64,000 nt of DNA from a virus. The stretch lies in IMG/VR virus record IMGVR_UViG_3300020166_000747. One strand, written 5' to 3'. The notes below the pieces were generated by a model. The model ran no database searches. It worked only from the letters and a program-made list of their open reading frames with translations, and was not told where the DNA came from. Made by a program: the position numbers and the translations under genes. Positions 1 to 64,000 of the stretch are shown here, one piece after another (within the stretch, counting starts at the first letter, position 1; the number at the start of each line of letters is the position of its first letter).

Positions 1-2
1 CA

Positions 3-260
3 TTTAAGAGTTATACCGCAAACTTTGATCAAAAATATATTAGTTTGGTTCGTGCAAAAATAATGAACAACAAGACAGTACTCAATGAAAACGCAGTACA
101 AGATATTATTATTAATCAGAAGATGTCTTCTAAAGAATCCAGTATGGGATTAGCGGTCGTAAGACCTGGCGCAACTAAAGAAATGTCGTTTGACGAATTA
201 TATGATTTGGAAATCGCACATGAAGCGCAAAAACGATCATTAGCATTGAGGAGTCAATAA
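3..260 (+). CDS. Partial CDS (5' end outside window), hypothetical protein
   Basis: The frame of the 45..260 ORF is open back to position 3 (FKSYTANFDQKYISLVRAK...). Its TAA overlaps the ATG of the next gene (TAATG). Confidence 0.7.
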   Translation, partial: FKSYTANFDQKYISLVRAKIMNNKTVLNENAVQDIIINQKMSSKESSMGLAVVRPGATKEMSFDELYDLEIAHEAQKRSLALRSQ

Positions 261-1093
261 TGAAGATAGCATTAGCATTTTTTGGACAGCCGAGAGGCAT
301 AGACAATGATATGATTATCGAACAATGGTTAAGGATACTAAGAGATTCTTCGGAAACTTGCACTTTTGACGTGTATGCTCATTTTTGGGATAACCAAAGT
401 AATACTAAAATTTCAGATACATATGAAGAATTTGTTAAAGAAACCCAAGTTGATGCTAACACACATTTTGACAAATTTATAAAGGCATTTAGACCGAAAC
501 AACTACACATTGAGCCTTCAAACGTACTAGATAAATTATCTAGTTTGTATTTTAGCAATAATGAATATGTAAACGCACGAGTTGATCCGGCTATTCCAAG
601 TACTGGACGAGCGACTATTGGCCAATGGTATAGCACCGAACGGGTACTGGACCAGGTTATTAATAGCGGAGTAGAATATGATATAGTCATCAGAATCAGA
701 CCAGATATAATATTCGAACAGACCGAAAGCCATCATAGATTTTTTGAATTTTCGCTAATAAACCATTTTAAGGCATGTGCTGTCGGTAACAGATGTATTG
801 GTGTTCCTTCTATAGAAATAAAATCAGGAACTCCGATTCTGAATGATTGGTGGACGGTTATGTACGGAGGTTTTGTTGAAGAGTTTAAAACAAACTTAAC
901 AAAAAATATATCATCGCAAATCAATGCAATATTTACAACTTTAGATACACCAAATAGTATACAAGAAAATGCACTACACCGACATTGCATCAAACTTGAC
1001 ATCAACGCAGTTTCAACAAAAGCTGAGGCGAGAATTTATAGAAAAGAAGAAGGAACTTGGGTATGGCCTAATTACTTAGTAGATAGCAAATAG
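260..1093 (+). CDS. Putative glycosyltransferase-like protein (MKIAL.F.GQPR / YD.VIR.RPD family of large phages and giant viruses)
   Basis: GAGGAG RBS; motifs MKIALAFFGQPR, DVYAHFW and YDIVIRIRPD. Function inferred from family resemblance and context. Confidence 0.55.
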   Translation: MKIALAFFGQPRGIDNDMIIEQWLRILRDSSETCTFDVYAHFWDNQSNTKISDTYEEFVKETQVDANTHFDKFIKAFRPKQLHIEPSNVLDKLSSLYFSNNEYVNARVDPAIPSTGRATIGQWYSTERVLDQVINSGVEYDIVIRIRPDIIFEQTESHHRFFEFSLINHFKACAVGNRCIGVPSIEIKSGTPILNDWWTVMYGGFVEEFKTNLTKNISSQINAIFTTLDTPNSIQENALHRHCIKLDINAVSTKAEARIYRKEEGTWVWPNYLVDSK

Positions 1094-1098
1094 ATTAT

Positions 1099-2322
1099 CT
1101 ACGTGTGATACTTAGTCTTAACACTGTCCCACGTACTTTGCATTTCTGCATTAGTATCTTTTCCACAGAAAATTGAACAAGTGCGTAAGCGTTTATTTCT
1201 TACATTGTTATCGTTAAAGTTTTCGACATATTTTTCTTGGAACATTGGACCATCAATTATATCTTTCAGTGTAACATGGCGAAGAGAAATTTTATCTTTA
1301 CCATAATCATTGATAAACGATTTTAATTGTGATGTTTCTTCATTATCATATGCATAATACTTGCTTGCAGTGAAGCAACAGGGCCATACTAATCCTTCAC
1401 TACTGACAAAGAAACTATCGGATTTCAAAACTAGACAATCAATTTTTGTAGAACCTAAATCTTTTTCCCATTGGGTCAATGGTCTAGTGTTATCCATTTT
1501 AAATGGCTTCGGAATATACTTAGGCCTATGTTCCTCTAACTTAAAAGTTTTTAATGCGTGTTTCGATTCTACATCCTCGCCGTCAACCTTGTTAAACGTT
1601 GTCTTACTAATATAATCCTTGATGACATTATTTTGCCAGCGACCTTCCATTGGAGGTTCAAGTACATAATCTAACTGTCCAGTTTCATTAAACACATGCA
1701 TTGCCGGAGTAGCCACTCTATCCGTATCACTATTGACAAATCCGAGTGCCTTTTTATGAAAGAAGTGATCAAACCCCATTTCTTTAGCTAGTGCCTCTGC
1801 TTCAGTAACTTGATGTTGATTGTGCTTGAATACTAAATAATCCCAACGTGCAGTTCCGCCAGCCCCTATATAATTTTTGGCTGCGGACATAATCTTATGC
1901 CAGTGAGTCCCACGACGATAGATATGGTTCGTATCTTCTAACCCATCGATACTAAAAGTAACATGCCCGTTACTACCGACAAGCCTACCTAAATCCTGCC
2001 AGAACTTTTCATTACGTCCACTTGCATTAGTATTCATAGTCACTTTGATGTTTGGATTCAATTCCTTTGTGTACTCTAGAATTGAAATCAATTCTGGGTT
2101 TGTCATCGCATCGCCATAATTACCACAGAAAGAAATAGAAAATAATCTAGAGATTAATTCAACTGGGAACCATTTTTTGTATTGTTCTAACGTAACATAC
2201 GTTTCTGTAAACATCGGATTCTTTATACCGCCGGATTGTCGTCTGTTACAAACCGGACATAATGCGTTACACAAGCTGCTCACTTCTAAGTCCAAATGTT
2301 GTAGTCTGTCATATGTATACAT
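1099..2322 (-). CDS. Radical SAM protein with C-terminal twitch/SPASM-like Cys cluster
   Basis: CNALCPVC (CX3CX2C), CGNYGD, TNAS, FSIDG; C-terminal IDC...VWPCC...CSIFC. Confidence 0.9.
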   Translation of the reverse strand: MYTYDRLQHLDLEVSSLCNALCPVCNRRQSGGIKNPMFTETYVTLEQYKKWFPVELISRLFSISFCGNYGDAMTNPELISILEYTKELNPNIKVTMNTNASGRNEKFWQDLGRLVGSNGHVTFSIDGLEDTNHIYRRGTHWHKIMSAAKNYIGAGGTARWDYLVFKHNQHQVTEAEALAKEMGFDHFFHKKALGFVNSDTDRVATPAMHVFNETGQLDYVLEPPMEGRWQNNVIKDYISKTTFNKVDGEDVESKHALKTFKLEEHRPKYIPKPFKMDNTRPLTQWEKDLGSTKIDCLVLKSDSFFVSSEGLVWPCCFTASKYYAYDNEETSQLKSFINDYGKDKISLRHVTLKDIIDGPMFQEKYVENFNDNNVRNKRLRTCSIFCGKDTNAEMQSTWDSVKTKYHT

Positions 2323-2324
2323 AA

Positions 2325-3515
2325 TTAATGTATCCTCTTAAATTCTGGTAAATAATCGCCGATAACTTGGTTACGTATCGTATCTAAGTTACGAGTGTAT
2401 TCTTTTGCTTGTTCCCATTTCTCTGGTTTATCAGGTCCACCGAACATGTTTTTAAATTCTTTTAATTTGTAATCTTCAAATACATTACTAAATCGTTCAT
2501 GTATGCTATCACGCATAGCTTTAGGTAATGCTGCAGGGGATAGAATGTCTGGATCATACACATAGTTATGATGAACCCATACTCCATGTTCTCTATGGAA
2601 GAAGTTATAAAAGTCTCCTAGAGTAGAGTAGTTCATCCATGATACAGTTTGCGTTACATCAATTTCAAAGTCTTCTTCCTTAATACGTAAGAAGTTCTTC
2701 ATAACAGTGTCCCATTTAGTTGGGTATCGAATGTAATGATTTCTATCACCTAGGTCGTCGATGCTACAACTAATCTTCACATGATCGAACTTTCTCCATA
2801 ACTCTATCACTTCTTCACTCATTAGCGTCATGTTGATATTGTACCACAGTTTGATATCTGTTTTACCCATATCAACTAAACGCTCTAAGAACTTAAAGTG
2901 TTCTTTGATTAGTGTTGGTTCTCCACCATTAATATAGAATGTCTTTACTCTGTCGCAATGCTGTAGTAAGTCATTCCAGAACTCTTCACGTTCAGGCCAT
3001 CTAAAGCCTTCCATCGTGTCATAGCTTGTGAGTTTGAATGTTGTACTGCTTTGTAGTTTGTCGTAATCGTTACGCCATTTAGATGATGATGCTGGATTAC
3101 AAGTACGACATGCAACATTGCAAACATTACCTAATCTAAGCTCAACGAAATCGAGTTGTACATCTTTCATGTAGCCAGTATCGTCAGTGGCGTCCCTAGC
3201 GACTCCTACAGTGTACTCAGGATAGTTCTTAATCTCTTCTAACCGTTTGCTTTGCATACCTTTTGCTTCTTCCGAGTAACAACGCATACATGCCTTAGGC
3301 TTCTTTCCATCAAGTACTTGTACTCTTGCTTTGCGGAATGACTCGCTATTCATCGTTTCGAATACGGTATCTCTGTTGAGATTATAATAACGTCGATCAC
3401 CATCTTTCGCACTACTAAGTGCTTGTCTGTGATCCGCAATACAGCAATGCGTCACACCCCCATGAGGATGTGTCGCTAGGTGTTGAAATAGTAATGGGCA
3501 GAATGTATCAGTCAT
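2325..3515 (-). CDS. Radical SAM protein with N-terminal twitch-like domain
   Basis: CNVACRTC, GGEP, SIDD; N-terminal FCP...HCC...CMRC. Confidence 0.9.
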   Translation of the reverse strand: MTDTFCPLLFQHLATHPHGGVTHCCIADHRQALSSAKDGDRRYYNLNRDTVFETMNSESFRKARVQVLDGKKPKACMRCYSEEAKGMQSKRLEEIKNYPEYTVGVARDATDDTGYMKDVQLDFVELRLGNVCNVACRTCNPASSSKWRNDYDKLQSSTTFKLTSYDTMEGFRWPEREEFWNDLLQHCDRVKTFYINGGEPTLIKEHFKFLERLVDMGKTDIKLWYNINMTLMSEEVIELWRKFDHVKISCSIDDLGDRNHYIRYPTKWDTVMKNFLRIKEEDFEIDVTQTVSWMNYSTLGDFYNFFHREHGVWVHHNYVYDPDILSPAALPKAMRDSIHERFSNVFEDYKLKEFKNMFGGPDKPEKWEQAKEYTRNLDTIRNQVIGDYLPEFKRIH

Positions 3516-4788
3516 TATCTATTTGCCCGTGTACATACGCAGATAACTCAGGGTATACCGCTCTCCAATCTAAGTTTCTACGTTGATCCATCTTGTCGGA
3601 GTATGAAACGAATTCTCGTAACATTTCTAAATCAGGTTCATTACTTTCGATTGCTTTATAATATCCCGTTAACATATCAAATTCTTTAGTATCGGGGTTA
3701 ACCAAATCTATTAGTTTTTGCAAGTCCGGTAACACGTAACTTCCAAACTTAGTTGGATCTAAAAATGGTGGGTTTTGAATAATGTTCCAGCTTTGTTCAA
3801 TCTCTTTATCGTAACGTAGTTGATAGTCCAATACTTTTTGTCGTAATTCCCAATTAGTAGGCGTGGTCAGCGGACAAATTGTACTATGTACTTGAACTGT
3901 AATGCCATCTAATTCCATTAGTGTATTGAAGTTCTCTTCCCATTGCTCCAAGTCTATCCCGTAACGTGAATATTCTTGTTCAGGTCCCCATGCATCAATA
4001 CTACATACAACAATCCAATTGTCAATTTTCCCAGTAGCGATCATTTTTTGAATCCTTGCAAGTTTCTGTTTGAACAGGCGAGGTTTATGCATCAAATTAC
4101 TAAACATCTTTATACCGATATTAGAATTATCATTCTCCGATTCTTCAAAGAATGATAAACATTCCTCGAACTCTTCTTTCTGATACAGTGGTTCGCCACC
4201 TAAAATATGAAACATTTTAATTTTGTGTGAATGTTCGTGCATCCATTCCCAGAACTCACCCTTGCGCTTTTCGTATCTATTTGAACTTGAGAAATTACCA
4301 TCAAGACTATAGTACTTACTAGCAGGACCATACTTTTTAATCTCTGCTTCAATTTTACTACTAAATTGCGGTGTGCAATATGTACATGCTAGATTACATG
4401 TATTCTTAAAGTATACCTCAACACAGGTAGGAGTCACTTCGTCTTGTAATTCGTTGTTTTCAGAATACATAATTTCATGCGGATTCCAATTATTCATCGG
4501 AGTGAAAACCTGTCTTTCACTCTTGCCGCCGGAATCTTCGACACGTTTGCAGTATTGGCAACTGTCCTTAGGCCACTTCCCATCAACCATGCGCTTGCGT
4601 TCTTCAACTAATTTCGGATGCTTGTTAAAATCTTTAAAATTATCGTCCGGCGATAGATTAAATCCGCCGGTTCGGTGACACATATTGATTTGGTCAAGAC
4701 TTAGATATAATGTTAACCAACTCCATTTTAACGCACACGCTGCCTCATTCTGAATAGGGAACATTCTTCCTGATTTATTTTCTTCCAT
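3508..4788 (-). CDS. Radical SAM protein with N-terminal twitch-like domain
   Basis: CNLACTYC, GGEP, SIDAWG; N-terminal CALKW...MCH...CQYC. Confidence 0.9.
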   Translation of the reverse strand: MEENKSGRMFPIQNEAACALKWSWLTLYLSLDQINMCHRTGGFNLSPDDNFKDFNKHPKLVEERKRMVDGKWPKDSCQYCKRVEDSGGKSERQVFTPMNNWNPHEIMYSENNELQDEVTPTCVEVYFKNTCNLACTYCTPQFSSKIEAEIKKYGPASKYYSLDGNFSSSNRYEKRKGEFWEWMHEHSHKIKMFHILGGEPLYQKEEFEECLSFFEESENDNSNIGIKMFSNLMHKPRLFKQKLARIQKMIATGKIDNWIVVCSIDAWGPEQEYSRYGIDLEQWEENFNTLMELDGITVQVHSTICPLTTPTNWELRQKVLDYQLRYDKEIEQSWNIIQNPPFLDPTKFGSYVLPDLQKLIDLVNPDTKEFDMLTGYYKAIESNEPDLEMLREFVSYSDKMDQRRNLDWRAVYPELSAYVHGQIDND

Positions 4789-6175
4789 CAAATCGTCTCC
4801 ACCAAAGATACAGTTCTGTATCTAATTTGTAAATATCTTCTAGCCGATATTGTTCTTGTCTAATCTGGTCAAGTCTATCTTGATATCCTTTACCATTCTT
4901 AAACTCTTGTTCGTGTGTATCTGGCCATTGTTCTGCAAATGTCGGACGTTTCTTCATTTCATGTAGAGTGTTAATAAGTGTCTCTTGCTTTTGTGTACCA
5001 CGTGGTTCCATATATGCTAATAACTCATCAATTTTTCTGTCAAGAATATGACGTGGCCACGCAAACGGTGACATAACAATATCAGCATGAAATGCAAACA
5101 TGATTTTTGTTTCCATGCGCACATCTAATTCTAGTGATAAGTCAAACAAATCTTTTAATGAGAACATGCCTGGACCTGTGATAGTCAAGTCAAATAGCAT
5201 TTTATGCTTACCACCAGGTGCTGCCAGTCCTTGCTTGAAGTTATCTAGCCATTCTTCCCATACGATACCCTTACGAATAAACTCTACAATATCACCAGTA
5301 CCATCGATAGATGCGCACATTAACCAGTCTTTAAACTGTGGTAGATAATCAAATAGATTTTTACCTTTGAAGTCTACACGTGATAGATTAGAATTATAAC
5401 GCAAATAACAGTTCTTTGCAGAACCGTTGTTTACCATTTCTTCTAATGCCCACCAATGCATATCATACATAAGAGGTTCGCCGCCGACCCAATAGATTTC
5501 TTCTACTATGCCGTCACTAATTGCTTTCTTGAACTCAGGTTCAGCAACGTCTTTCTGAAACTTTTGCATTTTCTGTTTAACAGTAGGTTGCATAAAGGGC
5601 TGATTTTCAATACTCCACATGTCGTGTTTCTTCTTTTCAGCTTCCCATGCACTTGATAATTGCTCACCGCACATACGACACTTGAAGTTGCACAAGTTTG
5701 AATAACGATAGTCAAAGGAAATTACTGGCATTTCTGTACGCCCATCATCATCTGTCTTATCAAATGCTTCTTGTATCTTATCTTTGAATAGTACACCTGT
5801 GAACCATTTGCGATACGAACTTAGTGATAGAGTGTCATCATTACACACATCACATTGTGGAATGCGCTCTCCTGCCATTAGCTTCTTACGAATGTCACGC
5901 ATGTAAGGAGAGTTCCAATGTTCTTCTAGCGTTGTTGGATTAAAGTCATCAACGTCAGTTTTAGAATCTGTTACTTCCCCATACTTTGAATCATTTGATG
6001 CATCGATATACTGCTTTTGAAAAGAGTGTTCTTCACGTGATGCACAACACATTCTACGTTCACCTTGTGGCGAGATATAAGTATGTGACCACGGTGCCAT
6101 ACAGAAAGTTTTGTTTTCACTTTCTTCAGCACAACTTGCATCATCTTTCCAGATTGGTACGATTCGTTTAGTCAA
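4775..6175 (-). CDS. Radical SAM protein with N-terminal twitch-like domain
   Basis: CNFKCRMC, GGEP, SIDG; N-terminal FCMAPW...MCC...CDVC; TTG start with GGAGG RBS. Confidence 0.9.
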   Translation of the reverse strand: MTKRIVPIWKDDASCAEESENKTFCMAPWSHTYISPQGERRMCCASREEHSFQKQYIDASNDSKYGEVTDSKTDVDDFNPTTLEEHWNSPYMRDIRKKLMAGERIPQCDVCNDDTLSLSSYRKWFTGVLFKDKIQEAFDKTDDDGRTEMPVISFDYRYSNLCNFKCRMCGEQLSSAWEAEKKKHDMWSIENQPFMQPTVKQKMQKFQKDVAEPEFKKAISDGIVEEIYWVGGEPLMYDMHWWALEEMVNNGSAKNCYLRYNSNLSRVDFKGKNLFDYLPQFKDWLMCASIDGTGDIVEFIRKGIVWEEWLDNFKQGLAAPGGKHKMLFDLTITGPGMFSLKDLFDLSLELDVRMETKIMFAFHADIVMSPFAWPRHILDRKIDELLAYMEPRGTQKQETLINTLHEMKKRPTFAEQWPDTHEQEFKNGKGYQDRLDQIRQEQYRLEDIYKLDTELYLWWRRFDGRK

Positions 6176-7718
6176 CTATAATTCCTCCGAGGGCATCAGT
6201 CTCCGTATCCCACCCACCTACTTTTATTTTCTGTTCGTGTGCGTCATCTCCGCTACCATACTCTTCAGTCGTAGCAGGATCAAGCCCACGTGGTGCATTT
6301 TCAAGAATAAATGTCTTAGACTTTATTTGTTCAGCGGTGGGGACTTCTGCCTCAAGTGTGTTATACCAATCAGCCATCGGACCTTTAAAGGTTTCAGCGA
6401 AACTCTTATTACGTCTTACATCAAACTGTGAAAAGAATGCCTTAAAGTCGTTGTACAATTTACCTTGATCTGCTGTGTTCTTATGTGGTGTTTTAACAAT
6501 ATCAAGATAGTCGATCAGTCTGCGTACACTTGCGCGTTCATGTTCGAATATTTTTTTACTATTAAGAAAAAGCCATGAAGTCAATTTGTCTTTGTAGTAT
6601 TTTTTAAGATGTTCTGGTAAAATCGCGGCACTCTGAAAACTTGGGAATCGTAGAATGTTCAATGTAAGCGAAGGAGCACGTGGTCCGTATTCTTCACGTA
6701 GTTCAACTATTTCATCCATAAATTCAGTGATGCTATTTAAGCACAACGAATTGATTGTCATCATCATATGTAGTTTCTGTACATTAGATTCTTTAAGAAC
6801 ACGATGGATACTATTCATCCATTTGTCATAATCCAAACCGTCACGTATATACTCAGCTTGATCTTTTGTTGCTTCCATAGAAGTGTAGATTTCAAAGTTA
6901 GGAACATACCAAGACTTTTCAATCAACTTGTCTAGTACTTTAGGAGTTTCTGGTGACAAGTTACTATTAATAGCAAATCGCATATTACGACCACGATCTG
7001 GGTTCTTTTCAAACCAATCAAACAACTTCCAAGTACCCGTATGCATGATGGGTTCGCCACCAGTAATACGAATTTCTTCTAGACTGTCTGCTAAATCACT
7101 TTCCCACCATGTATGAAACGCTTGAATGAATGGATTGTCTTCTGCTTTCTTTGTTGTAGGTTCTGCCCACGGAGCAGTGTCCATAAAGTGGCCGCGCCCA
7201 TCAGACTGAATATTTTGATATGCGCCATAATCATTGATGTCTTTAACCCATGCAGTTGAGAATGCTGGATTACAGTAAGTACACTTTAGATTACATGCTC
7301 TATCAAATGAGATTTCAAGTGTACGCAACGGTACATTGGAATCCCATGGCATTTCCATACTCTTGTCAAGGTCTTCATTGCTGAAGATTTCAGTTTTGAA
7401 TACGCGGTCAGAGATATGGTCTTTGCCCATATCTTCTACTTTCCAACAGTATTCGCATTCACTAGGACGTTCGCCCTCTTGCATCATCTTACGCATCTTC
7501 TTCTTATGCATAGTATTATGAATTGCAGAAGGATTGTCTTTTAGTTCTTCGACTGGAATCCAGTGTCCAGGTGGGTGATGACAACTTGTAGTTTGCCCAT
7601 GACCCAACCAAATAGTTGCATTATACCATTTTGCACCACAATAGCTTGCGCTCTTGGTATCAATTATACGTTCTTTATACTGATGAAGGGTTTCCCCATT
7701 CTTGTTGTCACGCGCCAT
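6168..7718 (-). CDS. Radical SAM protein with N-terminal twitch-like domain
   Basis: CNLKCTYC, TGGEP; N-terminal CGAKW...SCHHP...CEYCW. Confidence 0.9.
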   Translation of the reverse strand: MARDNKNGETLHQYKERIIDTKSASYCGAKWYNATIWLGHGQTTSCHHPPGHWIPVEELKDNPSAIHNTMHKKKMRKMMQEGERPSECEYCWKVEDMGKDHISDRVFKTEIFSNEDLDKSMEMPWDSNVPLRTLEISFDRACNLKCTYCNPAFSTAWVKDINDYGAYQNIQSDGRGHFMDTAPWAEPTTKKAEDNPFIQAFHTWWESDLADSLEEIRITGGEPIMHTGTWKLFDWFEKNPDRGRNMRFAINSNLSPETPKVLDKLIEKSWYVPNFEIYTSMEATKDQAEYIRDGLDYDKWMNSIHRVLKESNVQKLHMMMTINSLCLNSITEFMDEIVELREEYGPRAPSLTLNILRFPSFQSAAILPEHLKKYYKDKLTSWLFLNSKKIFEHERASVRRLIDYLDIVKTPHKNTADQGKLYNDFKAFFSQFDVRRNKSFAETFKGPMADWYNTLEAEVPTAEQIKSKTFILENAPRGLDPATTEEYGSGDDAHEQKIKVGGWDTETDALGGIIVD

Positions 7719-9276
7719 ATTTTACCTCGTATTCTTCTTTAGCTTCATTCCAAAAGTCTGTCATTTCAGGGAATGTTTCTAAGAAATTTAGTCCCCTACG
7801 CTTATCATACTGTGTAAAGTATTCGTAGAAACGAATTAACTTATCACTTAATTCTGCGTCACTCATATTTAGTCCTTCTTTTGCCCAAGCCAAATCACGC
7901 TCAAGTTTTAAGACTTCATAGTTCTTAAATCCAGTATACTTACGTCCATACAAATCATTTGGTAGAACATTTGCTTTCATGTAATCGATATTGCTTTGAA
8001 TAGTATCAAGCATGATTGGATCTGCTAGTTGAATTGTCATCCAGTCTGGATAACGTAAGTAAGGAATATCAAACCAAACACGTTGACGTTTCTTGCGCAC
8101 AAATTTTGGATGCTTAAATCCATTTCGGTCGGGAGGCTGAATAACTTTGTCTTCTTGATTTTCATACCCAAATTCTTCGCGCAACTTTAGAATCATATCT
8201 AAGAACCCACGTAAATTTGGTATACTAAGGAGAGTAAAAGTGTTAATAAACGAAATCTCTGTACCATCTGTTTCAGACAATACTCGACGGCAATTTTCAT
8301 ACATCGTATCAAAATCAAGGCCATCACGAAGATATTCAGCCTGCTTCCCGACACTATCAACACTAACATATAAACTAAAATGCTTACATGCTGGTGCGAC
8401 ATACCAATGATTTCCGCTATCTGGGTTGAAACGTTCTGGATCTTCCCAAACGCGGACTTCTTCTAATTTCTGTATTTTCTCAATGAACTTATCCATTAAC
8501 GCTGGTTGAGGAGGCGCCATGTTTGACGTAATACTCAAGTCTAAGAATGCGTTTGGATTTTCATTGACATAATCTAATACTTTGAATGTATTCTTATCCA
8601 TAAGAGGTTCACCACCTGTCATTCGGAATACTTTCAATTCGTTGTACACTTCTGGAAACCATTTCCAAAATGCTTCAATATAAGGATTATCTTTACGTGC
8701 TACTTCAAGTGGCATCATACCAGTCTTACGTAGATAATCAATATCATTATGCCCAGTACCGTTAGCAAATCTAAAGCCACCATGTTTCTTAACATCATCT
8801 TCCCATGCAGTAGATAGATGCGGAGAACAATAAGAACACTTTAGATTACATGCTTGATTGAAATTTACTTCAACGTATCGCGGTGTTATCTTGTGATCCC
8901 AAGGATTGTTTACTACTTCGTCCCATGCTTCTTTGACCCACCACTCACTACTGCGATAGTGTCTATCACTTAGACGACCACCTTCCGGGGCATTCGGTGC
9001 ATCTTCTACATTCCAACAATACTGACAACCTTCAGGACGTTCACCCTGCAACATTTGCTTACGCTCTTGCATCTTAAATGTTGTATTGTGTAATGCACCT
9101 ACATCTTTTTTCAGTTCATCTAACGGAATAGCATGTGTAGGTGGATGATAACAACTATGTGTACGGCCTTGCGGCAGATGCAAACTTACTTGCAACCACT
9201 TTGCCATACACATAGATGGTGAAATAGAATTTAGCTTTTGACGTGTGCTTACTGCATCGTCATCATAATTTGACAT
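7708..9276 (-). CDS. Radical SAM protein with N-terminal twitch-like domain
   Basis: CNLKCSYC, TGGEP, SVDS; N-terminal CMAKW...SCYHP...CQYCW. Clear paralog of 6168..7718. Confidence 0.9.
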   Translation of the reverse strand: MSNYDDDAVSTRQKLNSISPSMCMAKWLQVSLHLPQGRTHSCYHPPTHAIPLDELKKDVGALHNTTFKMQERKQMLQGERPEGCQYCWNVEDAPNAPEGGRLSDRHYRSSEWWVKEAWDEVVNNPWDHKITPRYVEVNFNQACNLKCSYCSPHLSTAWEDDVKKHGGFRFANGTGHNDIDYLRKTGMMPLEVARKDNPYIEAFWKWFPEVYNELKVFRMTGGEPLMDKNTFKVLDYVNENPNAFLDLSITSNMAPPQPALMDKFIEKIQKLEEVRVWEDPERFNPDSGNHWYVAPACKHFSLYVSVDSVGKQAEYLRDGLDFDTMYENCRRVLSETDGTEISFINTFTLLSIPNLRGFLDMILKLREEFGYENQEDKVIQPPDRNGFKHPKFVRKKRQRVWFDIPYLRYPDWMTIQLADPIMLDTIQSNIDYMKANVLPNDLYGRKYTGFKNYEVLKLERDLAWAKEGLNMSDAELSDKLIRFYEYFTQYDKRRGLNFLETFPEMTDFWNEAKEEYEVKYGA

Positions 9277-10254
9277 TTAATGTCCGCTCCAACCAGTGGT
9301 TTTTTCTGTTGCTAATGGATTCTTTACTCTTGGGGGATTTGAGTATACTCGCTTGAAAAATGCTGCTACTTCTGGAGTTGGATCACATAGTTCCATACCA
9401 ATCTTATCAACTAAGATATCACCGATACGCAAACATTCATCAAACAACTTATCATAGTCCCATTCTACTTTTGTGTTTTCGCATTTCATTTCACCGCCTT
9501 TAAATGGTGGGAAGACTTCGTTTTCGAAATACTCTTTGAACCAATCATAGCTAGAAATGTTTTCTAGTACGAAATCAGGGTTAAGATTGATATCATAGCA
9601 ACCAAGACGTGCGCCGAATAATGCCCAGATGCCGTTCTCTACATCAGAACCAATGTTACACCATGTAATTAAACGCTCATAGTTCTTAGGCCAGATACGT
9701 TTCTTAAAGTCTTCTACAGGAACTTTCTTACCTTCATCAAGTGACATTTTAGCACCTTCACGATAACCAGCACGGAATGCTTGGAACGGTGATCCTGCAT
9801 TATATACGAGTGAGTACACATTGTTCATCTGAATATAGTTCAAGTCCCAACAGAAGTCAACCTTTTTTGTTTCATCTTCTGCATTTTCATGTGTCTTCAT
9901 ATCAAGTACAAGTTGTACTGGCCAGCATTTAATTCCGCCGTTGCCATAAACAAGTCCGTTCACAACGTTCTTCGCTGACCATGAGATAACCGAGTTAGCT
10001 AAGTCAGTGTCTTCTGGGAACGTAAGTTCAATATCAAAGAACTTTTCATCTACGATGTTATCACCGTCGATAGTAATAAATCTGTCTGTATCACTTTGTC
10101 TCGCACATTCCTTGTGCGCATTATCAAAACCTTTAACGCCATCTACACGTTTTGCAAATGGAAACTTCTGTAGCAAGTCTGCCCAGTGTTTCTCTTTATT
10201 TGGTTCATCGTAACTTAGATAAAAGATATCTAGTTCACCAATTTCTAGTTTCAT
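9277..10254 (-). CDS. Putative GT-A-fold glycosyltransferase
   Basis: DIFYLSYDEPN, VDGVKG...AH, and a DxD motif after a hydrophobic strand (FITIDGD). Confidence 0.65.
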   Translation of the reverse strand: MKLEIGELDIFYLSYDEPNKEKHWADLLQKFPFAKRVDGVKGFDNAHKECARQSDTDRFITIDGDNIVDEKFFDIELTFPEDTDLANSVISWSAKNVVNGLVYGNGGIKCWPVQLVLDMKTHENAEDETKKVDFCWDLNYIQMNNVYSLVYNAGSPFQAFRAGYREGAKMSLDEGKKVPVEDFKKRIWPKNYERLITWCNIGSDVENGIWALFGARLGCYDINLNPDFVLENISSYDWFKEYFENEVFPPFKGGEMKCENTKVEWDYDKLFDECLRIGDILVDKIGMELCDPTPEVAAFFKRVYSNPPRVKNPLATEKTTGWSGH

Positions 10255-10256
10255 TC

Positions 10257-10832
10257 TTATGCTCTCCTTAACGAATAACTATCAAAATACTTACGAGTGT
10301 AAATACTTATATCGTATTTATAGTCGTAGTTAATTGTTACTTTTTCACCACTCAGCAAATCACTAAACTTAATCATTTGCATACTAATCAGGAACTCTGG
10401 TTTATCTTTGTGTGTAATAAAGAAAGGATGTGAATCAGTTCCAGCAACTACAACTGATTGGTTCTTGTCTACGTTTGAACGTGCTACTAGGTCATCACTT
10501 GCACTGATAACAACAGCATCATCTGTCATTTCTATATTGATATCAGCACCATCAATTTCTACAATCTTTGATATTTGGTTCTCTGCACTACGTTGCTTAA
10601 TATTAACTTTACGCTTTACAATATCATATATCAATGGATTGTCACTACGCTTTACAGTATAATCTGAAAACTTATATGTACCATCGATAAACGGAAGAAT
10701 ATCATCTAGTTCAAATATCGCATACATGTTATCAGTGTCATCTGTTCTTCCACTGATACTTGTTATGGTACCAGTGTCATCAAAGTATACATATCTGTTT
10801 GTTCTATTTTCTTCTAATGTACTTGTAATCAT
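10257..10832 (-). CDS. Hypothetical protein
   Basis: Likely start MITSTLEE at 10832, an ATGA overlap with the upstream stop. The track extends it to 10877. Confidence 0.7.
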   Translation of the reverse strand: MITSTLEENRTNRYVYFDDTGTITSISGRTDDTDNMYAIFELDDILPFIDGTYKFSDYTVKRSDNPLIYDIVKRKVNIKQRSAENQISKIVEIDGADINIEMTDDAVVISASDDLVARSNVDKNQSVVVAGTDSHPFFITHKDKPEFLISMQMIKFSDLLSGEKVTINYDYKYDISIYTRKYFDSYSLRRA

Positions 10833-11686
10833 AACACTGCCTTTTCGTAAGTCGCAATCTTTTCTTGTGTCATCCATTCTTTCTGTACATAGTGTACTGG
10901 AAGGTTCTGAACAAAGTTACCGATACGAACTTCAAGATTGTCTGCTAATTCACTTGGGATACTCTTTGTCCAGATGTTATCAATCTTTGCTCTTTCAATA
11001 TTCTGAACATGTGATTTCATATGAACGAATGTAGGAACATCCTTAATATCATAATCGCACACAACTTCTTCAATGTCAAGTAGTTTAATCGCAAGAGCAT
11101 ATGCCATATCAGCACTCATCCAATTCTGACCGATACCTTTAAGAAACTTATCGTAGTAAACATTCCAATGTGTCATAATAAGTTCAATCATACGGAAAAA
11201 CTCATATGCAGGTTGTGTCTTTTTAAAATACGAAAAGTTGCTGTATACGTCTGGCAGTTCTAGTTCTGTAAACTTCTTACGGTAGAAGTCATCTACTACA
11301 TCTTCGCCGCGAAATGTTTTTACGTTTGTACAACACCATACGTCTTTAGTAGCTAGATAATCCCACCAATGATCCACGCTGTGTGTAAACACCATATCAC
11401 TATCCAAGATAATCGTTTCATCAAACGGAGACATGTGAATGTACTTCCACTTATTATGAATCTTCCAATTATCTGTACCAGCATCATCATTCCAAGGAAT
11501 ATCTACAATATGGTCAAAGACTTTACGGTGTTTATCTTGTACTAAACTCTTAGTGTGTTCATCTACGCATACACAAATTGCGTTCTCTTGCTGTGTGGCT
11601 TTTAAACTAAGTGCTAGAGCATATGTCATTTCTAGGTAGTCAAACTCATTATTATTCTGAGCAATTACAATGTAACCTTTACTCAT
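10829..11686 (-). CDS. Putative glycosyltransferase (GT8-like)
   Basis: SPFDETIILDSD (DxD), ALALSLK N-terminal helix, late HMK/HY motifs. Confidence 0.7.
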   Translation of the reverse strand: MSKGYIVIAQNNNEFDYLEMTYALALSLKATQQENAICVCVDEHTKSLVQDKHRKVFDHIVDIPWNDDAGTDNWKIHNKWKYIHMSPFDETIILDSDMVFTHSVDHWWDYLATKDVWCCTNVKTFRGEDVVDDFYRKKFTELELPDVYSNFSYFKKTQPAYEFFRMIELIMTHWNVYYDKFLKGIGQNWMSADMAYALAIKLLDIEEVVCDYDIKDVPTFVHMKSHVQNIERAKIDNIWTKSIPSELADNLEVRIGNFVQNLPVHYVQKEWMTQEKIATYEKAVL

Positions 11687-12549
11687 AGTGTTTCTCCTAG
11701 TTCTAACATCATATCAACATTACGTTCAATCGCACGTTTATTCATAATATGTAAATCTGTATTAGTGAAGCGGGACAACAAGTGTTCTTCGATTGTTTCT
11801 GCTTTAGCACAATACATGATAACATCATTCGCACTATTTACCCTAAAGATATCATCTAAGTCAAACGAGTTGTTAAGATAGTCTATAGGAAGTGACGGCG
11901 CACTAAATGCTACATTTCCGTTTAACATGTGCAATGCAATTGCAAATGCAAAATCGTTTCTAAACAGATTACCAGAGCAATTGTATAGAGCATAATAGTA
12001 TTTGTAGTTGTACTTGATATGTGTGATTAGATTGAACAAGTTTTCTGCGAACTCGCTCTTTCTAAAGAAGAACACAGTCGCCCAACACATTGGAATAGTA
12101 AAATCATCAATATAGGAAACATTACCGCCATGTCTACCAGCAATGTCCCTATATTGATAATTAATCATGAAGTCATTCTCGCTTCCCCATACCTGGTCAA
12201 GTGTGTCACTCATTATAAAGTAATCACAGTCAATGACCAATGTTTCTTCATATGGTGAAAGTTCATATACTTCACTGCGTCCCATATTTTTAAAGGATGC
12301 ATACTCAGGACTGTTCGCAGTATCTTTGAACAGTCTAGTATTCTCTGGTTGAAAGTTATCTGAAATAATAGTTCTATCAAAATATTGCTTGATTAGTTCC
12401 GGATGTTCATCTGCCGAGGCGCTATCTGTAACGAGACAAATTTCGTCAAATTCACTAAGATTTTTCCTAGCATAACCAGCACTTGCACATGCAATCTTCA
12501 CATAATCAACGTAACCATTATTTCTTGCAAAAAGAATAATACCGCGCAT
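11683..12549 (-). CDS. Putative glycosyltransferase (GT8-like), paralog of the adjacent gene
   Basis: SPYEETLVIDCD (DxD), FRNDFAF, HIMNK. Confidence 0.7.
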   Translation of the reverse strand: MRGIILFARNNGYVDYVKIACASAGYARKNLSEFDEICLVTDSASADEHPELIKQYFDRTIISDNFQPENTRLFKDTANSPEYASFKNMGRSEVYELSPYEETLVIDCDYFIMSDTLDQVWGSENDFMINYQYRDIAGRHGGNVSYIDDFTIPMCWATVFFFRKSEFAENLFNLITHIKYNYKYYYALYNCSGNLFRNDFAFAIALHMLNGNVAFSAPSLPIDYLNNSFDLDDIFRVNSANDVIMYCAKAETIEEHLLSRFTNTDLHIMNKRAIERNVDMMLELGETL

Positions 12550-12929
12550 TAGATTTCAAGTACCTTTTCAATCTTGCGTGAACTACGCAATTTTTGATAG
12601 TCATTGTAGTACTCATTGATTACTTCGAAGTAAAGACTGCTAATATCTTCTAAAAACTTTTCAGTGTCATCAATTTGGATTGGAATATCATTCTTGTCCA
12701 ATAAAATTAGACTTGTCTTACCAGATACAACAGCCATATTTACAAAAGCAATAAGCTCCTGTGATACGCGGAATGTACCGCCATTAGTGCTGTGTGACAA
12801 TAGGTTTTGTGTCTTGACTTTAAGATTATTCTTAGCCAAGTTAAATGTTTGCATTGTGTTTGAAAAGTCCAGTGCTTTAGCAAGACGTTCTTGTTCAGCA
12901 CTAGAGGAATTGATAGTTTCGTTTGACAT
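12549..12929 (-). CDS. Hypothetical protein, first gene of the glycosyltransferase/radical SAM operon
   Basis: AGGAG RBS; stop overlaps the next start. Confidence 0.75.
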   Translation of the reverse strand: MSNETINSSSAEQERLAKALDFSNTMQTFNLAKNNLKVKTQNLLSHSTNGGTFRVSQELIAFVNMAVVSGKTSLILLDKNDIPIQIDDTEKFLEDISSLYFEVINEYYNDYQKLRSSRKIEKVLEI

Positions 12930-12953
12930 GGTTATTCTCCTAATATTACTTCT

Positions 12954-12989
12954 ATTATATAGAAATATTAGAGAAATGTCAAGTGTTAA
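12954..12989 (-). promoter_or_regulatory. sigma70-type promoter for the GT/radical SAM operon
   Basis: Minus strand TTAACAC-TTGACA (12982-12977), N17, TATAAT (12959-12954): perfect consensus. Confidence 0.85.
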
Positions 12990-13960
12990 AGTTCAGAAAT
13001 ATGAGAATATGTCGGAGTTGGAGTAACAACACCTAATCCAGATACATCATTATCATCTGCACGTTGTTGATCAATCGTTACAGTAAGTGTGCCTTCTGTA
13101 TAGTCAGTGCCTGTCCAAGTGCCACCACCGTCATTTGTCCATGTACCTGTATCAGATACGTGACCATCATTGTATTCAATCTTAACATCAATCGCAGAAC
13201 CATTTGTTTTCGCATACACATTAAGTTGGTTTTGTACATAATCACCAATGCCACCTTTTGTATACACAAGCGCATATGTTGCAGTTAGACCAGTAAATCC
13301 TACACCCGGAGTACCAACACTTGCTGAACTTTCTGTAGAATTATTTGATAATTTAACAGTTGCAATATCTGTTAATAAATCCGCCCATGCATCACTTTGT
13401 GCATGTGATATATCATAACCTGTTAATTCAGTTGATATACGAATTTCACCACCTGAGTTAAAGAAGTTACGCATTGCATCTGTATCTGAGAATGTAGTTT
13501 TGAATTCGTAATTTTGTGGGTTATTTGAATTATCCCAATGATTACCTGTTGATCCAGGATCTACGAATGTCTTTGATGACGAAATTTTGTTTGTCTCAAG
13601 CGTCATCAAAGAGATGTCGTAGTTTAGTTTATTAGCACGAACACTAGTAATATCATTTTCTAGGTCTGGAATTAACTGAATGATTTTGTTTGGTGCTGGG
13701 AAATCTGAGTCACTAGTACTAGCCGGAATATTAATAGCTGTTGATTGGTGTTGAGCGGCGAACTTAATAGATGTTAATAGTTCATCCCAATTCGCCGCCC
13801 GTACTTTTGAACCAGCGGTCACAAGAGTTACCAGTAGCTGTGATTGGCCATAACCCGAATCACCTGCCCCTAATCCAACAATCTCATTAATATCATTTGC
13901 GAAACCGTTGAAATCAGATGCCCTGATTTTGCCTCCCAGATAGTAACTTTGTGGTGCCAT
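12986..13960 (-). CDS. Virion structural protein (baseplate/short-fibre associated, putative)
   Basis: Ser/Thr/Gly-rich; shares GYGQ, FF..GGEIR.S and W..L motifs with 13985..14902; lies at the end of the baseplate operon. Confidence 0.6.
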   Translation of the reverse strand: MAPQSYYLGGKIRASDFNGFANDINEIVGLGAGDSGYGQSQLLVTLVTAGSKVRAANWDELLTSIKFAAQHQSTAINIPASTSDSDFPAPNKIIQLIPDLENDITSVRANKLNYDISLMTLETNKISSSKTFVDPGSTGNHWDNSNNPQNYEFKTTFSDTDAMRNFFNSGGEIRISTELTGYDISHAQSDAWADLLTDIATVKLSNNSTESSASVGTPGVGFTGLTATYALVYTKGGIGDYVQNQLNVYAKTNGSAIDVKIEYNDGHVSDTGTWTNDGGGTWTGTDYTEGTLTVTIDQQRADDNDVSGLGVVTPTPTYSHISEL

Positions 13961-13984
13961 TTAATTTGTCCTCAGTGTATTATT

Positions 13985-14902
13985 TTATAATGTATTTGTT
14001 ACTGTACATGTTGGGTTAGTCAATACCACCGAACCACTTGCATTCGATAATTTTAGTGAAGAAACATTTACAGTTGATGTACCTGCCACGCTATCTGCAC
14101 CAGTCCAAGACCAAGCACCGCCATAACCAGAGCCTGAACCAGTACGTGCAACGTGTGCGTCTACTAGACGTACTGTGATGTAAAGGTCTGAACCAGAAAT
14201 GTAAGCTGAAATGTCTGCATAGTTTGATGAATAATCACCGTCGTCTGCATACTCACGTTTTACATAAGCGTTTGATGATGTTAAGTCTGAGTACTTCTTA
14301 CGTGTTGATGTATCAATGTTAGTTGAATCTGTCGCACGAACCGAGAAACGATATGTTCCCATTTCACCTGTAAGTTGTTCCCATGAAGTGCCTTGTTGGT
14401 TACCTGTTGGATCATCGTGTGACATTGAAACGCGAATTTCACCGCCAGCAGCGAACCAGGCATGCATATTAGTTGTTGAACCGAAAGCTACTTTCGTTAC
14501 TGTATCACGTGTGCCGTTCCAGTTTGAAACAGTTTGCGTTGTTTCTGTTGCAGTTGTTGTGTCCCAACCTGATGAATAGCTCCATGGTGAGTTGAAACGT
14601 GTGTTAATATCGCTTTCAAATGTTGCCGCGGCGCCCGCATAGTGTGACCATGCAACGACTGTGCCTGCATTTACTGCTGTAAATGGGTTTGTAATATTAT
14701 AATAGTTTGAAATTTTTGCTGCTGCCGAGTAAAGTGAATCGAAGTATGCATCATCGATTAAATCACCTGTACTTGGGTTAGCAGCAATTGTGTGACCTTG
14801 GTTGTAACCACCTGCTACACCTGTTCCGTTAAGAATAGTGTTCATTTTGGTACGTAGGCTTGCAAATGGGTCATTTGCATTAATTGTATCTCCTACAGCC
14901 AT
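13985..14902 (-). CDS. Virion structural protein, paralog of 12986..13960
   Basis: GYNQ, WFAAGGEIRVS, WSWTGAD; AGGAG RBS. Confidence 0.6.
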   Translation of the reverse strand: MAVGDTINANDPFASLRTKMNTILNGTGVAGGYNQGHTIAANPSTGDLIDDAYFDSLYSAAAKISNYYNITNPFTAVNAGTVVAWSHYAGAAATFESDINTRFNSPWSYSSGWDTTTATETTQTVSNWNGTRDTVTKVAFGSTTNMHAWFAAGGEIRVSMSHDDPTGNQQGTSWEQLTGEMGTYRFSVRATDSTNIDTSTRKKYSDLTSSNAYVKREYADDGDYSSNYADISAYISGSDLYITVRLVDAHVARTGSGSGYGGAWSWTGADSVAGTSTVNVSSLKLSNASGSVVLTNPTCTVTNTL

Positions 14903-14979
14903 ATTTTTGCTCCTAAGTTGACTAGTCGTTTAGTTGGCTTACGCCTTTAAAAACCAAGAAAGATTTTCCGGATTCTTTC

Positions 14980-15642
14980 TTAATTAATTTGTATTGTAAC
15001 CGTATAATCGATTACGATTGTTCTATTCGCCGATAGTAACACTGGATGGAAAGTCACATGTGTTAGCATCAATGTTTTATCCTCGTCCAAATCCGACCAA
15101 TCGTTTGTATCAGTAATCAAATTGCCAGATAGTAGTGCAATTTCATCAAACGTGAAAGTCTTTGATACTGTTGAATCGTTTTCTGGAACTGTTTCGTTAT
15201 TCATATCAGCATATTGCTGATGATCCATTTCTACTCTAAAATTAATCTTTGATGTATTATCAGGAACAATTTCGCCCTCTCCCATGTCTTGACCTGGGAA
15301 GTAGACTGTGTTCTCTGTTCTTTGTTGATACTTTTTAGCGTATAATGTTGAATTACTTGAAGTGATAGGTAGTTGGTCGTAAATACCAAATACTCTAGGA
15401 GAGCGATATGAAAGTGTTGTAGTTGAACTACTACCACCGTTACCGAATGCCATCCAATTTACAAAAGGTGCAGTGCCGCCAGTATTCACATCAACTGCGG
15501 ATCCCGCTAATGCACTTGCAAGTACATATGCCATATTACCTGGGTGAATGGCATTTCTCTTTTGTACAAGAATGTCACCACTATCTTTATCAAAGATTTT
15601 AAGTGTGCCGATAACTTGTGATTTAATATCTTCGTTAAACAT
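14980..15642 (-). CDS. Putative baseplate/tail-associated structural protein
   Basis: Start MFNEDIK with AGAGAG RBS; motifs KRNAIH, FDEIAL, LTHVTFHP...IDYT; preceded by a late promoter. Confidence 0.55.
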   Translation of the reverse strand: MFNEDIKSQVIGTLKIFDKDSGDILVQKRNAIHPGNMAYVLASALAGSAVDVNTGGTAPFVNWMAFGNGGSSSTTTLSYRSPRVFGIYDQLPITSSNSTLYAKKYQQRTENTVYFPGQDMGEGEIVPDNTSKINFRVEMDHQQYADMNNETVPENDSTVSKTFTFDEIALLSGNLITDTNDWSDLDEDKTLMLTHVTFHPVLLSANRTIVIDYTVTIQIN

Positions 15643-15670
15643 TCGTATCTCTCTTTTCAAATTCTAAGTA

Positions 15671-15678
15671 TATTTATC
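15671..15678 (-). promoter_or_regulatory. Late (gp55-type) promoter GATAAATA
   Basis: Matches the T4 late TATAAATA core, in the intergenic gap. Confidence 0.6.
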
Positions 15679-15700
15679 ATTTTAACTGATATGTCTTTTA

Positions 15701-18700
15701 TTATGTGTCCTCATGAGAATAAATCTGATCAGGTGCCCCCAATACATAAATTGTATTGCCATTATCTACACTTGTAGCAACGCCATTGTACACCCCACGC
15801 TCTGAAATTCTCAGATTATTTGTAGATTTGCTATCATACACCATAAACTCTACGTTTCCATTTGCATCCTCGACGGCAACTAAACGTATAGTTTTAGATT
15901 TTGCCGCTTTGAATTTAGATGCTTGGTTAACAACTAGAGTTTCGCCATCGAATGATGAAATTGTACCACTGTCTGTTACAGGAATATGATATCCTCTTCC
16001 AAATTTATCATACACGTAAAACTCTTTTCTGTCAAGTGTCGTCCTTGTCTCATCTGTAAATGTATCTACTGTTACGATTGAAGCGTCTCTCGCTGATGCA
16101 CTAAATTCACCAGTATCAAATCCATCTGCACTGTATGTATATCCAATATCATTGCGTAGGAACTTACCACCCAGATACTCGCCGTCTACCAGTGGTTCAA
16201 ATAAACTTGTATCTGTTACTTCTTCATCGCCGCCATCGATCCCATTAAGTTCAAATCTACTATGTTCACCAAAGTATTTTGTAATATGCATGTGATGCAA
16301 TGCATCAACTGTCAGGTCTGCTGTTTCATCTGTAGGATAGATACGTTCTGTTGTTCTAATCTTTGTGTGATATGGTTTTGTTTCCATAACATAATCGATT
16401 GTATCCTGATATGTATCACGCTGATAGATAGCATATTGACGTAATGGTTTATTAAACATTGTCAAGTCGATATAACTAGTCTTGAATATCCATTCCGGAT
16501 GTGTTCTTTCTGTGTACATATATTCAATCATATCAAAGAATATTGTTTTAATTTCAGAAACTTCTGCATACTTATAAATCATATTCATTAGTTCATGCAA
16601 TTGTACACTAAGCTGATTAGCAGTTAGACGCACAGTTTCTGGAACTGTTAACTCTGTAATACTGAAATCTAAATCAAGAACTGAATTAGTTTTGTGTACT
16701 AATCTAATCTCGCCGTTGACTGGGAAATAGTACTCATCGCCATCTGGTAGTTCAACTTTGAATGATGATACTCCGCTGTTATGTAACGCAATCATGTCGA
16801 TGTTACGAGTACGTGATAGATATTCAAATGTATCTATAGTTTCGTATTCTTCTGCATGATACCAATTAGTTGTTGCAAATACGCCGTGATTTAATGCAAT
16901 GTAGTCGTTGTACATTGGGAAGTCAGTTGCAATCATTCTCTTGGACAGTGTAGAAAGAACAGTACTTGCAAAGTTATCTCTAGCGTCTGTGATATTTGCA
17001 AACCAACTATCGTATTCAGAAACATGATACACACGTACCACGTCATCTTCTAGTATATCTACTGCTGAAAGTATTGTCACTTCATCAACGTTAATAACGA
17101 AATCATTATTTGATACGATTACATTATTGACGGTGACTACGATATCATTATGTGTCAGTGAATTGTCACCAATCCAATCATATGAGAATGCCACACCAGT
17201 AGAAGTTATATCTGTCGCAGATACTTCAAACTGTTCATAGTGAGAAATTTCACTATTCGCAATAGAATTCTTAAAGTCTTGTAAGAATATATCTTCTAAT
17301 GGTGCGCTTGATTTACGAGAAACTAGTTCCCAATCAGTGTGATGTGTTTCTCTATTATCATCTACATTATACTCAATTGAATATGTAATCGTATCTGATG
17401 TTAATATATTCGCATTATTAGAAACGATAACAGTGTCACCATCTACTGGGAAGAATTTGTTTACAGTTGTTGGCGAAGCAATCATCATTGAAATTTCTTC
17501 AACTGAGAACTCTTTTGCATATCTTGCTTCATCGCCAGTTGCAATCCAGTAGTAATACTTCGTTACAGTTTTATTTTTGATGCTATCAAAATATGTTTCT
17601 GTATTGAATTGTGAAACTCCGTCTGGGAGTTTTTCACTTGTTACCCACTGCTTCACTACTACTTCTGATCCTGGCACAATCTTGCCCCAGAAACGTTTTG
17701 CATAATCAATATCGATGTTGCCATTTGCATCACCATAATCGTCATATCTATAATAACGTGTTAGATTAGTATCCCACCAGATTTTACCCAACGATTGTGA
17801 TAACCATAAATCACTATTCAGTGTAACATCATATTTTGCAGGGTCATTCCAGTCTACATAGTCAATATCTTTAGCAATTGACCCTGCAATCTTAAAGTTG
17901 ATTGGATCAAACAATTGATAATCATAGAACTCGTCACCAGATTTTGCAACTATGCGATTTACGTAGTCTGTATTTACTGGCTTAGCACGTCTATTTAAAA
18001 TATGAAGTGTACCATATTCATTACGGTTTAGAACTGCCCAACCAGAATTTAAATATTCGTCTGCCCAAATTAAACTTGTATAGTTTAGTCCAAGTTCTGC
18101 ATAGAACTCATCGAAATCATCACCATTGTATCTAGGAGTAAAGCGAACAGACTTCCAGCGCATAACTTTGAAGTCTGCGTTACTGGTAACACTTGTATAT
18201 TCATTTGATAATCCAATCTTATCAAGCATCGCTTGCGTTGTACCAGAGAATGTCATTGTGTTATTTTCACTTGTGAAAATCATTCTACCGTCACTTGAAA
18301 TATTAACTGTAACATTATCAGACGCATCGTTGATTTGTTCTTGGAACTCTGCTGCGCTAGAACTTAATGTATTTGTATTGCTATAAGTTCCTACTGCTAT
18401 TCCTAAATCATTCCACGCATTACCAGTGATATCACTTAGAACGATACTACTCTCATCACTTGCGATTAGAACACGTCTGTCAAATTCTTGTGCTGATGTT
18501 CCCAACAAGTCACTTAGTGCTGAATTCAAGTCTGTAATAATACTATCAATAGAATTAACTTCTACTGATGTTTGTGAAAATCCAATACGCAACATCGATC
18601 CTGGCGTAGACACATTTTCTTCAATAATTATGTTAGCTGAATTTGAAGATATTTTTAATCTACCAACTGATACTGACGCACTAATGTTAGGAATGTTAAG

Positions 18701-21700
18701 TGAATTTATCTGCTGTGCAACACTAGACGCCGTTGGGTTAGAATTAGTCTCAAATGTATTTGATGGGAATCCCAAGTCATTAAACGCTGAACCAGATAAC
18801 GTAAGTTCATCTTCGTCTGTTTCAATAATTAATATATCACCCGATATGTATGAATCTAAGTATGTTAATGAATTTAAGTCATCGGCTAAATTTGCAAGTT
18901 TACTCTCAATGATAGAACTAGAACCAAAGCCAATGTCAAGTAATGCATTACCTGTCATCGTAAGCTGTGCTGTAGAACTAATAAGCATAACAAAATTAGA
19001 AACGTCAATTGAAGCAGTTACTGGTGCGCCGGTTGAATTTATTTCATCAATGATATCCTGGGTACTTAAAAACTGTGCTACTGGTTGTGCTACAAGTTCA
19101 ACTGTTATATCCACAAGACCATCTTGGTCTACATCAGGAGTTAACGGATCACCGTCATCATCTACTTGTCCATCTGCGATGGGAGTATTGAATGTAATTA
19201 CATCGTTTGCGTATGTGTATGCACTAGTGGTTAATACGTATGGCGTATCTACTCCGTTGTCTACTGTAATATCACCCGGTAAAAAGTTAGTCATATCAGT
19301 TGTAAGGGTTATACTACTAACATCGGTTGCGACCCCTGTTTGTATTTCCTCACTATCCGAACCAGTTACTGGTCCAGGTACAGTAAAAGTAACTGTTACA
19401 CCATTAATTCTAATAGATTTCGTTTCCGTAATTGTAGGATATTCAATAGAACCAACAACTTCGATATCTCTAATCGTAACATTATCATTATTTCCATTAG
19501 AATCTATAACTAAAGTCTCACCAGTGGTTAAATCTGTTGTTACCGTTGCAGTACTTTCTGCACGTATACTTTGAGTAGCACTGTAGTCGATGGTAATTGT
19601 TTCGCCATTAATATCAATCTTATCACCTGCTAAACTCGTTACAGTCTGTGTTGCTGTTGCATTAGTTCCGCTAAATGTCACAAGTGTATTTGTATTTGCA
19701 ATTAGACCATCATCTCCGTACACAACGATACGAACTTGTTCGCCTTCACTTACAATTGGGTCTGCTGTAGCAGTACTACCACCAATAGATATACCTGTAC
19801 TTGTTCCACCTGTTCCTGGCACATATGTAAATATTTCGCCGTCGATAACAAGAGTATCACCAGAAAGAATAGTAGGGTTAGAAACATAACTGATCGCTTC
19901 AACTCCGATTGTCCCGGATGTTGGAATATAAACTGAGTTATCTGTTGTTGTGTCAATCTCAACAACAAGCGGTTCATATGTCTGGTCGAACACTAAGTAT
20001 TCGTAAACATTAACACCGTTTGATATACGTGTTCCATCACTCACAAGATAATAGTTACCTTGGATTTCTGGGTCTACGTTGCCATTAATGATTTTAAGAT
20101 AAACTGTTTCACTTGTACTAACTTCATTTGTTAGCGCAACTTTCAATTGACCATCAGATGTTTCGCTAATAAAGTTAATTTCAGCAACTTCACTAAGTCT
20201 CTTAACATCCCAATCACGTTCTTCATCAAATCTTACCCATGCAAGGTCACCTTCATAGTATGGAAGTGTAGAAGTTTCCAGTGTATCTGAATCTTGCACA
20301 ACATAATTTACGTCTGATGGGTCAACATAACCAGCAGTTTTGATTGCTACTCGTTTACCAAACTCAACTGTTGGCATTTTATTATCCATATTAAAGTGGA
20401 CAACATGTGGGTCGCTTACGATATCAATTGTATTGACAGTAGAAGAAACTGATAGATTATTATCAAGTTTACCATAGTCAGCAATCTTAATAGCCCATAT
20501 ATCACGGTGCTTCAAGTCTTCAAAGTTGGAATTGAAGTTAATAATTCTATTGATACTTGAAACTGTAGATTTACCAGCTAAGAACCCTTTGTAGAATTCT
20601 AACTGAGACTCACGCTCTACACCATGATTAGTAAGATATGTTCTTGGCGAATATCCAATTTGATTTGATTTTAGGTTGTTGATGTTCTTTAGACTTTGGT
20701 CTACGATTGTATCTCTGTAGTAACGTGTCTCACCTACCATTGTTTCTAAGTTAGGAACAAGTTCATTCTCATACACAATGTAACCATCTGCTGCAAGTGT
20801 GCCGTCCCAATCTGTTGTTCTGTTACAATCTACAATCATACGTAGGTTTCTGTTATGTGAGAATGGATCGTAAATTACATCACCGTAACTGTCTACTCTA
20901 TCAACAACAAATGCTTGTTCAATATCTGCTACATCAAGTTTAATACCGTAAACTGGTGTCGTACTTTCCCAAGTAATCTTTGAACCATCTGAATTAAATT
21001 TAATGTCTGTGTCTGGAAGTTGTCTACCATTTTCATCTACTACACGATAGTAGTTCTTATTTGTTTCTCTACCTACAGTTGCAACACCGTAAGGAGCTTC
21101 AAATGAACCGCTTAATAATATCGGAGTTAGCGTAATGAAATCGCCTGGTTGATGTACTTCTGCACTCCAGTCTAAGAATTTTTCTAACAGTCTTTCAAAG
21201 TCAACAACACGATTGTCTTCATCTACATCCGTAAAGTCCCAACCGATTGCTTTAAGATACGCTTGATATCCTACCATTAAATGTGCTACTTCATCACGTG
21301 TACTAAGAATGTCACCGTAGTTATAAGTTTTAATTTGGTCAAGTAAAGTTTCACGATAGCCATTAGCTTCTACTTTGTTTACTCTAGGCCATTCTGGAAG
21401 TAGCTTCCAGTTTTTAATATCATTGTCGAATAGTGAACTAGCTGTGTGATTTAATAATGAAACATACGGCTTATTATTGTAAACTGTATAACTATCTTGT
21501 CTGTAGTACTCGCCACTCGTCCAAACATTAATATTAGCTTGATCTCCATCTGTTGACCATACTTTTCTCTTGCTGGTCTTATCCCAATCTAAAGTAAAGA
21601 ACATCGGATTGTAATCATCATAACCGTGAATACGATAGCCAAATTCACGTGTCTTAGGCTGTGATATCAACGTCCACATCGCATAATCAAACTTTATTGA

Positions 21701-24688
21701 GTTTGCAGTTTCTTTTGCACTCTCACCAGTTGTTTTACGTTTATAATATTTGTGGTCGTATGGGTTTAGGACAACGTCTCCTGCATTGTATGTTGCAGTA
21801 GAATTCATATCGTATGTTGGGTATGCTACATCTGTAGAAACTTTTTCGATAACAATTGCAGAAAAACTTTCTGAACGATTAGGCTCACCAGCATGTACAA
21901 ATAAGTCGTAATTGTCACTAGGAATGTCGGTATAGTGACTATTAGACAGTCCCGAATTTTCTGATAGTAGTTTGAAGTTATTAACAAACCCACCTAGCTT
22001 TGAACCTAATTTAAATTCATATTGCTCACGCTGTGCTGTGATAGAAGACGTACTGAATCCTTCACGTGCATGATAGTATGAAATGATATTATCTACTTGT
22101 GTCGCATAGTTATCTAGCACTTCAAACGGCTTAGTCAAAATCATTAGTAAGAATTCTGCAAATGCATATTCACTACTGCGTCTCCATGCCATCTCAACAG
22201 GTGATCCGTCTCCGAATTCCCAATCTTGATCCATAGTTGAAATTTCTGCGGCTGTGATTGCTCCGCTGAAAAACAAATCATTCATAGTAGCAATCTGACC
22301 GTAACTATCTACTGGTACTGGCCAGTCTTTCTGACGAGCCGATTTTAGATTTTCCCAAAATGAAATCTGAGTGTAGTCGCTACCATACAATGCATCAAAG
22401 TTATCTGGCTTTTGTGATAGACCAACTGCTACCCACGGCTCAACTACTGGGTTATCGGTACCATATACATATTGCATGATGCCGCGCCAATGCCCAGGTG
22501 ATTGTTCGTTAATAGAACGATAGTTCCATGTCTTCCAGTTGTCTGGATCGAATGTATCATTGTATAGATTATCGATATTGTTTCTAATCATCCACTTCTT
22601 AAAGAATGGATACTGTATATATTTTTTCTCTGCGATTGAATATTCGACTGTTGCATCACGGTATATACCGTAATCAAAATGATTGATAGTGTTATCTGAT
22701 ACAGATGGGGCAAGTCTATTGTATATGAGAGTTTCGAATTCTAATAGAATGTCATCTGTTCTATCGCCCCATGCTGGAGTAACAGAACCATCGTGTCCTA
22801 CAATCATTTCAGTTGTAGGTGTGTATTCAATATCAGTTACACGTCTCGGAACATACAAAGCATTGATATCTAACTTAGTTGAACTGGGTGGGATGAATGT
22901 GTCAGCAAGTTTTTCAAAATATCGTATCTGTATGATGTCAGTTGCTTGCGCTGTGTATTCAGTAAATACTACTTCGCTACCTTGAAGTTCATAATCTGTA
23001 ATATTCTTTTGTAGAACACCGTTAAGATACACAGAAAGTTTTTCTGTATCAATAACGTCTGCAATCATGTTATCCGGGATCGGTTGAAAACGAGAACCAA
23101 CAGCAATATCAATTTCGCCTAATGTATAGTGACTTAGATTGTTACCGAAATTAACCATACCAGTTCCGTCAAATACACTAATACTTGAACGTTTTGCTAG
23201 AGATATTTCTGCAATTGCTTGTTCTAAAATTTCGGTTGTCGTTTTCGTATCACTGCTAGTATCTTCTAGTATATCTCTTACAACGGTTACTAATTTATTT
23301 TTATAATTGCTATAAGCTGATGCTAAGAATTCAACAGACTTAACTGGATCATAGTCATCACGTGTTACTGCAAAATATGCTTTCTTAATATCGATAGAAT
23401 TACGAACTAACACACTGCCCAAATTATTGAAGCGTGTCTTATCTGTGTTATCACCAATCTGTCTATAATTGTTTACACCATTCGCTTCGCCAGTTAGTCC
23501 ATCTGTCGTTTCAATCAATCTAATCATATGTTCATAGACTGTTGAGTACGTCATTTCTTTAAGATTGTGATATTCGTTATCTGTATTGTATTCGATTGCT
23601 GGATCAATACGCTGCCATACAAAATCGCCATCTACTACAACATTATCTGCGGTAGCATAGTCAATGTATACATAACCTTCTACTGTGCTATCAAATTCGA
23701 CTGCACTGTTTGAATATGTATAGTTACCGATTTGTTTGATACCATCTACATATACATCAATGTCATTTGCACTTAGTGCTGGTTGTGTAAGTTCTACACG
23801 ATCCACTTCACCAGTGCCAACTTCATGGCGTAAGTTTCTGTAATTGAAATCACATTCAGTATACAAGTCAACAAATGAACTGTCAAGCTCAAACTTTATT
23901 CCTTGTGGCAAATCTATTCTGAATACATATTCACTATGATAATCTCCAGCTTTAACTTTAGGAGCAAATCCCAATTCAATGTCAAGTGGGAAGTTATCAT
24001 TTACAACATACTCAAAAATACTGTAAGTATTATCGCCGTCGTCTGATACGAATTTAGGGACTTCCCATTCTGTTACACTAGCATTTGCAATTGTTAGTCT
24101 TGCATCAAATTCAATAATAGGACGAGTAGCTTGTTCGATATATTGTTTGTTGTCGCTCGTAATGAACTCACGAATGTCATCATAGTGGTACCATGCGTTG
24201 TTTTCGCCCCACCAGTTACCAGTAGAGTTTTCAACAGTAACGTAATGTTTATTATCGCTACCTTGTAATCCGTTTACAAAGAACCCGGGACGTACCCAAT
24301 AATATAAACTCCAGTTCGCAAACTTGTCCGCATCAATCGGTAGACTAACTGTAAAAGATGTTGACTTAAACAATCTTCTGTGGTCATTTGTCAACATACC
24401 TTTATTGAACATTGCATTTAGCAAATCATCATAGTATATGTTATCGTTTATTTGAGTATTTGAAAATACAGGTTCTAGTCCGTAATTGTCACGCTGAAAC
24501 AAATGTTCAGGGAAAGACATATAAACATCTTTGTCACTGTAAATACCTTTCTCTTTTCTACCAAGGAATGCTTTTTCTTTTTGCATTGATCCTTTAGAGA
24601 ACGCACGTTCTAGTGTAGCATCAAAGATACTTTCTAGTTCACTATTGCGTAAGTGTGCTGGGAGAAAGTTATATATTTTATTCGCCAT
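15701..24688 (-). CDS. Giant (2995 aa) virion structural protein, gp7-like position in baseplate wedge operon
   Basis: Uninterrupted ORF directly after gp6; acidic, beta-rich, YxxKPYHTKIR motif near the C-terminus. Assignment by synteny. Confidence 0.6.
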   Translation of the reverse strand: MANKIYNFLPAHLRNSELESIFDATLERAFSKGSMQKEKAFLGRKEKGIYSDKDVYMSFPEHLFQRDNYGLEPVFSNTQINDNIYYDDLLNAMFNKGMLTNDHRRLFKSTSFTVSLPIDADKFANWSLYYWVRPGFFVNGLQGSDNKHYVTVENSTGNWWGENNAWYHYDDIREFITSDNKQYIEQATRPIIEFDARLTIANASVTEWEVPKFVSDDGDNTYSIFEYVVNDNFPLDIELGFAPKVKAGDYHSEYVFRIDLPQGIKFELDSSFVDLYTECDFNYRNLRHEVGTGEVDRVELTQPALSANDIDVYVDGIKQIGNYTYSNSAVEFDSTVEGYVYIDYATADNVVVDGDFVWQRIDPAIEYNTDNEYHNLKEMTYSTVYEHMIRLIETTDGLTGEANGVNNYRQIGDNTDKTRFNNLGSVLVRNSIDIKKAYFAVTRDDYDPVKSVEFLASAYSNYKNKLVTVVRDILEDTSSDTKTTTEILEQAIAEISLAKRSSISVFDGTGMVNFGNNLSHYTLGEIDIAVGSRFQPIPDNMIADVIDTEKLSVYLNGVLQKNITDYELQGSEVVFTEYTAQATDIIQIRYFEKLADTFIPPSSTKLDINALYVPRRVTDIEYTPTTEMIVGHDGSVTPAWGDRTDDILLEFETLIYNRLAPSVSDNTINHFDYGIYRDATVEYSIAEKKYIQYPFFKKWMIRNNIDNLYNDTFDPDNWKTWNYRSINEQSPGHWRGIMQYVYGTDNPVVEPWVAVGLSQKPDNFDALYGSDYTQISFWENLKSARQKDWPVPVDSYGQIATMNDLFFSGAITAAEISTMDQDWEFGDGSPVEMAWRRSSEYAFAEFLLMILTKPFEVLDNYATQVDNIISYYHAREGFSTSSITAQREQYEFKLGSKLGGFVNNFKLLSENSGLSNSHYTDIPSDNYDLFVHAGEPNRSESFSAIVIEKVSTDVAYPTYDMNSTATYNAGDVVLNPYDHKYYKRKTTGESAKETANSIKFDYAMWTLISQPKTREFGYRIHGYDDYNPMFFTLDWDKTSKRKVWSTDGDQANINVWTSGEYYRQDSYTVYNNKPYVSLLNHTASSLFDNDIKNWKLLPEWPRVNKVEANGYRETLLDQIKTYNYGDILSTRDEVAHLMVGYQAYLKAIGWDFTDVDEDNRVVDFERLLEKFLDWSAEVHQPGDFITLTPILLSGSFEAPYGVATVGRETNKNYYRVVDENGRQLPDTDIKFNSDGSKITWESTTPVYGIKLDVADIEQAFVVDRVDSYGDVIYDPFSHNRNLRMIVDCNRTTDWDGTLAADGYIVYENELVPNLETMVGETRYYRDTIVDQSLKNINNLKSNQIGYSPRTYLTNHGVERESQLEFYKGFLAGKSTVSSINRIINFNSNFEDLKHRDIWAIKIADYGKLDNNLSVSSTVNTIDIVSDPHVVHFNMDNKMPTVEFGKRVAIKTAGYVDPSDVNYVVQDSDTLETSTLPYYEGDLAWVRFDEERDWDVKRLSEVAEINFISETSDGQLKVALTNEVSTSETVYLKIINGNVDPEIQGNYYLVSDGTRISNGVNVYEYLVFDQTYEPLVVEIDTTTDNSVYIPTSGTIGVEAISYVSNPTILSGDTLVIDGEIFTYVPGTGGTSTGISIGGSTATADPIVSEGEQVRIVVYGDDGLIANTNTLVTFSGTNATATQTVTSLAGDKIDINGETITIDYSATQSIRAESTATVTTDLTTGETLVIDSNGNNDNVTIRDIEVVGSIEYPTITETKSIRINGVTVTFTVPGPVTGSDSEEIQTGVATDVSSITLTTDMTNFLPGDITVDNGVDTPYVLTTSAYTYANDVITFNTPIADGQVDDDGDPLTPDVDQDGLVDITVELVAQPVAQFLSTQDIIDEINSTGAPVTASIDVSNFVMLISSTAQLTMTGNALLDIGFGSSSIIESKLANLADDLNSLTYLDSYISGDILIIETDEDELTLSGSAFNDLGFPSNTFETNSNPTASSVAQQINSLNIPNISASVSVGRLKISSNSANIIIEENVSTPGSMLRIGFSQTSVEVNSIDSIITDLNSALSDLLGTSAQEFDRRVLIASDESSIVLSDITGNAWNDLGIAVGTYSNTNTLSSSAAEFQEQINDASDNVTVNISSDGRMIFTSENNTMTFSGTTQAMLDKIGLSNEYTSVTSNADFKVMRWKSVRFTPRYNGDDFDEFYAELGLNYTSLIWADEYLNSGWAVLNRNEYGTLHILNRRAKPVNTDYVNRIVAKSGDEFYDYQLFDPINFKIAGSIAKDIDYVDWNDPAKYDVTLNSDLWLSQSLGKIWWDTNLTRYYRYDDYGDANGNIDIDYAKRFWGKIVPGSEVVVKQWVTSEKLPDGVSQFNTETYFDSIKNKTVTKYYYWIATGDEARYAKEFSVEEISMMIASPTTVNKFFPVDGDTVIVSNNANILTSDTITYSIEYNVDDNRETHHTDWELVSRKSSAPLEDIFLQDFKNSIANSEISHYEQFEVSATDITSTGVAFSYDWIGDNSLTHNDIVVTVNNVIVSNNDFVINVDEVTILSAVDILEDDVVRVYHVSEYDSWFANITDARDNFASTVLSTLSKRMIATDFPMYNDYIALNHGVFATTNWYHAEEYETIDTFEYLSRTRNIDMIALHNSGVSSFKVELPDGDEYYFPVNGEIRLVHKTNSVLDLDFSITELTVPETVRLTANQLSVQLHELMNMIYKYAEVSEIKTIFFDMIEYMYTERTHPEWIFKTSYIDLTMFNKPLRQYAIYQRDTYQDTIDYVMETKPYHTKIRTTERIYPTDETADLTVDALHHMHITKYFGEHSRFELNGIDGGDEEVTDTSLFEPLVDGEYLGGKFLRNDIGYTYSADGFDTGEFSASARDASIVTVDTFTDETRTTLDRKEFYVYDKFGRGYHIPVTDSGTISSFDGETLVVNQASKFKAAKSKTIRLVAVEDANGNVEFMVYDSKSTNNLRISERGVYNGVATSVDNGNTIYVLGAPDQIYSHEDT

Positions 24689-24690
24689 TC

Positions 24691-27600
24691 TTATTCACCT
24701 GTTAATTCATTGTCTGCAATTGATGAAATTATTTTTACATCTTTTGATGTTACTACGCTCAAGAAAATCTCATGCGGTTCACAATTAATACTTAGCAAGT
24801 TCTTAAAATCATTTCCTGAATATTTTGGAGTAATCACAACACTTGAAATATAATCTGAAAGTTCTTGGTGTAGATATGCTGCTAGTTCAGAGAAGTAGAA
24901 TTGATCCCCAAAATCCCAGTTATCTAAATTAAAATATTCATTAACTTTTTTAGCAACTACACTTTTAATTTCACTGTTAGTGTATGCTGTGCCACGTTTA
25001 GCAATAACTTTAAATACTGCTTGATTTTCTGCATCTGCATAATCACCAAATAACATTTTAAACTTTACCGGGATATAACTTACGTGATCGCCGATAGCTG
25101 CCTTGTCTTCAATAGATTCCATAATCTTGCGAAGTTCAAAATTGTTAGGAGATGCTGGGATAACATCACTGAACCCATTAGCAATCCACTCGTTGATGTT
25201 TCTAACGTAGTCTGACGTAAGAACATACATATCAATGATGTTGCTTGTACTCGGGTCAATTCTCTTATCTACATCGGCATAATGATCCCATCGGAAACTC
25301 ATAAACGTATCTTCAACGTAACTACGTCCCATAACAACACGATAATGAACGTTGTTATAATCAATTTCAGTGCCATCTTCATTTACCAAACCATACTCAA
25401 AACTAGGTGTCCAGATTCCTGAAATCTTACGTTTCCAAACATTTGTCTCTGGGTTATACCAAATAATAGCAGTAGACGGTAGTGCTTCTGTATCCGTTGC
25501 TGCAATTGCACGACTTGATACTTTTTCGTAAGTAACGTCATCATAAGTGTAATCTTCAAGTATGATATATGATACAACTTCACCATTGAATACATTAAGA
25601 ATTCCGTGAGGATCCTTCTCTGAATCCATATGCAACACTTTAACTTTTGAATAATCTGTATAACCTGCATCGGTAATAAATTTACCATACACGTAACTTT
25701 GTACATCTTTATATGATTGTACTTTTACATTAGTTCTATATGTAACATCTACTACTGCTTCAACTTTAACTGAGAACGTTGATAAATCTGCGATACCTAC
25801 GCCTGCAATACTTACGTCAAGTAATGATCCTTCACCAGGATCATATGTCCAGAATGTAATCGTATATGTTGATGCATCTACTTCCATATCCCAATGTTCA
25901 TTAGAAATGAATGTGCCGTTTGGCATCTGAACTAAGATACCTTCTTCTGATAAAACTGTTGTAGAATTAAAAACGATTTTACCATATGCTAACTGCTTCC
26001 ATTTAACATCGTTATCATTTAAGTCAATTCCCCAACCATCGTTTCTTGGAAATTCAAACTCATACATGTTGCCGTTCACTGTAGTGAAATACTCGGTCTG
26101 TACTCCACGCATTGGGTCTTCTGCCGTATCAATTGTTTCACCTTCTGGAAGTTCGTTTTGGTCTACCCAAATAAAGTTCGCACTATCACTTGCGTCTGAG
26201 AAATATGATGCACTCGGTGTTCCCTTGAATCCTGTATCAAGTAAATCTGCTGAACTCAACGTCACTGTAGAAGATGTAGATGCAACGTTTGCGGCGTCTA
26301 CTGTTTCGACATTAACTGCTAGAGCAGGATAAATGAACTCATTACTGTCTTCAACATCTACGTCACTTTCTACTATACTAGATTCACCAATAAACCCAGA
26401 AGTATCTGCGATATCAAATGAGATTATATATTGAGGTTCTTCTCCGATAATTGGAACATCGCCGTTTACGTCTAGTTCAGGAGTAATTGGATATTCTATA
26501 CCTAGCGGAGATACCAAGTAATGTTGTGTACTTCTGTGTACAATTTGACCTGGGTGACCATTGATAAATTCTAATGTTTCCTTTGCACCAGTATATTGAT
26601 ATACCGCATCAAACGTTGCTCCATTGCCGTCTGGTATGTAATTAGAAATTGGAGTGTAACCAATTGCAACTGAATCTGATTGTAAGTTGTCTATTGCAAC
26701 TGAATCAGCTTGTACATCGTAGTAGTTAATTAAAAGCTGGTCGCGCTCTGCTAAATTAGTTTCATTGTCAACAACCATTTCATTATTGCCATAATAAAAT
26801 TTAACTTGATCATTACTTTCAAATACAATTTTCTTACCAGTGAAACTTACTGAATATTCTGCTTCATTATCTCTGATGCCAGGGTTATATGATAGTTCTA
26901 AGAATACATCTGTTCCAGGAACAAGTTCAGTAGTCTCATCATGAATTTCCCATCCCCACTTCACTCCATCAAATACATATTTGATAATAAATGATGACAC
27001 TGAAAGGTCTTCAATCTTTTGAGATTTAATATCTGTGATTTCAGTGTCTTCAAAACGTGTTCTATAACCTCTAACAATAGCTTCTATCTGTCCTGATAAT
27101 TCTGGAATAATATCTGTAACTTCAAAGTTATTGAGGTTAGATACTGGTGAACTCGAACTATAATTCATTCTTGTCCAATACTCTGTTTCGCTATCACCAA
27201 CAAGTTTAACAAAGTCACCAGAGCGTATACCATTAATCATAGTAATACGAGGAACAATAACTTTAGGGTCTGTTGGGTCGATATCAAACATCTCTGGTGC
27301 TAGAGTTAAATCAATAACCGCGTCAGTGTTTGTTTTGTTTGCGGAATAGAAAAGATTTACTAAACTTGGGTGTCTAATTGCTTTTGCAATTTCGTTTCTG
27401 ATAAAATCAGTAGCGTTACCATTCTGTCTGTTGAAACGTAAGTTCATGGTAACAGCATCATCGTCCATATACACAGAACCATCTGTGCCAGTAATACTGA
27501 TATTAGAATGATGTCCTGTAACATCGTCCATTTCAAAGTAACGTGAATTACCTGCGTATGTTGTGTTTACTGCTTTTACTTTTGATACGATATTTGAACC

Positions 27601-28929
27601 AAGTGATAGCGGAAGAACGTTATAATCTTGTGCGTTCACCATTCTATCTTGTGCATAGTATGAGCGCGGCGCAATGCGTCTTACACTTGTGTATGATTCT
27701 GCTGCAAAGTTTTCAGAGAAGTCACGGGTAGACGAAAGAGTAAGAACTAAGCGATAGTTCTTTTTGTCTGCGCCAGTGTATGGAATAGAAATTGTTTTTT
27801 CTTTAACGTCATTTCTGTCTACTCTATAGTTTTCATTATCTGTTACACGATACCAAACACGATAGTTACCACTTGCAGCATTACCAAATACACCATCGCC
27901 ATAATGCAATTCAATTGCATTGTTATTGATTGTGTTAACGCTTACGATATCACCGTTACCGTTACGAAGTGAATTATAGACTGCTGTTTCTCTTGTATCG
28001 TTGTCTACTTTTGTTACACTAGATGAATATGTGTTAGTATTATCTACACGTTGTACCCAAACATCGGTGTTTGAAATATTATTAGTCGCAACTGTTTCGA
28101 TAAGATTTGAGATTTTTGTACTGTATGAAAAGTTTTCAAACTGTAGTGTACCAGTCTTTGCATAAACAAAGAAGCCTGTTCTATCACTTGCTGGGCCTAG
28201 ATTGTCATTTCTGTTTACGATTGTAAACTTCTTTGTTTCAATTGGCTCTGCTTCAAGAATTTTATCATCTGTGAATGCAGTACGCACTGCTTCAAATCTT
28301 CTATTCTTACCAGAGACTGGAGCTTCAAAAGAAAATGATACTGCACGTGACGCATCTGTTTCATTAAGTTCATAAAGATAATTCTCAACACCAGCAACTA
28401 CCATACTTGCCATTGGGTCTTGAATTTTTGAAGATGATGCAAGCGCGGCATTGATAACGTCAATAAAGTTTTCATACCAGTCAGTATTGTTAGAGTCATT
28501 CCAATTGATTGTGCGATTGGCTAGAGAGTTACCTTCGTTATCTGCAATTGGTTGATCTGTTGTAATACTTGTAATTTTTAAGAAGCCACGTGCGTTTGTC
28601 GGACGCGTCTTATTATATCCCAACGTCTTAGCCATACGTAGAACACTTTCACGGCGTTCTGCTGTATCTAAGAAGTTTTCGCGTGTGTTCATATCAAGTC
28701 TAAATGACAATGAATGTCCTAGATATGCAACCAAATCTAAAATTGCAATAAATTCTGAACTTGCGATAAAGTCATTAAACTTATCTGGGTATGTTGTCGC
28801 AACATAATCAACTAGTGCGGCTCTGATAGTATCAAAGTCGTATGCTTTTAAACTTACATTTGTAAACGCTGTATAAACTGCTGTCCAGCTTTCACTTGCA
28901 AATAAATTGTCAACTCTTTCTTGACTCAT
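24691..28929 (-). CDS. gp6: Baseplate wedge subunit, T4 gp6-like
   Basis: YDFDTIR...DFIASSE...LDLVAY...ENFLDTAERRESVLRMAKTLGY; YGDGVFG; QDRMVNAQDY. Confidence 0.85.
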   Translation of the reverse strand: MSQERVDNLFASESWTAVYTAFTNVSLKAYDFDTIRAALVDYVATTYPDKFNDFIASSEFIAILDLVAYLGHSLSFRLDMNTRENFLDTAERRESVLRMAKTLGYNKTRPTNARGFLKITSITTDQPIADNEGNSLANRTINWNDSNNTDWYENFIDVINAALASSSKIQDPMASMVVAGVENYLYELNETDASRAVSFSFEAPVSGKNRRFEAVRTAFTDDKILEAEPIETKKFTIVNRNDNLGPASDRTGFFVYAKTGTLQFENFSYSTKISNLIETVATNNISNTDVWVQRVDNTNTYSSSVTKVDNDTRETAVYNSLRNGNGDIVSVNTINNNAIELHYGDGVFGNAASGNYRVWYRVTDNENYRVDRNDVKEKTISIPYTGADKKNYRLVLTLSSTRDFSENFAAESYTSVRRIAPRSYYAQDRMVNAQDYNVLPLSLGSNIVSKVKAVNTTYAGNSRYFEMDDVTGHHSNISITGTDGSVYMDDDAVTMNLRFNRQNGNATDFIRNEIAKAIRHPSLVNLFYSANKTNTDAVIDLTLAPEMFDIDPTDPKVIVPRITMINGIRSGDFVKLVGDSETEYWTRMNYSSSSPVSNLNNFEVTDIIPELSGQIEAIVRGYRTRFEDTEITDIKSQKIEDLSVSSFIIKYVFDGVKWGWEIHDETTELVPGTDVFLELSYNPGIRDNEAEYSVSFTGKKIVFESNDQVKFYYGNNEMVVDNETNLAERDQLLINYYDVQADSVAIDNLQSDSVAIGYTPISNYIPDGNGATFDAVYQYTGAKETLEFINGHPGQIVHRSTQHYLVSPLGIEYPITPELDVNGDVPIIGEEPQYIISFDIADTSGFIGESSIVESDVDVEDSNEFIYPALAVNVETVDAANVASTSSTVTLSSADLLDTGFKGTPSASYFSDASDSANFIWVDQNELPEGETIDTAEDPMRGVQTEYFTTVNGNMYEFEFPRNDGWGIDLNDNDVKWKQLAYGKIVFNSTTVLSEEGILVQMPNGTFISNEHWDMEVDASTYTITFWTYDPGEGSLLDVSIAGVGIADLSTFSVKVEAVVDVTYRTNVKVQSYKDVQSYVYGKFITDAGYTDYSKVKVLHMDSEKDPHGILNVFNGEVVSYIILEDYTYDDVTYEKVSSRAIAATDTEALPSTAIIWYNPETNVWKRKISGIWTPSFEYGLVNEDGTEIDYNNVHYRVVMGRSYVEDTFMSFRWDHYADVDKRIDPSTSNIIDMYVLTSDYVRNINEWIANGFSDVIPASPNNFELRKIMESIEDKAAIGDHVSYIPVKFKMLFGDYADAENQAVFKVIAKRGTAYTNSEIKSVVAKKVNEYFNLDNWDFGDQFYFSELAAYLHQELSDYISSVVITPKYSGNDFKNLLSINCEPHEIFLSVVTSKDVKIISSIADNELTGE

Positions 28930-28930
28930 G

Positions 28931-29293
28931 TTATTCTCTCTCTAAATCTATTTGTAGGATCACAGGTTCATCTTCGTTTACGATTGATACTGTAAGTTCT
29001 ACGTTTATGGTATGGTCTGTATCTGATACATCAATATTATCTAAGTTGACTCTAGGGTCTTCGTCAATAATTGCTGTGATATCTTCTTCAATAATATCTT
29101 TGATTGCAGGAGTTAACGGTTCAAATATTAGTTCATGAATAATGCTACCATATGTAGGCATCATTACACGCTCACCTTTGCGAGTCATAATATGGTTCAT
29201 CAAGTCTTCAATAACAAGGTCTTTGCCTGTTAAGACATGATTAATAGCACTTTTATTCTTTGTGCTAAAACCTGAAAATCTAATATTGTTCAT
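28931..29293 (-). CDS. gp25: Baseplate wedge subunit, gp25/GPW family
   Basis: TRKGERVMMPTYGS.I.ELIFEP...DPRV; start MNNIRF with AGAGAG RBS. Confidence 0.9.
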   Translation of the reverse strand: MNNIRFSGFSTKNKSAINHVLTGKDLVIEDLMNHIMTRKGERVMMPTYGSIIHELIFEPLTPAIKDIIEEDITAIIDEDPRVNLDNIDVSDTDHTINVELTVSIVNEDEPVILQIDLERE

Positions 29294-29325
29294 GTTATTC
29301 TCTCTGTAGTTTATTCGATTAAGAG

Positions 29326-29358
29326 TATTTATCAACGTATAAACTACGAACATAAATA
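29326..29358. promoter_or_regulatory. Back-to-back late promoters: GATAAATA (-, 29333-29326) and CATAAATA (+, 29351-29358)
   Basis: Two TAAATA cores in the divergent gap, flanking TATAAACTACGAA. Confidence 0.65.
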
Positions 29359-29363
29359 TATAC

Positions 29364-30068
29364 ATGAATATAGGGATATTAGGATCAAGTTTTTCAGTAG
29401 GATGTCACCATAACTCAGAGACAGGTGAAAACAATCTTGCTGCTCCATTTGAGTCATGGTTAGTGAAATATCTACCAGAATACTCATATCATAATAGCGC
29501 ATGTTCTGGTAAGGGAACTGAATTATACCTTGACAAAATCGTGTACTTGAAAGAAAAACATGATGTAGATTTCATTTTGATGGAACTCGTAAATAATCGT
29601 TCTATGCTTAATGTAAAATCACAAGATTACGACTTGACAAATGTATCAAGCGATGTATATAAAGATAGTGCATCTATCTGGGAACATGTCCGAGGCATCA
29701 CACAACCAATCAACTATGATACGTTTGGATCAAAACGAGAATTTGATATTTGGAAACGTGTGCAAGAACAAATAGCATATAATGAAAATGCGTTTGAGTT
29801 TTGGGGTATTTTAGATTGTCAACAAGCAATAAAACTGTGTAAGATGTTGAACATAGGTGTTATTACTTGGCAAAAATCATTTGATTTTAGAGAACACGTA
29901 GACACTGATGTTAAGTTCGACAAATACCCAAATGCACACGAATATTACATAAGTAGATACAGTGAAGAAGAAATTCTATGCGACCATGTACACTTCAATG
30001 ACTCTATCAATGAAGAAATGATACGTGACTTTATATTACCGGCGATAAAAAGTAAAATTAACGCTTGA
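29364..30068 (+). CDS. SGNH/GDSL-hydrolase-like protein (esterase/acyltransferase)
   Basis: Block I GILGSSFS, block II ACSGKG, C-terminal DxxH (CDHVHF). Confidence 0.6.
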   Translation: MNIGILGSSFSVGCHHNSETGENNLAAPFESWLVKYLPEYSYHNSACSGKGTELYLDKIVYLKEKHDVDFILMELVNNRSMLNVKSQDYDLTNVSSDVYKDSASIWEHVRGITQPINYDTFGSKREFDIWKRVQEQIAYNENAFEFWGILDCQQAIKLCKMLNIGVITWQKSFDFREHVDTDVKFDKYPNAHEYYISRYSEEEILCDHVHFNDSINEEMIRDFILPAIKSKINA

Positions 30069-30093
30069 CAACAGAATAAATTACTACTATACT
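30058..30093 (+). promoter_or_regulatory. sigma70-type promoter
   Basis: TTAACGC-TTGACA (30065-30070), N17, TATACT (30088-30093). Confidence 0.8.
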
Positions 30094-30120
30094 ATTAACA
30101 TAATGATTAGGAGACTCGAA

Positions 30121-30543
30121 ATGGGTAAAATGAAAGAGATTGTAATGCAAGAAGAACAAATGGAACTGTTCGCGCTGGATGGGCTAGACTACTCAGAATA
30201 TGATGTGAACGTAGATTTTGAATTTGTGGAAACAGAGTACGATGGGTTCAAAGTTGACTCGATGATTTCATTCGATGAGTTTAATACAGAAGTTTCACCA
30301 ATTGATGTAACATATAATTACTCAGATACGTATTCACGTGATTGGATCATGTGGGAAGAAACAAAGCCTTTGGTATCATCAAGCGAAGCTGATATGTTAC
30401 GCATTGAGATCGCTGACCTAACAAAGTCACTTTACGCACAATATGAACGTGTGAAAGAACTTCTGGAAGAGAACGATTCTCTTAAAGCACAAATCGAAAA
30501 TATGTCAACTACAAAAGTTTACACTAACACAAGGAAGTTTTAA
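30121..30543 (+). CDS. Hypothetical acidic protein with C-terminal coiled coil
   Basis: AGGAG RBS before ATG 30121; TAATG coupling to clpP. Confidence 0.7.
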
Positions 30544-31169
30544 TGCCAAATCTAGTCCCAATGGTCGTTGACCAGTCAGCTAATGGTGAACGAAGTTATG
30601 ATATCTTTTCACGTCTTCTCAAAGAACGTGTAATTTTCTTAACTGGCGAAGTTAACGATTACCAAGCAGACTTGCTTTGCGCACAATTGCTATTCTTGGA
30701 AGCAGAAAACCCAGATAAAGATATTCACTTTTATATCAATTCGCCGGGAGGTGCTGTAACCTCGGGTCTTGCTATCTACGACACAATGCAGTTCATCAAG
30801 CCGGATGTATCTACAACTGTTATTGGACAAGCATGTTCTATGGGTTCATTTCTAGCACAAGCTGGTGCGTCAGGTAAACGTTATGTTCTACCGAATTCTC
30901 GTACAATGGTACACCGTGTTAGCTCAGGTACTCGAGGCACTGGTGGGTCTGTTTATGTACAGGAACTTGAAATGGAAGATAATATTCGTCACTTCGAGGA
31001 ATCAAAGAATATCAATAAACGATTGACTGAATTATATGTGAAGCACAATACTGCTGGAAAAACATTCGAAGACCTATCAGCGACTATGAAGTTTGATACA
31101 TTCCTATCTGCTGAACAAGCAGTAGAATATGGTCTAGCAGATATGATGATTGAGGAGCGCCCAGCTTAA
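30543..31169 (+). CDS. clpP: ATP-dependent Clp protease proteolytic subunit
   Basis: [32 protein letters not shown] (catalytic Ser), MVH (His), A.EYGL.D. Confidence 0.95.
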
Positions 31170-31798
31170 AAGCCAGGAACATAACTCCATATTTTAGCAC
31201 TTCTAATTTTTATGGCGGCAAGGTATTCATCTACTTTGCCGCTATTTCTTTTTATATTAGTTTGCATTTCATCTGTAATATCATACCAACGTTTCATGTT
31301 AATTAGTTCAATGACTGAACTAGTTTCAATTTTGTCAACTCCGATATAGTAAAAATAATGCAATAGTGCATCGAACTGTGTTTGTGATAATGGTTCTCTA
31401 ACAAATTGTTCTAGAACATTACCGATGTTTCTTAGCTGTCTCTCTAATATAAGTCTTGCAGACGCAGGTGAAATAGTACCTTGTGTTATGTCGATACGTT
31501 TCGATGCAACAGTTATATAACCGTACTTTATTTCTACATCACTAATCTGATACCCGTAGCCTATTTTACCATCTGTTATTTTTAACAATGGTTCACTGTT
31601 ATTGATAATAACATCTTTGCTCATTTTAGAAAAAATCAAATCTGTGACCGGGTAAGTTACTACACGTACATGCGATAATATATACTTTGGTATATCAAAA
31701 TCGTAACCAATACCCAAGTACGTTCCATTAGGTGTTACAACATGTAGTGGTAGTTGAATATAATTTAGCAGTGAGCCTTTTTTCTTATCATATATCAT
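31166..31798 (-). CDS. Lysozyme (GH24)-like baseplate-associated protein, probably degenerate
   Basis: IGYGY and [11 protein letters not shown] resemble GH24 IGYGH and LNQNQFDALV; ATGA-coupled to the spike gene. Confidence 0.55.
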
Positions 31799-33558
31799 GC
31801 CATAATAGTCCTTAACCAACTCGGAGCGCCAGCAGCCCTACTGCCTGTCCCCCAATATCTTGCAGAAGCTACTGGTATTGTAGCACCAGGAGATATATCA
31901 ACGTGCATGCCTACTCCGTCCATATAGCCAGCTCCAGCTCCAATAGATAGTGCACCTGCACTTCTTGCTGCTTGAGCAAACTGTGCCGCTATTGTAGTGT
32001 CACGTGTCATACTTATTCTTCTTCCGCCCCTACCTTCATACAACCAAACATCTGCCGCATACCCGTGGTCATGTCTATTTGATCCAACTGTACCTGTAGT
32101 ATGATCTTGTCCTCCAGAGAAAATAACAACATGTAAGTTTGTTGCGTTTGCTGCTGATAGTAGAATTCTTTCAAGTGCTGGTACAACTTTAAGTCTACGA
32201 GTCGCACCTTGGTTTCTATATTCAAGTGAGCCACCTTCTCCATCATCGATAACATCTTCGATATCGGCTACGTCAAGTTGTTCTTCTGCACTATTCGGGT
32301 TAGGAGCAATTTCTGATGCTGTACTTCCTGGTTGTGCACCTGCGCTAGGTGGGACATTATTACGTGTCATTGGTTCATGAGATGGCAGGGATGATACAAT
32401 ACTGTCATCTAATTGTGTGCTTTCTAAATTCTGAATATCAGCATGTGATATTGTAGTCATACCTGGTGATTGTGCTGCTTGTGGTCCGTTAAGATGTAAT
32501 ATCCCACCTGTAGAAACATACATGTTACTTCTTACTTTAGTATGATTTGATCCAGCACTATCGTAGAATTGTGACCCCCCACTCTTTAAATGTATTTGAT
32601 CGGCAGTGTTTAGATGATAATCATTGCCTGCTTTTATGTGTACATTCTCTCCAGCTTCCATATTGATGTTCTTATCAGCTCGGATATTAAAGTCTTTTTC
32701 TGCTCTCATTGAGATAGAACCTTGAGCGTACGCCATTATCTCACCAGTTGCACCAATTTCTACCCAGCCGGATCCACTTGAATTAATCATATAAATTGTA
32801 TCATTAGTACCGTCTAGAATAATACTTGCACCTGAACCTGTTTGTAATCTAATTTGATTTGGGTGAACTGTGCCATCTGGCGCAACAGATCCATCATCCA
32901 TTGTTAGTGCGTTATTACCGGGCGTTTTCATTCCGAATACTTTAGAGTGTTGTGGATTTTCGTAACTTGCATCACGTTGTGGCGATGCAGTACTTTGTCC
33001 TCTAACACTATCAGCGTATATACCTTGCTGTGCTACGTTGACATTTCTATCACTATTTTCTATTTCATCTTCTGCGTTTTCATTTCTATCGCTAACAGAT
33101 GCAGGAGTTGATTTTGCTGATGGCACATCCTTGTGTACCCCTTCGCCTTGTCCTGTTCCATCTGGTTTCGCTTGTCCGGAAGCACCACCTGCAACAACAT
33201 CAGGAACTTCCTGTGCTACTGCAAACCAGTAACCTCTAGATAATTCACCATTGTCTGCAAAGAAAACCATAATAGAGACGCCAGCATCTGATGGTGCGGC
33301 GAACATCCCATAAGACCCTCCAGCATTACTACCGCCGAACGGTGCGGCATATTGAAAGTACATTGGTTCTTCAGGCGTTCCGCCCAATTTGGGAACATAT
33401 GCACTAACTCTGCCTCTACCTTCTGGGTCTGGTTCACCAGTAGTAATAGCGATAAAAATACCACTTTCAATATTCGATAGTATGGGAGATTGTCCGTGCT
33501 TACGTTCACGTCTTAAAGCTCCCGCTAAACTATTTGCATTTTGGTTACTTATTGACAT
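31795..33558 (-). CDS. gp5: Baseplate central spike, gp5/VgrG-like, with C-terminal peptidase M15-like domain
   Basis: OB-fold DPEGRGRV...SYGMF.AP; KTPG..LTMDDG; beta-helix repeats; HEP; C-terminal SNRHDHGYAAD...MHVD. Confidence 0.8.
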   Translation of the reverse strand: MSISNQNANSLAGALRRERKHGQSPILSNIESGIFIAITTGEPDPEGRGRVSAYVPKLGGTPEEPMYFQYAAPFGGSNAGGSYGMFAAPSDAGVSIMVFFADNGELSRGYWFAVAQEVPDVVAGGASGQAKPDGTGQGEGVHKDVPSAKSTPASVSDRNENAEDEIENSDRNVNVAQQGIYADSVRGQSTASPQRDASYENPQHSKVFGMKTPGNNALTMDDGSVAPDGTVHPNQIRLQTGSGASIILDGTNDTIYMINSSGSGWVEIGATGEIMAYAQGSISMRAEKDFNIRADKNINMEAGENVHIKAGNDYHLNTADQIHLKSGGSQFYDSAGSNHTKVRSNMYVSTGGILHLNGPQAAQSPGMTTISHADIQNLESTQLDDSIVSSLPSHEPMTRNNVPPSAGAQPGSTASEIAPNPNSAEEQLDVADIEDVIDDGEGGSLEYRNQGATRRLKVVPALERILLSAANATNLHVVIFSGGQDHTTGTVGSNRHDHGYAADVWLYEGRGGRRISMTRDTTIAAQFAQAARSAGALSIGAGAGYMDGVGMHVDISPGATIPVASARYWGTGSRAAGAPSWLRTIMA

Positions 33559-33560
33559 TA

Positions 33561-36500
33561 TTAATATTCCTCATTACGCTTTTCTTCTAGTTGTTTCTGT
33601 ACTTCTGCTAATTTTTCTTCATCTTCTTTACGTGCCGCAGATGTCCAATACCAACTATCTAGGTCACCTTGAATTTCAGCTTCTTGTTCTTCCAATTCAA
33701 CAATTTGTCTATCACGTCTTTGTTCTTTGAACTGTACATTCTGTTCACCACGTTCTCCAGTGGTCGCTGCTTCGACCATACCATTGACACCGCGTTCTAA
33801 CTCTTTGACTTCTCGGTATTCTTGTTCTGTCATTTTACTTAGTGGTGTAGCTTGTAGCTTTTGTTTAAGTTCACTCTGTATACGTTGTGCTTTTTCATAT
33901 TCAATAGGAGTCAGTGTATCTTTTGGTATTTCTGAATTCACGCTTCTAAACCCAGTACTAGTGCTATCAGACGTAACACGCAATCTTGAACCTCTAGACG
34001 TATACGGATTGTTGTCTCCTGATATATCAATCATATCAGCCGAGACAGTACCATCTGATGGGTTCTCTACAATTCCATTCGTACCAACATAAAACGATGC
34101 CGCATCATCATCTACTTTTTGGGTGTACGCATCTACCTCAGCTTGTGTTATACCATCAATATCATCTGCATTAAATGTTTCATGTCCATTGGCTTTCATA
34201 CTTTCCTGTATGATAGAAATACCTTCTGGTGTTACTTCTATGCCACTTTCATTTATGTCGTTAACTATTTGCGCATTATCGTATGGAGGTTCGCCTGCAA
34301 TATTCTGAACAATCATTTTATCTATAGTATTATTAACAGATTGCAATTCAATACACGAAGACTCATTTCCCTGCGCACAATAATATTCAACTTGACTTTT
34401 TGTTTTATTAAATTGTTCTGCTTGTTCTGCTGTTGGTATACCGTCATTTTCAAGTAAATTATTAGTAAGAGAACGTAGTGAAGAATTTGCATTTGGTGCA
34501 CCATCAGGGTCTAATAACAAACCTACATTACCGTCGGGATCTATCACTGCGGTCGAACCTGCACCTATAGGTAACTCGTTAGGGTTGGGTAGTTCTGCTC
34601 TTGGAACAACGACTGGCGCAGTAACTGGCGATGGCGTTTGCTCTCTGCCTCTAGGATCAGCAGCATCCGGATCGTATACTATTTGTCCCATGACAGTTTC
34701 TTCATCTAAATCAACAGATGATGTACTAAAGAATGGGTTGACTGGTAGGAAACTATCTGGAACAGGTATTCTAATCATATCAAGCTGCTGAACAAACTGT
34801 CCATTACTAAACGAACTTGTTACATTTCTAACTGCATATAACATTGTTACTAGATTTGCTATCTTTGTGTTGTCATTTTCATCTACGCCTGCCGCTTTGT
34901 TACTTACAATAGTAACATAGTTCGCTCCATTAATAGATGTTGGATGACTACGATATGTATCGATAGCATTACTGTTACCAAATAATTCTTTTGCAGTCTT
35001 AGGTGTCAAGTATGTATCAATCCAATACGGGTCACCTTTGATAGTTAACTTTAGCTGTTCCATACTGATGTCCATATTTACAGCCTCGTAAAACTTTTCT
35101 TTTGCTAGGTCAACTTCTTTCTCATTAGACGAAGTATAAATTCTTATATTATTCTTTTCTGTCAGATAAGGCAAAACGCCACGTTTGAATATCACTGGGT
35201 TAACCAATAATGCTTCTACAATATCTTCTAACTGTTGAGTAGTTAAAGTTGATATTAAATCATCATCTAATTCTTCCATAATAATTTGATTACTATTACT
35301 TAACTGTCCGGCGATACCAGAGAAGTTTTCAGATATATCACTCACTTGTGAATTCGTGTATGCTGAAAAATTAGCACCAAGTGCTTGCATCGTAACTTCG
35401 TCAACTTGTCTTTCAATATTACGCAGTGAAGTATCTACTCTGTTAACTCCAGTTTCCGCAGAGTTATAGCGTTCCAATAACTTATTATATTTTTCACGTT
35501 CTTCGCTTGTTGTATTCAGAACGTCAGGGTCATACTGTTGCGCCGCTTGTAATTGTGCTTGCAACGGTTTATCACGTAATGCGGCAGCAGTTTGTCTAGC
35601 AATTTCTGGAGGGACTCCTTGTGCAAGTAATGCATCTCTCTGACCAATAACTATTGCGTTAGTTAATTCTTCGCTAGAATTTTCTACTTGTGAACGAATA
35701 GAATCTAAATTCTCATTTGCTGATGTTCGGTCGCCCTCTAGTACAGACAATTGCGATTGTAGTTCTTCTAATTTTGCTCTTGCACGAGGATTTAAATCTT
35801 GTATAATTTGTTCGTTACCTTCAATGAAGCGTTGTGCAAATGCGTCATCTTTTGGTAAGTTATATGCTTTAATCAGTTGTCGATTTAAACTAATATTCAA
35901 ATCTAAGATTTGGTCATTAAGTCCAGTATACTGGTAATAATATATCTTCTTACATTGTTGTCTATCAAAAATCTCTTTTACCATTTTAGCAGCGTTTGTT
36001 ATCTTGTTTGCATTATCATAATTGTTCTGTACTACAATTTGATTCTTAGTTGTAATGAAATATTTTACATTATGTCCAGCTTCCCCACTTAGTGGATTCA
36101 ATCCGTTTGGTTTAGGAGAAGCATCTGGTAAAATTGAAACTGTTTTAGTAAACGTATCTTTTTCAGTAGTAAGTTCAGTTCTGATATCAATAGATTGAAT
36201 GCATATGTCGTATAACACATCTATAACACTTAATCCGGGAGTTATAACTCCAGTTTGTTGTGATATATTAACAGAACCAGTTCTAGTAGCAACTTGATTT
36301 CTTGCTGCGCCGCCGACATTAGGGTCGTCTCCATTCATTTTAGACTCGCCAAATTCAGTCATAAAGTCATTATCAAATTCAAATTCGTATGTGTGAATAT
36401 ACTGATTCTCGGCGGCATTGTCTGTACTGAAATCATTCTTTTGTATATTTTCATTTAACTTTGAAAAGAATTCTTCTATCGTTTCTTTTAGTGTTTCTTT

Positions 36501-37682
36501 AATATCAAACTCAAAATTATGTTGAATAAGGTTAACACTACGACTAACTGCATAGTCTGGCGTAATAGTACCGTCGATTGTAGTAATAGTTCCTCTAGCA
36601 TCTGTACTAGATGGAACATCGCCTACATTTGAAATAACGAATGGGAAAACTTTAGTTAGATTTTGATTTTCACTTCTGATAGTGACACCATCATCACTGT
36701 AACCTTTAAAGTTTACCTTTAAGAAATACTTTGCCTCTGCGATACTTGCGTAACCTGAAAGTAGTGCGGCATTCATAAGATTATCATTTAAACTTGTGTT
36801 ACCAACTTGAACAATAGAGAATGATAATTTTGTTGCAGTACCAGCTAGTCTAGACACACTACTCGAACCTGCACCCAAAGATTGTATTTCTAAATCTTGA
36901 ATATTAAATTCTGTTGTTACACCTGTTTCTGCAATAGTAATATACTGAATATCACTACCTGGCCAACTGTTTGAAATAATAGAATCCAAATCTTGCGCTT
37001 CATTCATTAAAAACTCAACTGCATCCTGTTGCTTAACAACAAACAATTCTAAGTGATAGGTATAGTTTTGATATTCATCAAGTGCGTTTTCCCACCACTC
37101 TCCTGCATTTTCCATTTGAGTTACAATATCACTTAGACTTCCTGCTACGTTAAAATTTGTCCCTGGTTCTGCATTTGGCAAAGGAGCATCACTTCCACCA
37201 GTACCAGACGTTGATCCTGGGCCACTGTATTGTGGTGGGGGAGCAGTAGGGGTCGCTGGAGCTTCACCGCCAGTGAATATCGCATATTCTGCGTTTCGTC
37301 TGTCTACTAGACCTGGAACAGTCTGTCCACTAGCTTTGTTATATAATAACATAGCTTGAGCGACTTCTTCTTTTGATCTAGTGCCATTTGCTGTTACTTG
37401 GGCAAGACTACCGATGTTATATGCAAAACTAGTCATTGCTTGACGTTCAGCTGGTGTCCAATTATAAGTACTGTCGTACTTGTCAACACTCGCTTCATAT
37501 TTACCAAGTTGTTGCTGTAACTTAGTTCTTGCTTCACTACGTGATACTGTGATATTAGGTGGGTTATTTCTATCTCTACTGCCAGCATATGACCCATAAC
37601 CAATAGACCATTGTCCGTGGTCCCAGTATGGGGTAGCACTGTATCCTTCATATTGTGCAATTAAATCAACAGTGTTTGTCAT
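33561..37682 (-). CDS. Baseplate hub-like protein with N-terminal GH24 lysozyme domain
   Basis: LIAQYEG...PYWD..QWSIGYG, SFAYNIG, GLVDRRNAE; hub-like N.LD.Y..YTY, YYYQYTG.N..ILD, LTIKGDPYW, F..GQFVQ.L. Confidence 0.75.
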   Translation of the reverse strand: MTNTVDLIAQYEGYSATPYWDHGQWSIGYGSYAGSRDRNNPPNITVSRSEARTKLQQQLGKYEASVDKYDSTYNWTPAERQAMTSFAYNIGSLAQVTANGTRSKEEVAQAMLLYNKASGQTVPGLVDRRNAEYAIFTGGEAPATPTAPPPQYSGPGSTSGTGGSDAPLPNAEPGTNFNVAGSLSDIVTQMENAGEWWENALDEYQNYTYHLELFVVKQQDAVEFLMNEAQDLDSIISNSWPGSDIQYITIAETGVTTEFNIQDLEIQSLGAGSSSVSRLAGTATKLSFSIVQVGNTSLNDNLMNAALLSGYASIAEAKYFLKVNFKGYSDDGVTIRSENQNLTKVFPFVISNVGDVPSSTDARGTITTIDGTITPDYAVSRSVNLIQHNFEFDIKETLKETIEEFFSKLNENIQKNDFSTDNAAENQYIHTYEFEFDNDFMTEFGESKMNGDDPNVGGAARNQVATRTGSVNISQQTGVITPGLSVIDVLYDICIQSIDIRTELTTEKDTFTKTVSILPDASPKPNGLNPLSGEAGHNVKYFITTKNQIVVQNNYDNANKITNAAKMVKEIFDRQQCKKIYYYQYTGLNDQILDLNISLNRQLIKAYNLPKDDAFAQRFIEGNEQIIQDLNPRARAKLEELQSQLSVLEGDRTSANENLDSIRSQVENSSEELTNAIVIGQRDALLAQGVPPEIARQTAAALRDKPLQAQLQAAQQYDPDVLNTTSEEREKYNKLLERYNSAETGVNRVDTSLRNIERQVDEVTMQALGANFSAYTNSQVSDISENFSGIAGQLSNSNQIIMEELDDDLISTLTTQQLEDIVEALLVNPVIFKRGVLPYLTEKNNIRIYTSSNEKEVDLAKEKFYEAVNMDISMEQLKLTIKGDPYWIDTYLTPKTAKELFGNSNAIDTYRSHPTSINGANYVTIVSNKAAGVDENDNTKIANLVTMLYAVRNVTSSFSNGQFVQQLDMIRIPVPDSFLPVNPFFSTSSVDLDEETVMGQIVYDPDAADPRGREQTPSPVTAPVVVPRAELPNPNELPIGAGSTAVIDPDGNVGLLLDPDGAPNANSSLRSLTNNLLENDGIPTAEQAEQFNKTKSQVEYYCAQGNESSCIELQSVNNTIDKMIVQNIAGEPPYDNAQIVNDINESGIEVTPEGISIIQESMKANGHETFNADDIDGITQAEVDAYTQKVDDDAASFYVGTNGIVENPSDGTVSADMIDISGDNNPYTSRGSRLRVTSDSTSTGFRSVNSEIPKDTLTPIEYEKAQRIQSELKQKLQATPLSKMTEQEYREVKELERGVNGMVEAATTGERGEQNVQFKEQRRDRQIVELEEQEAEIQGDLDSWYWTSAARKEDEEKLAEVQKQLEEKRNEEY

Positions 37683-37683
37683 T

Positions 37684-37974
37684 TTATCTCATCTTATCTA
37701 TGTTTGTTCTACTTGGAACATATATCTTTTTTCCAGCAGTAAAGTCATCAATAGGATCAATGATATCATCTGGGTTACGTTGTGCAAATATCCACCAATA
37801 CTTAGCAGTGCCATACTTTTCAAAACTGAATAAGTCAGGACGTTTATCAAACTGTTGTGGAATAGAAACGTATTCGTCAAGAGGATCTCTAAACAAGTTA
37901 CGCTTTGTCTGAATATCAAGTACTTTACCATATAGTATACTTGTCTTGCTCCAAGGCGAATGTGACTTATACAT
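37684..37974 (-). CDS. gp53: Baseplate wedge protein, gp53-like (LysM-like)
   Basis: RPDLFSFEKYGTAKYWWIFAQRN...DPI.DF..G..I.VP. Confidence 0.8.
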   Translation of the reverse strand: MYKSHSPWSKTSILYGKVLDIQTKRNLFRDPLDEYVSIPQQFDKRPDLFSFEKYGTAKYWWIFAQRNPDDIIDPIDDFTAGKKIYVPSRTNIDKMR

Positions 37975-38536
37975 AACCGCTGCTCCTTAATCCACCACTC
38001 AAATAACTTCCAATTGTAAAGTTTTCTCTTACGTTCTTCGGAGAGTATGTAGTTGTCATACTCAAAACAAAAGTACTTGTTACTGGTAGTCTAAAATCGT
38101 CTACTTCAATGTAATCAACATCTGCATCTAGGTTGTATGTAAAATCTCTGATAAGTACTGGTACATTCTTGTAAACACCGTGCGCTGTAAATCGCAGAAC
38201 AGGCGGCGGGAGTCCTTTATCAGGATCGTTTTTACCAAAGTTCATTTTCATTGCACCACGAAAGTATTGCATCCCAGCTAGTATATGTCGTGCCTGTTCT
38301 TCATTCTCAATTACAATCGGTGCCGCAAGTGTAAGTTCTGTATTAGCAGACATTTCAAACGCACGTTGCTGAAAGTTCGAATGTGCAGGATCGTAAGAAC
38401 TATAGTTAGCACTTGAAATACTTGTTACAGTCGGAGTGTATGGGAAGTTAAAGGTAGTCATACCTGAGCTACCAAGTCTCCCACTCGGATCTGTGATAAA
38501 AACATTCTGTGTAGATGCATATGGATTAGACATCAT
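37967..38536 (-). CDS. Baseplate/tail-tube initiator-like protein (gp48/gp54-type)
   Basis: FPYTP, G.PPPVLRF, VPV.I.DF.Y.L..DVDY; first gene of the hub operon. Confidence 0.6.
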   Translation of the reverse strand: MMSNPYASTQNVFITDPSGRLGSSGMTTFNFPYTPTVTSISSANYSSYDPAHSNFQQRAFEMSANTELTLAAPIVIENEEQARHILAGMQYFRGAMKMNFGKNDPDKGLPPPVLRFTAHGVYKNVPVLIRDFTYNLDADVDYIEVDDFRLPVTSTFVLSMTTTYSPKNVRENFTIGSYLSGGLRSSGYV

Positions 38537-38559
38537 AATCTCCTAGATATTGTTATCAG

Positions 38560-38567
38560 TATTTATC
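38560..38567 (-). promoter_or_regulatory. Late promoter GATAAATA for the hub/spike operon
   Basis: TAAATA core about 25 nt upstream of the start codon and its AGGAG RBS. Confidence 0.65.
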
Positions 38568-38585
38568 GTTGAATAATATACGCAC

Positions 38586-38621
38586 TTAACACTTGACAAT
38601 GCATCACTTAGGATGTATAAT
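38586..38621 (+). promoter_or_regulatory. sigma70-type promoter for gp55-gp47-SDR-gp46
   Basis: TTAACAC-TTGACA (38593-38598), N17, TATAAT (38616-38621): perfect consensus. Confidence 0.85.
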
Positions 38622-38648
38622 ATTAATAATATTTAGGAGAATACCATA

Positions 38649-39545
38649 ATGGCTCGTAGAGTACAAAAATATTTAAACAATAAAGATATGCTGAAACAGA
38701 TACATATCTCTAAATCAAATTTCTCGTGGTTTGAAGACCGTGATAAACATCATCAGTTTGATGTTATCATTGATAACGTTGCAGGTGAATTGGATGTTGC
38801 CGCTGAAATCCGTGAACTGGAAGCAGTAGCACGTGAAAATCGTGCAAATCGCATTCAAAAAGAAGCATGGGATTTAAATACAGACACGAAGATGAAGCAA
38901 GCTAACTTCGCTGTAGACCATGATTCATTTGCACAAGACGAACTTGTATTTCGTGTTATGACGTTTGAACATATTCCAGATGAACCTGGACGTAAAGCAA
39001 ACCCAAAGACAGTAGCAGATCATAAAGTAAAACTTCCGTTCCCACCATTCAAACATTATGTAATTGATGGCAATGATATTCGTGAAGTTGGCATCTCACA
39101 CTTTAATAAAAAAACTAAAGAGTTTGATATCATTACTGGTCGTGTAACAGCAACACTTGCTAACATGTACATCAAACTAGTAGAACGTTATTCACAACGT
39201 GCCAACTGGCGTGGTTACACATACATTGATGAAATGCGTGGACAAGCATTGCTACAGTTGACACAGATTGGTCTACAGTTTAATGAAGCTAAGTCAGATA
39301 ATCCGTTTGCATATTATACTGCGGCAGTTAATAACTCATTTACTAGAGTACTAAACATTGAAAAGAAAAATCAAGGTATCCGTGATGACTTGTTAGAAAA
39401 TAGCGGACAAGCTCCATCGTGGACACGTCAACTTGAACATGAAATGAAATCGAGTGAGCGTTGGCAGAGAGTCATTAAGACTAAAATTACAGACGCTTCT
39501 ATCCCAACTGAAACAATCAAAGAGATTTATGCAGACGATGACTAA
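38649..39545 (+). CDS. gp55: RNA polymerase sigma factor for late transcription, gp55-like
   Basis: YLNNKDML, NWRGYTYIDEM, FNEAKSDNPFAYYT...NSF.R.L..EKK; upstream of gp47/gp46 as in T4-like phages. Confidence 0.85.
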   Translation: MARRVQKYLNNKDMLKQIHISKSNFSWFEDRDKHHQFDVIIDNVAGELDVAAEIRELEAVARENRANRIQKEAWDLNTDTKMKQANFAVDHDSFAQDELVFRVMTFEHIPDEPGRKANPKTVADHKVKLPFPPFKHYVIDGNDIREVGISHFNKKTKEFDIITGRVTATLANMYIKLVERYSQRANWRGYTYIDEMRGQALLQLTQIGLQFNEAKSDNPFAYYTAAVNNSFTRVLNIEKKNQGIRDDLLENSGQAPSWTRQLEHEMKSSERWQRVIKTKITDASIPTETIKEIYADDD

Positions 39546-40548
39546 TCTATTCAACAAACTTGCGTTCTTTACAGACATACATTACGGTATGAGAAACAAT
39601 GCACGACTTCACAATGAAGACTGTAGTGCATTTGTGGACTGGTTCATCGAACAAGCTAAAGCTAAAGGATGCGAAACATGTATCTTTGGCGGTGATTGGC
39701 ACCATAATCGTGCAAGTTTGAATATTTCTACTATGAAATATAGTCTTGAAGGTCTACGTAAACTAAGCAAAGCATTTGACAAAGTGTACATGATTAAGGG
39801 AAATCACGATTTGTTTTATCGTGAAAGCCGAGAAATCAGTAGTATAGAATTTGCTAAAGAATTTGACAACATCATACTTGTAGAAGATACAATGATTGAA
39901 GGTGATGTTGCACTTGTCAGTTGGCTAGTAGGCGATGAATGGAAGAAGGTTCCAAAGATTAAATCAAAATACATGTTTGGTCATTATGAACTTCCAACAT
40001 TTAAGCTGAATGCTATGGTGGAAATGCCAGACCACGGTGGACTTAAAATGAATATGTTTAAGAACCAAGACTATGTGTTCACTGGACACTTTCATACTAG
40101 ACAAGTTAAAGGAAACGTTATCTACACAGGTAACGCATTCCCACACAACTTTTCAGATGCGTGGGACGATGAACGAGGCTGGATGTATCTAGAGTGGGAC
40201 AAAGAACCTGAATTCTTTGCTTGGCCAGATGCTCCTAAATATAAAACTATCCGTCTATCTCAGTTGCTAGATGATCCAGCCAAGTTCTTACTTCCAAAAA
40301 CAACAGCGAAGATTTCACTAGATATTGATATCTCATATGAAGAAGCAAACTTCATAAAAGATACATTCATTGAAACATATGATTTACGAGATTTAACTCT
40401 CGTTCCTGTTAAGAATGATGAACATACCGAAGACGTTGGTGCTGAAATTCACTTTGAAACAATAGATCAAATTGTTGTTGCACAGTTATCAGCACTAGAC
40501 GGAACGTATGATAGAAACGTATTGATTGAAATATACAACAACCTTTAA
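39538..40548 (+). CDS. gp47: Recombination endonuclease, gp47/SbcD/Mre11 family
   Basis: DIH, GDWHH, GNHD, GHFH metallophosphoesterase motifs; start at 39538 (alternative 39529). Confidence 0.9.
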   Translation: MTNLFNKLAFFTDIHYGMRNNARLHNEDCSAFVDWFIEQAKAKGCETCIFGGDWHHNRASLNISTMKYSLEGLRKLSKAFDKVYMIKGNHDLFYRESREISSIEFAKEFDNIILVEDTMIEGDVALVSWLVGDEWKKVPKIKSKYMFGHYELPTFKLNAMVEMPDHGGLKMNMFKNQDYVFTGHFHTRQVKGNVIYTGNAFPHNFSDAWDDERGWMYLEWDKEPEFFAWPDAPKYKTIRLSQLLDDPAKFLLPKTTAKISLDIDISYEEANFIKDTFIETYDLRDLTLVPVKNDEHTEDVGAEIHFETIDQIVVAQLSALDGTYDRNVLIEIYNNL

Positions 40549-40559
40549 AAGAGATTATT

Positions 40560-41153
40560 ATGAAGAAAATTTTGATTACCGGTAACAGAGATTACGGTCT
40601 TTGTCAAGCCATATGCAACATGTTTGATGACAATGGTTATGTGTACGAATGTGCAAGTCGCGCAACAGGGTGGAGTTTAGATAAGAATGAAGATCAGGTA
40701 CGACTTGCAAATCACTACGTAATGAATAATTTTAATGTATTCATTAATAACTCTGCTATGTGGAAATTTCACCAAATCATGATTGCTGAACAAATGTACA
40801 ATGCTGCAAATTTAGCACAAGTTAAATCACAGTTCATTCATATGGGATCAACTGCTGATACAGGTGTACGTGGTAGGACTTGGAGATACCCAACCGAAAA
40901 GAAAGCGTTACGTGATTACAACCGCGATTTGACTTATATGACAATGGGCGGATCTAATATAAAAACTACACTGTTATCGCCGGGTAGTTTAACAACGCCG
41001 AGTGTGATGAAAAAGCACCCGGACCGGGCTTTAATCGATGTTGAATACATCGCAGAGATAATTTTATGGTTGCTTAATCAACCAGAATATGTTAATATTA
41101 ATGAAATTAGTTTAGATCCAGTACAGTCTGGAGCTTATGCAAGAGAGAGGTAA
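40560..41153 (+). CDS. Short-chain dehydrogenase/reductase-like protein
   Basis: ILITGNRDYGL (Rossmann variant), INNSA, MGS, YPTEK (YxxxK), SPG. Confidence 0.75.
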   Translation: MKKILITGNRDYGLCQAICNMFDDNGYVYECASRATGWSLDKNEDQVRLANHYVMNNFNVFINNSAMWKFHQIMIAEQMYNAANLAQVKSQFIHMGSTADTGVRGRTWRYPTEKKALRDYNRDLTYMTMGGSNIKTTLLSPGSLTTPSVMKKHPDRALIDVEYIAEIILWLLNQPEYVNINEISLDPVQSGAYARER

Positions 41154-41158
41154 GTTGG

Positions 41159-42955
41159 TTGCTAAAACTAAAGAATATAACAATCCGAAACTTCATGAGT
41201 GTCGGCAACGTCACTCAAGCCATCGATTTAGAAAGAGATTCACTATCACTAGTATTAGGTAATAACCTAGACTTGGGTGGTGATGGTTCCCGTAATGGCA
41301 CTGGTAAGACTACTCTTATCAATGCTCTATCGTATGCTCTATACGGTAATGCACTTACAAATATCAAAAAGAATAACCTAATCAATAAGACTAACGGTAA
41401 AGGAATGTTAGTCACTTCTGATTTCGAATATAATGGTAATGAGTATCGCATTGAACGTGGTCGCTCTCCTAACGTTTTTAGATTGATGCGTGATGGCATT
41501 GATATTAATGAAACACAAGATGAAGCGCAAGGTGAAATGCGACAAACGCAAATTGAAGTTGATTCAATTATTGGCATTTCACATAATATGTTTAAGCACA
41601 TTGTTGCACTAAACACATATACTGACCCATTCTTGTCAATGAGGCCTAATGATCAACGTGAGATTATCGAAGAACTCCTTGGTATCACTGAACTTTCTAG
41701 AAAAGCAGATAACTTAAAAGATGAAGTTAAAGCTACTAAGGAACAAATCAAAGACGAAGAATATCGTTTGAAAGCTATCGAAGATGCTAACTCACGTATT
41801 CTAAAATCTATCAAAGATATTGAACGTAGACAACGTATCTGGACTGAAAAGCATGATAGTGAGGTTAAAACCTTATCTTCTGCACTTGATTCGCTTTCTC
41901 ATATAAATATTGATGAAGAGATTAAGAACCAAGCTCTACTATTAGAGTATAATGAAAAGAAAACTCGTTTAGATGAAGCGGTACGTTGGATTAACAGTAT
42001 TGAAGCAGACGATACAAAACAAGAAAAAGTTATCTCTAAACTTGAAAACGAAATCAAGTTACTAAAAGAACACACTTGCTATGCTTGCGGTCAAGAAATG
42101 CACGATGATAAACAAGAAAGTATCCTCTCTGCAAAAGAAGAACAAAAGCAAGAAGCATCAATGCAGATTACTGCTAATAGTACACAACTAGAAGAACACA
42201 TGAAAATAGTTTCTTCTATTGGTGAACTTGGTGATAAGCCTGTAGTGTTCTACGATTCAGTTAACGATGCATATGAGCATCAAAACTCAGTTCGTCTATT
42301 AGAAGAACAAATTGAACAAAAGAAAAAAGCAGAAGACCCTTATGAGGATCAGATTAAAGAAATGCGTGAAAGTTCACTTGAAGAACTTGATTACTCACAC
42401 ATGAATACCCTTATATCTTTCCGTGAACATCAGGACTTCTTAATGAAACTACTAACCAACAAAGATAGTTTCATTCGTAAAAAGATTATTGACCAGAACT
42501 TGTCATTCTTGAACAAGAGACTAGAGCGTTATCTAGATAAACTTGGTCTACCACATGAAGTCAAGTTCCAAAGTGACTTGACTGTAGAAATCACAGAACT
42601 AGGCAGAGACCTAGACTTTGATAACTTATCACGAGGCGAACGTAACAGATTGATCTTAGGGCTGTCTTGGGCGTTCCGTGATATATTCGAATCACTCTAT
42701 TCAACAATCAACTGTATGTTTGTTGACGAATTGATTGATTCGGGTATGGACACTAATGGTGTCGAAGCATCACTTGCAATTCTAAAGAAAATGGTACGAG
42801 ACAGTGGACGTTCAGTCTTCTTAGTTTCACACCGTGATGAACTTCAAGGACGTGTTAGTGATGTATTGAATGTAGTAAAAGAAAATGGGTTCACTACATT
42901 CGCACAAGAAACAGAGACACTAGAACCCGGTGTTGAATTAGATTTAGTCATTTAG
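41159..42955 (+). CDS. gp46: Recombination ATPase, gp46/SbcC/Rad50 family
   Basis: NFMSVGN, Walker A NGTGKTT, CYACGQ zinc hook, LSRGE signature, FVDELID, VSH. Confidence 0.92.
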   Translation: MLKLKNITIRNFMSVGNVTQAIDLERDSLSLVLGNNLDLGGDGSRNGTGKTTLINALSYALYGNALTNIKKNNLINKTNGKGMLVTSDFEYNGNEYRIERGRSPNVFRLMRDGIDINETQDEAQGEMRQTQIEVDSIIGISHNMFKHIVALNTYTDPFLSMRPNDQREIIEELLGITELSRKADNLKDEVKATKEQIKDEEYRLKAIEDANSRILKSIKDIERRQRIWTEKHDSEVKTLSSALDSLSHINIDEEIKNQALLLEYNEKKTRLDEAVRWINSIEADDTKQEKVISKLENEIKLLKEHTCYACGQEMHDDKQESILSAKEEQKQEASMQITANSTQLEEHMKIVSSIGELGDKPVVFYDSVNDAYEHQNSVRLLEEQIEQKKKAEDPYEDQIKEMRESSLEELDYSHMNTLISFREHQDFLMKLLTNKDSFIRKKIIDQNLSFLNKRLERYLDKLGLPHEVKFQSDLTVEITELGRDLDFDNLSRGERNRLILGLSWAFRDIFESLYSTINCMFVDELIDSGMDTNGVEASLAILKKMVRDSGRSVFLVSHRDELQGRVSDVLNVVKENGFTTFAQETETLEPGVELDLVI

Positions 42956-42965
42956 GAGAAATAAT

Positions 42966-43142
42966 ATGACAGTAAGCGAACAAATTGAAGAACAAATGGC
43001 TGTATACTTGAAAGAGTCAGAAGCATTTGAAACTAAGGGCGTAAAGGCTGCCGCAGCCCGTGCTAGAAAAGCATTGGGTGAACTTGGTAAACTTACAAAG
43101 GCGCGCCGAGCAGAAATTCAAGAAAAAAAGAACAATATGTAA
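42966..43142 (+). CDS. Histone H1-like (Hc1-family) small basic protein, 58 aa; absent from the ORF track
   Basis: AGGAG RBS; MTVSEQIEEQMAVYLKESEAFETKGVKAAAARARKALGELGKLTKARRAEIQEKKNNM. KG.KAA..RARK is characteristic of Hc1-like proteins. Confidence 0.75.
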   Translation: MTVSEQIEEQMAVYLKESEAFETKGVKAAAARARKALGELGKLTKARRAEIQEKKNNM

Positions 43143-43143
43143 T

Positions 43144-43179
43144 TTAACACTTGACATGTGGTGTTGAAACTGCTATATT
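43144..43179 (+). promoter_or_regulatory. sigma70-type promoter of the candidate sRNA
   Basis: TTAACAC-TTGACA (43151-43156), N17, TATATT (43174-43179). Confidence 0.8.
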
Positions 43180-43185
43180 AGTATT

Positions 43186-43297
43186 AATAAAGAAGTGAAG
43201 TGTCTCCTCTCAACCTCTCTCAACTATCGGATCTTCTTTATTGTTTCAACACAGAGCATGAAACAACCCGGTGCATCTCTGATGCATCGGGTTTTTT
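43186..43297 (+). ncRNA. Candidate small RNA, three hairpins, CU-rich anti-SD-like loop
   Basis: Starts at the expected TSS; stems AATAAAGAAG/CTTCTTTATT and TGTTTCA/TGAAACA; ends in a terminator. Confidence 0.6.
43265..43297 (+). terminator. Rho-independent terminator
   Basis: AACCCGGTGCATC-TCT-GATGCATCGGGTT running into a T6 tract. Confidence 0.85.
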
Positions 43298-43316
43298 AAT
43301 AGAAGGGATAAAGATT

Positions 43317-43505
43317 ATGAGTGTAACTGGAAATCTACCAAGAAAGACCGACGAAGAAACTGATGAAATGAAAAAAGAAATTGAAAAGTTTCTTAAAAAA
43401 GGCGGCAAGATTAAAAAGATCGAAGAAGGTGAATTCACCGAAGCAAAGGATATGAAATACAAATTTCGTAAGCCAGCTTTTCCGAAAAAGAAAAAAGAAG
43501 ACTAG
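43317..43505 (+). CDS. Small protein resembling the SutA RNAP-binding motif
   Basis: MSVTGNLPRK...EMKKEIEKFLKKGGKIKKIEEG; AAGGGA RBS; start placed after the terminator. Confidence 0.55.
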   Translation: MSVTGNLPRKTDEETDEMKKEIEKFLKKGGKIKKIEEGEFTEAKDMKYKFRKPAFPKKKKED

Positions 43506-43517
43506 CTAAATACTCGT

Positions 43518-43757
43518 ATGGTAAGTACGAGTAAATTTCTAGAATGGGCACAAATGGTTACCGGTTGTACGGCGGCTTTGATAGTGTCATTAAACATTGG
43601 GGACACATGGGTCTTTTGGGCTATGTGTCTTTTTTTCGTTAAAGATAGTATGATGGGGATGTTTGCGTATATAAACAAATACCCAGGTATTATTATGAGT
43701 AGCGTAATATACGTACCGATTGATGTTATTGGTATTTACAGATGGTGGTTATTTTGA
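43518..43757 (+). CDS. Small membrane protein (about 3 TM helices)
   Basis: Hydrophobic 79 aa ending GIYRWW; preceded by GCTAAATA-N5-ATG. Confidence 0.65.
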   Translation: MVSTSKFLEWAQMVTGCTAALIVSLNIGDTWVFWAMCLFFVKDSMMGMFAYINKYPGIIMSSVIYVPIDVIGIYRWWLF

Positions 43758-44017
43758 ACTGGATTCAAATAGATAAGCAGATTATAAGCATGATGCGTGT
43801 AATCGATGACAAAGATAAACTTTATGAAGACGTAAAGCAAGTATTCAAGTGGAATGAATCACAAGTTGAAGCCGCTGTAGGTCCATTAATCAAACGATGG
43901 AACTGGTATGATATGCACACAGATCAAAAGCCAGCGAAAAAGAAACGTGTTACCAAAGCTAAAACCACAAAAAAAGCCCCTGCTAAAAAAGCAAGAGCCA
44001 CTAAGAAGAAATCATAA
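43742..44017 (+). CDS. Hypothetical protein with Lys/Ala-rich H1-like tail
   Basis: C-terminus KPAKKKRVTKAKTTKKAPAKKARATKKKS. Confidence 0.65.
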   Translation: MVVILNWIQIDKQIISMMRVIDDKDKLYEDVKQVFKWNESQVEAAVGPLIKRWNWYDMHTDQKPAKKKRVTKAKTTKKAPAKKARATKKKS

Positions 44018-44449
44018 CTTCTTTCTATAATTTTCCAAATATTCAGTAAGAACTTTCGAACTGCCTATTCGAACATTGATGATACCGTTATAGTATTCAT
44101 CAGTTTCTAATACACGGCGTTCAAATTGTTCCCGTGCCTCCATATAACTTAAAGCACCACGACTCGGACAATAGTGAAGTATCTCTCTGGAAAACTTGTC
44201 TTCTCCTAGTTCTGCTACATCTGCATTAAGATGGTCAGAAGAACCCCAATATGTACGCCAATCGCTTTCTTTAAATCCACGCCGTTTGTTCTTACGCCCC
44301 TTTAGAGGTGGCTTTGTGGTTTTAAACTTCGCTAATTTCTTACCTACATATTTCCTGTTATTTGTAAGATTTGTAATCAGATACACAAATCCCTCAACAT
44401 CATCCGGTAATTCATTAACTATTTCGTTATTATATGTCCATTCACTCAT
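44012..44449 (-). CDS. GIY-YIG family nuclease (145 aa)
   Basis: GFVYLITNLTNNRKYVGKK, YWGSS, F.REIL, E, YYN; likely start MSEWTY at 44449. Confidence 0.85.
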   Translation of the reverse strand: MSEWTYNNEIVNELPDDVEGFVYLITNLTNNRKYVGKKLAKFKTTKPPLKGRKNKRRGFKESDWRTYWGSSDHLNADVAELGEDKFSREILHYCPSRGALSYMEAREQFERRVLETDEYYNGIINVRIGSSKVLTEYLENYRKKL

Positions 44450-44586
44450 TATGTATTGTTTGTATCCTTTAAGGTCTAAAGACCTAATACTTTCATAAAT
44501 CTCATTTCGCTTTCGCTCAACCGATTTAATCAGTATTTCTATTAATAGATTATAATATAATATCATTATGGTTATATTATTAATCT

Positions 44587-44594
44587 TATTTATA
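44587..44594 (-). promoter_or_regulatory. Late promoter TATAAATA upstream of the GIY-YIG gene
   Basis: Exact T4 late consensus, but in an AT-rich stretch. Confidence 0.5.
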
Positions 44595-44596
44595 TA

Positions 44597-45012
44597 TGCC
44601 TGCGGCTGAGCCACAATTGCCCTGTTGCCAGGACAATTGCAAAAAATTATGGATACATGCCATAGCTTCATCGCCTCTGTTTATGAGCTAGTAGCCAGAA
44701 ACTACGGGGTCGGTTGGCGATTCCCCCTTCACTCAGTACTGCGTCTTTCGACCCAACGGCACCTCACAATGTCTAAACAGACAGAACATTATGTAAGTCG
44801 ATAGTGCTATAGTAGCCTATCATCGGTTATATTATTAAACTGGTCAACCACGCACCTTTAGAGCCGTGGCTGTTGTAATTAGAATACTTGTATGTGTGGT
44901 TAACGAGAAGATTGCAGGAATTCATCCCTACTAGTCCAACGGCAACAGTATCTTTAAATACTGGCAGATTCAATCCCGAGTTGGCAACCCAACTAACAGT
45001 TCCACTATGTCT
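44597..45012 (-). ncRNA. Candidate large structured non-coding RNA, family not recognised
   Basis: No credible ORF; more GC-rich than its flanks; many adjacent stems, with GNRA loops on the minus strand; downstream of a TATAAATA promoter. Confidence 0.6.
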
Positions 45013-45016
45013 GATA

Positions 45017-45116
45017 TATTAGCATTTGTCATTGTGTATTAGCCTTGTGTGCTATGTGTTAGTTTTATATTAGCTTTGTAATAGTTTTCAATAGAGCCTG
45101 AGTTATTTATATTAGC
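45017..45116 (-). repeat. Four GCTAATA direct repeats
   Basis: TATTAGC on the + strand at 45017, 45037, 45068 and 45110. Confidence 0.7.
45104..45111 (-). promoter_or_regulatory. Late promoter TATAAATA facing the structured non-coding region
   Basis: Exact consensus just after the stop of the upstream ORF. Confidence 0.65.
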
Positions 45117-45117
45117 A

Positions 45118-45354
45118 TTAGAGTATTGGCACACCGGCCTGTTTACTCATTTCATAGTTGTCTTTTATAATATCATTAATGTGAGCAATGTGCCCAACTG
45201 GCATATCATGGAGTTCAGAAATACTTACCCCACCTCTCATATACCAAGTTAACTTTAACATATTTTTGTGTATGCTGTCAAGCTCTTTTTTGTATTTTTC
45301 TGTTTTTTCTTGGATCTGCGCTGGCGTTGCTGTAATTAACCAGCTGTGAAAAAA
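45118..45354 (-). CDS. -1-frame extension of the gp26-like chaperone (lambda gpGT-like); absent from the ORF track
   Basis: Open frame FFHSWLITATPAQIQEKTEKYKKELDSIHKNMLKLTWYMRGGVSISELHDMPVGHIAHINDIIKDNYEMSKQAGVPIL*, beginning at slippery T-TTT-TTC (45354-45348). Confidence 0.7.
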   Translation of the reverse strand, partial: FFHSWLITATPAQIQEKTEKYKKELDSIHKNMLKLTWYMRGGVSISELHDMPVGHIAHINDIIKDNYEMSKQAGVPIL

Positions 45355-46187
45355 TTTACAGGGTTGACCTCCAGAGCAACCTCGCCTTTATGTTCACATT
45401 CTGGACAAACAAACTCAAATGTTGTTGCATCCTTGGGCTTTTTAGATAGTTCCTTGACTTTAGTATCAATTTCGTCTACAACCGTTGTTGGAATGTTACT
45501 GAGGAACTCCATAATCGAATCATAATCGTTTACATTTCCTTCTGGAGTTTCAATGTAACTTATTGTATTTGCTAACAAATCTACATTATGTTCAGCGATC
45601 TTCCTAAAACTGCCATAGAATCGTCTTGCTAGTTCTGCCTCATCAGTTTCCTCATCGTCTTCATTCGCTACGCTATTCTGAATGTGTTGAACGATTCGTT
45701 TTTGTTCAACATCAATTAGTGCTAGGCGCGTAATCGCTTCTACGCTTGGTGGACGAATATGAATTTTAACTTCATCAAATTCAACTGGCGTAACATGTTC
45801 AATATCTGGGAACTTGTTCAAGATATAATTTATATCAATATTGAAGTCACTAACTTCTTCACAATTTGTACATTTGTGTGCATGTGTTAGTTCACGTCCA
45901 TACGTTGCATATTGAATAGCAAGATACAATGCTTCCATATCAATATTGCACATTGTTCTGGGATTTGGAATATCCGGACAACAACTTTTTGCTATATTGA
46001 TTAGTGCTTCACCATTAAGAAGCTCATCTGGGTTTTTCATAGTAATTTCATCTACTGCGGTCATTGGCAATACACCAACTTCTTCTAATAGTGTGGTGCC
46101 CCATTCTGGATTAAATTTGCCACCTGTCGGCAGTTTTATATAAATCCCTGGTTTTCTGAAATACTTTGCTAGTGGGTTTGTGTTCAT
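45336..46187 (-). CDS. gp26: Baseplate hub/tail assembly chaperone, gp26-like
   Basis: NPLAKYFRKP.IYIKLPT.G, MTAVDEI, D...L.LAI..ATYG, two CxxC pairs, ends NPVNFF; AGAGG RBS. Confidence 0.75.
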   Translation of the reverse strand: MNTNPLAKYFRKPGIYIKLPTGGKFNPEWGTTLLEEVGVLPMTAVDEITMKNPDELLNGEALINIAKSCCPDIPNPRTMCNIDMEALYLAIQYATYGRELTHAHKCTNCEEVSDFNIDINYILNKFPDIEHVTPVEFDEVKIHIRPPSVEAITRLALIDVEQKRIVQHIQNSVANEDDEETDEAELARRFYGSFRKIAEHNVDLLANTISYIETPEGNVNDYDSIMEFLSNIPTTVVDEIDTKVKELSKKPKDATTFEFVCPECEHKGEVALEVNPVNFFTAG

Positions 46188-46200
46188 TTTTTCGCCTCTT

Positions 46201-46262
46201 GATAAATACAACGATACATTCTATTTATGTTCATAGTTATTTACTCTATTATAAACTACGAA
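46201..46262. promoter_or_regulatory. Crossed late promoters: GATAAATA (+, 46201-46208) and CATAAATA (-, 46229-46222), plus AACTAYGAAYATAA motifs
   Basis: TAAATA cores in the divergent gap between the chaperone and tape-measure-like genes. Confidence 0.6.
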
Positions 46263-46287
46263 TATAACTGAAAAGAGAGAGATTGAT

Positions 46288-48804
46288 ATGGCAGAAGACG
46301 TAATTATTCAGGGTTTTGGTAATGACCGAAGTTTTCCAGACTTTGCTACCGAAGCAACGCAAAAAGGAATTATGCAAGAAGCAGGCAAGCATAGTAATGC
46401 TTTCGCTCAGATGGTACGACTACTGAGTGCGCAAGCTGCTGGACAAAAAATCTCTCAAAGTGAATACAAAGAAATACAGCGAGAGTTACGCAATAATAGA
46501 AAAGCTACAGACGCACTTAAAAAGCAAAATGATAATAACGATAAGAAAAATAGAAAGCAAGATGACACCGCATTAGAAGAAGACAAGAAGCAAACAAGCC
46601 TTTTCAAGAAACTTCTAATCGCTTCTGTTGAACGTACTCAACTTTCTGCAAAGCAATTTCGTGAAGAAATGAAGAACGATAGGAGAATGCAAGAGTTGAT
46701 GAAAGAAGGAATGTCTTCTGATTCTTCTGGCATTATGGCAAAGTTGGAAGGCTTTGGTGTAGCACTTAAAGGTGTAGGTAAATTTGCTGGGCCACTTGCT
46801 AAAGCTGTTACCGGTGTTGCCTCCGCAGTAACTGGAATCAATGCATATATGAAAGCGCAAGCACAAGATAGATTTAACTTTGCACAAGAGCTACGACAAA
46901 GTGGACTTGCTGCAGGATTATCATCTTCACAAGCAAGTTTAACTTCATTTGCCGCAACAGTAAGAGAAAATAACTTTACTCTTGGTGAAGCCGCAGAGTT
47001 TACACAGCGTTTCGCAAATTCAGTTGGTGTACTTGGTGTAAAAAGTTCTCTTGAATTTGTAAACTCACTTGCATATGCAGGTGAAGGTGGCGCTGATATG
47101 ATGCGTAAATTTGGTATGGAGTTTGGTGAAGTAGCGAATGTGGCAGGTACATATCTTGATAGTGTTCGCAACCTTGGTATGCTTGACAGAATGAACGGTC
47201 AACAGTTACGTACTAACATGGACGACTTCATGAGTACTGTAGTATCTACATCTAATGTTATGAAAATTAATATGGAAGATGCGGCAAAGATGATTGCTGA
47301 TACACTTGGAAGAACAGACATTGCTTCATTACTTGCTACTATGGATCCGCAGAGAGCGGCACAAGTACAAGAAGTCGTTGGTATGGCAGGTGGTATGGAT
47401 AGTCCAATAGGCGAAGCACTTGCTATGAGACTTGCTGCAGGATCACAGGGCGAATTCCAAATGACATCACAGTTCGCAGATTTAATGTCAAGTCCGATTA
47501 CTGCATCTATTATGCCATTAGTTGAGCAACTTGCAACATCAACTGAACAAGGTGGGGTAAGTGGGTTCCAAAGTGCTTTAGCAGGATCACGTGGAGATTT
47601 TCAGGCAGCAATAGATAGTACTAGTAGAGAATTGTTACTAAGTGGTGACCAAGCAGGACAGGCAATGATTGCATCACTTGCTAGGTTACTAGGTACGGTA
47701 GAGGATGCAAATGCAGGCTTCACTGCATTATCCGGCGATGATAAAGCAGTTCTTGGATCAATAGAAGCAAGTAGACAATTTGAGTTAGCACTCCAAGGAG
47801 TGAATAATGCATTTATTGAGAATGCGGACTTAGAACAGAATTTAGGTAGACTCAATACTGCTAATATACAACTTGCAGGAGAAATAGAAGGTGCTGGCAC
47901 AGCAATCGCACAACATGCAGATATATTGACAAATGCAACTACCGGATTACAAGCACTTGTGACTGATCTAGCATCTGGTGTTGTAGGCTTAGCTGGTGAC
48001 GGTTTAGGATCTCTAAGTAAAGACAGTGCAGACTCATTAGCGAATGTTAAGCGAATGAGACAAGTTGTTGAACAAACATTTGGCGCAACAAGTTTAGAAG
48101 CTATTTCTGCACCTATATTAAAACAATTAGATAATGTAGAAGAAGCACAATCACGTTTCGAAGCAGACCCGTCTCAAAATAATGAATTTAGATTAAAAAT
48201 GTCACAACGTGCTTTATTTGATGAAATAGACAAACTTAGTGAAACTAATCCAGAACAAGCACAGTCACTACTCAGAGGGTCAGGACTAGAAAACTTTGTA
48301 AGAGAAGGCGAAATAATTAATTACGATCCTGCTATTTTAGAACAGCAAGGAAGCCAGGATGTGTTTGGCGACCAGATGCGAAATCGTGAAGGCTTTGAAC
48401 TGCTTGGTGGCGGAACAATGCTCACTAAAGATGATACCGCAGATGCATTACTATCAAACATACTGCAAAATGGAAACAATACGTTGGGTACTGATTTTAC
48501 AAGAAATGCGTTTAATCAATTGTTGAATGGAAATGGTGCAGGGTTGTTAGATACTATTGGTTTTGAACGTGAAGGTGATTCATTTACTGCCGAAGAAAGA
48601 CAAATGATTGTATCACTTACTACACAGATGAGTGAGAACAAACTAATAAATGACGAAACATTAAATAAACTTATTACTTCAATAGGTGAGGATTCTGGTA
48701 GAAGTGCATTTGATTGGGTAGGAGCATCCGAAGAAGACAGAGTACAACAGAGAGCATTACAAGCTACTATGAATCAACTACTACAAGCGTTAATTAGTAA
48801 TTAA
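46288..48804 (+). CDS. Tape-measure-like protein
   Basis: 838 aa, Ala/Gly/Gln/Met-rich helical composition, N-terminal ATEAT motif, next to the assembly chaperone. Confidence 0.55.
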   Translation: MAEDVIIQGFGNDRSFPDFATEATQKGIMQEAGKHSNAFAQMVRLLSAQAAGQKISQSEYKEIQRELRNNRKATDALKKQNDNNDKKNRKQDDTALEEDKKQTSLFKKLLIASVERTQLSAKQFREEMKNDRRMQELMKEGMSSDSSGIMAKLEGFGVALKGVGKFAGPLAKAVTGVASAVTGINAYMKAQAQDRFNFAQELRQSGLAAGLSSSQASLTSFAATVRENNFTLGEAAEFTQRFANSVGVLGVKSSLEFVNSLAYAGEGGADMMRKFGMEFGEVANVAGTYLDSVRNLGMLDRMNGQQLRTNMDDFMSTVVSTSNVMKINMEDAAKMIADTLGRTDIASLLATMDPQRAAQVQEVVGMAGGMDSPIGEALAMRLAAGSQGEFQMTSQFADLMSSPITASIMPLVEQLATSTEQGGVSGFQSALAGSRGDFQAAIDSTSRELLLSGDQAGQAMIASLARLLGTVEDANAGFTALSGDDKAVLGSIEASRQFELALQGVNNAFIENADLEQNLGRLNTANIQLAGEIEGAGTAIAQHADILTNATTGLQALVTDLASGVVGLAGDGLGSLSKDSADSLANVKRMRQVVEQTFGATSLEAISAPILKQLDNVEEAQSRFEADPSQNNEFRLKMSQRALFDEIDKLSETNPEQAQSLLRGSGLENFVREGEIINYDPAILEQQGSQDVFGDQMRNREGFELLGGGTMLTKDDTADALLSNILQNGNNTLGTDFTRNAFNQLLNGNGAGLLDTIGFEREGDSFTAEERQMIVSLTTQMSENKLINDETLNKLITSIGEDSGRSAFDWVGASEEDRVQQRALQATMNQLLQALISN

Positions 48805-48809
48805 AAGAG

Positions 48810-48838
48810 TTGACATGTACTCAAAAACATGTTAATAT
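48810..48838 (+). promoter_or_regulatory. sigma70-type promoter upstream of portal
   Basis: TTGACA (48810-48815), N17, TAATAT with TG extension. Confidence 0.6.
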
Positions 48839-48858
48839 AAAAAATACAGGATATAAAA

Positions 48859-50550
48859 ATGGCAACTTGGAAAAAATACTTTAAAACATACGATGGTCTC
48901 CCACAACGAGACTCGTCATCGTCTAATCAAGGATCGGAAGCATCCAATAAGCGTTATAGCAGTTGGTTACCTGAAGTTTATCAGGGACAACCAAACCGTG
49001 TGCAACGTTATGGGCAGTACGACCAAATGGACTTAGATAGTGAAGTGAATGCGGCATTGGATATTATTGCTGAATTTTCAACACTACAAGATGAAAACTC
49101 TAGGTTGCCATTTAAGTTTGACTTCCCAGAAGATCCAACTGAATCTGAGAATGATGTTCTACAGCGTACACTACGACAGTGGTGTTCAGTTAACGAAATG
49201 AACAAACGTGTTTTCCGTATCTTCCGAAATGCCATTAAGTACGGTGACCAAATCTTTGTTCGTGATCCAGAAACATATAAACTATTTTGGGTCGATCCTG
49301 CTAAAGTAGATAAAGTAGTTGTCAACGAAGGCAAAGGCAAGAAAGTAGAAGCATATTATATCAAAGATATTGATATCAATATGGAAAGTATGAATATCAC
49401 TGCCGATGCAAACAAACTTACACAAACAGGTGCAGGTGCATCAGGTATGCCTAACTTGAATAGTAATACTACTCAAGGTTATACTGGTGGTTCGGCAGGC
49501 GGCTCACGTTTCGCAAACGACCAATCATCTACGCCAGTAGATGCGGCACACGTTATTCACATTTCATTGAATGAAGGTATCGATGGCTTCTGGCCTTTTG
49601 GTACTTCTATTCTTGAACCAATCTTTAAAGTATATAAACAAAAAGAACTACTAGAAGACGCTATTCTAATATATCGTGTACAACGTGCGCCAGAACGTAG
49701 AGTGTTCTATATTGATGTTGGTAACATGCCAACACACAAAGCACGTGCGCACCTAGAGCGTATTAAGAATGAAATTCATCAAAGACGTATTCCAAGTAAG
49801 ACTGGTGGCGGACAAACTGTTACTGATAGTGCTTACAATCCACTATCAATTATGGAAGATTACTTCTTTGCACAAACAGCAGAAGGTCGTGGTTCTAAAG
49901 TTGAAACACTACCAGGCGGTGAGAACTTAGGACAAATCGATGATTTGAAATACTTCAATGACAAGTTATTACGTGGTTTGCGTGTTCCAGCTTCATACTT
50001 AGGTGGTATGGATGACGGCGGAGCAACAGTTAATGATGGTCGTGTAGGTACAGCAATGATTGCTGAATTTAGATTTACAAAGTTTTGTGAGCGTTTACAA
50101 GCACTTATTGTTGAACAACTAGACAACGAGTTTAAGATGTTCTGTAAAAATCGCGGCGTACAAGTAGAAAGTTCGCGTTTCTCATTACAATTTAATACTC
50201 CTCAGAACTTCGGCAAGTTCCGTCAAGCAGAAGTAGACCAAGTTGCTATGAATGTATTCTCAAGTATCGAAGGTGCGGACTATATTAGTAAACGTTTTGC
50301 ACTACAGCGTTTCTTAGGACTAACAGAAGATGAGATCCTAGAAAATGAAAAGCTATGGCGCCAAGAAAACGGCGACACCGATGAACTTGCAGGAGCAAGT
50401 GACAATCTTAAAGGTGTCGGGGCAGCTCCTTCTCCTGATGACTTAGGTGGGGGCGATGATTTTGACTTCGATGAAACTGATCAAGATGATACAGATGACG
50501 GTTCACCGATATCTGGTGCAGAAAACGCAGAAACAGACGAAGAAGTATAA
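48859..50550 (+). CDS. gp20: Portal protein, T4 gp20-like
   Basis: EDAILIYRVQRAPERRVFYIDVGNMP, MEDYFF, GRGSKVETLPGGENLGQIDDLKYF. Confidence 0.95.
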   Translation: MATWKKYFKTYDGLPQRDSSSSNQGSEASNKRYSSWLPEVYQGQPNRVQRYGQYDQMDLDSEVNAALDIIAEFSTLQDENSRLPFKFDFPEDPTESENDVLQRTLRQWCSVNEMNKRVFRIFRNAIKYGDQIFVRDPETYKLFWVDPAKVDKVVVNEGKGKKVEAYYIKDIDINMESMNITADANKLTQTGAGASGMPNLNSNTTQGYTGGSAGGSRFANDQSSTPVDAAHVIHISLNEGIDGFWPFGTSILEPIFKVYKQKELLEDAILIYRVQRAPERRVFYIDVGNMPTHKARAHLERIKNEIHQRRIPSKTGGGQTVTDSAYNPLSIMEDYFFAQTAEGRGSKVETLPGGENLGQIDDLKYFNDKLLRGLRVPASYLGGMDDGGATVNDGRVGTAMIAEFRFTKFCERLQALIVEQLDNEFKMFCKNRGVQVESSRFSLQFNTPQNFGKFRQAEVDQVAMNVFSSIEGADYISKRFALQRFLGLTEDEILENEKLWRQENGDTDELAGASDNLKGVGAAPSPDDLGGGDDFDFDETDQDDTDDGSPISGAENAETDEEV

Positions 50551-50553
50551 ATA
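50546..50553 (+). promoter_or_regulatory. Late promoter TATAAATA overlapping the portal stop codon
   Basis: Exact consensus, 5 nt before the ATG at 50559. Confidence 0.7.
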
Positions 50554-50558
50554 CTACT

Positions 50559-50780
50559 ATGAGATATTCAGACCTAACAGAAAACTATTCTCCTGACGAG
50601 GATAATCATAATAGTAGAGAGATAGATGATACACGTAAGGATCGTCTAACTCTTGTCCACCTAGCAAAGTTGCGTAAAATACGTGAGTATCGTAAGTACC
50701 AAGAAGGTGTTAAATCACAGCAGGTACAACGCCAATACAAAGGCTCAGGTGACGATGGCGGCGGGGATATGGAGCTTTAA
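50559..50780 (+). CDS. Small head-module protein (hypothetical)
   Basis: DTRKDRLTLVHLAKLRKIRE; between portal and core genes. Confidence 0.7.
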   Translation: MRYSDLTENYSPDEDNHNSREIDDTRKDRLTLVHLAKLRKIREYRKYQEGVKSQQVQRQYKGSGDDGGGDMEL

Positions 50781-50840
50781 TTCATATTAAGTAGTAAGTT
50801 TTACTATATACGTCACATACTAAATATCTCTACGACAATG

Positions 50841-50867
50841 AAACGGCTCAAAAGTAGCCGTTTTTTT
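50841..50867 (+). terminator. Rho-independent terminator
   Basis: AAACGGCT-CAAAAGT-AGCCGTTT running into a T7 tract. Confidence 0.7.
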
Positions 50868-50896
50868 GCATTTCCCTATTATACACTATCTTTGCC

Positions 50897-50904
50897 TATA
50901 AATA
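50897..50904 (+). promoter_or_regulatory. Late promoter TATAAATA for the head operon
   Basis: Exact consensus upstream of the core/protease/scaffold/capsid genes. Confidence 0.75.
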
Positions 50905-50974
50905 CTTTTGAAACAAAGAGTGTTTCTACAACCGCCACAGAAAGCAGTGGCTTTTTAGATAAGGAGACATTAAT

Positions 50975-51817
50975 ATGTCAAGCAAGCTAGAACAAGTACT
51001 AGAACTTCTTATCAACGAGGAGCGTGAAGCAGCGGAAGAGCTACTGCACGATTTTATCGTAGAAAATGCTCGTCAGATCCACGAGGAACTACTGAACGAA
51101 AGTGATGAAGTAGTAGAAGAAGAACTTGAGGAACTAGACGAGTCAGACGATATCGTTGAGCTAGAAGACGAAGCATCAGAACTAGAAGATGATGCATCAG
51201 AAATCGAAAACGAAGAATTCTATGACGAAGACGAAATGGAAGATGAAGAAGCAATCGATGATCTAGAAATGGATGACGATGCTGAAGCAGAAGACGAAGG
51301 CGTTGAAGCACGTGTAGATGACCTAGAGTCAGCACTTGCAGAACTAGAAGCAGAATTCGAAAAAATTATGTCAGGTGAAGACGATGACATGGAAGACGAA
51401 GCAGACGATATGGATGCGGAAGACGAAATGGAAGAGTCATTTGAACTAGAACTAGACGAGTCAGAAGACGAAGACCTAGAAGAAGGTGAAGAACTTGACC
51501 TAGAAGAATCAGAAGATGACGCAGAAGAAGATGAAGACCTAAATGAGTACGTAACTCCAGTGTCAGCATCAGCAGGCGACAACGGTGATAACACATCATC
51601 AACAGTTAATGCAAATCCAAAGCGCCCAGGCGATGATTCAAATGCAGCACCAGTAAAAGCGAATGATGGTAACACATCAGGCGGCAAAGGTGACGCACCA
51701 AAAGATATGAATACAAAGAATGTAAACGTATCAGGTAACTCAAAATCACCAGCAATGTCAAATCAAGCGGCAAAGCCAGGTGATAACGGCGTGAATAACA
51801 AGTCAATCACATCGTAA
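50975..51817 (+). CDS. Highly acidic prohead core/internal scaffold-like protein
   Basis: Long Asp/Glu tracts; sits between portal and protease like T4 gp67/gp68; AAGGAG RBS. Confidence 0.65.
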   Translation: MSSKLEQVLELLINEEREAAEELLHDFIVENARQIHEELLNESDEVVEEELEELDESDDIVELEDEASELEDDASEIENEEFYDEDEMEDEEAIDDLEMDDDAEAEDEGVEARVDDLESALAELEAEFEKIMSGEDDDMEDEADDMDAEDEMEESFELELDESEDEDLEEGEELDLEESEDDAEEDEDLNEYVTPVSASAGDNGDNTSSTVNANPKRPGDDSNAAPVKANDGNTSGGKGDAPKDMNTKNVNVSGNSKSPAMSNQAAKPGDNGVNNKSITS

Positions 51818-51841
51818 ACTAAATTCTATTTGGAGAAACCA

Positions 51842-52471
51842 ATGACCGTTCTTATTGAAAGATTTTCACACAGTCAAGCAGGCGTTAAAACCCGCATTGT
51901 CGAAGGTGAAGACGGTGGAAAAAACATGTTTATGGAAGGCATTTTCGTCCAAGGTGGCGTTAAGAATGCTAACCAGCGTGTTTACCCGGTTTCAGAAATC
52001 TCAAGAGCAGTAGAAAGCGTTCAGAAAAAAATCTCTGAAGGCTTCCCTGTTCTAGGTGAATGTGATCATCCACCAGAATTAACAGTTAACGTTGACCGTG
52101 TGTCCCATATTATTGAAAATATGTGGATGGACGGACCGAACGGCTATGGTAAACTTAAAATTGTTCCTACACCAATGGGCAACATCATCAGAACACTAAT
52201 CGAATCAGGCGCTACATTGGGTGTCTCGTCTCGTGGTTCAGGTGAAGTTGGCAATGATGGTAACGTGAGTAACTTTGAGATTGTAACTGTAGATATCGTA
52301 GCTCAGCCTAGTGCTCCAGAAGCATATCCAAAGGCTATCTACGAAGGATTAATGAACATGAAGGGCGGCTATCAAACTTGGCAGCTTGCACAGAGTGTTC
52401 AACACGACAAGGCGGCACAGAAGTACTTGTCAGAAGAAATAGTAAAGTTCATTCGTGAACTTAAACTGTAA
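51842..52471 (+). CDS. gp21: Prohead core protease, gp21-like
   Basis: MEGIFVQG..KNANQRVYP, LGECDHP, VSH, TPMG, LGVSSRGSG, DIVAQPSAP.AY. Confidence 0.95.
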   Translation: MTVLIERFSHSQAGVKTRIVEGEDGGKNMFMEGIFVQGGVKNANQRVYPVSEISRAVESVQKKISEGFPVLGECDHPPELTVNVDRVSHIIENMWMDGPNGYGKLKIVPTPMGNIIRTLIESGATLGVSSRGSGEVGNDGNVSNFEIVTVDIVAQPSAPEAYPKAIYEGLMNMKGGYQTWQLAQSVQHDKAAQKYLSEEIVKFIRELKL

Positions 52472-52486
52472 ACAGGAGAAGCAACA

Positions 52487-53596
52487 ATGGCAACAGAAAT
52501 CCTTGCTAACCTTCTAGAGTCCGGCGCACTAAGCGAAGAAGCTGGTGCGGCTATTAAAGAGGCTATGGAAGCAAAACTAAATGAAGCAAGAGAGGAAATT
52601 ACAGCCGAGTTGCGTGAAGAATTCGCACAAAAGTTTGAACATGACAAAGGTGTTATCGTTGAAGCAATGGATAATATGCTAACTACAGCAATCCAAGCTG
52701 AGATGACTGAGTTTAAGTCAGACCGTGAATCTCTAATCGCAGAACGAGTTGCGTATAAGAAAGCAATTTCTGAACACGCTAAAATCCTTGAAAAATTCAT
52801 TACTTCTCAACTTGCAGCAGAAGTTAAGGAACTACAAGCTGACCGTGCAAAAGTAGCTGAAAATCTAGAAACGACAAAATCGTTTGTAGTGAAGCAACTT
52901 TCACGTGAACTTGCAGAATTCCATAACGACAAGCGTGAATTAGTAGAAACTAAAGTACGCATGGTAGCAGAAGGCAAACAACTTCTTAACAAAACAAAAG
53001 AATCATTTGTCAAGCGTTCAGCAGAGCTAGTAGAGAACACAATCTCTAATGCTCTACGTTCAGAAATCGCAATGCTTAAAGAGGACATCACAGCGGCTAA
53101 AGAAAACGAATTTGGTCGTAAGTTGTTTGAAGCATTCGCAGGTGAATTCATGTCATCACAATTAAATGAAGGCACAGAAGTAGCTAAAGTGAACAAAAAG
53201 CTAAACGAAACTGCTAACAAAGTTGCAGAATTAGAAGCAGTGATTACTGCTAAAGAAGCAGATATTGCTACAGCGCAAAAAGCAAAGCGCGTAATGGAAG
53301 ATCGTATGAATCGCAAAGCGAAACTAGACGAACTACTATCACCACTTGCTGGTCAAAAGCGTGAAGTAATGTCAGACTTACTTGAATCAGTGAAAACAAC
53401 TAATTTAAAAACAGCTTTTAAGAAATATCTACCAGCTGTTTTAAATGAATCAGTTTCAGCGCAAGCGGAAACAAAAACCCTAACAGAAAGCAAAGTTACA
53501 GAACACACTGGTGACCGCGTTGTAAAAGAAACAACACAGTCAACAGGTGACGATGCTGATATAGTCGTGCTAAGAAAACTAGCCGGTCTAAAGTAA
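52487..53596 (+). CDS. gp22: Prohead scaffolding protein, gp22-like
   Basis: Coiled-coil Glu/Ala/Lys-rich protein between protease and MCP; ends LRKLAGL. Confidence 0.8.
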   Translation: MATEILANLLESGALSEEAGAAIKEAMEAKLNEAREEITAELREEFAQKFEHDKGVIVEAMDNMLTTAIQAEMTEFKSDRESLIAERVAYKKAISEHAKILEKFITSQLAAEVKELQADRAKVAENLETTKSFVVKQLSRELAEFHNDKRELVETKVRMVAEGKQLLNKTKESFVKRSAELVENTISNALRSEIAMLKEDITAAKENEFGRKLFEAFAGEFMSSQLNEGTEVAKVNKKLNETANKVAELEAVITAKEADIATAQKAKRVMEDRMNRKAKLDELLSPLAGQKREVMSDLLESVKTTNLKTAFKKYLPAVLNESVSAQAETKTLTESKVTEHTGDRVVKETTQSTGDDADIVVLRKLAGLK

Positions 53597-53624
53597 TTAA
53601 CCAGAACACAGGAGAATCAAACAG

Positions 53625-54785
53625 ATGGAAAATCTTTTTGAAGGTAACAACTGGGACAACACACGTGATGCGCTACTAGAAGGTCTAGAAGGCACAAAAC
53701 GTGACGTAATGTCATCAGTACTAAACAACACAAAAGTAGCTCTTGCAGAATCAGCAACAGCAGGCGCAACACAAGCAGGTAACATTGCGACACTAAACAA
53801 AGTGATCCTACCAGTTATCCGTCGTGTAATGCCAACAGTTATTGCAAACGAAATCATCGGCGTACAGCCAATGACTGGTCCAGTGGGTCAGATTCACACA
53901 CTACGTGTACGTTATGCAGACAACGCAGCAGGCGTAACAGCAGGCCAAGAAGCTCTATCACCATTCGATATTGCTAAGTCATACTCAGGCGCAAACGGCT
54001 CGGCACCAGCAGCAACAGCAGCAATGGAAGGTACAGCGGGTAACCGTATGTCAATCCAAGTAATGAAGCAAACTGTTGAAGCAAAAACACGTAAGCTATC
54101 AGCACGTTGGACATTCGAAGCGGCACAAGACGCTAACGCAATGCACGGTCTAGACGTAGAAGCAGAAATCATGGCAGCACTTGCTATGGAAATCACAGCA
54201 GAAATCGACCAAGAAGTTCTAGGTTCACTAGAAAATCTAGCGACAACTGGTGCGACTTTCGACATGACAAACACACAGTTTACTGGTACACCAACATTCG
54301 TAGGTGATCGTCATGCAGTTCTAGCAACTCTAATCAACCAACAAGCTAACCTAGTAGCACAGCGCACACGTCGCGGTGCAGCAAACTGGGCAGTTGTTTC
54401 ACCAGCAGCACTAACAGTGCTACAGTCAGCAACTACATCAGCTTTCGCACGTACAACAGAAGGTACATTCGAAGCGCCAACAAACACAAAGTTCGTAGGC
54501 ACACTAAACGGCACAATGCGCGTATATGTAAACACATATGCAAATGACGCAGCACCAGTTCTACTAGGCTATAAAGGCTCAGGCGAAATCGATGCAGCAG
54601 CATTCTATTGCCCATACGTACCGCTAATGTCATCAGGCGTTGTTGTGGATCCACAGTCATTCGAACCAGTAGTGTCATTCATGACTCGTTACGGTTACGT
54701 TGAGCTAACAAACACAGCATCATCACTAGGTAACGCAGCAGATTACGTTTCAAAAATCGAAGTTGCAAACCTAGCATTCGTATAA
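53625..54785 (+). CDS. gp23: Major capsid protein, gp23-like
   Basis: IGVQPMTGPVGQI, EAKTRKLSARWTFEAAQD...HG.D.E, AFYCPYVPL, FMTRYG. Confidence 0.97.
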   Translation: MENLFEGNNWDNTRDALLEGLEGTKRDVMSSVLNNTKVALAESATAGATQAGNIATLNKVILPVIRRVMPTVIANEIIGVQPMTGPVGQIHTLRVRYADNAAGVTAGQEALSPFDIAKSYSGANGSAPAATAAMEGTAGNRMSIQVMKQTVEAKTRKLSARWTFEAAQDANAMHGLDVEAEIMAALAMEITAEIDQEVLGSLENLATTGATFDMTNTQFTGTPTFVGDRHAVLATLINQQANLVAQRTRRGAANWAVVSPAALTVLQSATTSAFARTTEGTFEAPTNTKFVGTLNGTMRVYVNTYANDAAPVLLGYKGSGEIDAAAFYCPYVPLMSSGVVVDPQSFEPVVSFMTRYGYVELTNTASSLGNAADYVSKIEVANLAFV

Positions 54786-54811
54786 GTTTTACTTAAACGA
54801 TTATTAATATT

Positions 54812-54840
54812 AACCCGGGAGGAAACTCCCGGGTTTTTTT
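54812..54840 (+). terminator. Rho-independent terminator after MCP
   Basis: AACCCGGGAG-GAAA-CTCCCGGGTT followed by a T run. Confidence 0.92.
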
Positions 54841-54858
54841 ATGTTCTAAGTTAAATCT

Positions 54859-54866
54859 GATAAATA
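54859..54866 (+). promoter_or_regulatory. Late promoter GATAAATA for the fibre genes
   Basis: TAAATA core right after the terminator. Confidence 0.65.
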
Positions 54867-54898
54867 GACATAACACAATCTAAGTTTGGAAGAATAAC

Positions 54899-56599
54899 AT
54901 GGCAGAACAAATAAAATTTGACGACCGATTATTTCTAAGAGGTGAGAAAGTTCTATTTGATAATGGTACAGAAGATGCTATTATCGAATCAAGAAATGGC
55001 ACCTTAGTTATTAAAGGCAATCTGATAGTTGATGGTACGACAACATCAGTTAATACAATCAATACTGAAATATCAGATCCATTTATGTTACTTAATAGTG
55101 AACATACTGGTTCAGCATCAGACGATGTTGGTATTGAAATTCAGAGAGATGTAGACGGAAATGTCAAGTTCGGTTGGGACGAAACGAATGACAGATGGAC
55201 AACATTTGGAGAAACATTCTATTCCGGTAATATTGAAGCAGATACAATTCTTGCAAATACAAGTATCACTGGGCCGCTTATTTCTTCTAATGTCAATATA
55301 ACTGGCGGCAATATCAACGGTACTGTAATTGGTGACACTAATCCAGTGCAAGCATACTTTACTGACATCTATGGTGACGGTACAAATATCACTAATGTTC
55401 TTACAAACTATACAACAACAGACTTAGCTGAAGGCACAAACTTATATTACACAGATGAGCGTGTTGATGATAGAATTAGTAATCTATTTGACGCATCGTA
55501 TGGTATTTCTGCTACATACACTGACCCTGCAAATACTTTTGAAATTAGTTTTGATGCTACAAATATAGGCACTGGTGAACAAATTCTTGATACTACTAAC
55601 ACCACACAAGCAGCATTTAGAACACTTTCATCAGGTCCTAACTTAGACTTAACTGTTTCAACAGACGGCGATAATATTGTTGTAGATACAGCAGTTAAAA
55701 TTAATAATTTAGAATTCAATACGTTTACTGGCACTGGTTCTGTTAGTCAGTTTGTACTTCCTTATACTGTATCGCAAGATTGGCAAGTCCTAGTCTACAT
55801 TGATGGTGTAGTACAAGAACCAACAACAGCATATACAATGACTGGTAATACATTGACACTATCAGCGCCACTCGCACTAAGTTCTGTTATGAATATAATT
55901 AAGATGGCAAGTAACACAGTTGCATCAACTGTTGCAGATGCAGATACATTGAATACATTTGCAGGATCTTATTACTTAGATTATGCAAACTTTACTAATA
56001 CGCCTACTATCCCAACAGTTCCGACAAACGTAAGCGCATTCACAAACGATGCAAACTACATTACATCAGCCGCAATACCAACAAACCATATGGTAAATGA
56101 TGCTAACAACACAGTAGCAGGTTCAATTTCGCCATCACAAGATGCGACATACGATTTGGGAACAGCGACAGAACAATGGAATGTAATTTATGGACATACA
56201 GTAGAAGCAACATACGCTGACCTTGCAGAGAGATATTCAGCAGATGCTCCTTATGAACCAGGTACTGTTCTAGTATTTGGCGGCGAAGCAGAAATTACAA
56301 CAACTACGATGATAGCAGATACTAAAGTAGTTGGTATCGTTTCAACTGATCCAGCACTTAAAATGAATTCAGCAGCAGGTAATTCACAGACGCATCCTTA
56401 TATTGCTCTTAAAGGCAGAGTGCCATGCAAAGTAATCGGCAAAGTCGAAAAGGGAGACCTGTTGGTAACATCAGATAGACCTGGGTACGCTAAAACATCA
56501 CTGGGTGTTCCAATGATTGGTACTGTAATTGGCAAAGCAATTGAAGCAAAGCCGGGAACAGGTGAAGGAATAGTCGAAGTATTTGTGAGTATGATGTAA
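54899..56599 (+). CDS. Fibre-like virion protein with C-terminal ADLAE/GRVP (intramolecular-chaperone-like) domain
   Basis: GNLIVDGTTT.VN, GIEI.R, WDE..DRW, VYIDGV.Q.P, YADLAERY...ALKGRVPCKV. Confidence 0.7.
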   Translation: MAEQIKFDDRLFLRGEKVLFDNGTEDAIIESRNGTLVIKGNLIVDGTTTSVNTINTEISDPFMLLNSEHTGSASDDVGIEIQRDVDGNVKFGWDETNDRWTTFGETFYSGNIEADTILANTSITGPLISSNVNITGGNINGTVIGDTNPVQAYFTDIYGDGTNITNVLTNYTTTDLAEGTNLYYTDERVDDRISNLFDASYGISATYTDPANTFEISFDATNIGTGEQILDTTNTTQAAFRTLSSGPNLDLTVSTDGDNIVVDTAVKINNLEFNTFTGTGSVSQFVLPYTVSQDWQVLVYIDGVVQEPTTAYTMTGNTLTLSAPLALSSVMNIIKMASNTVASTVADADTLNTFAGSYYLDYANFTNTPTIPTVPTNVSAFTNDANYITSAAIPTNHMVNDANNTVAGSISPSQDATYDLGTATEQWNVIYGHTVEATYADLAERYSADAPYEPGTVLVFGGEAEITTTTMIADTKVVGIVSTDPALKMNSAAGNSQTHPYIALKGRVPCKVIGKVEKGDLLVTSDRPGYAKTSLGVPMIGTVIGKAIEAKPGTGEGIVEVFVSMM

Positions 56600-58539
56600 T
56601 GACTACAAATATTAATTCATATATTTTAGGTGCATCTACTGTACAGAATACTAATTTGCACAATAGTGTATTCGGAACAACAGCAGGTACGGCAGTAGAA
56701 GGTGATACTCAGTTCACACTAAATGTTGGAGGAGATTTAACAGGCGGTGGAACTATTACGTTAGGTTCTGGTGGAACTCTTAATGTGAGTTATACTGGTC
56801 CTGTTATTCCTACGCTTATAAGTTCATTTACAAATGATAGTGGCTATCTAACATCATTTACTGAAACAGACCCAACAGTTCCAACACATGTAAAATCAAT
56901 ATCTGGATCTAATATAGCTAATTGGAATACAGCTTATGGATGGGGAGATCATTCACTAGTTGGATATCTAACATCATTCACCGAGACAGACCCAACAGTT
57001 CCAACACATGTAAAATCAATATCTGGATCTAATATAGCTAATTGGGATACAGCATATGGATGGGGAGATCATTCACTAGTTGGATATCTAACATCATTCA
57101 CCGAGACAGATCCTATATTTCAGGCGCATCCTGTTTATAATATTACTAATACAAAAATCACAGAGTGGGATACAGCATATGGATGGGGAGATCATTCGCT
57201 AGTTGGCTATCTAACATCATTCACAGAGACAGATCCTACTGTTCCAGGGTATGTAAAAGCTATTACATCAACTGAAATATCACATTGGAATACAGCTTAT
57301 GGATGGGGAGATCACTCTACATATGGTTATATCACATCATTTACTGATACAAATGATTATGTTAACAGCTTAACATTTTCTACATCAACTGGTCTTCTTA
57401 CCTTAGGTAGAACTGGAACACTAAATGATTTGACTGTTGATTTAGATGGGCGCTATCAACTTACAGGCACATTCGCAGAGACCGATACGCTCGACAGTGT
57501 AACTACACGCGGTAATTCTACGACTAACGATATTACAGTACATGATTTAATAGTCAATGGTAATCTAACAGTTGAAGGTACTACAGTAACAGTTAACGCA
57601 ACAGAACTTGTAATTGAAGATAATATGATTTATCTAAACGATGGATCTACTATTACTAATCCTGACTTGGGTTGGGCAGGCAATTATAATGACGGTACAT
57701 ATAGACATGCCGGTATGTTTAGAGATGCAACTGACGGTATATTTAAAGCATTTGACGGTTACACACCAGAACCTGGGCAATCTATAGATATTGCACATGC
57801 AAGTTTTAGTCTTGCACCGCTACAAGCAGAAACATTTCACGGACCATTAAATGGTAATGCGTCAACAGCAAGTTCATTGGCGACTGCACGTACTATTACA
57901 TTATCAGGTGATGTTACTGGCTCGGCATCGTTTGATGGATCATCAAATATTACGATTAATACAAGTGGTACATATTTGTCAAGTGCTTCATTTAATACAA
58001 CAAATGGTGTACTGACTCTTACTAAAAATGATACGAATACAGTAACGGTTGACTTAGATGGTCGCTACACTGATAACGTAAATGCGGATGCAATGAATCA
58101 GGGTGTAGCAACAACTGACTCCCCTAATTTTGTTGATGTAACTGCTACTAACTTTCACGGCACTGCGACTACAGCAAAATATGCTGACCTTGCAGAAAAA
58201 TATACAACAGAAATTGAACATCCGGTGGGAACTGTTATGATGGTTTCGTCATCAGATGACTACGAAACTTGTCCAGTTCAAACATTGGGATATCCGATTG
58301 GAGTAATTTCTGAGAATCCAGCATTCTTAATGAACGAAGAATGTGATGGGCAGGCACTAGCTCTTAAAGGTCGAGTACCAGTTAGAGTTGTAGGTAAAAT
58401 TAAAAAAGGCGAAGCTGTTTTTGTATATGAGAATGGTACCGCAGGTAAACAATATAACGGTGCCCACATTGTTGGTATTGCACTAGAAACAAATACGGAC
58501 GCAGGTGAAAAACTTGTTGAATGTGTATTAAAAACATAA
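56599..58539 (+). CDS. Fibre-like virion protein with 40-aa internal repeats and ADLAE/GRVP C-terminus
   Basis: (GYLTSFTETDP...W.TAYGWGDH)x4; ARTITLSGDVTGSASFDGS; YADLAEKY...ALKGRVP. Confidence 0.7.
   Translation: MTTNINSYILGASTVQNTNLHNSVFGTTAGTAVEGDTQFTLNVGGDLTGGGTITLGSGGTLNVSYTGPVIPTLISSFTNDSGYLTSFTETDPTVPTHVKSISGSNIANWNTAYGWGDHSLVGYLTSFTETDPTVPTHVKSISGSNIANWDTAYGWGDHSLVGYLTSFTETDPIFQAHPVYNITNTKITEWDTAYGWGDHSLVGYLTSFTETDPTVPGYVKAITSTEISHWNTAYGWGDHSTYGYITSFTDTNDYVNSLTFSTSTGLLTLGRTGTLNDLTVDLDGRYQLTGTFAETDTLDSVTTRGNSTTNDITVHDLIVNGNLTVEGTTVTVNATELVIEDNMIYLNDGSTITNPDLGWAGNYNDGTYRHAGMFRDATDGIFKAFDGYTPEPGQSIDIAHASFSLAPLQAETFHGPLNGNASTASSLATARTITLSGDVTGSASFDGSSNITINTSGTYLSSASFNTTNGVLTLTKNDTNTVTVDLDGRYTDNVNADAMNQGVATTDSPNFVDVTATNFHGTATTAKYADLAEKYTTEIEHPVGTVMMVSSSDDYETCPVQTLGYPIGVISENPAFLMNEECDGQALALKGRVPVRVVGKIKKGEAVFVYENGTAGKQYNGAHIVGIALETNTDAGEKLVECVLKT
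56842..57350 (+). repeat. Intragenic tandem repeat, ~120-bp unit, four copies plus a partial
   Basis: Units start at 56842, 56962, 57082, 57205 and 57325 (partial); units 1 and 2 are nearly identical. Confidence 0.9.
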
Positions 58540-58552
58540 AGGTTGAGAACTA

Positions 58553-61500
58553 ATGAGTATAACAAAGGTAAGCAAGTTTGTACTAGAAGATAACAGTGTT
58601 TCGTTATCCAAACTAGATACAACTAGTGCATTTGAAGGGCAAATTTTAGCAGTTGGTGCAGGTAACACTCTACAATTTGAAGATAAACTTGTAACAGAGG
58701 ATGTTGAAGATATTGTAGCGGGTTTAATCCTACGAGGAAATCACACTAATATCTCAGTCTCGTATGTAGATGGTACGAACCAACTTAACTTGAATGCAAG
58801 CGGAGCGGTTACAAGTGTAAACACTCAGACCGGAGCAGTGGTTTTAGACACAGATAATATAAATGAAGGTGCAGGAAATCTTTATTATACAGATGCTAGA
58901 TTTAATACTGCACTTGGACTAAAAACTACAGATAATCTTTCTGAAGGTACGCTCAACCTGTACTTTACAGATCAAAGAGTACACGATGCAATTAGTGTCA
59001 CTGATTTAAGTGGAGACGGTTCTCTTACATATTCAAACGGTATTATCACATATACCGGCCCATCAGCAAATGAAGTCCGCGCCCATTTCTCAGCCGGAAC
59101 CGGCGTTTCTATTTCAAATGGGGAAATCTCAATCGGACAGGATGTATCTCCTTCAAGTAACGTGGTATTCAATGATATTAATGCAACTAACAATGTTATT
59201 ATTGACGGCAACTTAACTGTATCTGGTACAACGACTACTGTATTCTCCGAAACAACACGTATCAATGAAAACTTATTATACCTTAACGAAGGCGGAGAAA
59301 CGACAATCACTGGTGCCGTCGGTAATGGCACAACAGTAACATATACTGCGGACAATACATATAGTTTAGGTTATACAGTTGATATTACGGGTGTAAATCC
59401 AAGTAGCTTTAACATTGAAGATGGTATAGTTACTGCGGCAGATGCCACATCATTTACTATTACAAGCTCAGTCACAGATACATATGTATCAGGTGGTGAA
59501 TCATATGGACATGCGCATGTTAACGCAGACTTAGGTTGGGTAGGTGCATACGATGACGGAACATACGCACACAGTGGTTTATTCAGAGATGCATCAGACG
59601 GTGTATTTAAAATCTTTGATAGTTATACTGTTGAGCCAAGCGACAGTTCGAATATTAACATAGCACATGCGTCTTATAATTCAGCATCTATGCTTGTAGA
59701 TAATTTAACAGCAGAAGGTAACATTTCAGCAACAAATATTTCAGGTGATGGTACAAACATCACTAACGTTCTTACAAACTATACAACTACAAATCTGGTA
59801 GAAGGAACAAATCTATATTTTACAGATGAAAGAGTAGATGACAGAGTTGCTGCATTGATGACTCCAGGTACAAATATCACTATGCAGTACGATGATATTG
59901 CTGGCACGTTTACAATAAATGCAAATGGTTTAACAGGTAATACTACAGATGATTTACTTGAAGGCGCAAGTAACCTGTACCATACAAATGAACGTGTCGA
60001 TGACCGTGTCGCAGACCTACTAGTCGCTGGTAATAATATTACATTAACTTATAACGATACTGCTGGAACAATAACAATCGATGGCATCGAAGATGATTTT
60101 TCAAATAATACTACTGATAATCTTTCTGAAGGTGCAACAAACTTATACTTCACTGATGAACGTGCGCAAGATGCAGTTGCATCAGCACTAGTAGCAGGCA
60201 CCAATACTAATATTGTTTATGATGACAATGCTAATACTATCACTATTTCTGCAACACCAACAGGCGGCTTTGATTTATCACAGAACACAACAGATGATTT
60301 AACAGAAGGTTCAACGAATCTTTATTATACAGATGCACGTGTTAGAGAAGCGTTAACTGTAGTAGACACAAGTGAGTTTGATACCTTCTCGTTTGATGAA
60401 AATACTGGCGTGATTTCACATCAAGGTGTTTCTACATCAGATATTAGACAGACGCTAACTGGCGGAACTGGGGTAATTTATAACAATACGACTGGCGAAA
60501 TCTCAATTGGACAAGACGTTGGTATAGCTGCTGACGTGCAGTTTGCGAATATGGTTTTAACTGGTAATCTAACAGTTACTGGCGCATATACAGTTGTAAA
60601 TACTGAAACAATAAATCTTGCGGATAATATTCTTCTATTAAACTCAAATGAAACTGGAGTACCAACACAATCAGGTGGTATTGAAATTGAACGTGGTACT
60701 GACTTAAATGTGTCATTCTTGTGGAATGAAGGCAGTGATTATTGGTCACTGGGTGCTGAGAACTTATTCACTAGTGGTACGTTCTTAGGAGATTTACAAG
60801 GTAATGTAATTGGTAATGTTACTGGTCAAATCACAGATATTTCCAATCATGTGACTGATGACCTATCAGAAGGTTTTAGTAACTTATATTGGACAGATAC
60901 GCGCTTTAATGATGCATTTGAAGGAAAAGATTCAGATGACCTGTCTGAAGGTATAACAAATCTTTATTGGACAATCCCGCGCGGTCGAGGCGCAATAAGT
61001 GCAACTGGTGACTTGACTTATAATAGTGGCACTGGTGTTGTGCATTTTAATTTAACAGAACATACAACCAGTGAGTTGCCTGAAGGTACAAACTTATATT
61101 ATACCGAAGCGAGAGCGGATACACGTGTTGATGTTTTAAGAACAGACTTAGCAACATCTGGTGATGCAAACGTACATTTCGATAATATTTCAAACGTGCC
61201 CGCAGTAACAAAAGATGTTCTGACTGGTGACAATACAAATGCTACATTCAACCTAAGCGCAACACCAGGAAATGCAGATGCAGTAATCGTAACTATGAAC
61301 GGTGTCACTCAGATGCCAGGTTCAGATTATTCAGTTACCGGCTCTACGATTACATTTACAACGACCCCACCTGCAGGACAGATAATTCTGGTTCGACATG
61401 TTGGTTACCAAATTGTAGGCTCAGTAGCAGATAACGATTTGTCACTGACTGGTGGCACAATGAGCGGTTCAATTCTTGTTAATGCAGATAATCAATATGA

Positions 61501-61939
61501 CTTGGGTAGTACAACTAACCAATGGCGTACTATTTATGGACATGAAATTGAAGCTACGTTTGCTGACCTTGCAGAACGCTATGCGTCCGATGCTCCGTAT
61601 ACAGTCGGCACTGTTGTTATATATGGCGGTGAAGCAGAAATCACAACAACAGTAGATGAAATGGATGTTTCTGTAGCTGGTATTATATCTGGTTCACCTG
61701 CACTTAAAATGAATTCAGCAGCAGGTAATTCACAAACTCACCCATATGTTGCCCTTAAAGGTCGAGTCCCTTGTCAGGTAATTGGACCAGTAACAAAGGG
61801 TGATTTGTTAGTGACATCATCAACTCCAGGCTTTGCGAAATCAGTAGGCAAACGAGATTTAGGTCTAGCTGTACTTGCTAAAGCACTCGAAACTAATTTA
61901 GATGACGGTAGAAAAATGGTTGAAGTTGCGGTTGTTTAG
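58553..61939 (+). CDS. Long fibre-like virion protein with TDDL.EG..NLY.T..R repeats and ADLAE/GRVP C-terminus
   Basis: Nine copies of the EG..NLY motif; FADLAERY...ALKGRVPCQV. Confidence 0.7.
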   Translation: MSITKVSKFVLEDNSVSLSKLDTTSAFEGQILAVGAGNTLQFEDKLVTEDVEDIVAGLILRGNHTNISVSYVDGTNQLNLNASGAVTSVNTQTGAVVLDTDNINEGAGNLYYTDARFNTALGLKTTDNLSEGTLNLYFTDQRVHDAISVTDLSGDGSLTYSNGIITYTGPSANEVRAHFSAGTGVSISNGEISIGQDVSPSSNVVFNDINATNNVIIDGNLTVSGTTTTVFSETTRINENLLYLNEGGETTITGAVGNGTTVTYTADNTYSLGYTVDITGVNPSSFNIEDGIVTAADATSFTITSSVTDTYVSGGESYGHAHVNADLGWVGAYDDGTYAHSGLFRDASDGVFKIFDSYTVEPSDSSNINIAHASYNSASMLVDNLTAEGNISATNISGDGTNITNVLTNYTTTNLVEGTNLYFTDERVDDRVAALMTPGTNITMQYDDIAGTFTINANGLTGNTTDDLLEGASNLYHTNERVDDRVADLLVAGNNITLTYNDTAGTITIDGIEDDFSNNTTDNLSEGATNLYFTDERAQDAVASALVAGTNTNIVYDDNANTITISATPTGGFDLSQNTTDDLTEGSTNLYYTDARVREALTVVDTSEFDTFSFDENTGVISHQGVSTSDIRQTLTGGTGVIYNNTTGEISIGQDVGIAADVQFANMVLTGNLTVTGAYTVVNTETINLADNILLLNSNETGVPTQSGGIEIERGTDLNVSFLWNEGSDYWSLGAENLFTSGTFLGDLQGNVIGNVTGQITDISNHVTDDLSEGFSNLYWTDTRFNDAFEGKDSDDLSEGITNLYWTIPRGRGAISATGDLTYNSGTGVVHFNLTEHTTSELPEGTNLYYTEARADTRVDVLRTDLATSGDANVHFDNISNVPAVTKDVLTGDNTNATFNLSATPGNADAVIVTMNGVTQMPGSDYSVTGSTITFTTTPPAGQIILVRHVGYQIVGSVADNDLSLTGGTMSGSILVNADNQYDLGSTTNQWRTIYGHEIEATFADLAERYASDAPYTVGTVVIYGGEAEITTTVDEMDVSVAGIISGSPALKMNSAAGNSQTHPYVALKGRVPCQVIGPVTKGDLLVTSSTPGFAKSVGKRDLGLAVLAKALETNLDDGRKMVEVAVV

Positions 61940-61991
61940 TGTTATAATACGTTTATAAATTAACTATAAATTAAACTCAAATGGTGTTTAC

Positions 61992-61999
61992 GATAAATA
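61992..61999 (+). promoter_or_regulatory. Late promoter GATAAATA
   Basis: Intergenic TAAATA core followed by a 12-bp leader hairpin. Confidence 0.65.
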
Positions 62000-62074
62000 C
62001 TATTAGATAATGCTGATCCCCTATTCCAGTGTTGTCTATAACAAATCGATTTATATATAGACGGGAGAAATAAT

Positions 62075-64000
62075 ATGGCTGCATATGCAATCCAATTCCG
62101 CCGTGGTAATACTACTCAACATAACTCTTTCACAGGTCTTCTGGGTGAGGTTACAGTTGATACAGACAAGAAAACTCTTGTCGTACACGACGGCTCAACA
62201 ACAGGTGGTTTTCCACTAGCACGTGAAGGTGCTGCGTCAACGGCTTCATCAGGTTCATTTACATCAAATGTGACTATTGGTGGAACACTAGCAGTAACTT
62301 CAACTGCATCATTCTCGGATGATGTTTCAATCACAGGTGACCTAGGTATGACAGGTCACATCATTCCATCAGCAAACATTACATATGATCTAGGTTCAAT
62401 GACACATATGTGGCGCGATGTGTATGTTGGTCCTGGCTCACTTTATGTTAACGGTAAAAAAGTTATCGAAGACAATGCTGGTACAATCAACATTACAACT
62501 GATATCAACCAAAACCTAAAAATTGAAACAACAGGTACTGGTACTCTACAACTTTCATCAGCATCAGGTATTTCTGTAAATGGTGAAGTAAATGCACTAA
62601 CAGGCGATCTACATTTTGGCGATCACCTAGATATGAATTCAAATCGTATCAAAAACGTTTCAGCACCGGTAGACGGCGCAGATTCAGCAAACAAAACATA
62701 TGTTGATTCAGCAATCTCATCTGGTCTGTCAGGCGGCACACTAGCAGTTGACGCAACAACAGGTGACTTCTCAGGCGATGTTACAGTTGGTGGTTCACTA
62801 ACAGTTACAGGTACAGTAACAACAGTTAACTCAGAGACAATTGAACTAGCAGATAACATTCTTCTACTAAATTCAAATACTCTAGGTGCCGCATCACAAT
62901 CAGGTGGTATCGAAGTAGAACGCGGCGATGATCTAAACGTTCAGCTACTTTGGGACGAAACAAACGACCGTTGGAGTGTAGGCGCAGAAGACTTTAAAGC
63001 GGCTAACTTTATTGGTGACCTAACGGGTGATGTAACTGGTACAGTCTCTTCATTATTAAATCATGATACTGATGACCTAGCAGAAACAGGTACAAACCGC
63101 TACTTCACACCATCACGTGAGGCGGCAGTAAATGCATATGCAGACCAAGCAGAAGTAGATGCAACAGCAGCAGCAAACACATACACAGACACACGTGAAA
63201 CTGCAATTACATCAGCATACCAGTCATATGCAGATACGACAGGATCAGATGCAGTTGCATCAGCAGAAGCAAAAGATCAAGCACGTGCTGTAGCAGCAAA
63301 TGCATACGCAGACCAAGCAGAAGCAGATGCAATCGCATCAGCAAACGCATATACAGACCAAGCAGAAGCAGATGCGGTAGCATCAGCAAACGCATATACA
63401 GACCAAGCAGAAGCAGATGCGGTAGCATCAGCAAACGCATACGCAGACCAAGCAGAAGCAGATGCAGTTGCATCAGCAGAAGCAAAAGACGTGGTACGTG
63501 CAGCAGCAGCAAATGCATACGCAGACCAAGCAGAAGCAGATGCAATCGCATCAGCGGAAGCAAAAGACGTAGTACGTGCAACAGCAGCAAATGCATATGC
63601 AGACCAAGCAGAAGCAGATGCAAACGCATATACTGATACACGTGAAACTGCAATTACATCAGCATACCAGTCATATGCGGACCAAGCAGAAGCAGATGCG
63701 GTAGCATCAGCAAACGCATACGCAGACCAAGCAGAAGCAGATGCAATCGCATCGGCAGAAGCTAAAGATGTAGTACGTGCAACAGCAGCAAATGCATACG
63801 CAGACCAAGCAGAAGCAGATGCAATCGCATCAGCGGAAGCAAAAGACGTAGTACGTGCGGCAGCAGCGGCATTAGACGCAACTACTAAAGCAGACCAAGC
63901 ACTAGTAGACGCTAAAACATATGCAGATACAGCAGAAGCAGATGCAATTGCATCAGCAAATGCTTACACAGATGGTCGTGAAACAGCTATCACAACTGCT
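62075..64000 (+). CDS. Partial fibre protein (3' end outside window): Mtd-N-like head then Ala-rich coiled-coil stalk; absent from the ORF track
   Basis: GGGAG RBS; MAAYAIQFRRGNTTQHNSFTGLLGEVTVDTDKKTLVVHDGSTTGGFPLA resembles the major-tropism-determinant N-terminal domain; the repeat region is in frame with this start. Confidence 0.8.
   Translation, partial: MAAYAIQFRRGNTTQHNSFTGLLGEVTVDTDKKTLVVHDGSTTGGFPLAREGAASTASSGSFTSNVTIGGTLAVTSTASFSDDVSITGDLGMTGHIIPSANITYDLGSMTHMWRDVYVGPGSLYVNGKKVIEDNAGTINITTDINQNLKIETTGTGTLQLSSASGISVNGEVNALTGDLHFGDHLDMNSNRIKNVSAPVDGADSANKTYVDSAISSGLSGGTLAVDATTGDFSGDVTVGGSLTVTGTVTTVNSETIELADNILLLNSNTLGAASQSGGIEVERGDDLNVQLLWDETNDRWSVGAEDFKAANFIGDLTGDVTGTVSSLLNHDTDDLAETGTNRYFTPSREAAVNAYADQAEVDATAAANTYTDTRETAITSAYQSYADTTGSDAVASAEAKDQARAVAANAYADQAEADAIASANAYTDQAEADAVASANAYTDQAEADAVASANAYADQAEADAVASAEAKDVVRAAAANAYADQAEADAIASAEAKDVVRATAANAYADQAEADANAYTDTRETAITSAYQSYADQAEADAVASANAYADQAEADAIASAEAKDVVRATAANAYADQAEADAIASAEAKDVVRAAAAALDATTKADQALVDAKTYADTAEADAIASANAYTDGRETAITTA
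63130..64000 (+). repeat. Intragenic tandem repeats of 45 bp (15 aa) and 78 bp (15+11 aa)
   Basis: AYADQAEADAIASAN units at 63302, 63347, 63392 and 63437; next copy at 63515 after an 11-aa EAKDVVRAAAA-type insert. Confidence 0.9.

What the first reader, a model, noticed from the sequence alone, without database searches (positions are those of the whole stretch)
1099..12989. Phage operon of six radical-SAM enzymes and three glycosyltransferases: an undescribed glyco-modification pathway
Seen: eleven abutting or overlapping minus-strand genes behind one perfect sigma70 promoter: hypothetical, GT, GT, hypothetical, GT, then six CX3CX2C proteins. A further GT-like gene converges on it from the left. 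No obvious precursor-peptide ORF or transporter is present. Established: twitch/SPASM radical SAMs include sugar dehydrogenases (BtrN) and peptide/protein maturases. Inference: the phage builds and radically tailors a glycan, either on virion proteins (the operon abuts the baseplate genes), on DNA (anti-restriction hypermodification) or on the host surface. The substrate cannot be read from sequence.
Basis: partly seen in the sequence, partly recalled or inferred. Interest (0 to 1): 0.82.

Follow-up and report, generated by a model that had tools for sequence, protein, structure and literature searches.

The report
Phage sugar-transferase cassette with radical-SAM array
A giant marine phage carries, directly after its baseplate genes, three sugar-transferring enzymes followed by six iron-sulfur 'radical' enzymes of an uncharacterised family that is multiplied many-fold in such phages and in predatory bacteria; this points to an unknown kind of sugar chemistry whose target molecule is still open.

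Summary
Eleven abutting minus-strand genes (1099-12929) follow the only 12/12 sigma-70 promoter of the region. They are gA, two glycogenin-like (GT8-like) transferases, gD, a GT-A-fold transferase and six CX3CX2C proteins.

- **The radical SAM enzymes.** Five are full members of NCBIfam NF033640, an uncharacterised family with a four-cysteine BtrN-like 'twitch' domain moved to the N terminus. The sixth has the usual domain order.
- **The phage.** The contig is about 20% of a jumbo T4-like phage related to PA5oct, RsoM2USA and Atu_ph07.
- **Spread of the cassette.** The block U1-gA-gB-gC-(gD)-gE is widespread in viral contigs and present in cultured Ralstonia phage RsoM2USA. Radical SAM genes follow it in 46 of 80 loci.
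- **Copy number and conservation.** Related records give 7 to 21 matches to the family model; a complete 342.6-kb relative has 12 above the curated cut-off. gE, R1, R3 and R5 are 81-87% identical where the flanking virion proteins are 45-61%.
- **Sugar context.** Relatives place NDP-sugar enzymes next to the array. In bacteria the family sits mainly in Bdellovibrionota, also in arrays, with GT2 as a top neighbour family.

Most likely this is a sugar-building and radical-tailoring cassette. The acceptor (virion protein, small molecule or DNA) is unresolved. Earlier notes of this scan had flagged the same stretch.

The parts
12954..12982 (-). Perfect sigma-70-type promoter (TTGACA, 17 nt, TATAAT), followed by an AGGAG ribosome-binding site before gA
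   Evidence: two such sites in the window against 0.16 expected
12549..12929 (-). gA, 126 aa, no cysteine, one hydrophobic stretch; first gene of the conserved cassette; function unknown
   Evidence: No family hit. Orthologs lie in 64 of 80 gE loci and in RsoM2USA gp354.
11683..12549 (-). gB, 288 aa, GT8-like (glycogenin-like) glycosyltransferase with DCD motif
   Evidence: Apart from one non-significant chain, profile A6 matches only glycogenins in the PDB, E about 3e-5 over the first 110 positions; D95, D97, H265 and K269 are invariant.
10829..11686 (-). gC, 285 aa, paralog of gB (GT8-like) with DSD motif
   Evidence: weak Pfam Mannosyl_trans3 hit and PHROG 1903
10257..10832 (-). gD, about 191 aa (the ORF list gives 206 aa from 10877; ATG 10832 gives the usual ATGA overlap with gC); poorly conserved; function unknown
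   Evidence: only 38-49% identical in relatives where gE is 80-96%
9277..10254 (-). gE, 325 aa, GT-A-fold glycosyltransferase (SYDEP and D63-G-D65 motifs) with a helical C-terminal half
   Evidence: AF2 pLDDT 81. Foldseek top matches are GT-A enzymes. VIA Z is 8.2-9.9 over residues 2-155. Viral GT matches include that of mycobacteriophage Che8.
7708..9276 (-). R1, 522 aa, N-terminal-twitch radical SAM (NF033640, 305 bits)
   Evidence: An rSAM gene starts within 400 nt after gE in 29 of 80 loci, and the one in RsoM2USA is an R1 homolog.
6168..7718 (-). R2, 516 aa, N-terminal-twitch radical SAM (NF033640, 305 bits)
   Evidence: a 50% identical ortholog lies elsewhere in RsoM2USA
4775..6175 (-). 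R3, 466 aa, N-terminal-twitch radical SAM (NF033640, 332 bits); one of the two most conserved genes
   Evidence: own clade with a long stem and short tips
3508..4791 (-). R4, 427 aa, N-terminal-twitch radical SAM (NF033640, 221 bits); variable member, with an ortholog in only one of 31 related loci
2325..3515 (-). R5, 396 aa, N-terminal-twitch radical SAM (NF033640, 354 bits); 73-90% identical across the lineage
   Evidence: AF2 pLDDT 95.5
1099..2322 (-). R6, 407 aa, radical SAM with CX3CX2C at residues 18-25 and a C-terminal twitch/SPASM-like cysteine set (usual domain order); not a member of NF033640
   Evidence: 53 bits against a cut-off of 170. Homologs co-occur with N-twitch arrays in Bdellovibrionales MAG loci.
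12986..15660 (-). U1, U2 and U3: distal baseplate-module proteins that always precede the cassette; candidate glycan acceptors (inference only)
Evidence: U1-gA adjacency is kept in RsoM2USA and in many IMG/VR loci.
260..1093 (+).
   Evidence: PHROG 13607 only (unknown function); nothing in Pfam, NCBIfam or PDB

Best explanation
The stretch is a cytoplasmic sugar-building and sugar-tailoring cassette of a jumbo T4-like phage. Host RNA polymerase transcribes it from a consensus sigma-70 promoter.

Two GT8-like transferases (gB, gC) and a GT-A transferase (gE) assemble a short glycan from nucleotide sugars. The nucleotide-sugar genes lie next to the array in relatives.

The six radical SAM enzymes each cleave SAM at the CX3CX2C cluster and abstract a hydrogen from a sugar carbon. 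The fully cysteine-ligated auxiliary cluster of the twitch domain serves as the electron sink or relay, as in BtrN. Possible outcomes are oxidation to a keto sugar, epimerisation, dehydration/deoxygenation or C-C chemistry. Each paralog would act on its own position or sugar, either on the nucleotide sugar or on the transferred glycan.

The most likely acceptor is one of the phage's own virion proteins of the distal baseplate. That would make this a phage counterpart of the virus-encoded virion glycosylation of giant viruses and mycobacteriophages.

Shown here: gene content, family membership, folds, promoter, synteny, conservation, expansion and neighbourhoods. Inferred: sugar as the substrate, the type of radical reaction, and the acceptor.
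For: **Enzyme identity**
- R1-R5 score 221-354 bits to NF033640, whose cut-off is 170.
- The CX3CX2C motif, the GGEP motif and four N-terminal cysteines (C6, C24/25, C76, C79 in R5) are invariant.
- The N-terminal part of the family profile aligns to the C-terminal twitch domain of BtrN, E 3e-4.

**Transferases**
- gB and gC are glycogenin-like.
- gE has the GT-A fold.

**Sugar context**
- In 9-11 related loci the array is followed by two SDR epimerase/dehydratases, a DegT/EryC1 aminotransferase and a TylC3-type C-methyltransferase; six loci also hold a B12 radical SAM.
- Among 131 neighbours of the family in bacterial chromosomes, GT2 and other radical SAMs are the top Pfam families (6 each), followed by PfkB kinases, ABC transporters and methyltransferases (3 each).
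- One Pseudobdellovibrionaceae cluster reads GT2-GT2-rSAM-rSAM-rSAM-MFS-PfkB-rSAM-PfkB.

**Add-on logic**
- 46 of 80 gE loci have radical SAM genes downstream. The other 34 keep the upstream cassette genes and gE, most with a second gE-like gene downstream, and have none.

**Selection**
- gE, R1, R3 and R5 are 81-87% identical to the complete relative, against 45-61% for the flanking virion proteins.
- Each paralog forms its own old clade.

**Position and localisation**
- The cassette sits exactly at the end of the baseplate operon, whose last gene is a virion protein in PA5oct.
- No protein has a clear membrane helix; only gA has a borderline hydrophobic stretch.
Against: - No member of NF033640 has a known substrate.
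- The structural neighbours of R5 are a flat list of radical SAM cores, Z 10-13: anSME, SkfB, CteB, BlsE, SuiB, MoaA, viperin. This does not favour sugars over peptides.
- The GT2 enrichment near bacterial members is modest (6 of 131), and most neighbours have no annotation.
- Adjacency to baseplate genes may only reflect one ancestral insertion site.
- The consensus early-type promoter fits DNA or host-directed functions at least as well as virion modification.
- Some family members are fused to TPR repeats, which hints at protein partners.
- The nucleotide-sugar genes of this phage itself lie outside the DNA I could read.
Confidence: 0.55

Rival explanations
1. The radical SAM enzymes are protein or peptide maturases. 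They would install cross-links, epimerise residues or otherwise edit a phage protein, such as gA, gD or a baseplate protein. The transferases would glycosylate the same or another protein independently.
For: - The highest structural Z-scores for R5 are to peptide-modifying enzymes: anSME 12.9, SkfB 12.1, CteB 12.0, SuiB 11.9.
- The best PDB sequence-profile hits are a RiPP cyclopropyl synthase and SkfB.
- TPR fusions occur in the family.
- HTTM and Asp/Asn-hydroxylase genes occur near some bacterial members.
Against: - Only four auxiliary cysteines are present, which makes a twitch and not a seven-cysteine SPASM domain.
- The Pfam and NCBIfam scans, the only ones run, showed no RiPP recognition element, and the operon holds no short precursor gene.
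- gA has no cysteine.
- All peptide-maturase NCBIfam models score far below their cut-offs.
- The Z-scores to sugar or nucleotide enzymes (BlsE 12.0, MoaA 11.7, viperin 11.5) are tied with the peptide ones.
- The annotated neighbours in phages are sugar enzymes.
Confidence: 0.15
2. The cassette makes a free small-molecule glycoside (aminoglycoside- or nucleoside-like) or a glycolipid. The product would act on the infected cell or on competitors and would not be attached to the virion.
For: - The auxiliary domain is BtrN-like.
- DegT aminotransferases and SDR enzymes lie next to the array.
- The bacterial cluster with PfkB kinases and an MFS exporter looks like a small-molecule gene cluster.
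- R3 and R5 are extremely conserved, which suggests an invariant small substrate.
- Earlier unchecked notes report ACP and FabF genes in the same island.
Against: - The phage cassette has no exporter or resistance gene.
- GT8 and GT-A enzymes of this kind usually act on proteins or glycans.
- The cassette is tied to the end of the baseplate module in very distant phages.
Confidence: 0.15
3. The cassette hypermodifies phage DNA. The transferases would put sugars on modified bases and the radical enzymes would tailor them, giving protection from restriction.
For: - The phage has T4-like ancestry.
- The consensus host-type (early) promoter resembles that of T4 DNA-modification genes.
- The enzymes are soluble and highly conserved.
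Against: - The complete relative has a single thymidylate-synthase-family gene, with a canonical score (338 bits), the ALPPCH nucleophile motif and the uracil-type PFNIASY motif. No second hydroxymethylase-like copy was found.
- The enzyme family also forms arrays in Bdellovibrionota chromosomes beside GT2, kinases and exporters.
- The transferases are glycogenin-like and GT-A, not T4-type DNA glucosyltransferases. That comparison rests on my own knowledge and was not tested against DNA GT families.
Confidence: 0.1

Closest known systems
NCBIfam NF033640 (N_Twi_rSAM, 'twitch domain-containing radical SAM protein')
   Same: R1-R5 match the model end to end, well above its cut-off. They share the domain order (N-terminal four-cysteine twitch, then the radical SAM core) and the CX3CX2C and GGEP motifs.
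   Different: The family is only a named model. I found no paper and no solved structure for any member. R6 is outside it.
BtrN, the 2-deoxy-scyllo-inosamine dehydrogenase of butirosin biosynthesis (PDB 4M7T)
   Same: BtrN is a radical SAM core plus a single auxiliary [4Fe-4S] twitch domain. Its cysteine pattern, a hairpin-spanning CX18C followed later by CX2C, is from my own knowledge. The family profile aligns to its twitch domain, E 3e-4. Its pathway likewise combines sugars and aminotransferases.
   Different: The domain order is permuted, N-terminal here and C-terminal in BtrN. There is no significant full-length sequence similarity. BtrN does not stand out structurally. BtrN is a single-copy enzyme of an antibiotic pathway, not a many-fold paralog array.
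Virus-encoded virion glycosylation: Mimivirus fibril glycans with the GT8 glycogenin paralog R707, chlorovirus PBCV-1 A64R, and the capsid/tail-tube glycosylation of mycobacteriophage Che8
   Same: The virus brings its own GT-A/GT8 transferases and, in relatives, its own NDP-sugar pathway, next to structural genes. gE matches STIV A197, Mimivirus R699, PBCV-1 A64R and the Che8 transferase structurally.
   Different: None of those systems is known to use radical SAM enzymes (my own knowledge). Glycosylated virion proteins have not been shown here.
T4-like marine environmental viral genome with 12 radical SAM genes (Nishimura et al. 2017, PMC5332604)
   Same: Marine T4-like phages with many radical SAM genes have been noted before, in the context of Fe-S metabolism.
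   Different: That paper gives a count only. It does not name a family, a permuted twitch domain, a GT cassette, synteny or a function.

Membership tests
NCBIfam NF033640 N_Twi_rSAM | Whole-protein score above the curated cut-off of 170 bits with end-to-end coverage | tested here: met
   R1 305, R2 305, R3 332, R4 221 and R5 354 bits, covering model positions about 1-397. R6 scores 53 bits and is not a member. Re-found in six-frame search.
NCBIfam NF033640 N_Twi_rSAM | N-terminal four-cysteine twitch domain preceding a CX3CX2C radical SAM core | tested here: met
   C6, C24/25, C76, C79, then C132/C136/C139 and GGEP197-200 are invariant in 5 paralogs and 56 homologs. Pfam SPASM hits lie at residues 25-112 (R3) and 6-80 (R5).
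BtrN-type twitch radical SAM sugar dehydrogenases | Sequence or structure relationship beyond the shared superfamily core | tested here: inconclusive
   Only the twitch part aligns (E 3e-4). phmmer of R5 against the PDB found nothing. BtrN is not among the listed structural matches. The domain order is permuted.
BtrN-type twitch radical SAM sugar dehydrogenases | Oxidation of a secondary alcohol of a sugar or cyclitol | not testable with these tools
   Needs anaerobic enzyme assays.
SPASM peptide maturases (anSME, AlbA, PqqE, SuiB, CteB) | Seven-cysteine SPASM motif binding two auxiliary clusters | tested here: not met
   Only four conserved auxiliary cysteines in R1-R5.
SPASM peptide maturases (anSME, AlbA, PqqE, SuiB, CteB) | Precursor peptide gene and/or RiPP recognition element; match to a curated maturase model | tested here: inconclusive
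   The junctions leave no room for a peptide gene. Maturase NCBIfam models score 15-38 bits against cut-offs of 268-855. No dedicated RRE search was run.
Cofactor or activase radical SAMs (MoaA, QueE, NrdG) | Score above the equivalog cut-off | tested here: not met
   MoaA models score 16-32 bits against cut-offs of 231-325, QueE about 20 against 260, NrdG 19-23 against 131.
Glycosyltransferase family 8 (glycogenin/LgtC type), for gB and gC | GT-A N-terminal nucleotide-sugar-binding region with DxD; similarity to GT8 members | tested here: met
   Apart from one non-significant chain (E 1.5), profile A6 matches only glycogenin-1/2 chains, E 2.6e-5 to 1e-3, over positions 5-110. D95-x-D97 is invariant, as are H265 and K269 near the C terminus.
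Glycosyltransferase family 8 (glycogenin/LgtC type), for gB and gC | Match to the Pfam family model above threshold | tested here: not met
   No Glyco_transf_8 hit. Only sub-threshold DUF5460 and Mannosyl_trans3 hits. So these are 'GT8-like', not filed as GT8 members.
GT-A fold glycosyltransferases, for gE | Rossmann-like nucleotide-diphospho-sugar transferase fold with DxD | tested here: met
   AF2 pLDDT 81. Foldseek top hits are hyaluronan synthase, WrtF, GlcAT, TarP and SunS. VIA Z is 8.2-9.9 over residues 2-155, tied with nucleotidyltransferases of the same fold. D63-G-D65 is invariant.
Virus-encoded virion glycosylation systems | Viral transferases and viral nucleotide-sugar genes beside structural genes | tested here: met
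   The cassette follows the baseplate module. The sugar genes were seen in relatives only.
Virus-encoded virion glycosylation systems | Glycan attached to virion proteins | not testable with these tools
   Needs glycoproteomics of virions.
Phage DNA glycosyl hypermodification (T4 type) | dCMP/dUMP hydroxymethylase supplying the base to be glycosylated | tested here: inconclusive
   The complete relative G001 has one thymidylate-synthase-family gene that looks canonical. The window's own genome is only about 20% available.

The most novel reading that the evidence does not exclude
Jumbo phages, and independently Bdellovibrionota, run a so far unknown radical carbohydrate chemistry. A family of permuted-twitch radical SAM enzymes, with a dozen or more paralogs per genome, would edit the sugars of a virus-made glycan displayed on the distal baseplate. 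That would give the first radical-SAM-tailored viral glycan and a new enzyme class for post-assembly sugar editing.
Probability: 0.3. Interest if true: 0.85.

Novelty: new variant of a known kind. Interest (0 to 1): 0.72.

Why it matters
- **An orphan enzyme family.** A named radical SAM family with thousands of members has no known reaction. My search found 1,050 clusters at 50% identity with E below 1e-30. This cassette gives it a genomic logic (transferases first, radical enzymes as add-ons, nucleotide-sugar genes beside them).
- **An experimental entry point.** Ralstonia phage RsoM2USA is cultured and carries the core U1-gA-gB-gC-gD-gE-R1.
- **Unusual for phages.** These phages spend several per cent of their genome on oxygen-sensitive Fe-S enzymes, which is unusual for oxic marine viruses. 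Selection on some of those enzymes is stronger than on the virion proteins next to them.
- **If the product is a virion glycan.** Virus-encoded glycosylation, known from giant viruses and mycobacteriophages, would extend to jumbo phages with a new chemistry. It would then bear on host recognition and on shielding of the particle.
- **If the product is a small molecule or a DNA modification.** It would be a new phage weapon or a new counter-defence.

Tried and rejected
**Near-identical relatives**
- Near-identical DNA in the phage collection: none.
- Plasmid homologs of R5: none.

**Reaching bacterial genomes**
- Scan with R5 alone: pattern hits but no relatives.
- The scan worked only with alignment A4, built around the CNL[KR]CRMC motif.

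**Literature**
- 'N-terminal twitch', the family name, and jumbo phage + radical SAM + glycosyltransferase gave nothing specific.
- The 'moraphage' paper concerns another lineage.
- The amoC-phage preprint mentions only HpnH.

**Searches that did not discriminate or found nothing**
- Structural search of R5 gave a flat list of radical SAM cores, so it did not separate substrate classes.
- Most partner proteins of relatives have no Pfam, NCBIfam or PDB match: the 337-aa, 243-aa, 270-aa and 871-aa families.
- Protein-atlas look-ups of R5 and U1 returned only unnamed viral clusters.

**Ideas tested and dropped**
- A recurrent link to type IV pilins: only one real case among 476 near neighbours.
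- T4 late-promoter boxes (TATAAATA): not enriched, 6 found against 6.4 expected, so timing could not be read from them.
- The perfect promoter was not found at the gA position in the few relatives whose gA upstream region I hold (L020, L022, L119, L122).

**Slips and unavailable tools**
- One mistaken call (62) errored.
- VIA-align was busy twice.

Full report
**Observation**

The eleven minus-strand ORFs are real and tightly packed. I call them gA, gB, gC, gD, gE and R1-R6.

| Gene | Coordinates | Gene | Coordinates |
|---|---|---|---|
| gA | 12549-12929 | R1 | 7708-9276 |
| gB | 11683-12549 | R2 | 6168-7718 |
| gC | 10829-11686 | R3 | 4775-6175 |
| gD | 10257-10832 (10877 in the ORF list) | R4 | 3508-4791 |
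| gE | 9277-10254 | R5 | 2325-3515 |
| | | R6 | 1099-2322 |

- The junctions run from a 17-nt overlap to a 2-nt gap.
- The 56-nt spacer between the preceding gene U1 and gA reads TTGACA, 17 nt, TATAAT, then AGGAG 7 nt before the ATG.
- Such a perfect site occurs twice in the 64-kb window, against 0.16 expected.
- R1-R6 each carry exactly one CX3CX2C motif and match Pfam Radical_SAM.
- The converging gene at 260-1093(+) could not be shown to be a glycosyltransferase.

**What the contig is**

- The record is a 72.9-kb linear viral contig, estimated about 20% complete.
- Its portal is 47-57% identical to those of Pseudomonas phage PA5oct, Sinorhizobium phage Phosso, Agrobacterium phage Atu_ph07 and a Vibrio jumbo phage.
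- PHROG hits identify a T4-type baseplate wedge, hub/lysozyme, portal and tail fibres.
- So it is a jumbo T4-like myovirus.
- Close relatives are abundant in marine metagenomes. More than 100 clusters (at 90% identity) hold R5 orthologs at 77-90% identity, on contigs up to 343 kb.
- One relative is a complete 342,607-bp genome with terminal repeats (G001).

**The radical SAM enzymes**

- R1-R5 are full-length members of NCBIfam NF033640, 'twitch domain-containing radical SAM protein'. They score 221-354 bits against a cut-off of 170.
- MoaA, QueE, NrdG, viperin and all peptide-maturase models score far below their cut-offs.
- The five are only 19-25% identical to one another.
- All five keep four cysteines in the first 80-110 residues (C6, C24/25, C76, C79 in R5), the CX3CX2C motif and a GGEP motif. 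The same columns are invariant in 56 diverse homologs.
- Pfam places its SPASM model at the N terminus of R3 and R5.
- A family profile aligns that N-terminal region to the C-terminal twitch domain of BtrN, E 3e-4.
- The auxiliary-cluster domain is therefore BtrN-like but permuted to the front.
- R6 is different. Its CX3CX2C is at residues 18-25 and a cysteine set lies at the C terminus, the usual order. It belongs to no curated family.
- The AF2 model of R5 is confident (pLDDT 95.5). Its structural neighbours are a flat list of radical SAM cores at Z 10-13: anSME, SkfB, CteB, BlsE, SuiB, MoaA, viperin. The fold therefore does not reveal the substrate class.
- I found no paper and no solved structure for the family.

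**The transferases**

- gB and gC are paralogs. Apart from one non-significant chain (E 1.5), a profile of both matches only glycogenins in the PDB, at E about 3e-5 over the nucleotide-sugar-binding half.
- That profile has an invariant DxD, and invariant His and Lys near the C terminus.
- They miss the Pfam GT8 threshold, so I call them GT8-like.
- gE, modelled at pLDDT 81, has a GT-A domain at residues 2-155 with SYDEP and DGD motifs.
- Its best structural matches are glycosyltransferases, including viral ones: STIV A197, Mimivirus R699, PBCV-1 A64R and the Che8 transferase. Nucleotidyltransferases of the same fold score about the same.
- gA and gD have no detectable family.
- No protein of the operon has a clear membrane helix; only gA has a borderline hydrophobic stretch.

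**Conservation and spread in phages**

- All 31 viral loci fetched with R5 are related phages. Most keep the order gB-gC-gD-gE-R1-R2-...-R3-...-R5-R6.
- R4 is variable, and extra genes are inserted between R2, R3 and R5.
- These 21-kb loci hold 1-10 CX3CX2C genes, median 7.
- Whole records give more matches to the NF033640 model:

| Record | Size | Matches at E ≤ 0.001 | Above the 170-bit cut-off |
|---|---|---|---|
| G001 (complete) | 342.6 kb | 15 | 12 |
| G002 (fragment) | 187 kb | 7 | 6 |
| G003-G005 (fragments) | 100-200 kb | 19-21 | 12-14 genes |

(All.)

- G001 has a second island of seven CX3CX2C genes, four of them full NF033640 members, plus a short gE-like gene, 30 kb from the first.
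- Against G001, identities across the region differ sharply:

| Proteins | Identity to G001 |
|---|---|
| Baseplate wedge, giant protein, U3, U2, U1 | 47%, 45%, 59%, 61%, 54% |
| gA, gB, gC | 78%, 72%, 69% |
| gD | about 40% |
| gE, R1, R2, R3, R5 | 85-86%, 87%, 78%, 84%, 81% |
| R6 | 52% |

- In a FastTree tree each of R1-R5 falls in its own supported clade. R3 and R5 have long stems and short tips. The paralogs are therefore old and individually constrained.

**The GT cassette occurs without radical SAMs**

- Searching with gE shows that the block in front of the radical SAMs is the more general unit.
- At least 589 viral stretches encode a gE relative.
- Of the best 80 loci, 75 hold gB, 74 gC, 64 gA and 39 U1 within 6 kb.
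- 46 of the 80 have a radical SAM gene nearby, and in 29 one starts within 400 nt after gE.
- The other 34 have none, and most carry a second gE-like gene instead.
- The cultured Ralstonia solanacearum jumbo phage RsoM2USA carries U1-gA-gB-gC-gD-gE-R1 as gp355 to gp349, at 25-48% identity. It also has a short gE paralog, and an R2 ortholog (50%) elsewhere.
- Vibrio phages K566/K567 have a more distant four-gene array.
- In PA5oct the homologs of U1 (gp123) and U3 (gp126) are annotated 'ESI-MS/MS', meaning they were found in virions. Its baseplate operon ends at the U1 homolog, exactly where the cassette begins here.

**Sugar context**

- Downstream of the array, 9-11 related loci encode two SDR epimerase/dehydratases, a DegT/DnrJ/EryC1 aminotransferase and a C-methyltransferase of the NDP-hexose type. 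Six related loci also encode a B12-binding radical SAM.
- One inserted partner family is fused to a SAM methyltransferase domain in some phages.
- Earlier unchecked notes of this scan report a nucleotide-sugar operon just left of the window, and a roughly 52-kb island with fourteen radical SAM genes.

**Bacteria**

- A motif-based scan of one genome per species returned 222 relatives. The best 80 are overwhelmingly from Bdellovibrionota MAGs, some on megabase contigs, and a few other phyla also appear.
- The family is above cut-off in 33 of 151 genomes of that phylum, with up to 11 or more copies. It is above cut-off in 2 of 200 other Pseudomonadota and in none of 14 control genomes.
- There too the genes stand in tandem arrays: 208 family members in 73 loci.
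- Among 131 neighbours on large chromosomal contigs, the commonest Pfam families are GT2 and other radical SAMs (6 each). PfkB kinases, ABC transporters and methyltransferases follow (3 each). Single WbsX-type transferase and NDP-hexose 2,3-dehydratase genes also occur.
- One cluster reads aaRS-like, unknown, GT2, GT2, N-twitch, N-twitch, rSAM, MFS, PfkB, rSAM, PfkB.
- gE relatives (42-68% identical) stand beside N-twitch genes in three MAG contigs. Some short 'MAG' contigs may in fact be phage DNA.

**Mechanism**

Shown here:
- The operon combines three GT-A-type transferases with six radical SAM enzymes, five of them carrying a permuted, fully cysteine-ligated twitch domain.
- It is driven by a host-type promoter.
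- It is soluble.
- It is an old, selected, expandable module that sits at the end of the baseplate operon.
- In relatives it neighbours deoxy/amino-sugar genes.

Inferred:
- The transferases build a glycan.
- Each radical enzyme abstracts a hydrogen from a defined sugar carbon, with the auxiliary cluster taking the electron as in BtrN. The result would be keto, epimeric, deoxy or branched sugars.
- The very high conservation of R3 and R5 suggests that these two act on an invariant small substrate such as a nucleotide sugar. Variable paralogs such as R4 would diversify the product.
- The acceptor is open. I favour a virion protein of the distal baseplate, by analogy with giant viruses and mycobacteriophages and because of the conserved position. 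That position may be only historical, and an early-type promoter fits other targets as well.

**Rivals**

- **Protein or peptide maturation.** This is kept alive by the structural neighbours and by TPR fusions. It is weakened by the four-cysteine twitch, the absence of a precursor gene, and the sugar neighbourhood.
- **A free glycoside or glycolipid.** This fits the BtrN/DegT/PfkB/MFS theme, but the phage has no exporter.
- **DNA hypermodification.** This fits the promoter and the lineage. However, the complete relative has only one, canonical-looking, thymidylate synthase homolog, and the family also thrives in bacterial chromosomes.
- **Host-surface remodelling.** This is least likely, given that the proteins are soluble and no flippase, polymerase or transporter is present.

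**Novelty**

- The enzyme family is already named, and many radical SAM genes in a marine T4-like genome were counted in 2017 (PMC5332604). The parts are therefore not categorically new.
- These points are new as far as I could find:
  - the GT cassette with radical SAM add-ons;
  - its fixed place after the baseplate module, from marine phages to RsoM2USA;
  - the scale of the paralog expansion;
  - the stronger conservation than the neighbouring virion proteins;
  - the shared enrichment in jumbo phages and Bdellovibrionota.
- The product and the reaction remain unknown.

**Limits**

- Only about 20% of the genome could be read.
- Model coordinates could not be inspected.
- Many neighbour proteins have no annotation.
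- The FastTree topology has long-branch warnings.

Noticed in passing
window 15701-24688 (-): A 2995-aa ORF between the baseplate wedge gene and U3. It is 45% identical to a 2952-aa protein of the complete relative. It sits where PA5oct has a 3858-aa virion protein detected by mass spectrometry.
   Followed up: partly
window 38593-38621 (+): The only other perfect TTGACA-N17-TATAAT site in the window; the gene it serves was not examined.
   Followed up: no
window 33561-37682 (-): A 1373-aa protein with an N-terminal endolysin-like domain (PHROG 7) joined to a virion structural protein family; probably a virion-borne cell-wall hydrolase.
   Followed up: no
L120:5597-16775 (G001 95.6-106.8 kb): In the complete relative, a second island of seven CX3CX2C genes (four of them full NF033640 members) and a short gE-like gene. 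It lies a few kb from the phage's thymidylate synthase homolog and 30 kb from the main array.
   Followed up: partly
L022:11188-15075 (+): In one relative the R6-type radical SAM is fused to the 871-aa protein of unknown function that follows it as a separate gene in other relatives. This suggests the two work together.
   Followed up: no
proteins P0169, P0252, P0136, P0225: Some family members are fused to TPR repeats. Others are tandem double or larger fusions of 800-1400 aa.
   Followed up: partly
L081:2963-16845 (Pseudobdellovibrionaceae MAG, 308-kb contig): A bacterial cluster: class II aaRS-like gene, unknown gene, two GT2, two N-twitch radical SAMs, a third radical SAM, an MFS transporter, two PfkB kinases and a fourth radical SAM. 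It looks like a small-molecule glycoside gene cluster.
   Followed up: partly
L021:6090-6821 and L021:9187-9999: Partner proteins inserted between R2/R3/R5 in relatives but absent from this window. By eye, one has an RTGST motif like a sulfotransferase and one a GCSLT motif like an SGNH hydrolase. No family search confirmed either.
   Followed up: partly
L001 (Vibrio phage K566, 161.5-168.3 kb): Cultured Vibrio jumbo phages K566/K567 carry four distant N-twitch-like radical SAM genes interleaved with proteins of 311-363 aa, some of them annotated hypothetical. This is a second possible laboratory model.
   Followed up: no
window 10829-10877: The listed start of gD (10877) overlaps gC by 49 nt. 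ATG 10832 gives the common ATGA overlap and a length like that of the orthologs.
   Followed up: yes

Follow-up and report, generated by a model that had tools for sequence, protein, structure and literature searches.

A conserved small RNA gene with a pyrimidine-rich loop in uncultured giant phages (~340 kb), distant relatives of Pseudomonas phage PA5oct

The 64,000-nt stretch of DNA analysed here, of an uncultured marine giant phage (the window; from IMG/VR record IMGVR_UViG_3300020166_000747, which is 72.9 kb long with an estimated completeness of 20%) contains what is almost certainly a real gene for a non-coding RNA of ~112 nt, extending from position 43186 to about 43297. This small RNA (sRNA) is a new RNA family, supported by covariation and absent from Rfam, the design of which resembles that of known CU-rich sRNAs.

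The gene lies within the 174 nt that separate two open reading frames (ORFs) of 58 (42966–43142) and 62 amino acids (43317–43505), and all of its elements are on the plus strand. It is preceded by a sigma70-type promoter with an extended -10 element (43151–43179) that matches the consensus at 11 of 12 positions: TTGACA (43151–43156), a 17-nt spacer and TGcTATATT, in which TG occupies 43171–43172 and TATATT 43174–43179. Only three extended -10 sigma70 promoters were found in the 72.9-kb record, this one included. The other two are located at 48810–48838 of the window (plus strand), directly upstream of a 563-aa gene starting at 48859, and at record position 534 (minus strand), outside the window. 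Transcription is predicted to start at about 43186, at the first nucleotide of a 10-bp stem, P1, the arms of which were assigned from folding and covariation (5′ arm AAUAAAGAAG, 43186–43195; 3′ arm CUUCUUUAUU, 43233–43242). P1 encloses a pyrimidine-rich (CU-rich) loop, 43196–43232, with a mean unpaired probability of 0.81; it holds GUGUCUCCUCUCAACCUCUCUCAAC at 43200–43224, including two copies of CUCUCAAC, and its invariant core is GUGUCUCCUCUCAACCUCUCUCA (43200–43222). In the predicted fold the loop is followed by P2, a 6-bp hairpin (GUUUCA/UGAAAC, 43243–43264) with ACACAGAGCA in its loop, and by an intrinsic terminator (43265–43297) which consists of a 13-bp GC-rich stem with a 3-nt loop (43265–43293) and a T-run reaching 43297, with a helix probability of 0.96. 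Folding of a 115-nt RNA gave a minimum free energy of −33.1 kcal/mol (z = −4.35), and none of 200 shuffled sequences was as stable. A previous sequence-only reading of the window had described this anatomy (promoter, 10-bp stem from 43186, CU loop, second hairpin and strong terminator), and every feature of it was found in place.

The comparison of relatives strongly supports the view, at the level of sequence, that the RNA gene is under selection, with a strictly conserved loop and a covarying stem. Unanchored MAFFT alignments yielded no structure with RNAalifold, because the two arms of the stem were out of register, and they were replaced by a model (R1) in which P1 was specified by hand. 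In the alignment based on this model, which was fitted to the structure and is therefore biased in favour of P1, 8 of the 11 P1 pairs had changed on both sides and 94% of the cells were paired; the margin is nonetheless large, since only 25–58% were paired when the 3′ partner was slid by 1–3 columns and none of 500 shuffles reached the observed values. The loop core is identical at 23 of 23 positions, against 45–62% identity at synonymous third positions of the adjacent gene, which codes for an Hc1-like protein (see below). All 16 variant types keep a TTGAC(A/T) -35 element, a TG-extended -10 element, an unpaired CU loop, P2 and the terminator. The promoter spacer, as measured with a regular expression, is 17 nt in all types but one, where it is 18 nt, and the predicted mean unpaired probability of the pyrimidine-rich loop is 0.8–0.99 in most of the 16. 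A hairpin is present at the position of P2 in all variants, with differing sequences (UUCUCUGU/ACAGAGAG, UUCCCUAU/AUAGGGAA and GUCCCAU/AUGGGAC), and the terminator also varies in sequence between lineages while its stem is retained. The conserved part of the RNA is single-stranded and the stems vary freely: the conserved single-stranded seed and the helices kept by compensatory change that would be looked for in a trans-acting sRNA are both found here.

Some 60 viral contigs carry the unit, as do at least 30 contigs from marine metagenomes, with one copy per genome. Matches to the covariance model (P1 plus loop) had E-values from 1e-17 to 1e-3, with one copy per genome, including a complete genome of 342.6 kb. 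The exact 25-nt loop sequence was found in 6 other viral contigs, and a pattern search with the 23-nt core retrieved 30 marine metagenome contigs, Tara Oceans assemblies among them, all of which have the promoter and the terminator. The locus was also collected by anchoring on the upstream gene for gp46, an SbcC-like nuclease (n = 80; gp46 identity 95–56%). The core follows gp46 in ~45 of these loci, down to 74% identity, and it is identical in loci in which gp46 itself is only 74–95% identical. Loop conservation in relatives, a check proposed in the sequence-only reading, was in this way borne out, the 23-nt core being invariant among core-bearing relatives and the 30 marine contigs. Loci with a gp46 82–86% identical display the same position, promoter, stem, hairpin and terminator, with a shorter loop, UACCCUCUCAACUCUCAUU; UACCAUUCUCUCUAACU and UACCCUCACCCACUCUCAUU are further variants of this shorter-loop set. 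In loci with a gp46 identity of 65% or less, other genes follow gp46 and no such RNA was found. The loop variants all have one or two boxes of the (A/U)ACC-YCUCUCA type, that is (A/U)ACC and then a CUCUC-type run, usually terminated by A. The length of the stem-enclosed loop ranges from 19 to 37 nt and the spacing of the CU boxes from 7 to 10 nt between variants, with a single box in variant L028 and a differing first box in L143. One contig of 1,026 nt (L210, Ga0066364_10089418) starts 3 nt upstream of the predicted sRNA start and spans the terminator into the downstream genes; it was not counted as a transcript and was left out of the evidence. A search for the core in representative bacterial and archaeal genomes, covering 185,579 species, gave only three matches. 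These are 20-nt core matches located inside coding sequence of three Stahlbacteria/WOR-3 metagenome-assembled genomes and are attributed to chance, and a bacterial origin or host homolog was rejected on that basis.

The carriers of the sRNA are all uncultured phages of ~340 kb, distant kin of Pseudomonas phage PA5oct. This jumbo phage is the closest cultured one, with a gp46 identity of 51% and a similar gene order; a DNA similarity search against 50,697 phage records gave no match. Among related records, likewise uncultured, lengths extend up to 342 kb; a 342.6-kb one with terminal repeats is complete. Upstream of the sRNA are the genes for SbcD- and SbcC-like nucleases, the equivalent of the T4 gp47/gp46 pair. 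The 58-aa ORF (42966–43142, plus strand) codes for a histone H1-like protein of the Hc1 type (Pfam PF07432, 40.2 bits for a cutoff of 23.5). It is the usual upstream neighbour of the sRNA, with gp46 on its other side in most relatives, and is missing or swapped in L030, L037, L045 and L159; in the last three the upstream neighbour is a different one, and the promoter–RNA–terminator unit is intact throughout. The protein encoded by the 62-aa ORF (43317–43505, plus strand) resembles the SutA RNA-polymerase-binding domain, a borderline assignment by sequence as its Pfam score falls just under the cutoff (PF20661, 29.0 bits for a cutoff of 29.3, E = 6.9e-7). Its relatives have in common FLKKGGK...EG..T....YKFR(R/K) and a basic tail, and the basic YKFR motif is invariant. 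No homolog was detected with tblastn in any cultured phage among the 50,697 phage records. A homolog of this SutA-like gene is present 3′ of the sRNA in nearly all variant types, its start being 17–70 nt past the T-run.

This arrangement bears on the rather unlikely alternative that the RNA serves the SutA-like gene in cis as its leader, be it as an attenuator or as a put-like element that modifies the polymerase for read-through, the short RNA being a by-product. The put RNAs of the lambdoid phage HK022 are cis-acting processive antiterminators, structured from the transcription start, whose function depends on two stems. The present RNA may be likened to them in layout: in both, a structured RNA begins at the start of an early promoter and is followed by a terminator and genes. 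The proximity of the 62-aa homolog in nearly all variant types fits a leader as well. Moreover, inspection of the window and of the marine variants by eye revealed no sigma70-type promoter in the interval from the terminator to the SutA-like gene, so that in these types the gene must depend on read-through of the sRNA terminator and any read-through mRNA would also have the sRNA at its 5′ end. However, a second full sigma70 promoter (TTGACA-N17-TATGAT; L017:5134–5165) is present after the sRNA terminator and before the SutA-like gene in four lineages (L017, L020, L025 and L028 only), and an ATAAATA late-promoter-like motif occupies this interval in the L002, L021 and L023 types. In a 246-kb record, G004 (the record of L031), the Hc1-like gene is absent and a 285-aa gene with its own promoter places the SutA-like gene 1.2 kb away from the sRNA, the unit of which is nevertheless intact. 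The conserved part of the present RNA is, unlike the two stems of put, a single-stranded loop, and the element is kept in the lineages with their own downstream promoter. Nor is there a sign of attenuation: the helix probability of the terminator is 0.86–0.99 in relatives, no conserved competitor of the terminator helix was found across 7 variants, and when the 3′ arm was withheld the 5′ arm was unpaired in 3 of the 7 and otherwise formed local pairs that are not conserved. A classical riboswitch or transcription attenuator was considered unlikely on these grounds. By inspection, the loop has no conserved complementarity to the downstream ribosome-binding region either. The independent downstream promoters of the L017 type and the inserted gene of G004 argue, from sequence comparison, against an obligatory cis role. 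The sequence-only reading had named a mere leader of the gene at 43317 as the finding that would count against it, and the second promoter in some lineages and the inserted gene in one point the other way. As expected for a trans-acting sRNA, the unit has, on the sequence evidence, its own promoter and intrinsic terminator and does not depend on its neighbours. The inserted 285-aa gene (also L030:5329–6186) has an N-terminal KLDGIRC motif, which we take to be of the nucleotidyl-transferase (ligase) type.

The boxes of the loop are the complement of the purine-rich, Shine-Dalgarno (SD)-like sequences GAGAGG(U) and AGGAGA, and they resemble the anti-SD sequence of 16S rRNA, ACCUCC. Three complementary sites had been listed in the sequence-only reading (41143–41151, 50962–50969 and 58540–58548), with the caveat that matches of 8–9 nt could be chance. 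The sites exist and the caveat was justified, the number of matches being at chance level or lower: the phage DNA contains 7 non-self complementary sites of at least 8 nt, of which 2 reach 9 nt and none 10 nt, for a mean of 32 sites at k = 8 with composition-matched shuffled seeds, and the complements of the loop are not enriched. All 4 of the plus-strand matches of at least 8 nt in the record are on ribosome-binding sites. Duplex scans of five whole phage genomes revealed no outstanding or recurrent site, the matches being G-rich and non-recurrent. As specific targets, the site of the fibre gene (58540) was discarded, being unconserved in relatives, and so was that of the core gene, a generic and conserved strong SD (AAGGAGAC) with which loops of the L017 type, without GUCUCC, cannot pair. 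The earlier proposal accordingly loses these two targets and keeps, on strong comparative evidence, a self-contained phage sRNA with an anti-SD-like loop and a host-type promoter.

The best phage-internal candidate is the initiation region of gp46, GCAAGAGAGAGGUAAGUUGGUUG (41139–41161, plus strand), which has a TTG start and could form 9 bp with loop segment ACCUCUCUC; the putative duplex opposes this segment to GAGAGAGGU on the gp46 side. The region, GCAAGAGAGAGGUA followed by TTG, is conserved in almost all sRNA-bearing relatives. It is altered to CAGGGAGAGGAA in G002 and to a form 2–3 nt shorter in L036 and L038, and in the clade devoid of the sRNA it is replaced by unrelated regions with an ATG start. 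The TTG is preceded by a block, AGAGAGAGGUA, that does not vary in most relatives with the sRNA and that overlaps the stop codon of an upstream 197-aa ORF. Conservation of the region is explained even without the sRNA, because it is also the end of that ORF and the ribosome-binding site of a weak start codon. The 10-mer of gp46 is unique in the genomes of three relatives. When crude sets of predicted initiation regions from five genomes were ordered by their pairing with the cognate loop, gp46 ranked 1/64, 2/105, 9/86, 3/203 and 46/307, but these ranks are not independent since the genomes are related, and composition-matched shuffled loops equalled them in 11, 3, 33 and 2% of the trials for four of the genomes. 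Against the unchanged gp46 region, a loop of the L017 type forms only ~6 contiguous bp. Taken together, the gp46 initiation region (AGAGAGAGGU plus the TTG start) is a modest candidate and should be treated as a lead only. Complementarity to the 16S and 23S rRNAs of E. coli was at chance level and these were rejected as targets: the 16S loops are matched over 8 and 7 nt, and shuffled loops did equally well (P = 0.26–0.5). We assign the matched 16S loops to helices 12 and 13 of the E. coli structure. On the minus strand of G004, at ~217300–217333, 13–14 nt (GGAGGAGACACUCG) are perfectly complementary to CGAGUGUCUCCUC of the sRNA of the same phage. This site has no start codon at the usual distance, and ~0.15 such matches are expected by chance.

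We give about an even chance to the reading that the RNA acts in trans: independently transcribed, probably early, it would pair with purine-rich ribosome-binding regions, with gp46 as the best candidate within the phage. Transcription of the sRNA by the host RNA polymerase would start from the strong sigma70 promoter with its extended -10 element, probably at an early stage of infection, and stop at the intrinsic terminator, giving an RNA of ~112 nt. In this RNA the covarying P1 would hold open the pyrimidine-rich loop of 19–37 nt, followed by P2 and the terminator hairpin. The loop would then pair with the ribosome-binding regions of particular mRNAs and block binding of the 30S subunit; the initiation region of gp46, with its weak TTG start, is the best phage-internal target candidate, and host mRNAs are equally possible targets. 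Early timing, action in trans, repression of translation and the identity of the targets are what we infer from the features described above.

The same loop could instead be a decoy or sponge that titrates a pyrimidine-binding protein (S1, a cold-shock-type protein, Rho or Hfq), the SutA-like or Hc1-like phage protein, or a purine-rich host sRNA, with no mRNA repressed. We regard this as unlikely. In its favour, an invariance of 23 nt exceeds the usual length of a seed, and would also fit a platform for binding of a protein or of the ribosome; it extends across marine and freshwater phages which probably have different hosts; and no convincing mRNA target emerged in five phage genomes. In addition, the linkage of the RNA with the SutA-like gene persists even where the upstream gene has changed, and the product of that gene has the invariant basic YKFR motif (YKFRR tail). 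On the other hand, the sRNA and the SutA-like gene are 1.2 kb apart in G004, and inspection of the loop revealed no motif of a known bacterial RNA-binding protein, no GGA and no regular ARN repeat. The CU boxes also vary in number and spacing (7–10 nt; one box in L028, another first box in L143), whereas constancy would be expected of a defined protein site, and this variability fits modular pairing seeds better than a single fixed protein site. It is improbable, but conceivable, that the RNA is a general mimic of the 16S anti-SD sequence which, early and abundant, competes with ribosomes for purine-rich sites and biases translation during host take-over, maybe together with two small neighbouring early proteins, the Hc1-like DNA binder and the SutA-like RNA-polymerase binder. 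If that were true, an RNA-based device for host shut-off or reprogramming would be common to abundant ocean jumbo phages. As for the idea that there is no functional RNA at all and that the region is a hairpin arisen by chance, a gene for a small protein or an element acting at the DNA level, we find it scarcely credible. Two formal frames with a GTG start do cross the region, 43195–43299 (34 aa) and 43200–43505 (101 aa), where the sequence-only reading had seen no ORF; both are without a ribosome-binding site and are broken in relatives by 1–2-nt indels and by stops, and a small-protein gene was rejected for this lack of conservation. The covariation seen in P1 and P2 is specific to one strand, and the unit, with its conserved promoter and terminator, is single-copy and syntenic in dozens of diverged genomes, which also speaks against this idea.

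Searches of Rfam 15 at permissive thresholds with three variant types reached no family, the best scores being 18–34 bits for cutoffs of 39–180 bits. RF02278, the Betaproteobacteria toxic sRNA, is like the phage sRNA a short RNA with an intrinsic terminator, and the first 9 nt of its consensus (UGUCUCCUC) occur in the sRNA loop; membership was rejected, with scores of 18.4 (window), 21.2 (L017) and 22.2 bits (L034) against a gathering score of 50. RF02278 RNAs are ~60 nt long with two hairpins and a 5′ CU motif, and they are chromosomal and multi-copy in Burkholderia and relatives, whereas the phage sRNA is ~112 nt long with three helices, phage-borne and single-copy, its motif being in a large stem-closed loop and an extra hairpin being present. 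The interactions predicted for the Burkholderia 'double-hairpin' RNAs (RF02278; ncS03, ncS05, ncS27 and ncS62) span ribosome-binding sites, and growth is slowed when ncS27 is overexpressed (PMC5688073). Both these RNAs and the NmsR sRNAs of Neisseria have unpaired, CU-rich stretches that are complementary to ribosome-binding sites (PMC5688073, PMC4603805). The NmsR sRNAs, short RNAs with an intrinsic terminator and a CU-rich unpaired stretch, are alike in design to the phage sRNA.

PA5oct relies on the host polymerase and has four ncRNAs, with no function assigned, at 8.2, 22, 103 and 246 kb (PMC7318152, Table 1). Unlike the present sRNA, these are not beside gp46, which is at ~74 kb in PA5oct, and a search of the whole PA5oct genome with the covariance model gave no match; a homolog of the sRNA in PA5oct was rejected for both reasons. 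Trans-acting sRNAs encoded by phages or prophages are a recognised small class (review PMC12197685; example bioRxiv 10.1101/2024.10.31.621285). The present RNA has, like them, its own promoter and terminator, and it would likewise base-pair with host or phage mRNAs. The phage sRNAs characterised so far are, to our knowledge, few and come from temperate phages of enterobacteria (coliphages). The one described here differs in that it belongs to uncultured, apparently virulent, T4-like jumbo phages of ~340 kb, and it has no sequence relative among those characterised sRNAs and no match in the 50,697 phage records.

Regulatory RNAs have, as far as we know, hardly been explored in virulent and giant phages. 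The present family, with one RNA per genome and a loop that appears to be aimed at sequences like ribosome-binding sites, occurs in marine and freshwater phages of ~340 kb that form a widespread clade, and for this uncultured clade it provides an added marker. It also offers a concrete object, easy to synthesise, with which one can ask how translation is controlled by RNA in giant phages, be it the translation of host genes or of the phage's recombination nuclease.

What the first reader, a model, noticed from the sequence alone, without database searches (positions are those of the whole stretch)
44460..45111. Unrecognised large, highly structured non-coding RNA under a late promoter
Seen: about 670 bp with no credible gene (44450-45117) in an otherwise wall-to-wall coding genome. 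An exact TATAAATA (minus, 45111-45104) points into a GC-richer core (44597-45012) tiled with stems. On the minus strand these read AGTTGG/CCAACT (44994-44979), CAGTAT/ATACTG (44963-44946), a long-range AACCAC/GTGGTT (44901-44846), GATAG...CTATC with a nested hairpin, GTC-GAAA-GAC (44752-44743), GGGG/CCCC, GTAG/CTAC (44705-44691), TATGG/CCATA (44664-44648) and an 11-bp CAATTGTCCTG-GCAA-CAGGGCAATTG (44639-44614). GNRA loops and G-U pairs mostly favour the minus strand. Further small hairpins (GC-GAAA-GC, AGGTC-TTTA-GACCT) lie at 44460-44520. I see no RNase P, tmRNA, tRNA or group I hallmarks. Established: phages encode large ornate RNAs (GOLLD, ROOL; phi29 pRNA). Inference: a new late-expressed ncRNA class, possibly acting in morphogenesis or with the GIY-YIG nuclease just downstream.
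Basis: partly seen in the sequence, partly recalled or inferred. Interest (0 to 1): 0.88.

Follow-up and report, generated by a model that had tools for sequence, protein, structure and literature searches.

The report
New ornate RNA in jumbo phages
The gene-free gap holds a real, strongly conserved non-coding RNA of about 400-550 nucleotides with two pseudoknots; it matches no described RNA family, occurs once per genome in uncultured marine jumbo phages, and always lies beside a tiny DNA-cutting enzyme gene.

Summary
Window 45009-44612 (minus strand) encodes a two-domain RNA. A second conserved module follows at 44528-44472.

- **Family size:** I collected 112 IMG/VR loci, giving 58 distinct sequences.
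- **Structure:** A curated fold of 90 pairs in 16 helices is 95.7% paired, against 34-45% when partners are slid. Forty-one pairs change on both sides. Two pseudoknots covary.
- **Known families:** Rfam 15 gives no hit, and ARAGORN finds no tRNA or tmRNA. No reading frame is conserved.
- **Distribution:** One copy per complete ~340-kb genome; none found in prokaryote genomes.
- **Neighbour gene:** The RNA is always adjacent to, and co-oriented with, a one-domain endonuclease. This is either a SegE-like GIY-YIG or a PDDEXK_15 "resolvase". The two are mutually exclusive and single-copy in complete genomes.
- **Not a 5' leader:** In distant relatives (L217, L207) the RNA lies 3' of the nuclease.
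The late-promoter claim is only partly supported. A phased array of CTAATA repeats precedes the RNA instead. One listed stem (AACCAC/GTGGTT) is wrong.

The function is unknown. My best guess is a trans-acting RNA co-expressed with, and working with, the nuclease. Earlier notes of this scan concern this same stretch only, not other DNA.

The parts
45017..45117 (-). Upstream array of four CTAATA repeats (45115-45110, 45073-45068, 45042-45037, 45022-45017). The first overlaps TATAAATA 45111-45104. The last lies 13 nt before the first structured base.
   Evidence: There are 208 copies in 50 distinct upstream regions against about 7 expected. 103 of 158 spacings lie near multiples of 10.7 nt, against 47 expected. 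The last copy is invariant, 13-16 nt before CATAGTGG.
44612..45009 (-). RNA core (P1-P15). P1 45009-45008/44613-44612; P2 45005-45002/44899-44896; P3 44999-44976; P4 44965-44942; P5 44931-44914; P6 44872-44845; P7 44821-44800; P8 44780-44775/44682-44677; P10 44752-44743; P11 44735-44731/44688-44684; P12 44727-44724/44709-44706; P13 44705-44691; variable P14 44664-44648; P15 44639-44614.
   Evidence: Alignment A3 of 58 distinct sequences. Pair counts: 95.7% of cells paired, 41 of 90 pairs changed on both sides, slid controls 34-45% paired. RNAalifold on A2.
44882..44923 (-). Pseudoknot PK1. The loop of P5 (GAAU, 44923-44920) pairs with AUUC (44885-44882), which lies beyond the P2 closing helix.
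   Evidence: 98.3% paired. Covaries as GAAU:AUUC, GAAC:GUUC/GUUU and GAAAU:AUUUC.
44713..44757 (-). Pseudoknot P9. GUUGG (44757-44753) pairs with CCAAC (44717-44713), crossing P11 and P12.
   Evidence: 100% paired. The last pair is G-C in 36 sequences and A-U in 22. It is U-A in the distant relatives L203 and L207.
44529..44611 (-). Poorly conserved 3' tail and very AT-rich spacer, with a second TATAAATA at 44594-44587.
   Evidence: TAAATA lies in this spacer in most GIY-YIG loci and is rare in PDDEXK loci.
44472..44528 (-). 3' module. P16 (44528-44523 with 44501-44496) encloses GAGCGAAAGCGA with a GC-GAAA-GC tip. P17 is AGGUC-UUUA-GACCU (44485-44472).
   Evidence: There are seven different complementary arm pairs for P16, and one double change in P17 (GGGUC/GACCC). 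The module is present whichever nuclease follows. In L217 and L203 it ends the RNA with no gene behind it.
44012..44449 (-). SegE-like GIY-YIG endonuclease gene, 145 aa, catalytic domain only.
   Evidence: Pfam PF19835, E 2.5e-36. Over 7,900 relatives, many from Tara Oceans.
45118..46211 (-). Upstream neighbours: the gp26-like baseplate hub gene (46211-45336) and a conserved 73-codon ORF (45339-45118).
   Evidence: Pfam PF12322. Synteny in all loci with room.

Best explanation
This is the gene of a previously undescribed large structured non-coding RNA. It is carried by a lineage of uncultured marine jumbo myoviruses that have T4-like late genes.

Shown:
- The RNA folds into a 5' four-way-junction domain (P2-P5), two hairpins (P6, P7), a doubly knotted 3' domain (P8-P13) and a long GCAA-capped hairpin (P15).
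- The loop of P5 forms a pseudoknot with a downstream strand.
- After an AT-rich spacer comes a two-hairpin 3' module (P16, P17).
- There is one copy per genome.
- The RNA always lies next to, and on the same strand as, a single-domain endonuclease gene. That gene is either a GIY-YIG or a PD-(D/E)XK.

Inferred:
- The RNA is made in the same transcription unit as the nuclease. In this clade transcription would start at the CTAATA array, about 7 nt after its last copy. In other clades the RNA would be read through from the nuclease gene.
- It ends at or near P17 and acts in trans as a compact folded particle.

The mechanism I commit to is that the RNA works with the neighbouring minimal nuclease as its binding partner. 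It would regulate the nuclease or direct its action on DNA during late infection. The nuclease is the resolvase-like enzyme of these phages. This partnership is a lead, not a finding.
For: Real and structured:
- 112 loci and 58 distinct sequences.
- 28 of 76 RNAalifold pairs are compensatory.
- The curated fold is 95.7% paired, with 41 pairs changed on both sides. No shuffle of 500 reaches the observed percentage paired, double changes or covariation score; on further pair types all 500 did. Slid controls are 34-45% paired.
- Both pseudoknots covary.

Not a known family: no Rfam hit at E<=10 in the window or at E<=1 in relatives. No tRNA or tmRNA.

Not coding.

Distribution:
- Single copy in complete genomes.
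- Not detected in one genome each of 185,579 prokaryote species. The exact-pattern scan gave 54 stretches, none confirmed by the family profile.

Nuclease link:
- In this family a nuclease gene lies 87-201 nt downstream on the same strand in 102 of 104 loci with room: 67 GIY-YIG and 35 PDDEXK_15. In the other 2 a radical-SAM gene sits in between.
- In 21 loci of distant clades the RNA's 3' module lies 375-713 nt downstream of the nuclease stop, on the same strand.
- L217 is a full-length homologue: 36.5 bits with the covariance model, E about 1e-6.
- GIY-YIG and PDDEXK_15 are mutually exclusive and single-copy in complete or near-complete genomes.
- PDDEXK_15 is the orthologue of genes annotated as Holliday junction resolvase at the syntenic place in phages Phosso and PA5oct.
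Against: - No transcript evidence.
- The same RNA sits beside two unrelated nuclease folds. A specific RNA-protein interface would have to arise twice, or the link is only transcriptional.
- Co-orientation rests on about four independent gene arrangements, so it is weak statistics.
- A TAAATA late-promoter-like motif lies between the RNA core and the GIY-YIG gene in most GIY-YIG loci. This suggests the nuclease can be transcribed on its own.
- The MFE z-score of the single sequence is only -1.84.
- No complementarity between the RNA and the rest of the window.
Confidence: 0.45

Rival explanations
1. It is an autonomous RNA with a function unrelated to the nuclease. The nuclease genes are free-standing homing endonucleases (SegE-like GIY-YIG; PD-(D/E)XK). 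They sit beside the RNA gene because its invariant sequence is a good homing target, as seg and mob genes of T-even phages sit beside conserved genes.
For: - Pfam places the protein in the SegE GIY-YIG family.
- Close relatives with nearly identical RNA carry different nucleases (L006 GIY-YIG, L026 PDDEXK).
- The swap is precise to the ORF, and the 3' module is kept.
- The GIY-YIG protein is 80-83% identical between clades whose gp26 is 31-33% identical (L184-L189). This fits horizontal spread.
- Both folds are known in homing endonucleases (own knowledge).
Against: - No empty site in about 125 loci.
- Exactly one nuclease of either kind, and none of the other, in complete genomes.
- PDDEXK_15 is a syntenic resident gene as far away as PA5oct and Phosso.
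- In deeper clades GIY-YIG diverges with the phage, down to 42-66% identity.
- The protein has no DNA-binding domain beyond the catalytic core.
Confidence: 0.22
2. It is a cis-acting untranslated region of the nuclease transcript. It acts as a leader in this clade and a trailer in others, setting the stability, processing or translation of the nuclease mRNA. It is not a trans-acting RNA.
For: - Same strand and close spacing in all loci.
- No intrinsic terminator between the core and the ORF.
- P17 ends 15-45 nt before the start codon in most loci of this family.
- In L217 and L203 the RNA starts within about 10-20 nt of the nuclease stop codon.
- T4 gene 49 is regulated by mRNA structure (own knowledge).
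Against: - The position switches from 5' to 3' of the gene, while the fold and the 3' module are kept.
- Size, invariant junctions and two pseudoknots far exceed known leaders.
- P1 pairs the two ends of the core, like a discrete stable RNA.
- TAAATA lies between the core and the gene in most GIY-YIG loci.
- A radical-SAM gene can be inserted in between.
Confidence: 0.15
3. It is a DNA-level element: a replication origin whose long structured transcript primes DNA synthesis, as with ColE1 RNA II or T4 origin R-loops. The phased CTAATA repeats would be protein-binding sites, and the AT-rich spacer would be the unwinding element.
For: - The CTAATA array is phased with the DNA helix.
- An 80-nt stretch of about 22% GC lies right after the core.
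- The locus lies among recombination genes gp46 and gp47 and the resolvase-like nuclease.
- In Phosso an RNase HI gene borders the corresponding 1-kb gap.
Against: - Compensatory changes with G-U pairs show selection on the RNA fold itself, in 16 helices and 2 pseudoknots.
- The CTAATA array is absent where the RNA follows the nuclease gene directly.
- No origin evidence of any kind was obtained.
Confidence: 0.07
4. It is a remnant or derivative of a group I intron, or another known ribozyme class, that once carried the endonuclease gene.
For: - Large structured RNA next to GIY-YIG or PD-(D/E)XK endonuclease genes is the classic intron plus homing-endonuclease picture in phages (own knowledge).
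- The 3' domain is a nested double pseudoknot.
Against: - No Rfam hit to group I, group II, HDV-like, twister, glmS or RNase P models, even at E<=10.
- No exons. The upstream ORF ends 108 nt before the fold, and the DNA after the nuclease is occupied by convergent genes.
- The helix order does not match P3-P4-P6-P7-P3'-P8-P7' (inference).
Confidence: 0.04

Closest known systems
GOLLD and ROOL RNAs (large ornate RNAs, often phage-borne; PMC12286853)
   Same: - Several hundred nucleotides long.
- Many helices and pseudoknots, with invariant junctions.
- Carried by phages; no known biochemical function.
- Found by comparative genomics.
   Different: - No sequence or structure match (Rfam).
- Not next to tRNA genes; the window has none.
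- Smaller.
- Fixed partnership with a nuclease gene.
- Oligomeric state unknown.
HEARO / OMEGA RNAs of IsrB, IscB and TnpB nucleases
   Same: A large structured RNA encoded directly 5' or 3' of, and co-oriented with, a nuclease gene.
   Different: - No Rfam match.
- The nucleases here are 145-181-aa GIY-YIG or PD-(D/E)XK domains, not RuvC proteins of 350 aa or more.
- No transposon ends.
- No guide-like complementarity found.
Phage group I introns with homing endonuclease genes (T4 td, nrdB, nrdD)
   Same: A structured RNA of a few hundred nucleotides beside a GIY-YIG endonuclease gene in a T4-like phage.
   Different: - No exons.
- No Rfam match.
- Different helix topology.
- The nuclease is outside the fold and can lie on either side of it.
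T4 gene 49 (endonuclease VII) mRNA structure
   Same: RNA structure adjacent to the gene of a late-acting branch-resolving nuclease.
   Different: That is a single hairpin that hides a ribosome-binding site. This is a fold of 16 or more helices that can also lie 3' of the gene.

Membership tests
Group I intron | Match to the family covariance model (conserved P3-P9 core) | tested here: not met
   cmscan of 43500-45500 at E<=10 gave only a chance snoRNA hit. The whole window at gathering score gave 0 hits. Six relatives gave none at the RNA.
Group I intron | Interrupts a gene: a 5' exon and a 3' exon that join into one frame | tested here: not met
   The upstream ORF stops at 45118. Downstream of the nuclease gene lie convergent plus-strand genes, and the spacer has stops in all frames.
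GOLLD / ROOL | Match to the Rfam models | tested here: not met
   No hit.
GOLLD / ROOL | Usual neighbourhood of tRNA genes | tested here: not met
   ARAGORN finds no tRNA in the 64-kb window.
HEARO / OMEGA guide RNA | Match to the Rfam model and an adjacent IsrB, IscB or TnpB gene | tested here: not met
   No Rfam hit. The neighbours are PF19835 or PF24608 proteins of 145-181 aa.
HEARO / OMEGA guide RNA | A variable guide segment complementary to a DNA target | tested here: inconclusive
   No match of 14 nt or more below E=2 between the RNA region and the rest of the window. Only 64 kb of one genome was searched.
Riboswitch or 5' leader | Lies in the 5' untranslated region of the gene it controls | tested here: not met
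   In L217, L207 and about 20 other loci the RNA or its 3' module lies 3' of the nuclease gene.
tRNA / tmRNA / RNase P RNA | Detection by ARAGORN or the Rfam models | tested here: not met
Structured non-coding RNA (general) | Base pairs kept through compensatory changes, on one strand, with no conserved reading frame | tested here: met

The most novel reading that the evidence does not exclude
The RNA is the nucleic-acid-recognition or scaffold subunit of a ribonucleoprotein DNA endonuclease. Its catalytic subunit is a bare 145-181-aa nuclease domain, and GIY-YIG and PD-(D/E)XK are interchangeable in that role. This would be a new kind of RNA-dependent nuclease, used by jumbo phages for branch resolution, homing or host or competitor DNA attack.
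Probability: 0.12. Interest if true: 0.95.

Novelty: new variant of a known kind. Interest (0 to 1): 0.8.

Why it matters
Large RNAs with this much conserved tertiary-looking structure are rare. Those known so far have turned out to be ribozymes, RNP cores or, as with GOLLD, ROOL and OLE, unexpected RNA-only assemblies.

This family has over 100 representatives, two covarying pseudoknots and a fixed genetic partner. That partner is a minimal nuclease that comes in two unrelated folds. This gives a concrete, testable handle on function that most orphan RNAs lack.

It also marks a conserved non-coding locus in an abundant but uncultured group of marine jumbo phages.

Tried and rejected
- **Rfam.** Whole window at gathering score; 2 kb at E<=10; nine related or cultured-phage loci at E<=1. 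Nothing relevant.
- **blastn (distant mode) against 50,697 phage records.** No match.
- **Exact-pattern scan of prokaryote genomes.** 54 stretches, about the number I estimate by chance. None is confirmed by the family profile; one weak 70-nt match at E 0.0016.
- **Coding.** Rejected. A short upstream ORF in the 3' module is not conserved.
- **Profile and covariance-model searches of Phosso, PA5oct, L011 and L184-L186.** No hit. The model also fails on L203, where only motif-level similarity is seen.
- **PA5oct RNA-seq paper (PMC7318152).** It lists four ncRNAs, none at the syntenic locus.
- **Paper PMC10690425.** It reports 8,495 novel candidate RNAs of 29-151 nt from IMG/VR and could hold fragments of this RNA. 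Its supplements are not held, so this could not be checked.
- **Antisense or guide target in the window.** None.
- **RNAalifold's GUUG/CARU helix and a GGCGAU/AUCGCC pairing.** Dropped in favour of P9, which covaries perfectly.
- **Exact look-up of the GIY-YIG protein.** Not on record.

Full report
**The locus.** The window is a 64-kb piece of a 72.9-kb IMG/VR virus record. On the minus strand lie:
- a gp26-like baseplate hub gene (46211-45336, PF12322);
- a conserved 73-codon ORF (45339-45118);
- 668 nt without a gene;
- a 145-aa SegE-like GIY-YIG gene (44449-44012, PF19835, E 2.5e-36).

Plus-strand genes, including gp47 and gp46, converge on the GIY-YIG gene. The portal and gp26 proteins are closest to those of giant myoviruses: Sinorhizobium phage Phosso, and Pseudomonas phage PA5oct and its relatives, at 26-57% identity. 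Complete relatives are 342-364 kb. Many relatives of the GIY-YIG protein come from Tara Oceans.

**The observation.** The coordinates, the two TATAAATA copies, the GC-richer core and nearly all listed stems are as described. On its own the sequence is only marginally more stable than shuffles. The z-score is -1.84 on the minus strand and 0.0 on the plus strand.

**Relatives.**
- Loci fetched through gp26 showed the gap conserved at 66-89% identity.
- Three independent exact patterns, from the 3' hairpin, the 3' domain and the 5' domain, recovered the same set of about 105 IMG/VR contigs.
- The family profile finds the RNA in 112 loci, giving 58 distinct full-length sequences (alignment A3).
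- The RNA evolves about as fast as the gp26 gene: 60-82% against 66-69% nucleotide identity.
- It is single-copy in complete genomes.
- It was not detected by blastn in cultured phages, nor by an exact-pattern scan checked with the family profile in one genome each of 185,579 prokaryote species.

**Structure.**
- RNAalifold on 27 sequences gave 76 pairs, 28 of them with compensatory double changes.
- A helix-level covariation scan added two pseudoknots.
- The curated fold has 90 pairs in 16 helices and is 95.7% paired across 58 sequences.
- It has 41 pairs and 577 cells changed on both sides.
- No shuffle of 500 reaches the observed percentage paired, double changes or covariation score.
- Structures slid by 1-3 columns are 34-45% paired, with at most 14 double-change pairs.

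The architecture runs as follows:
- P1 joins the two ends of the core.
- P2 closes a four-way junction with hairpins P3, P4 and P5 and invariant junction strands (GGGAUUG, CUUCUCG).
- The P5 loop pairs with a strand beyond P2. This is PK1, which covaries as GAAU:AUUC, GAAC:GUUC and GAAAU:AUUUC.
- Hairpins P6 and P7 follow.
- P8 closes a 3' domain in which GUUGG pairs with CCAAC. This is P9, with its last pair G-C in 36 sequences and A-U in 22. It crosses P11 and P12 and is flanked by the GAAA hairpin P10 and hairpin P13.
- Next come a variable hairpin (P14), a U-run and the 11-bp GCAA hairpin P15.

Invariant G-U pairs fix the strand as minus.

**The 3' module.** After an AT-rich variable spacer, 44528-44472 holds two more hairpins. 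P16 has seven different complementary arm pairs around an almost invariant GAGCGAAAGCGA. P17 has one double change. The module is kept whichever gene follows.

**Not coding, not a known RNA.** Open stretches have no common frame or start. The conserved 3' hairpin is read in three frames among relatives. Rfam 15 gives nothing, even at E<=10. ARAGORN finds no tRNA or tmRNA. I found no paper that describes it. Fragments might be among the short candidates of PMC10690425, which I could not check.

**Context.**
- In this family the gene 87-201 nt downstream on the same strand is GIY-YIG in 67 loci and PDDEXK_15 (PF24608) in 35.
- In two loci a radical-SAM gene is inserted between the RNA and GIY-YIG.
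- Close relatives with nearly the same RNA differ in nuclease type.
- PDDEXK_15 is 37-50% identical to the syntenic genes of Phosso and PA5oct, both annotated as Holliday junction resolvase, and of L011.
- A complete 364-kb genome has one GIY-YIG and no PDDEXK_15. Genomes of 342 kb have no GIY-YIG, and one PDDEXK_15 was confirmed in the one searched for it.

The two nucleases therefore look like alternative occupants of one functional slot.

**Distant relatives change the reading.**
- gp26 relatives at about 30-35% identity mostly carry ORF-free gaps of 650-1330 nt nearby.
- A covariance model of the 3' domain hits L217 at 36.5 bits, E about 1e-6. It hits L211, L207 and L213 weakly.
- Read by eye, L217 is a full-length homologue. 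It has the CAUAGU start, a P3-like hairpin, UGCCAG...CUGUUGCC, the GUUGA/UCAAC knot, GGGGG/CCUCC, the U-run with GCAA hairpin, then GAGCGUUAGCGAAG and a terminal hairpin.
- In L217 the RNA begins about 10 nt after the stop of a PDDEXK_15 gene on the same strand, and faces the gp26 unit.
- L207 has the same layout with a GIY-YIG gene. There P9 is GUUGU/ACAAC and P12 is GUAGG/CCUAC. L203 is similar, although the model does not score it.
- In 21 distant loci the 3' module lies 375-713 nt downstream of the nuclease stop on the same strand. Seven of them also have the CCGUUG...CAACCG core in the right order, a combination I estimate at about 2e-5 per locus by chance.

So the RNA is not a 5' leader, and the 3' module belongs to the RNA. 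RNA and nuclease stay adjacent and co-oriented in both orders.

**Promoter.** TATAAATA is not enriched in the window, and the upstream copy is clade-specific. The shorter TAAATA lies upstream of same-strand genes in 11 of 48 occurrences. It sits in the spacer before most GIY-YIG genes.

What is conserved upstream of the RNA is an array of 1-6 (median 4) CTAATA repeats. There are 208 copies against about 7 expected. Spacings cluster at 11, 21, 32 and 45 nt. The last copy is always 13-16 nt before the first paired base. I read it as the promoter or activator region of the RNA in this clade. It is absent where the RNA follows the nuclease gene directly.

**Mechanism.** Shown: a conserved, autonomous fold with the information content typical of ribozymes or RNP cores, genetically tied to a minimal nuclease. 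Inferred: co-transcription and partnership with that nuclease. Rivals are homing endonucleases parasitising a conserved RNA gene, a cis-acting untranslated region, an origin primer RNA and an intron remnant. They are weighed in the Rival explanations section. No expression data could be obtained.

**Verdict.** This is a real new family of large structured RNA of unknown biochemical function, with an unusually informative gene neighbourhood.

Noticed in passing
L182:5748-6761 (Sinorhizobium phage Phosso, PV764938.1 about 229759-230772): A 1-kb unannotated gap lies between an RNase HI gene and the PDDEXK_15 'Holliday junction resolvase' gene. It folds better than shuffles on both strands (z -2.7 and -3.9). 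It carries GAGCGAAUAGCGAAG...AACGCAGAC, as in the 3' module of L207. No profile or model hit. It may be a distant cultured-phage counterpart.
   Followed up: partly
L186:3445-4122 (+): In another clade (gp26 33% identical, GIY-YIG 80% identical) a 678-nt ORF-free stretch follows the GIY-YIG gene. Its z-score is -5.2 on the gene's strand. It has a U-run plus long hairpin and a TATAAATA, and is about 80% conserved in L187 and L189. It has no detectable similarity to this family.
   Followed up: partly
L081:5209-6417 (-), also L107: A 402-aa radical-SAM-like gene (CxxxCxxC) is inserted between the RNA and the GIY-YIG gene, overlapping the latter's start.
   Followed up: no
window 45118-45364: The 73-codon ORF after gp26 has no ATG for about 27 codons in the window. 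It is a separate ORF with its own ATG or TTG start in L005, L207 and L217, and a separately annotated CDS in Phosso. Translational coupling therefore seems as likely as the -1 frameshift proposed in earlier notes.
   Followed up: partly
G006 (L203), G005 (L026), G011 (L043): SegE-like GIY-YIG and PDDEXK_15 are mutually exclusive in complete or near-complete jumbo genomes. Each is single-copy where it was searched (GIY-YIG in G006; PDDEXK_15 in G005).
   Followed up: yes
window 43200-43505 (+): A 101-aa ORF has a sub-threshold match to the SutA RNA-polymerase-binding domain (27.7 bits against a cut-off of 29.3).
   Followed up: no
window, whole: CTAATAT is enriched (29 found, 15.2 expected, 0 of 100 shuffles reach it). 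Outside the RNA's upstream array most copies lie inside genes.
   Followed up: partly
window 44640-44645 and the same place in L217, L203, L207: A run of 6-8 U directly precedes the long 3' hairpin (P15) in all clades. It is on the wrong side for a terminator and is unexplained.
   Followed up: no
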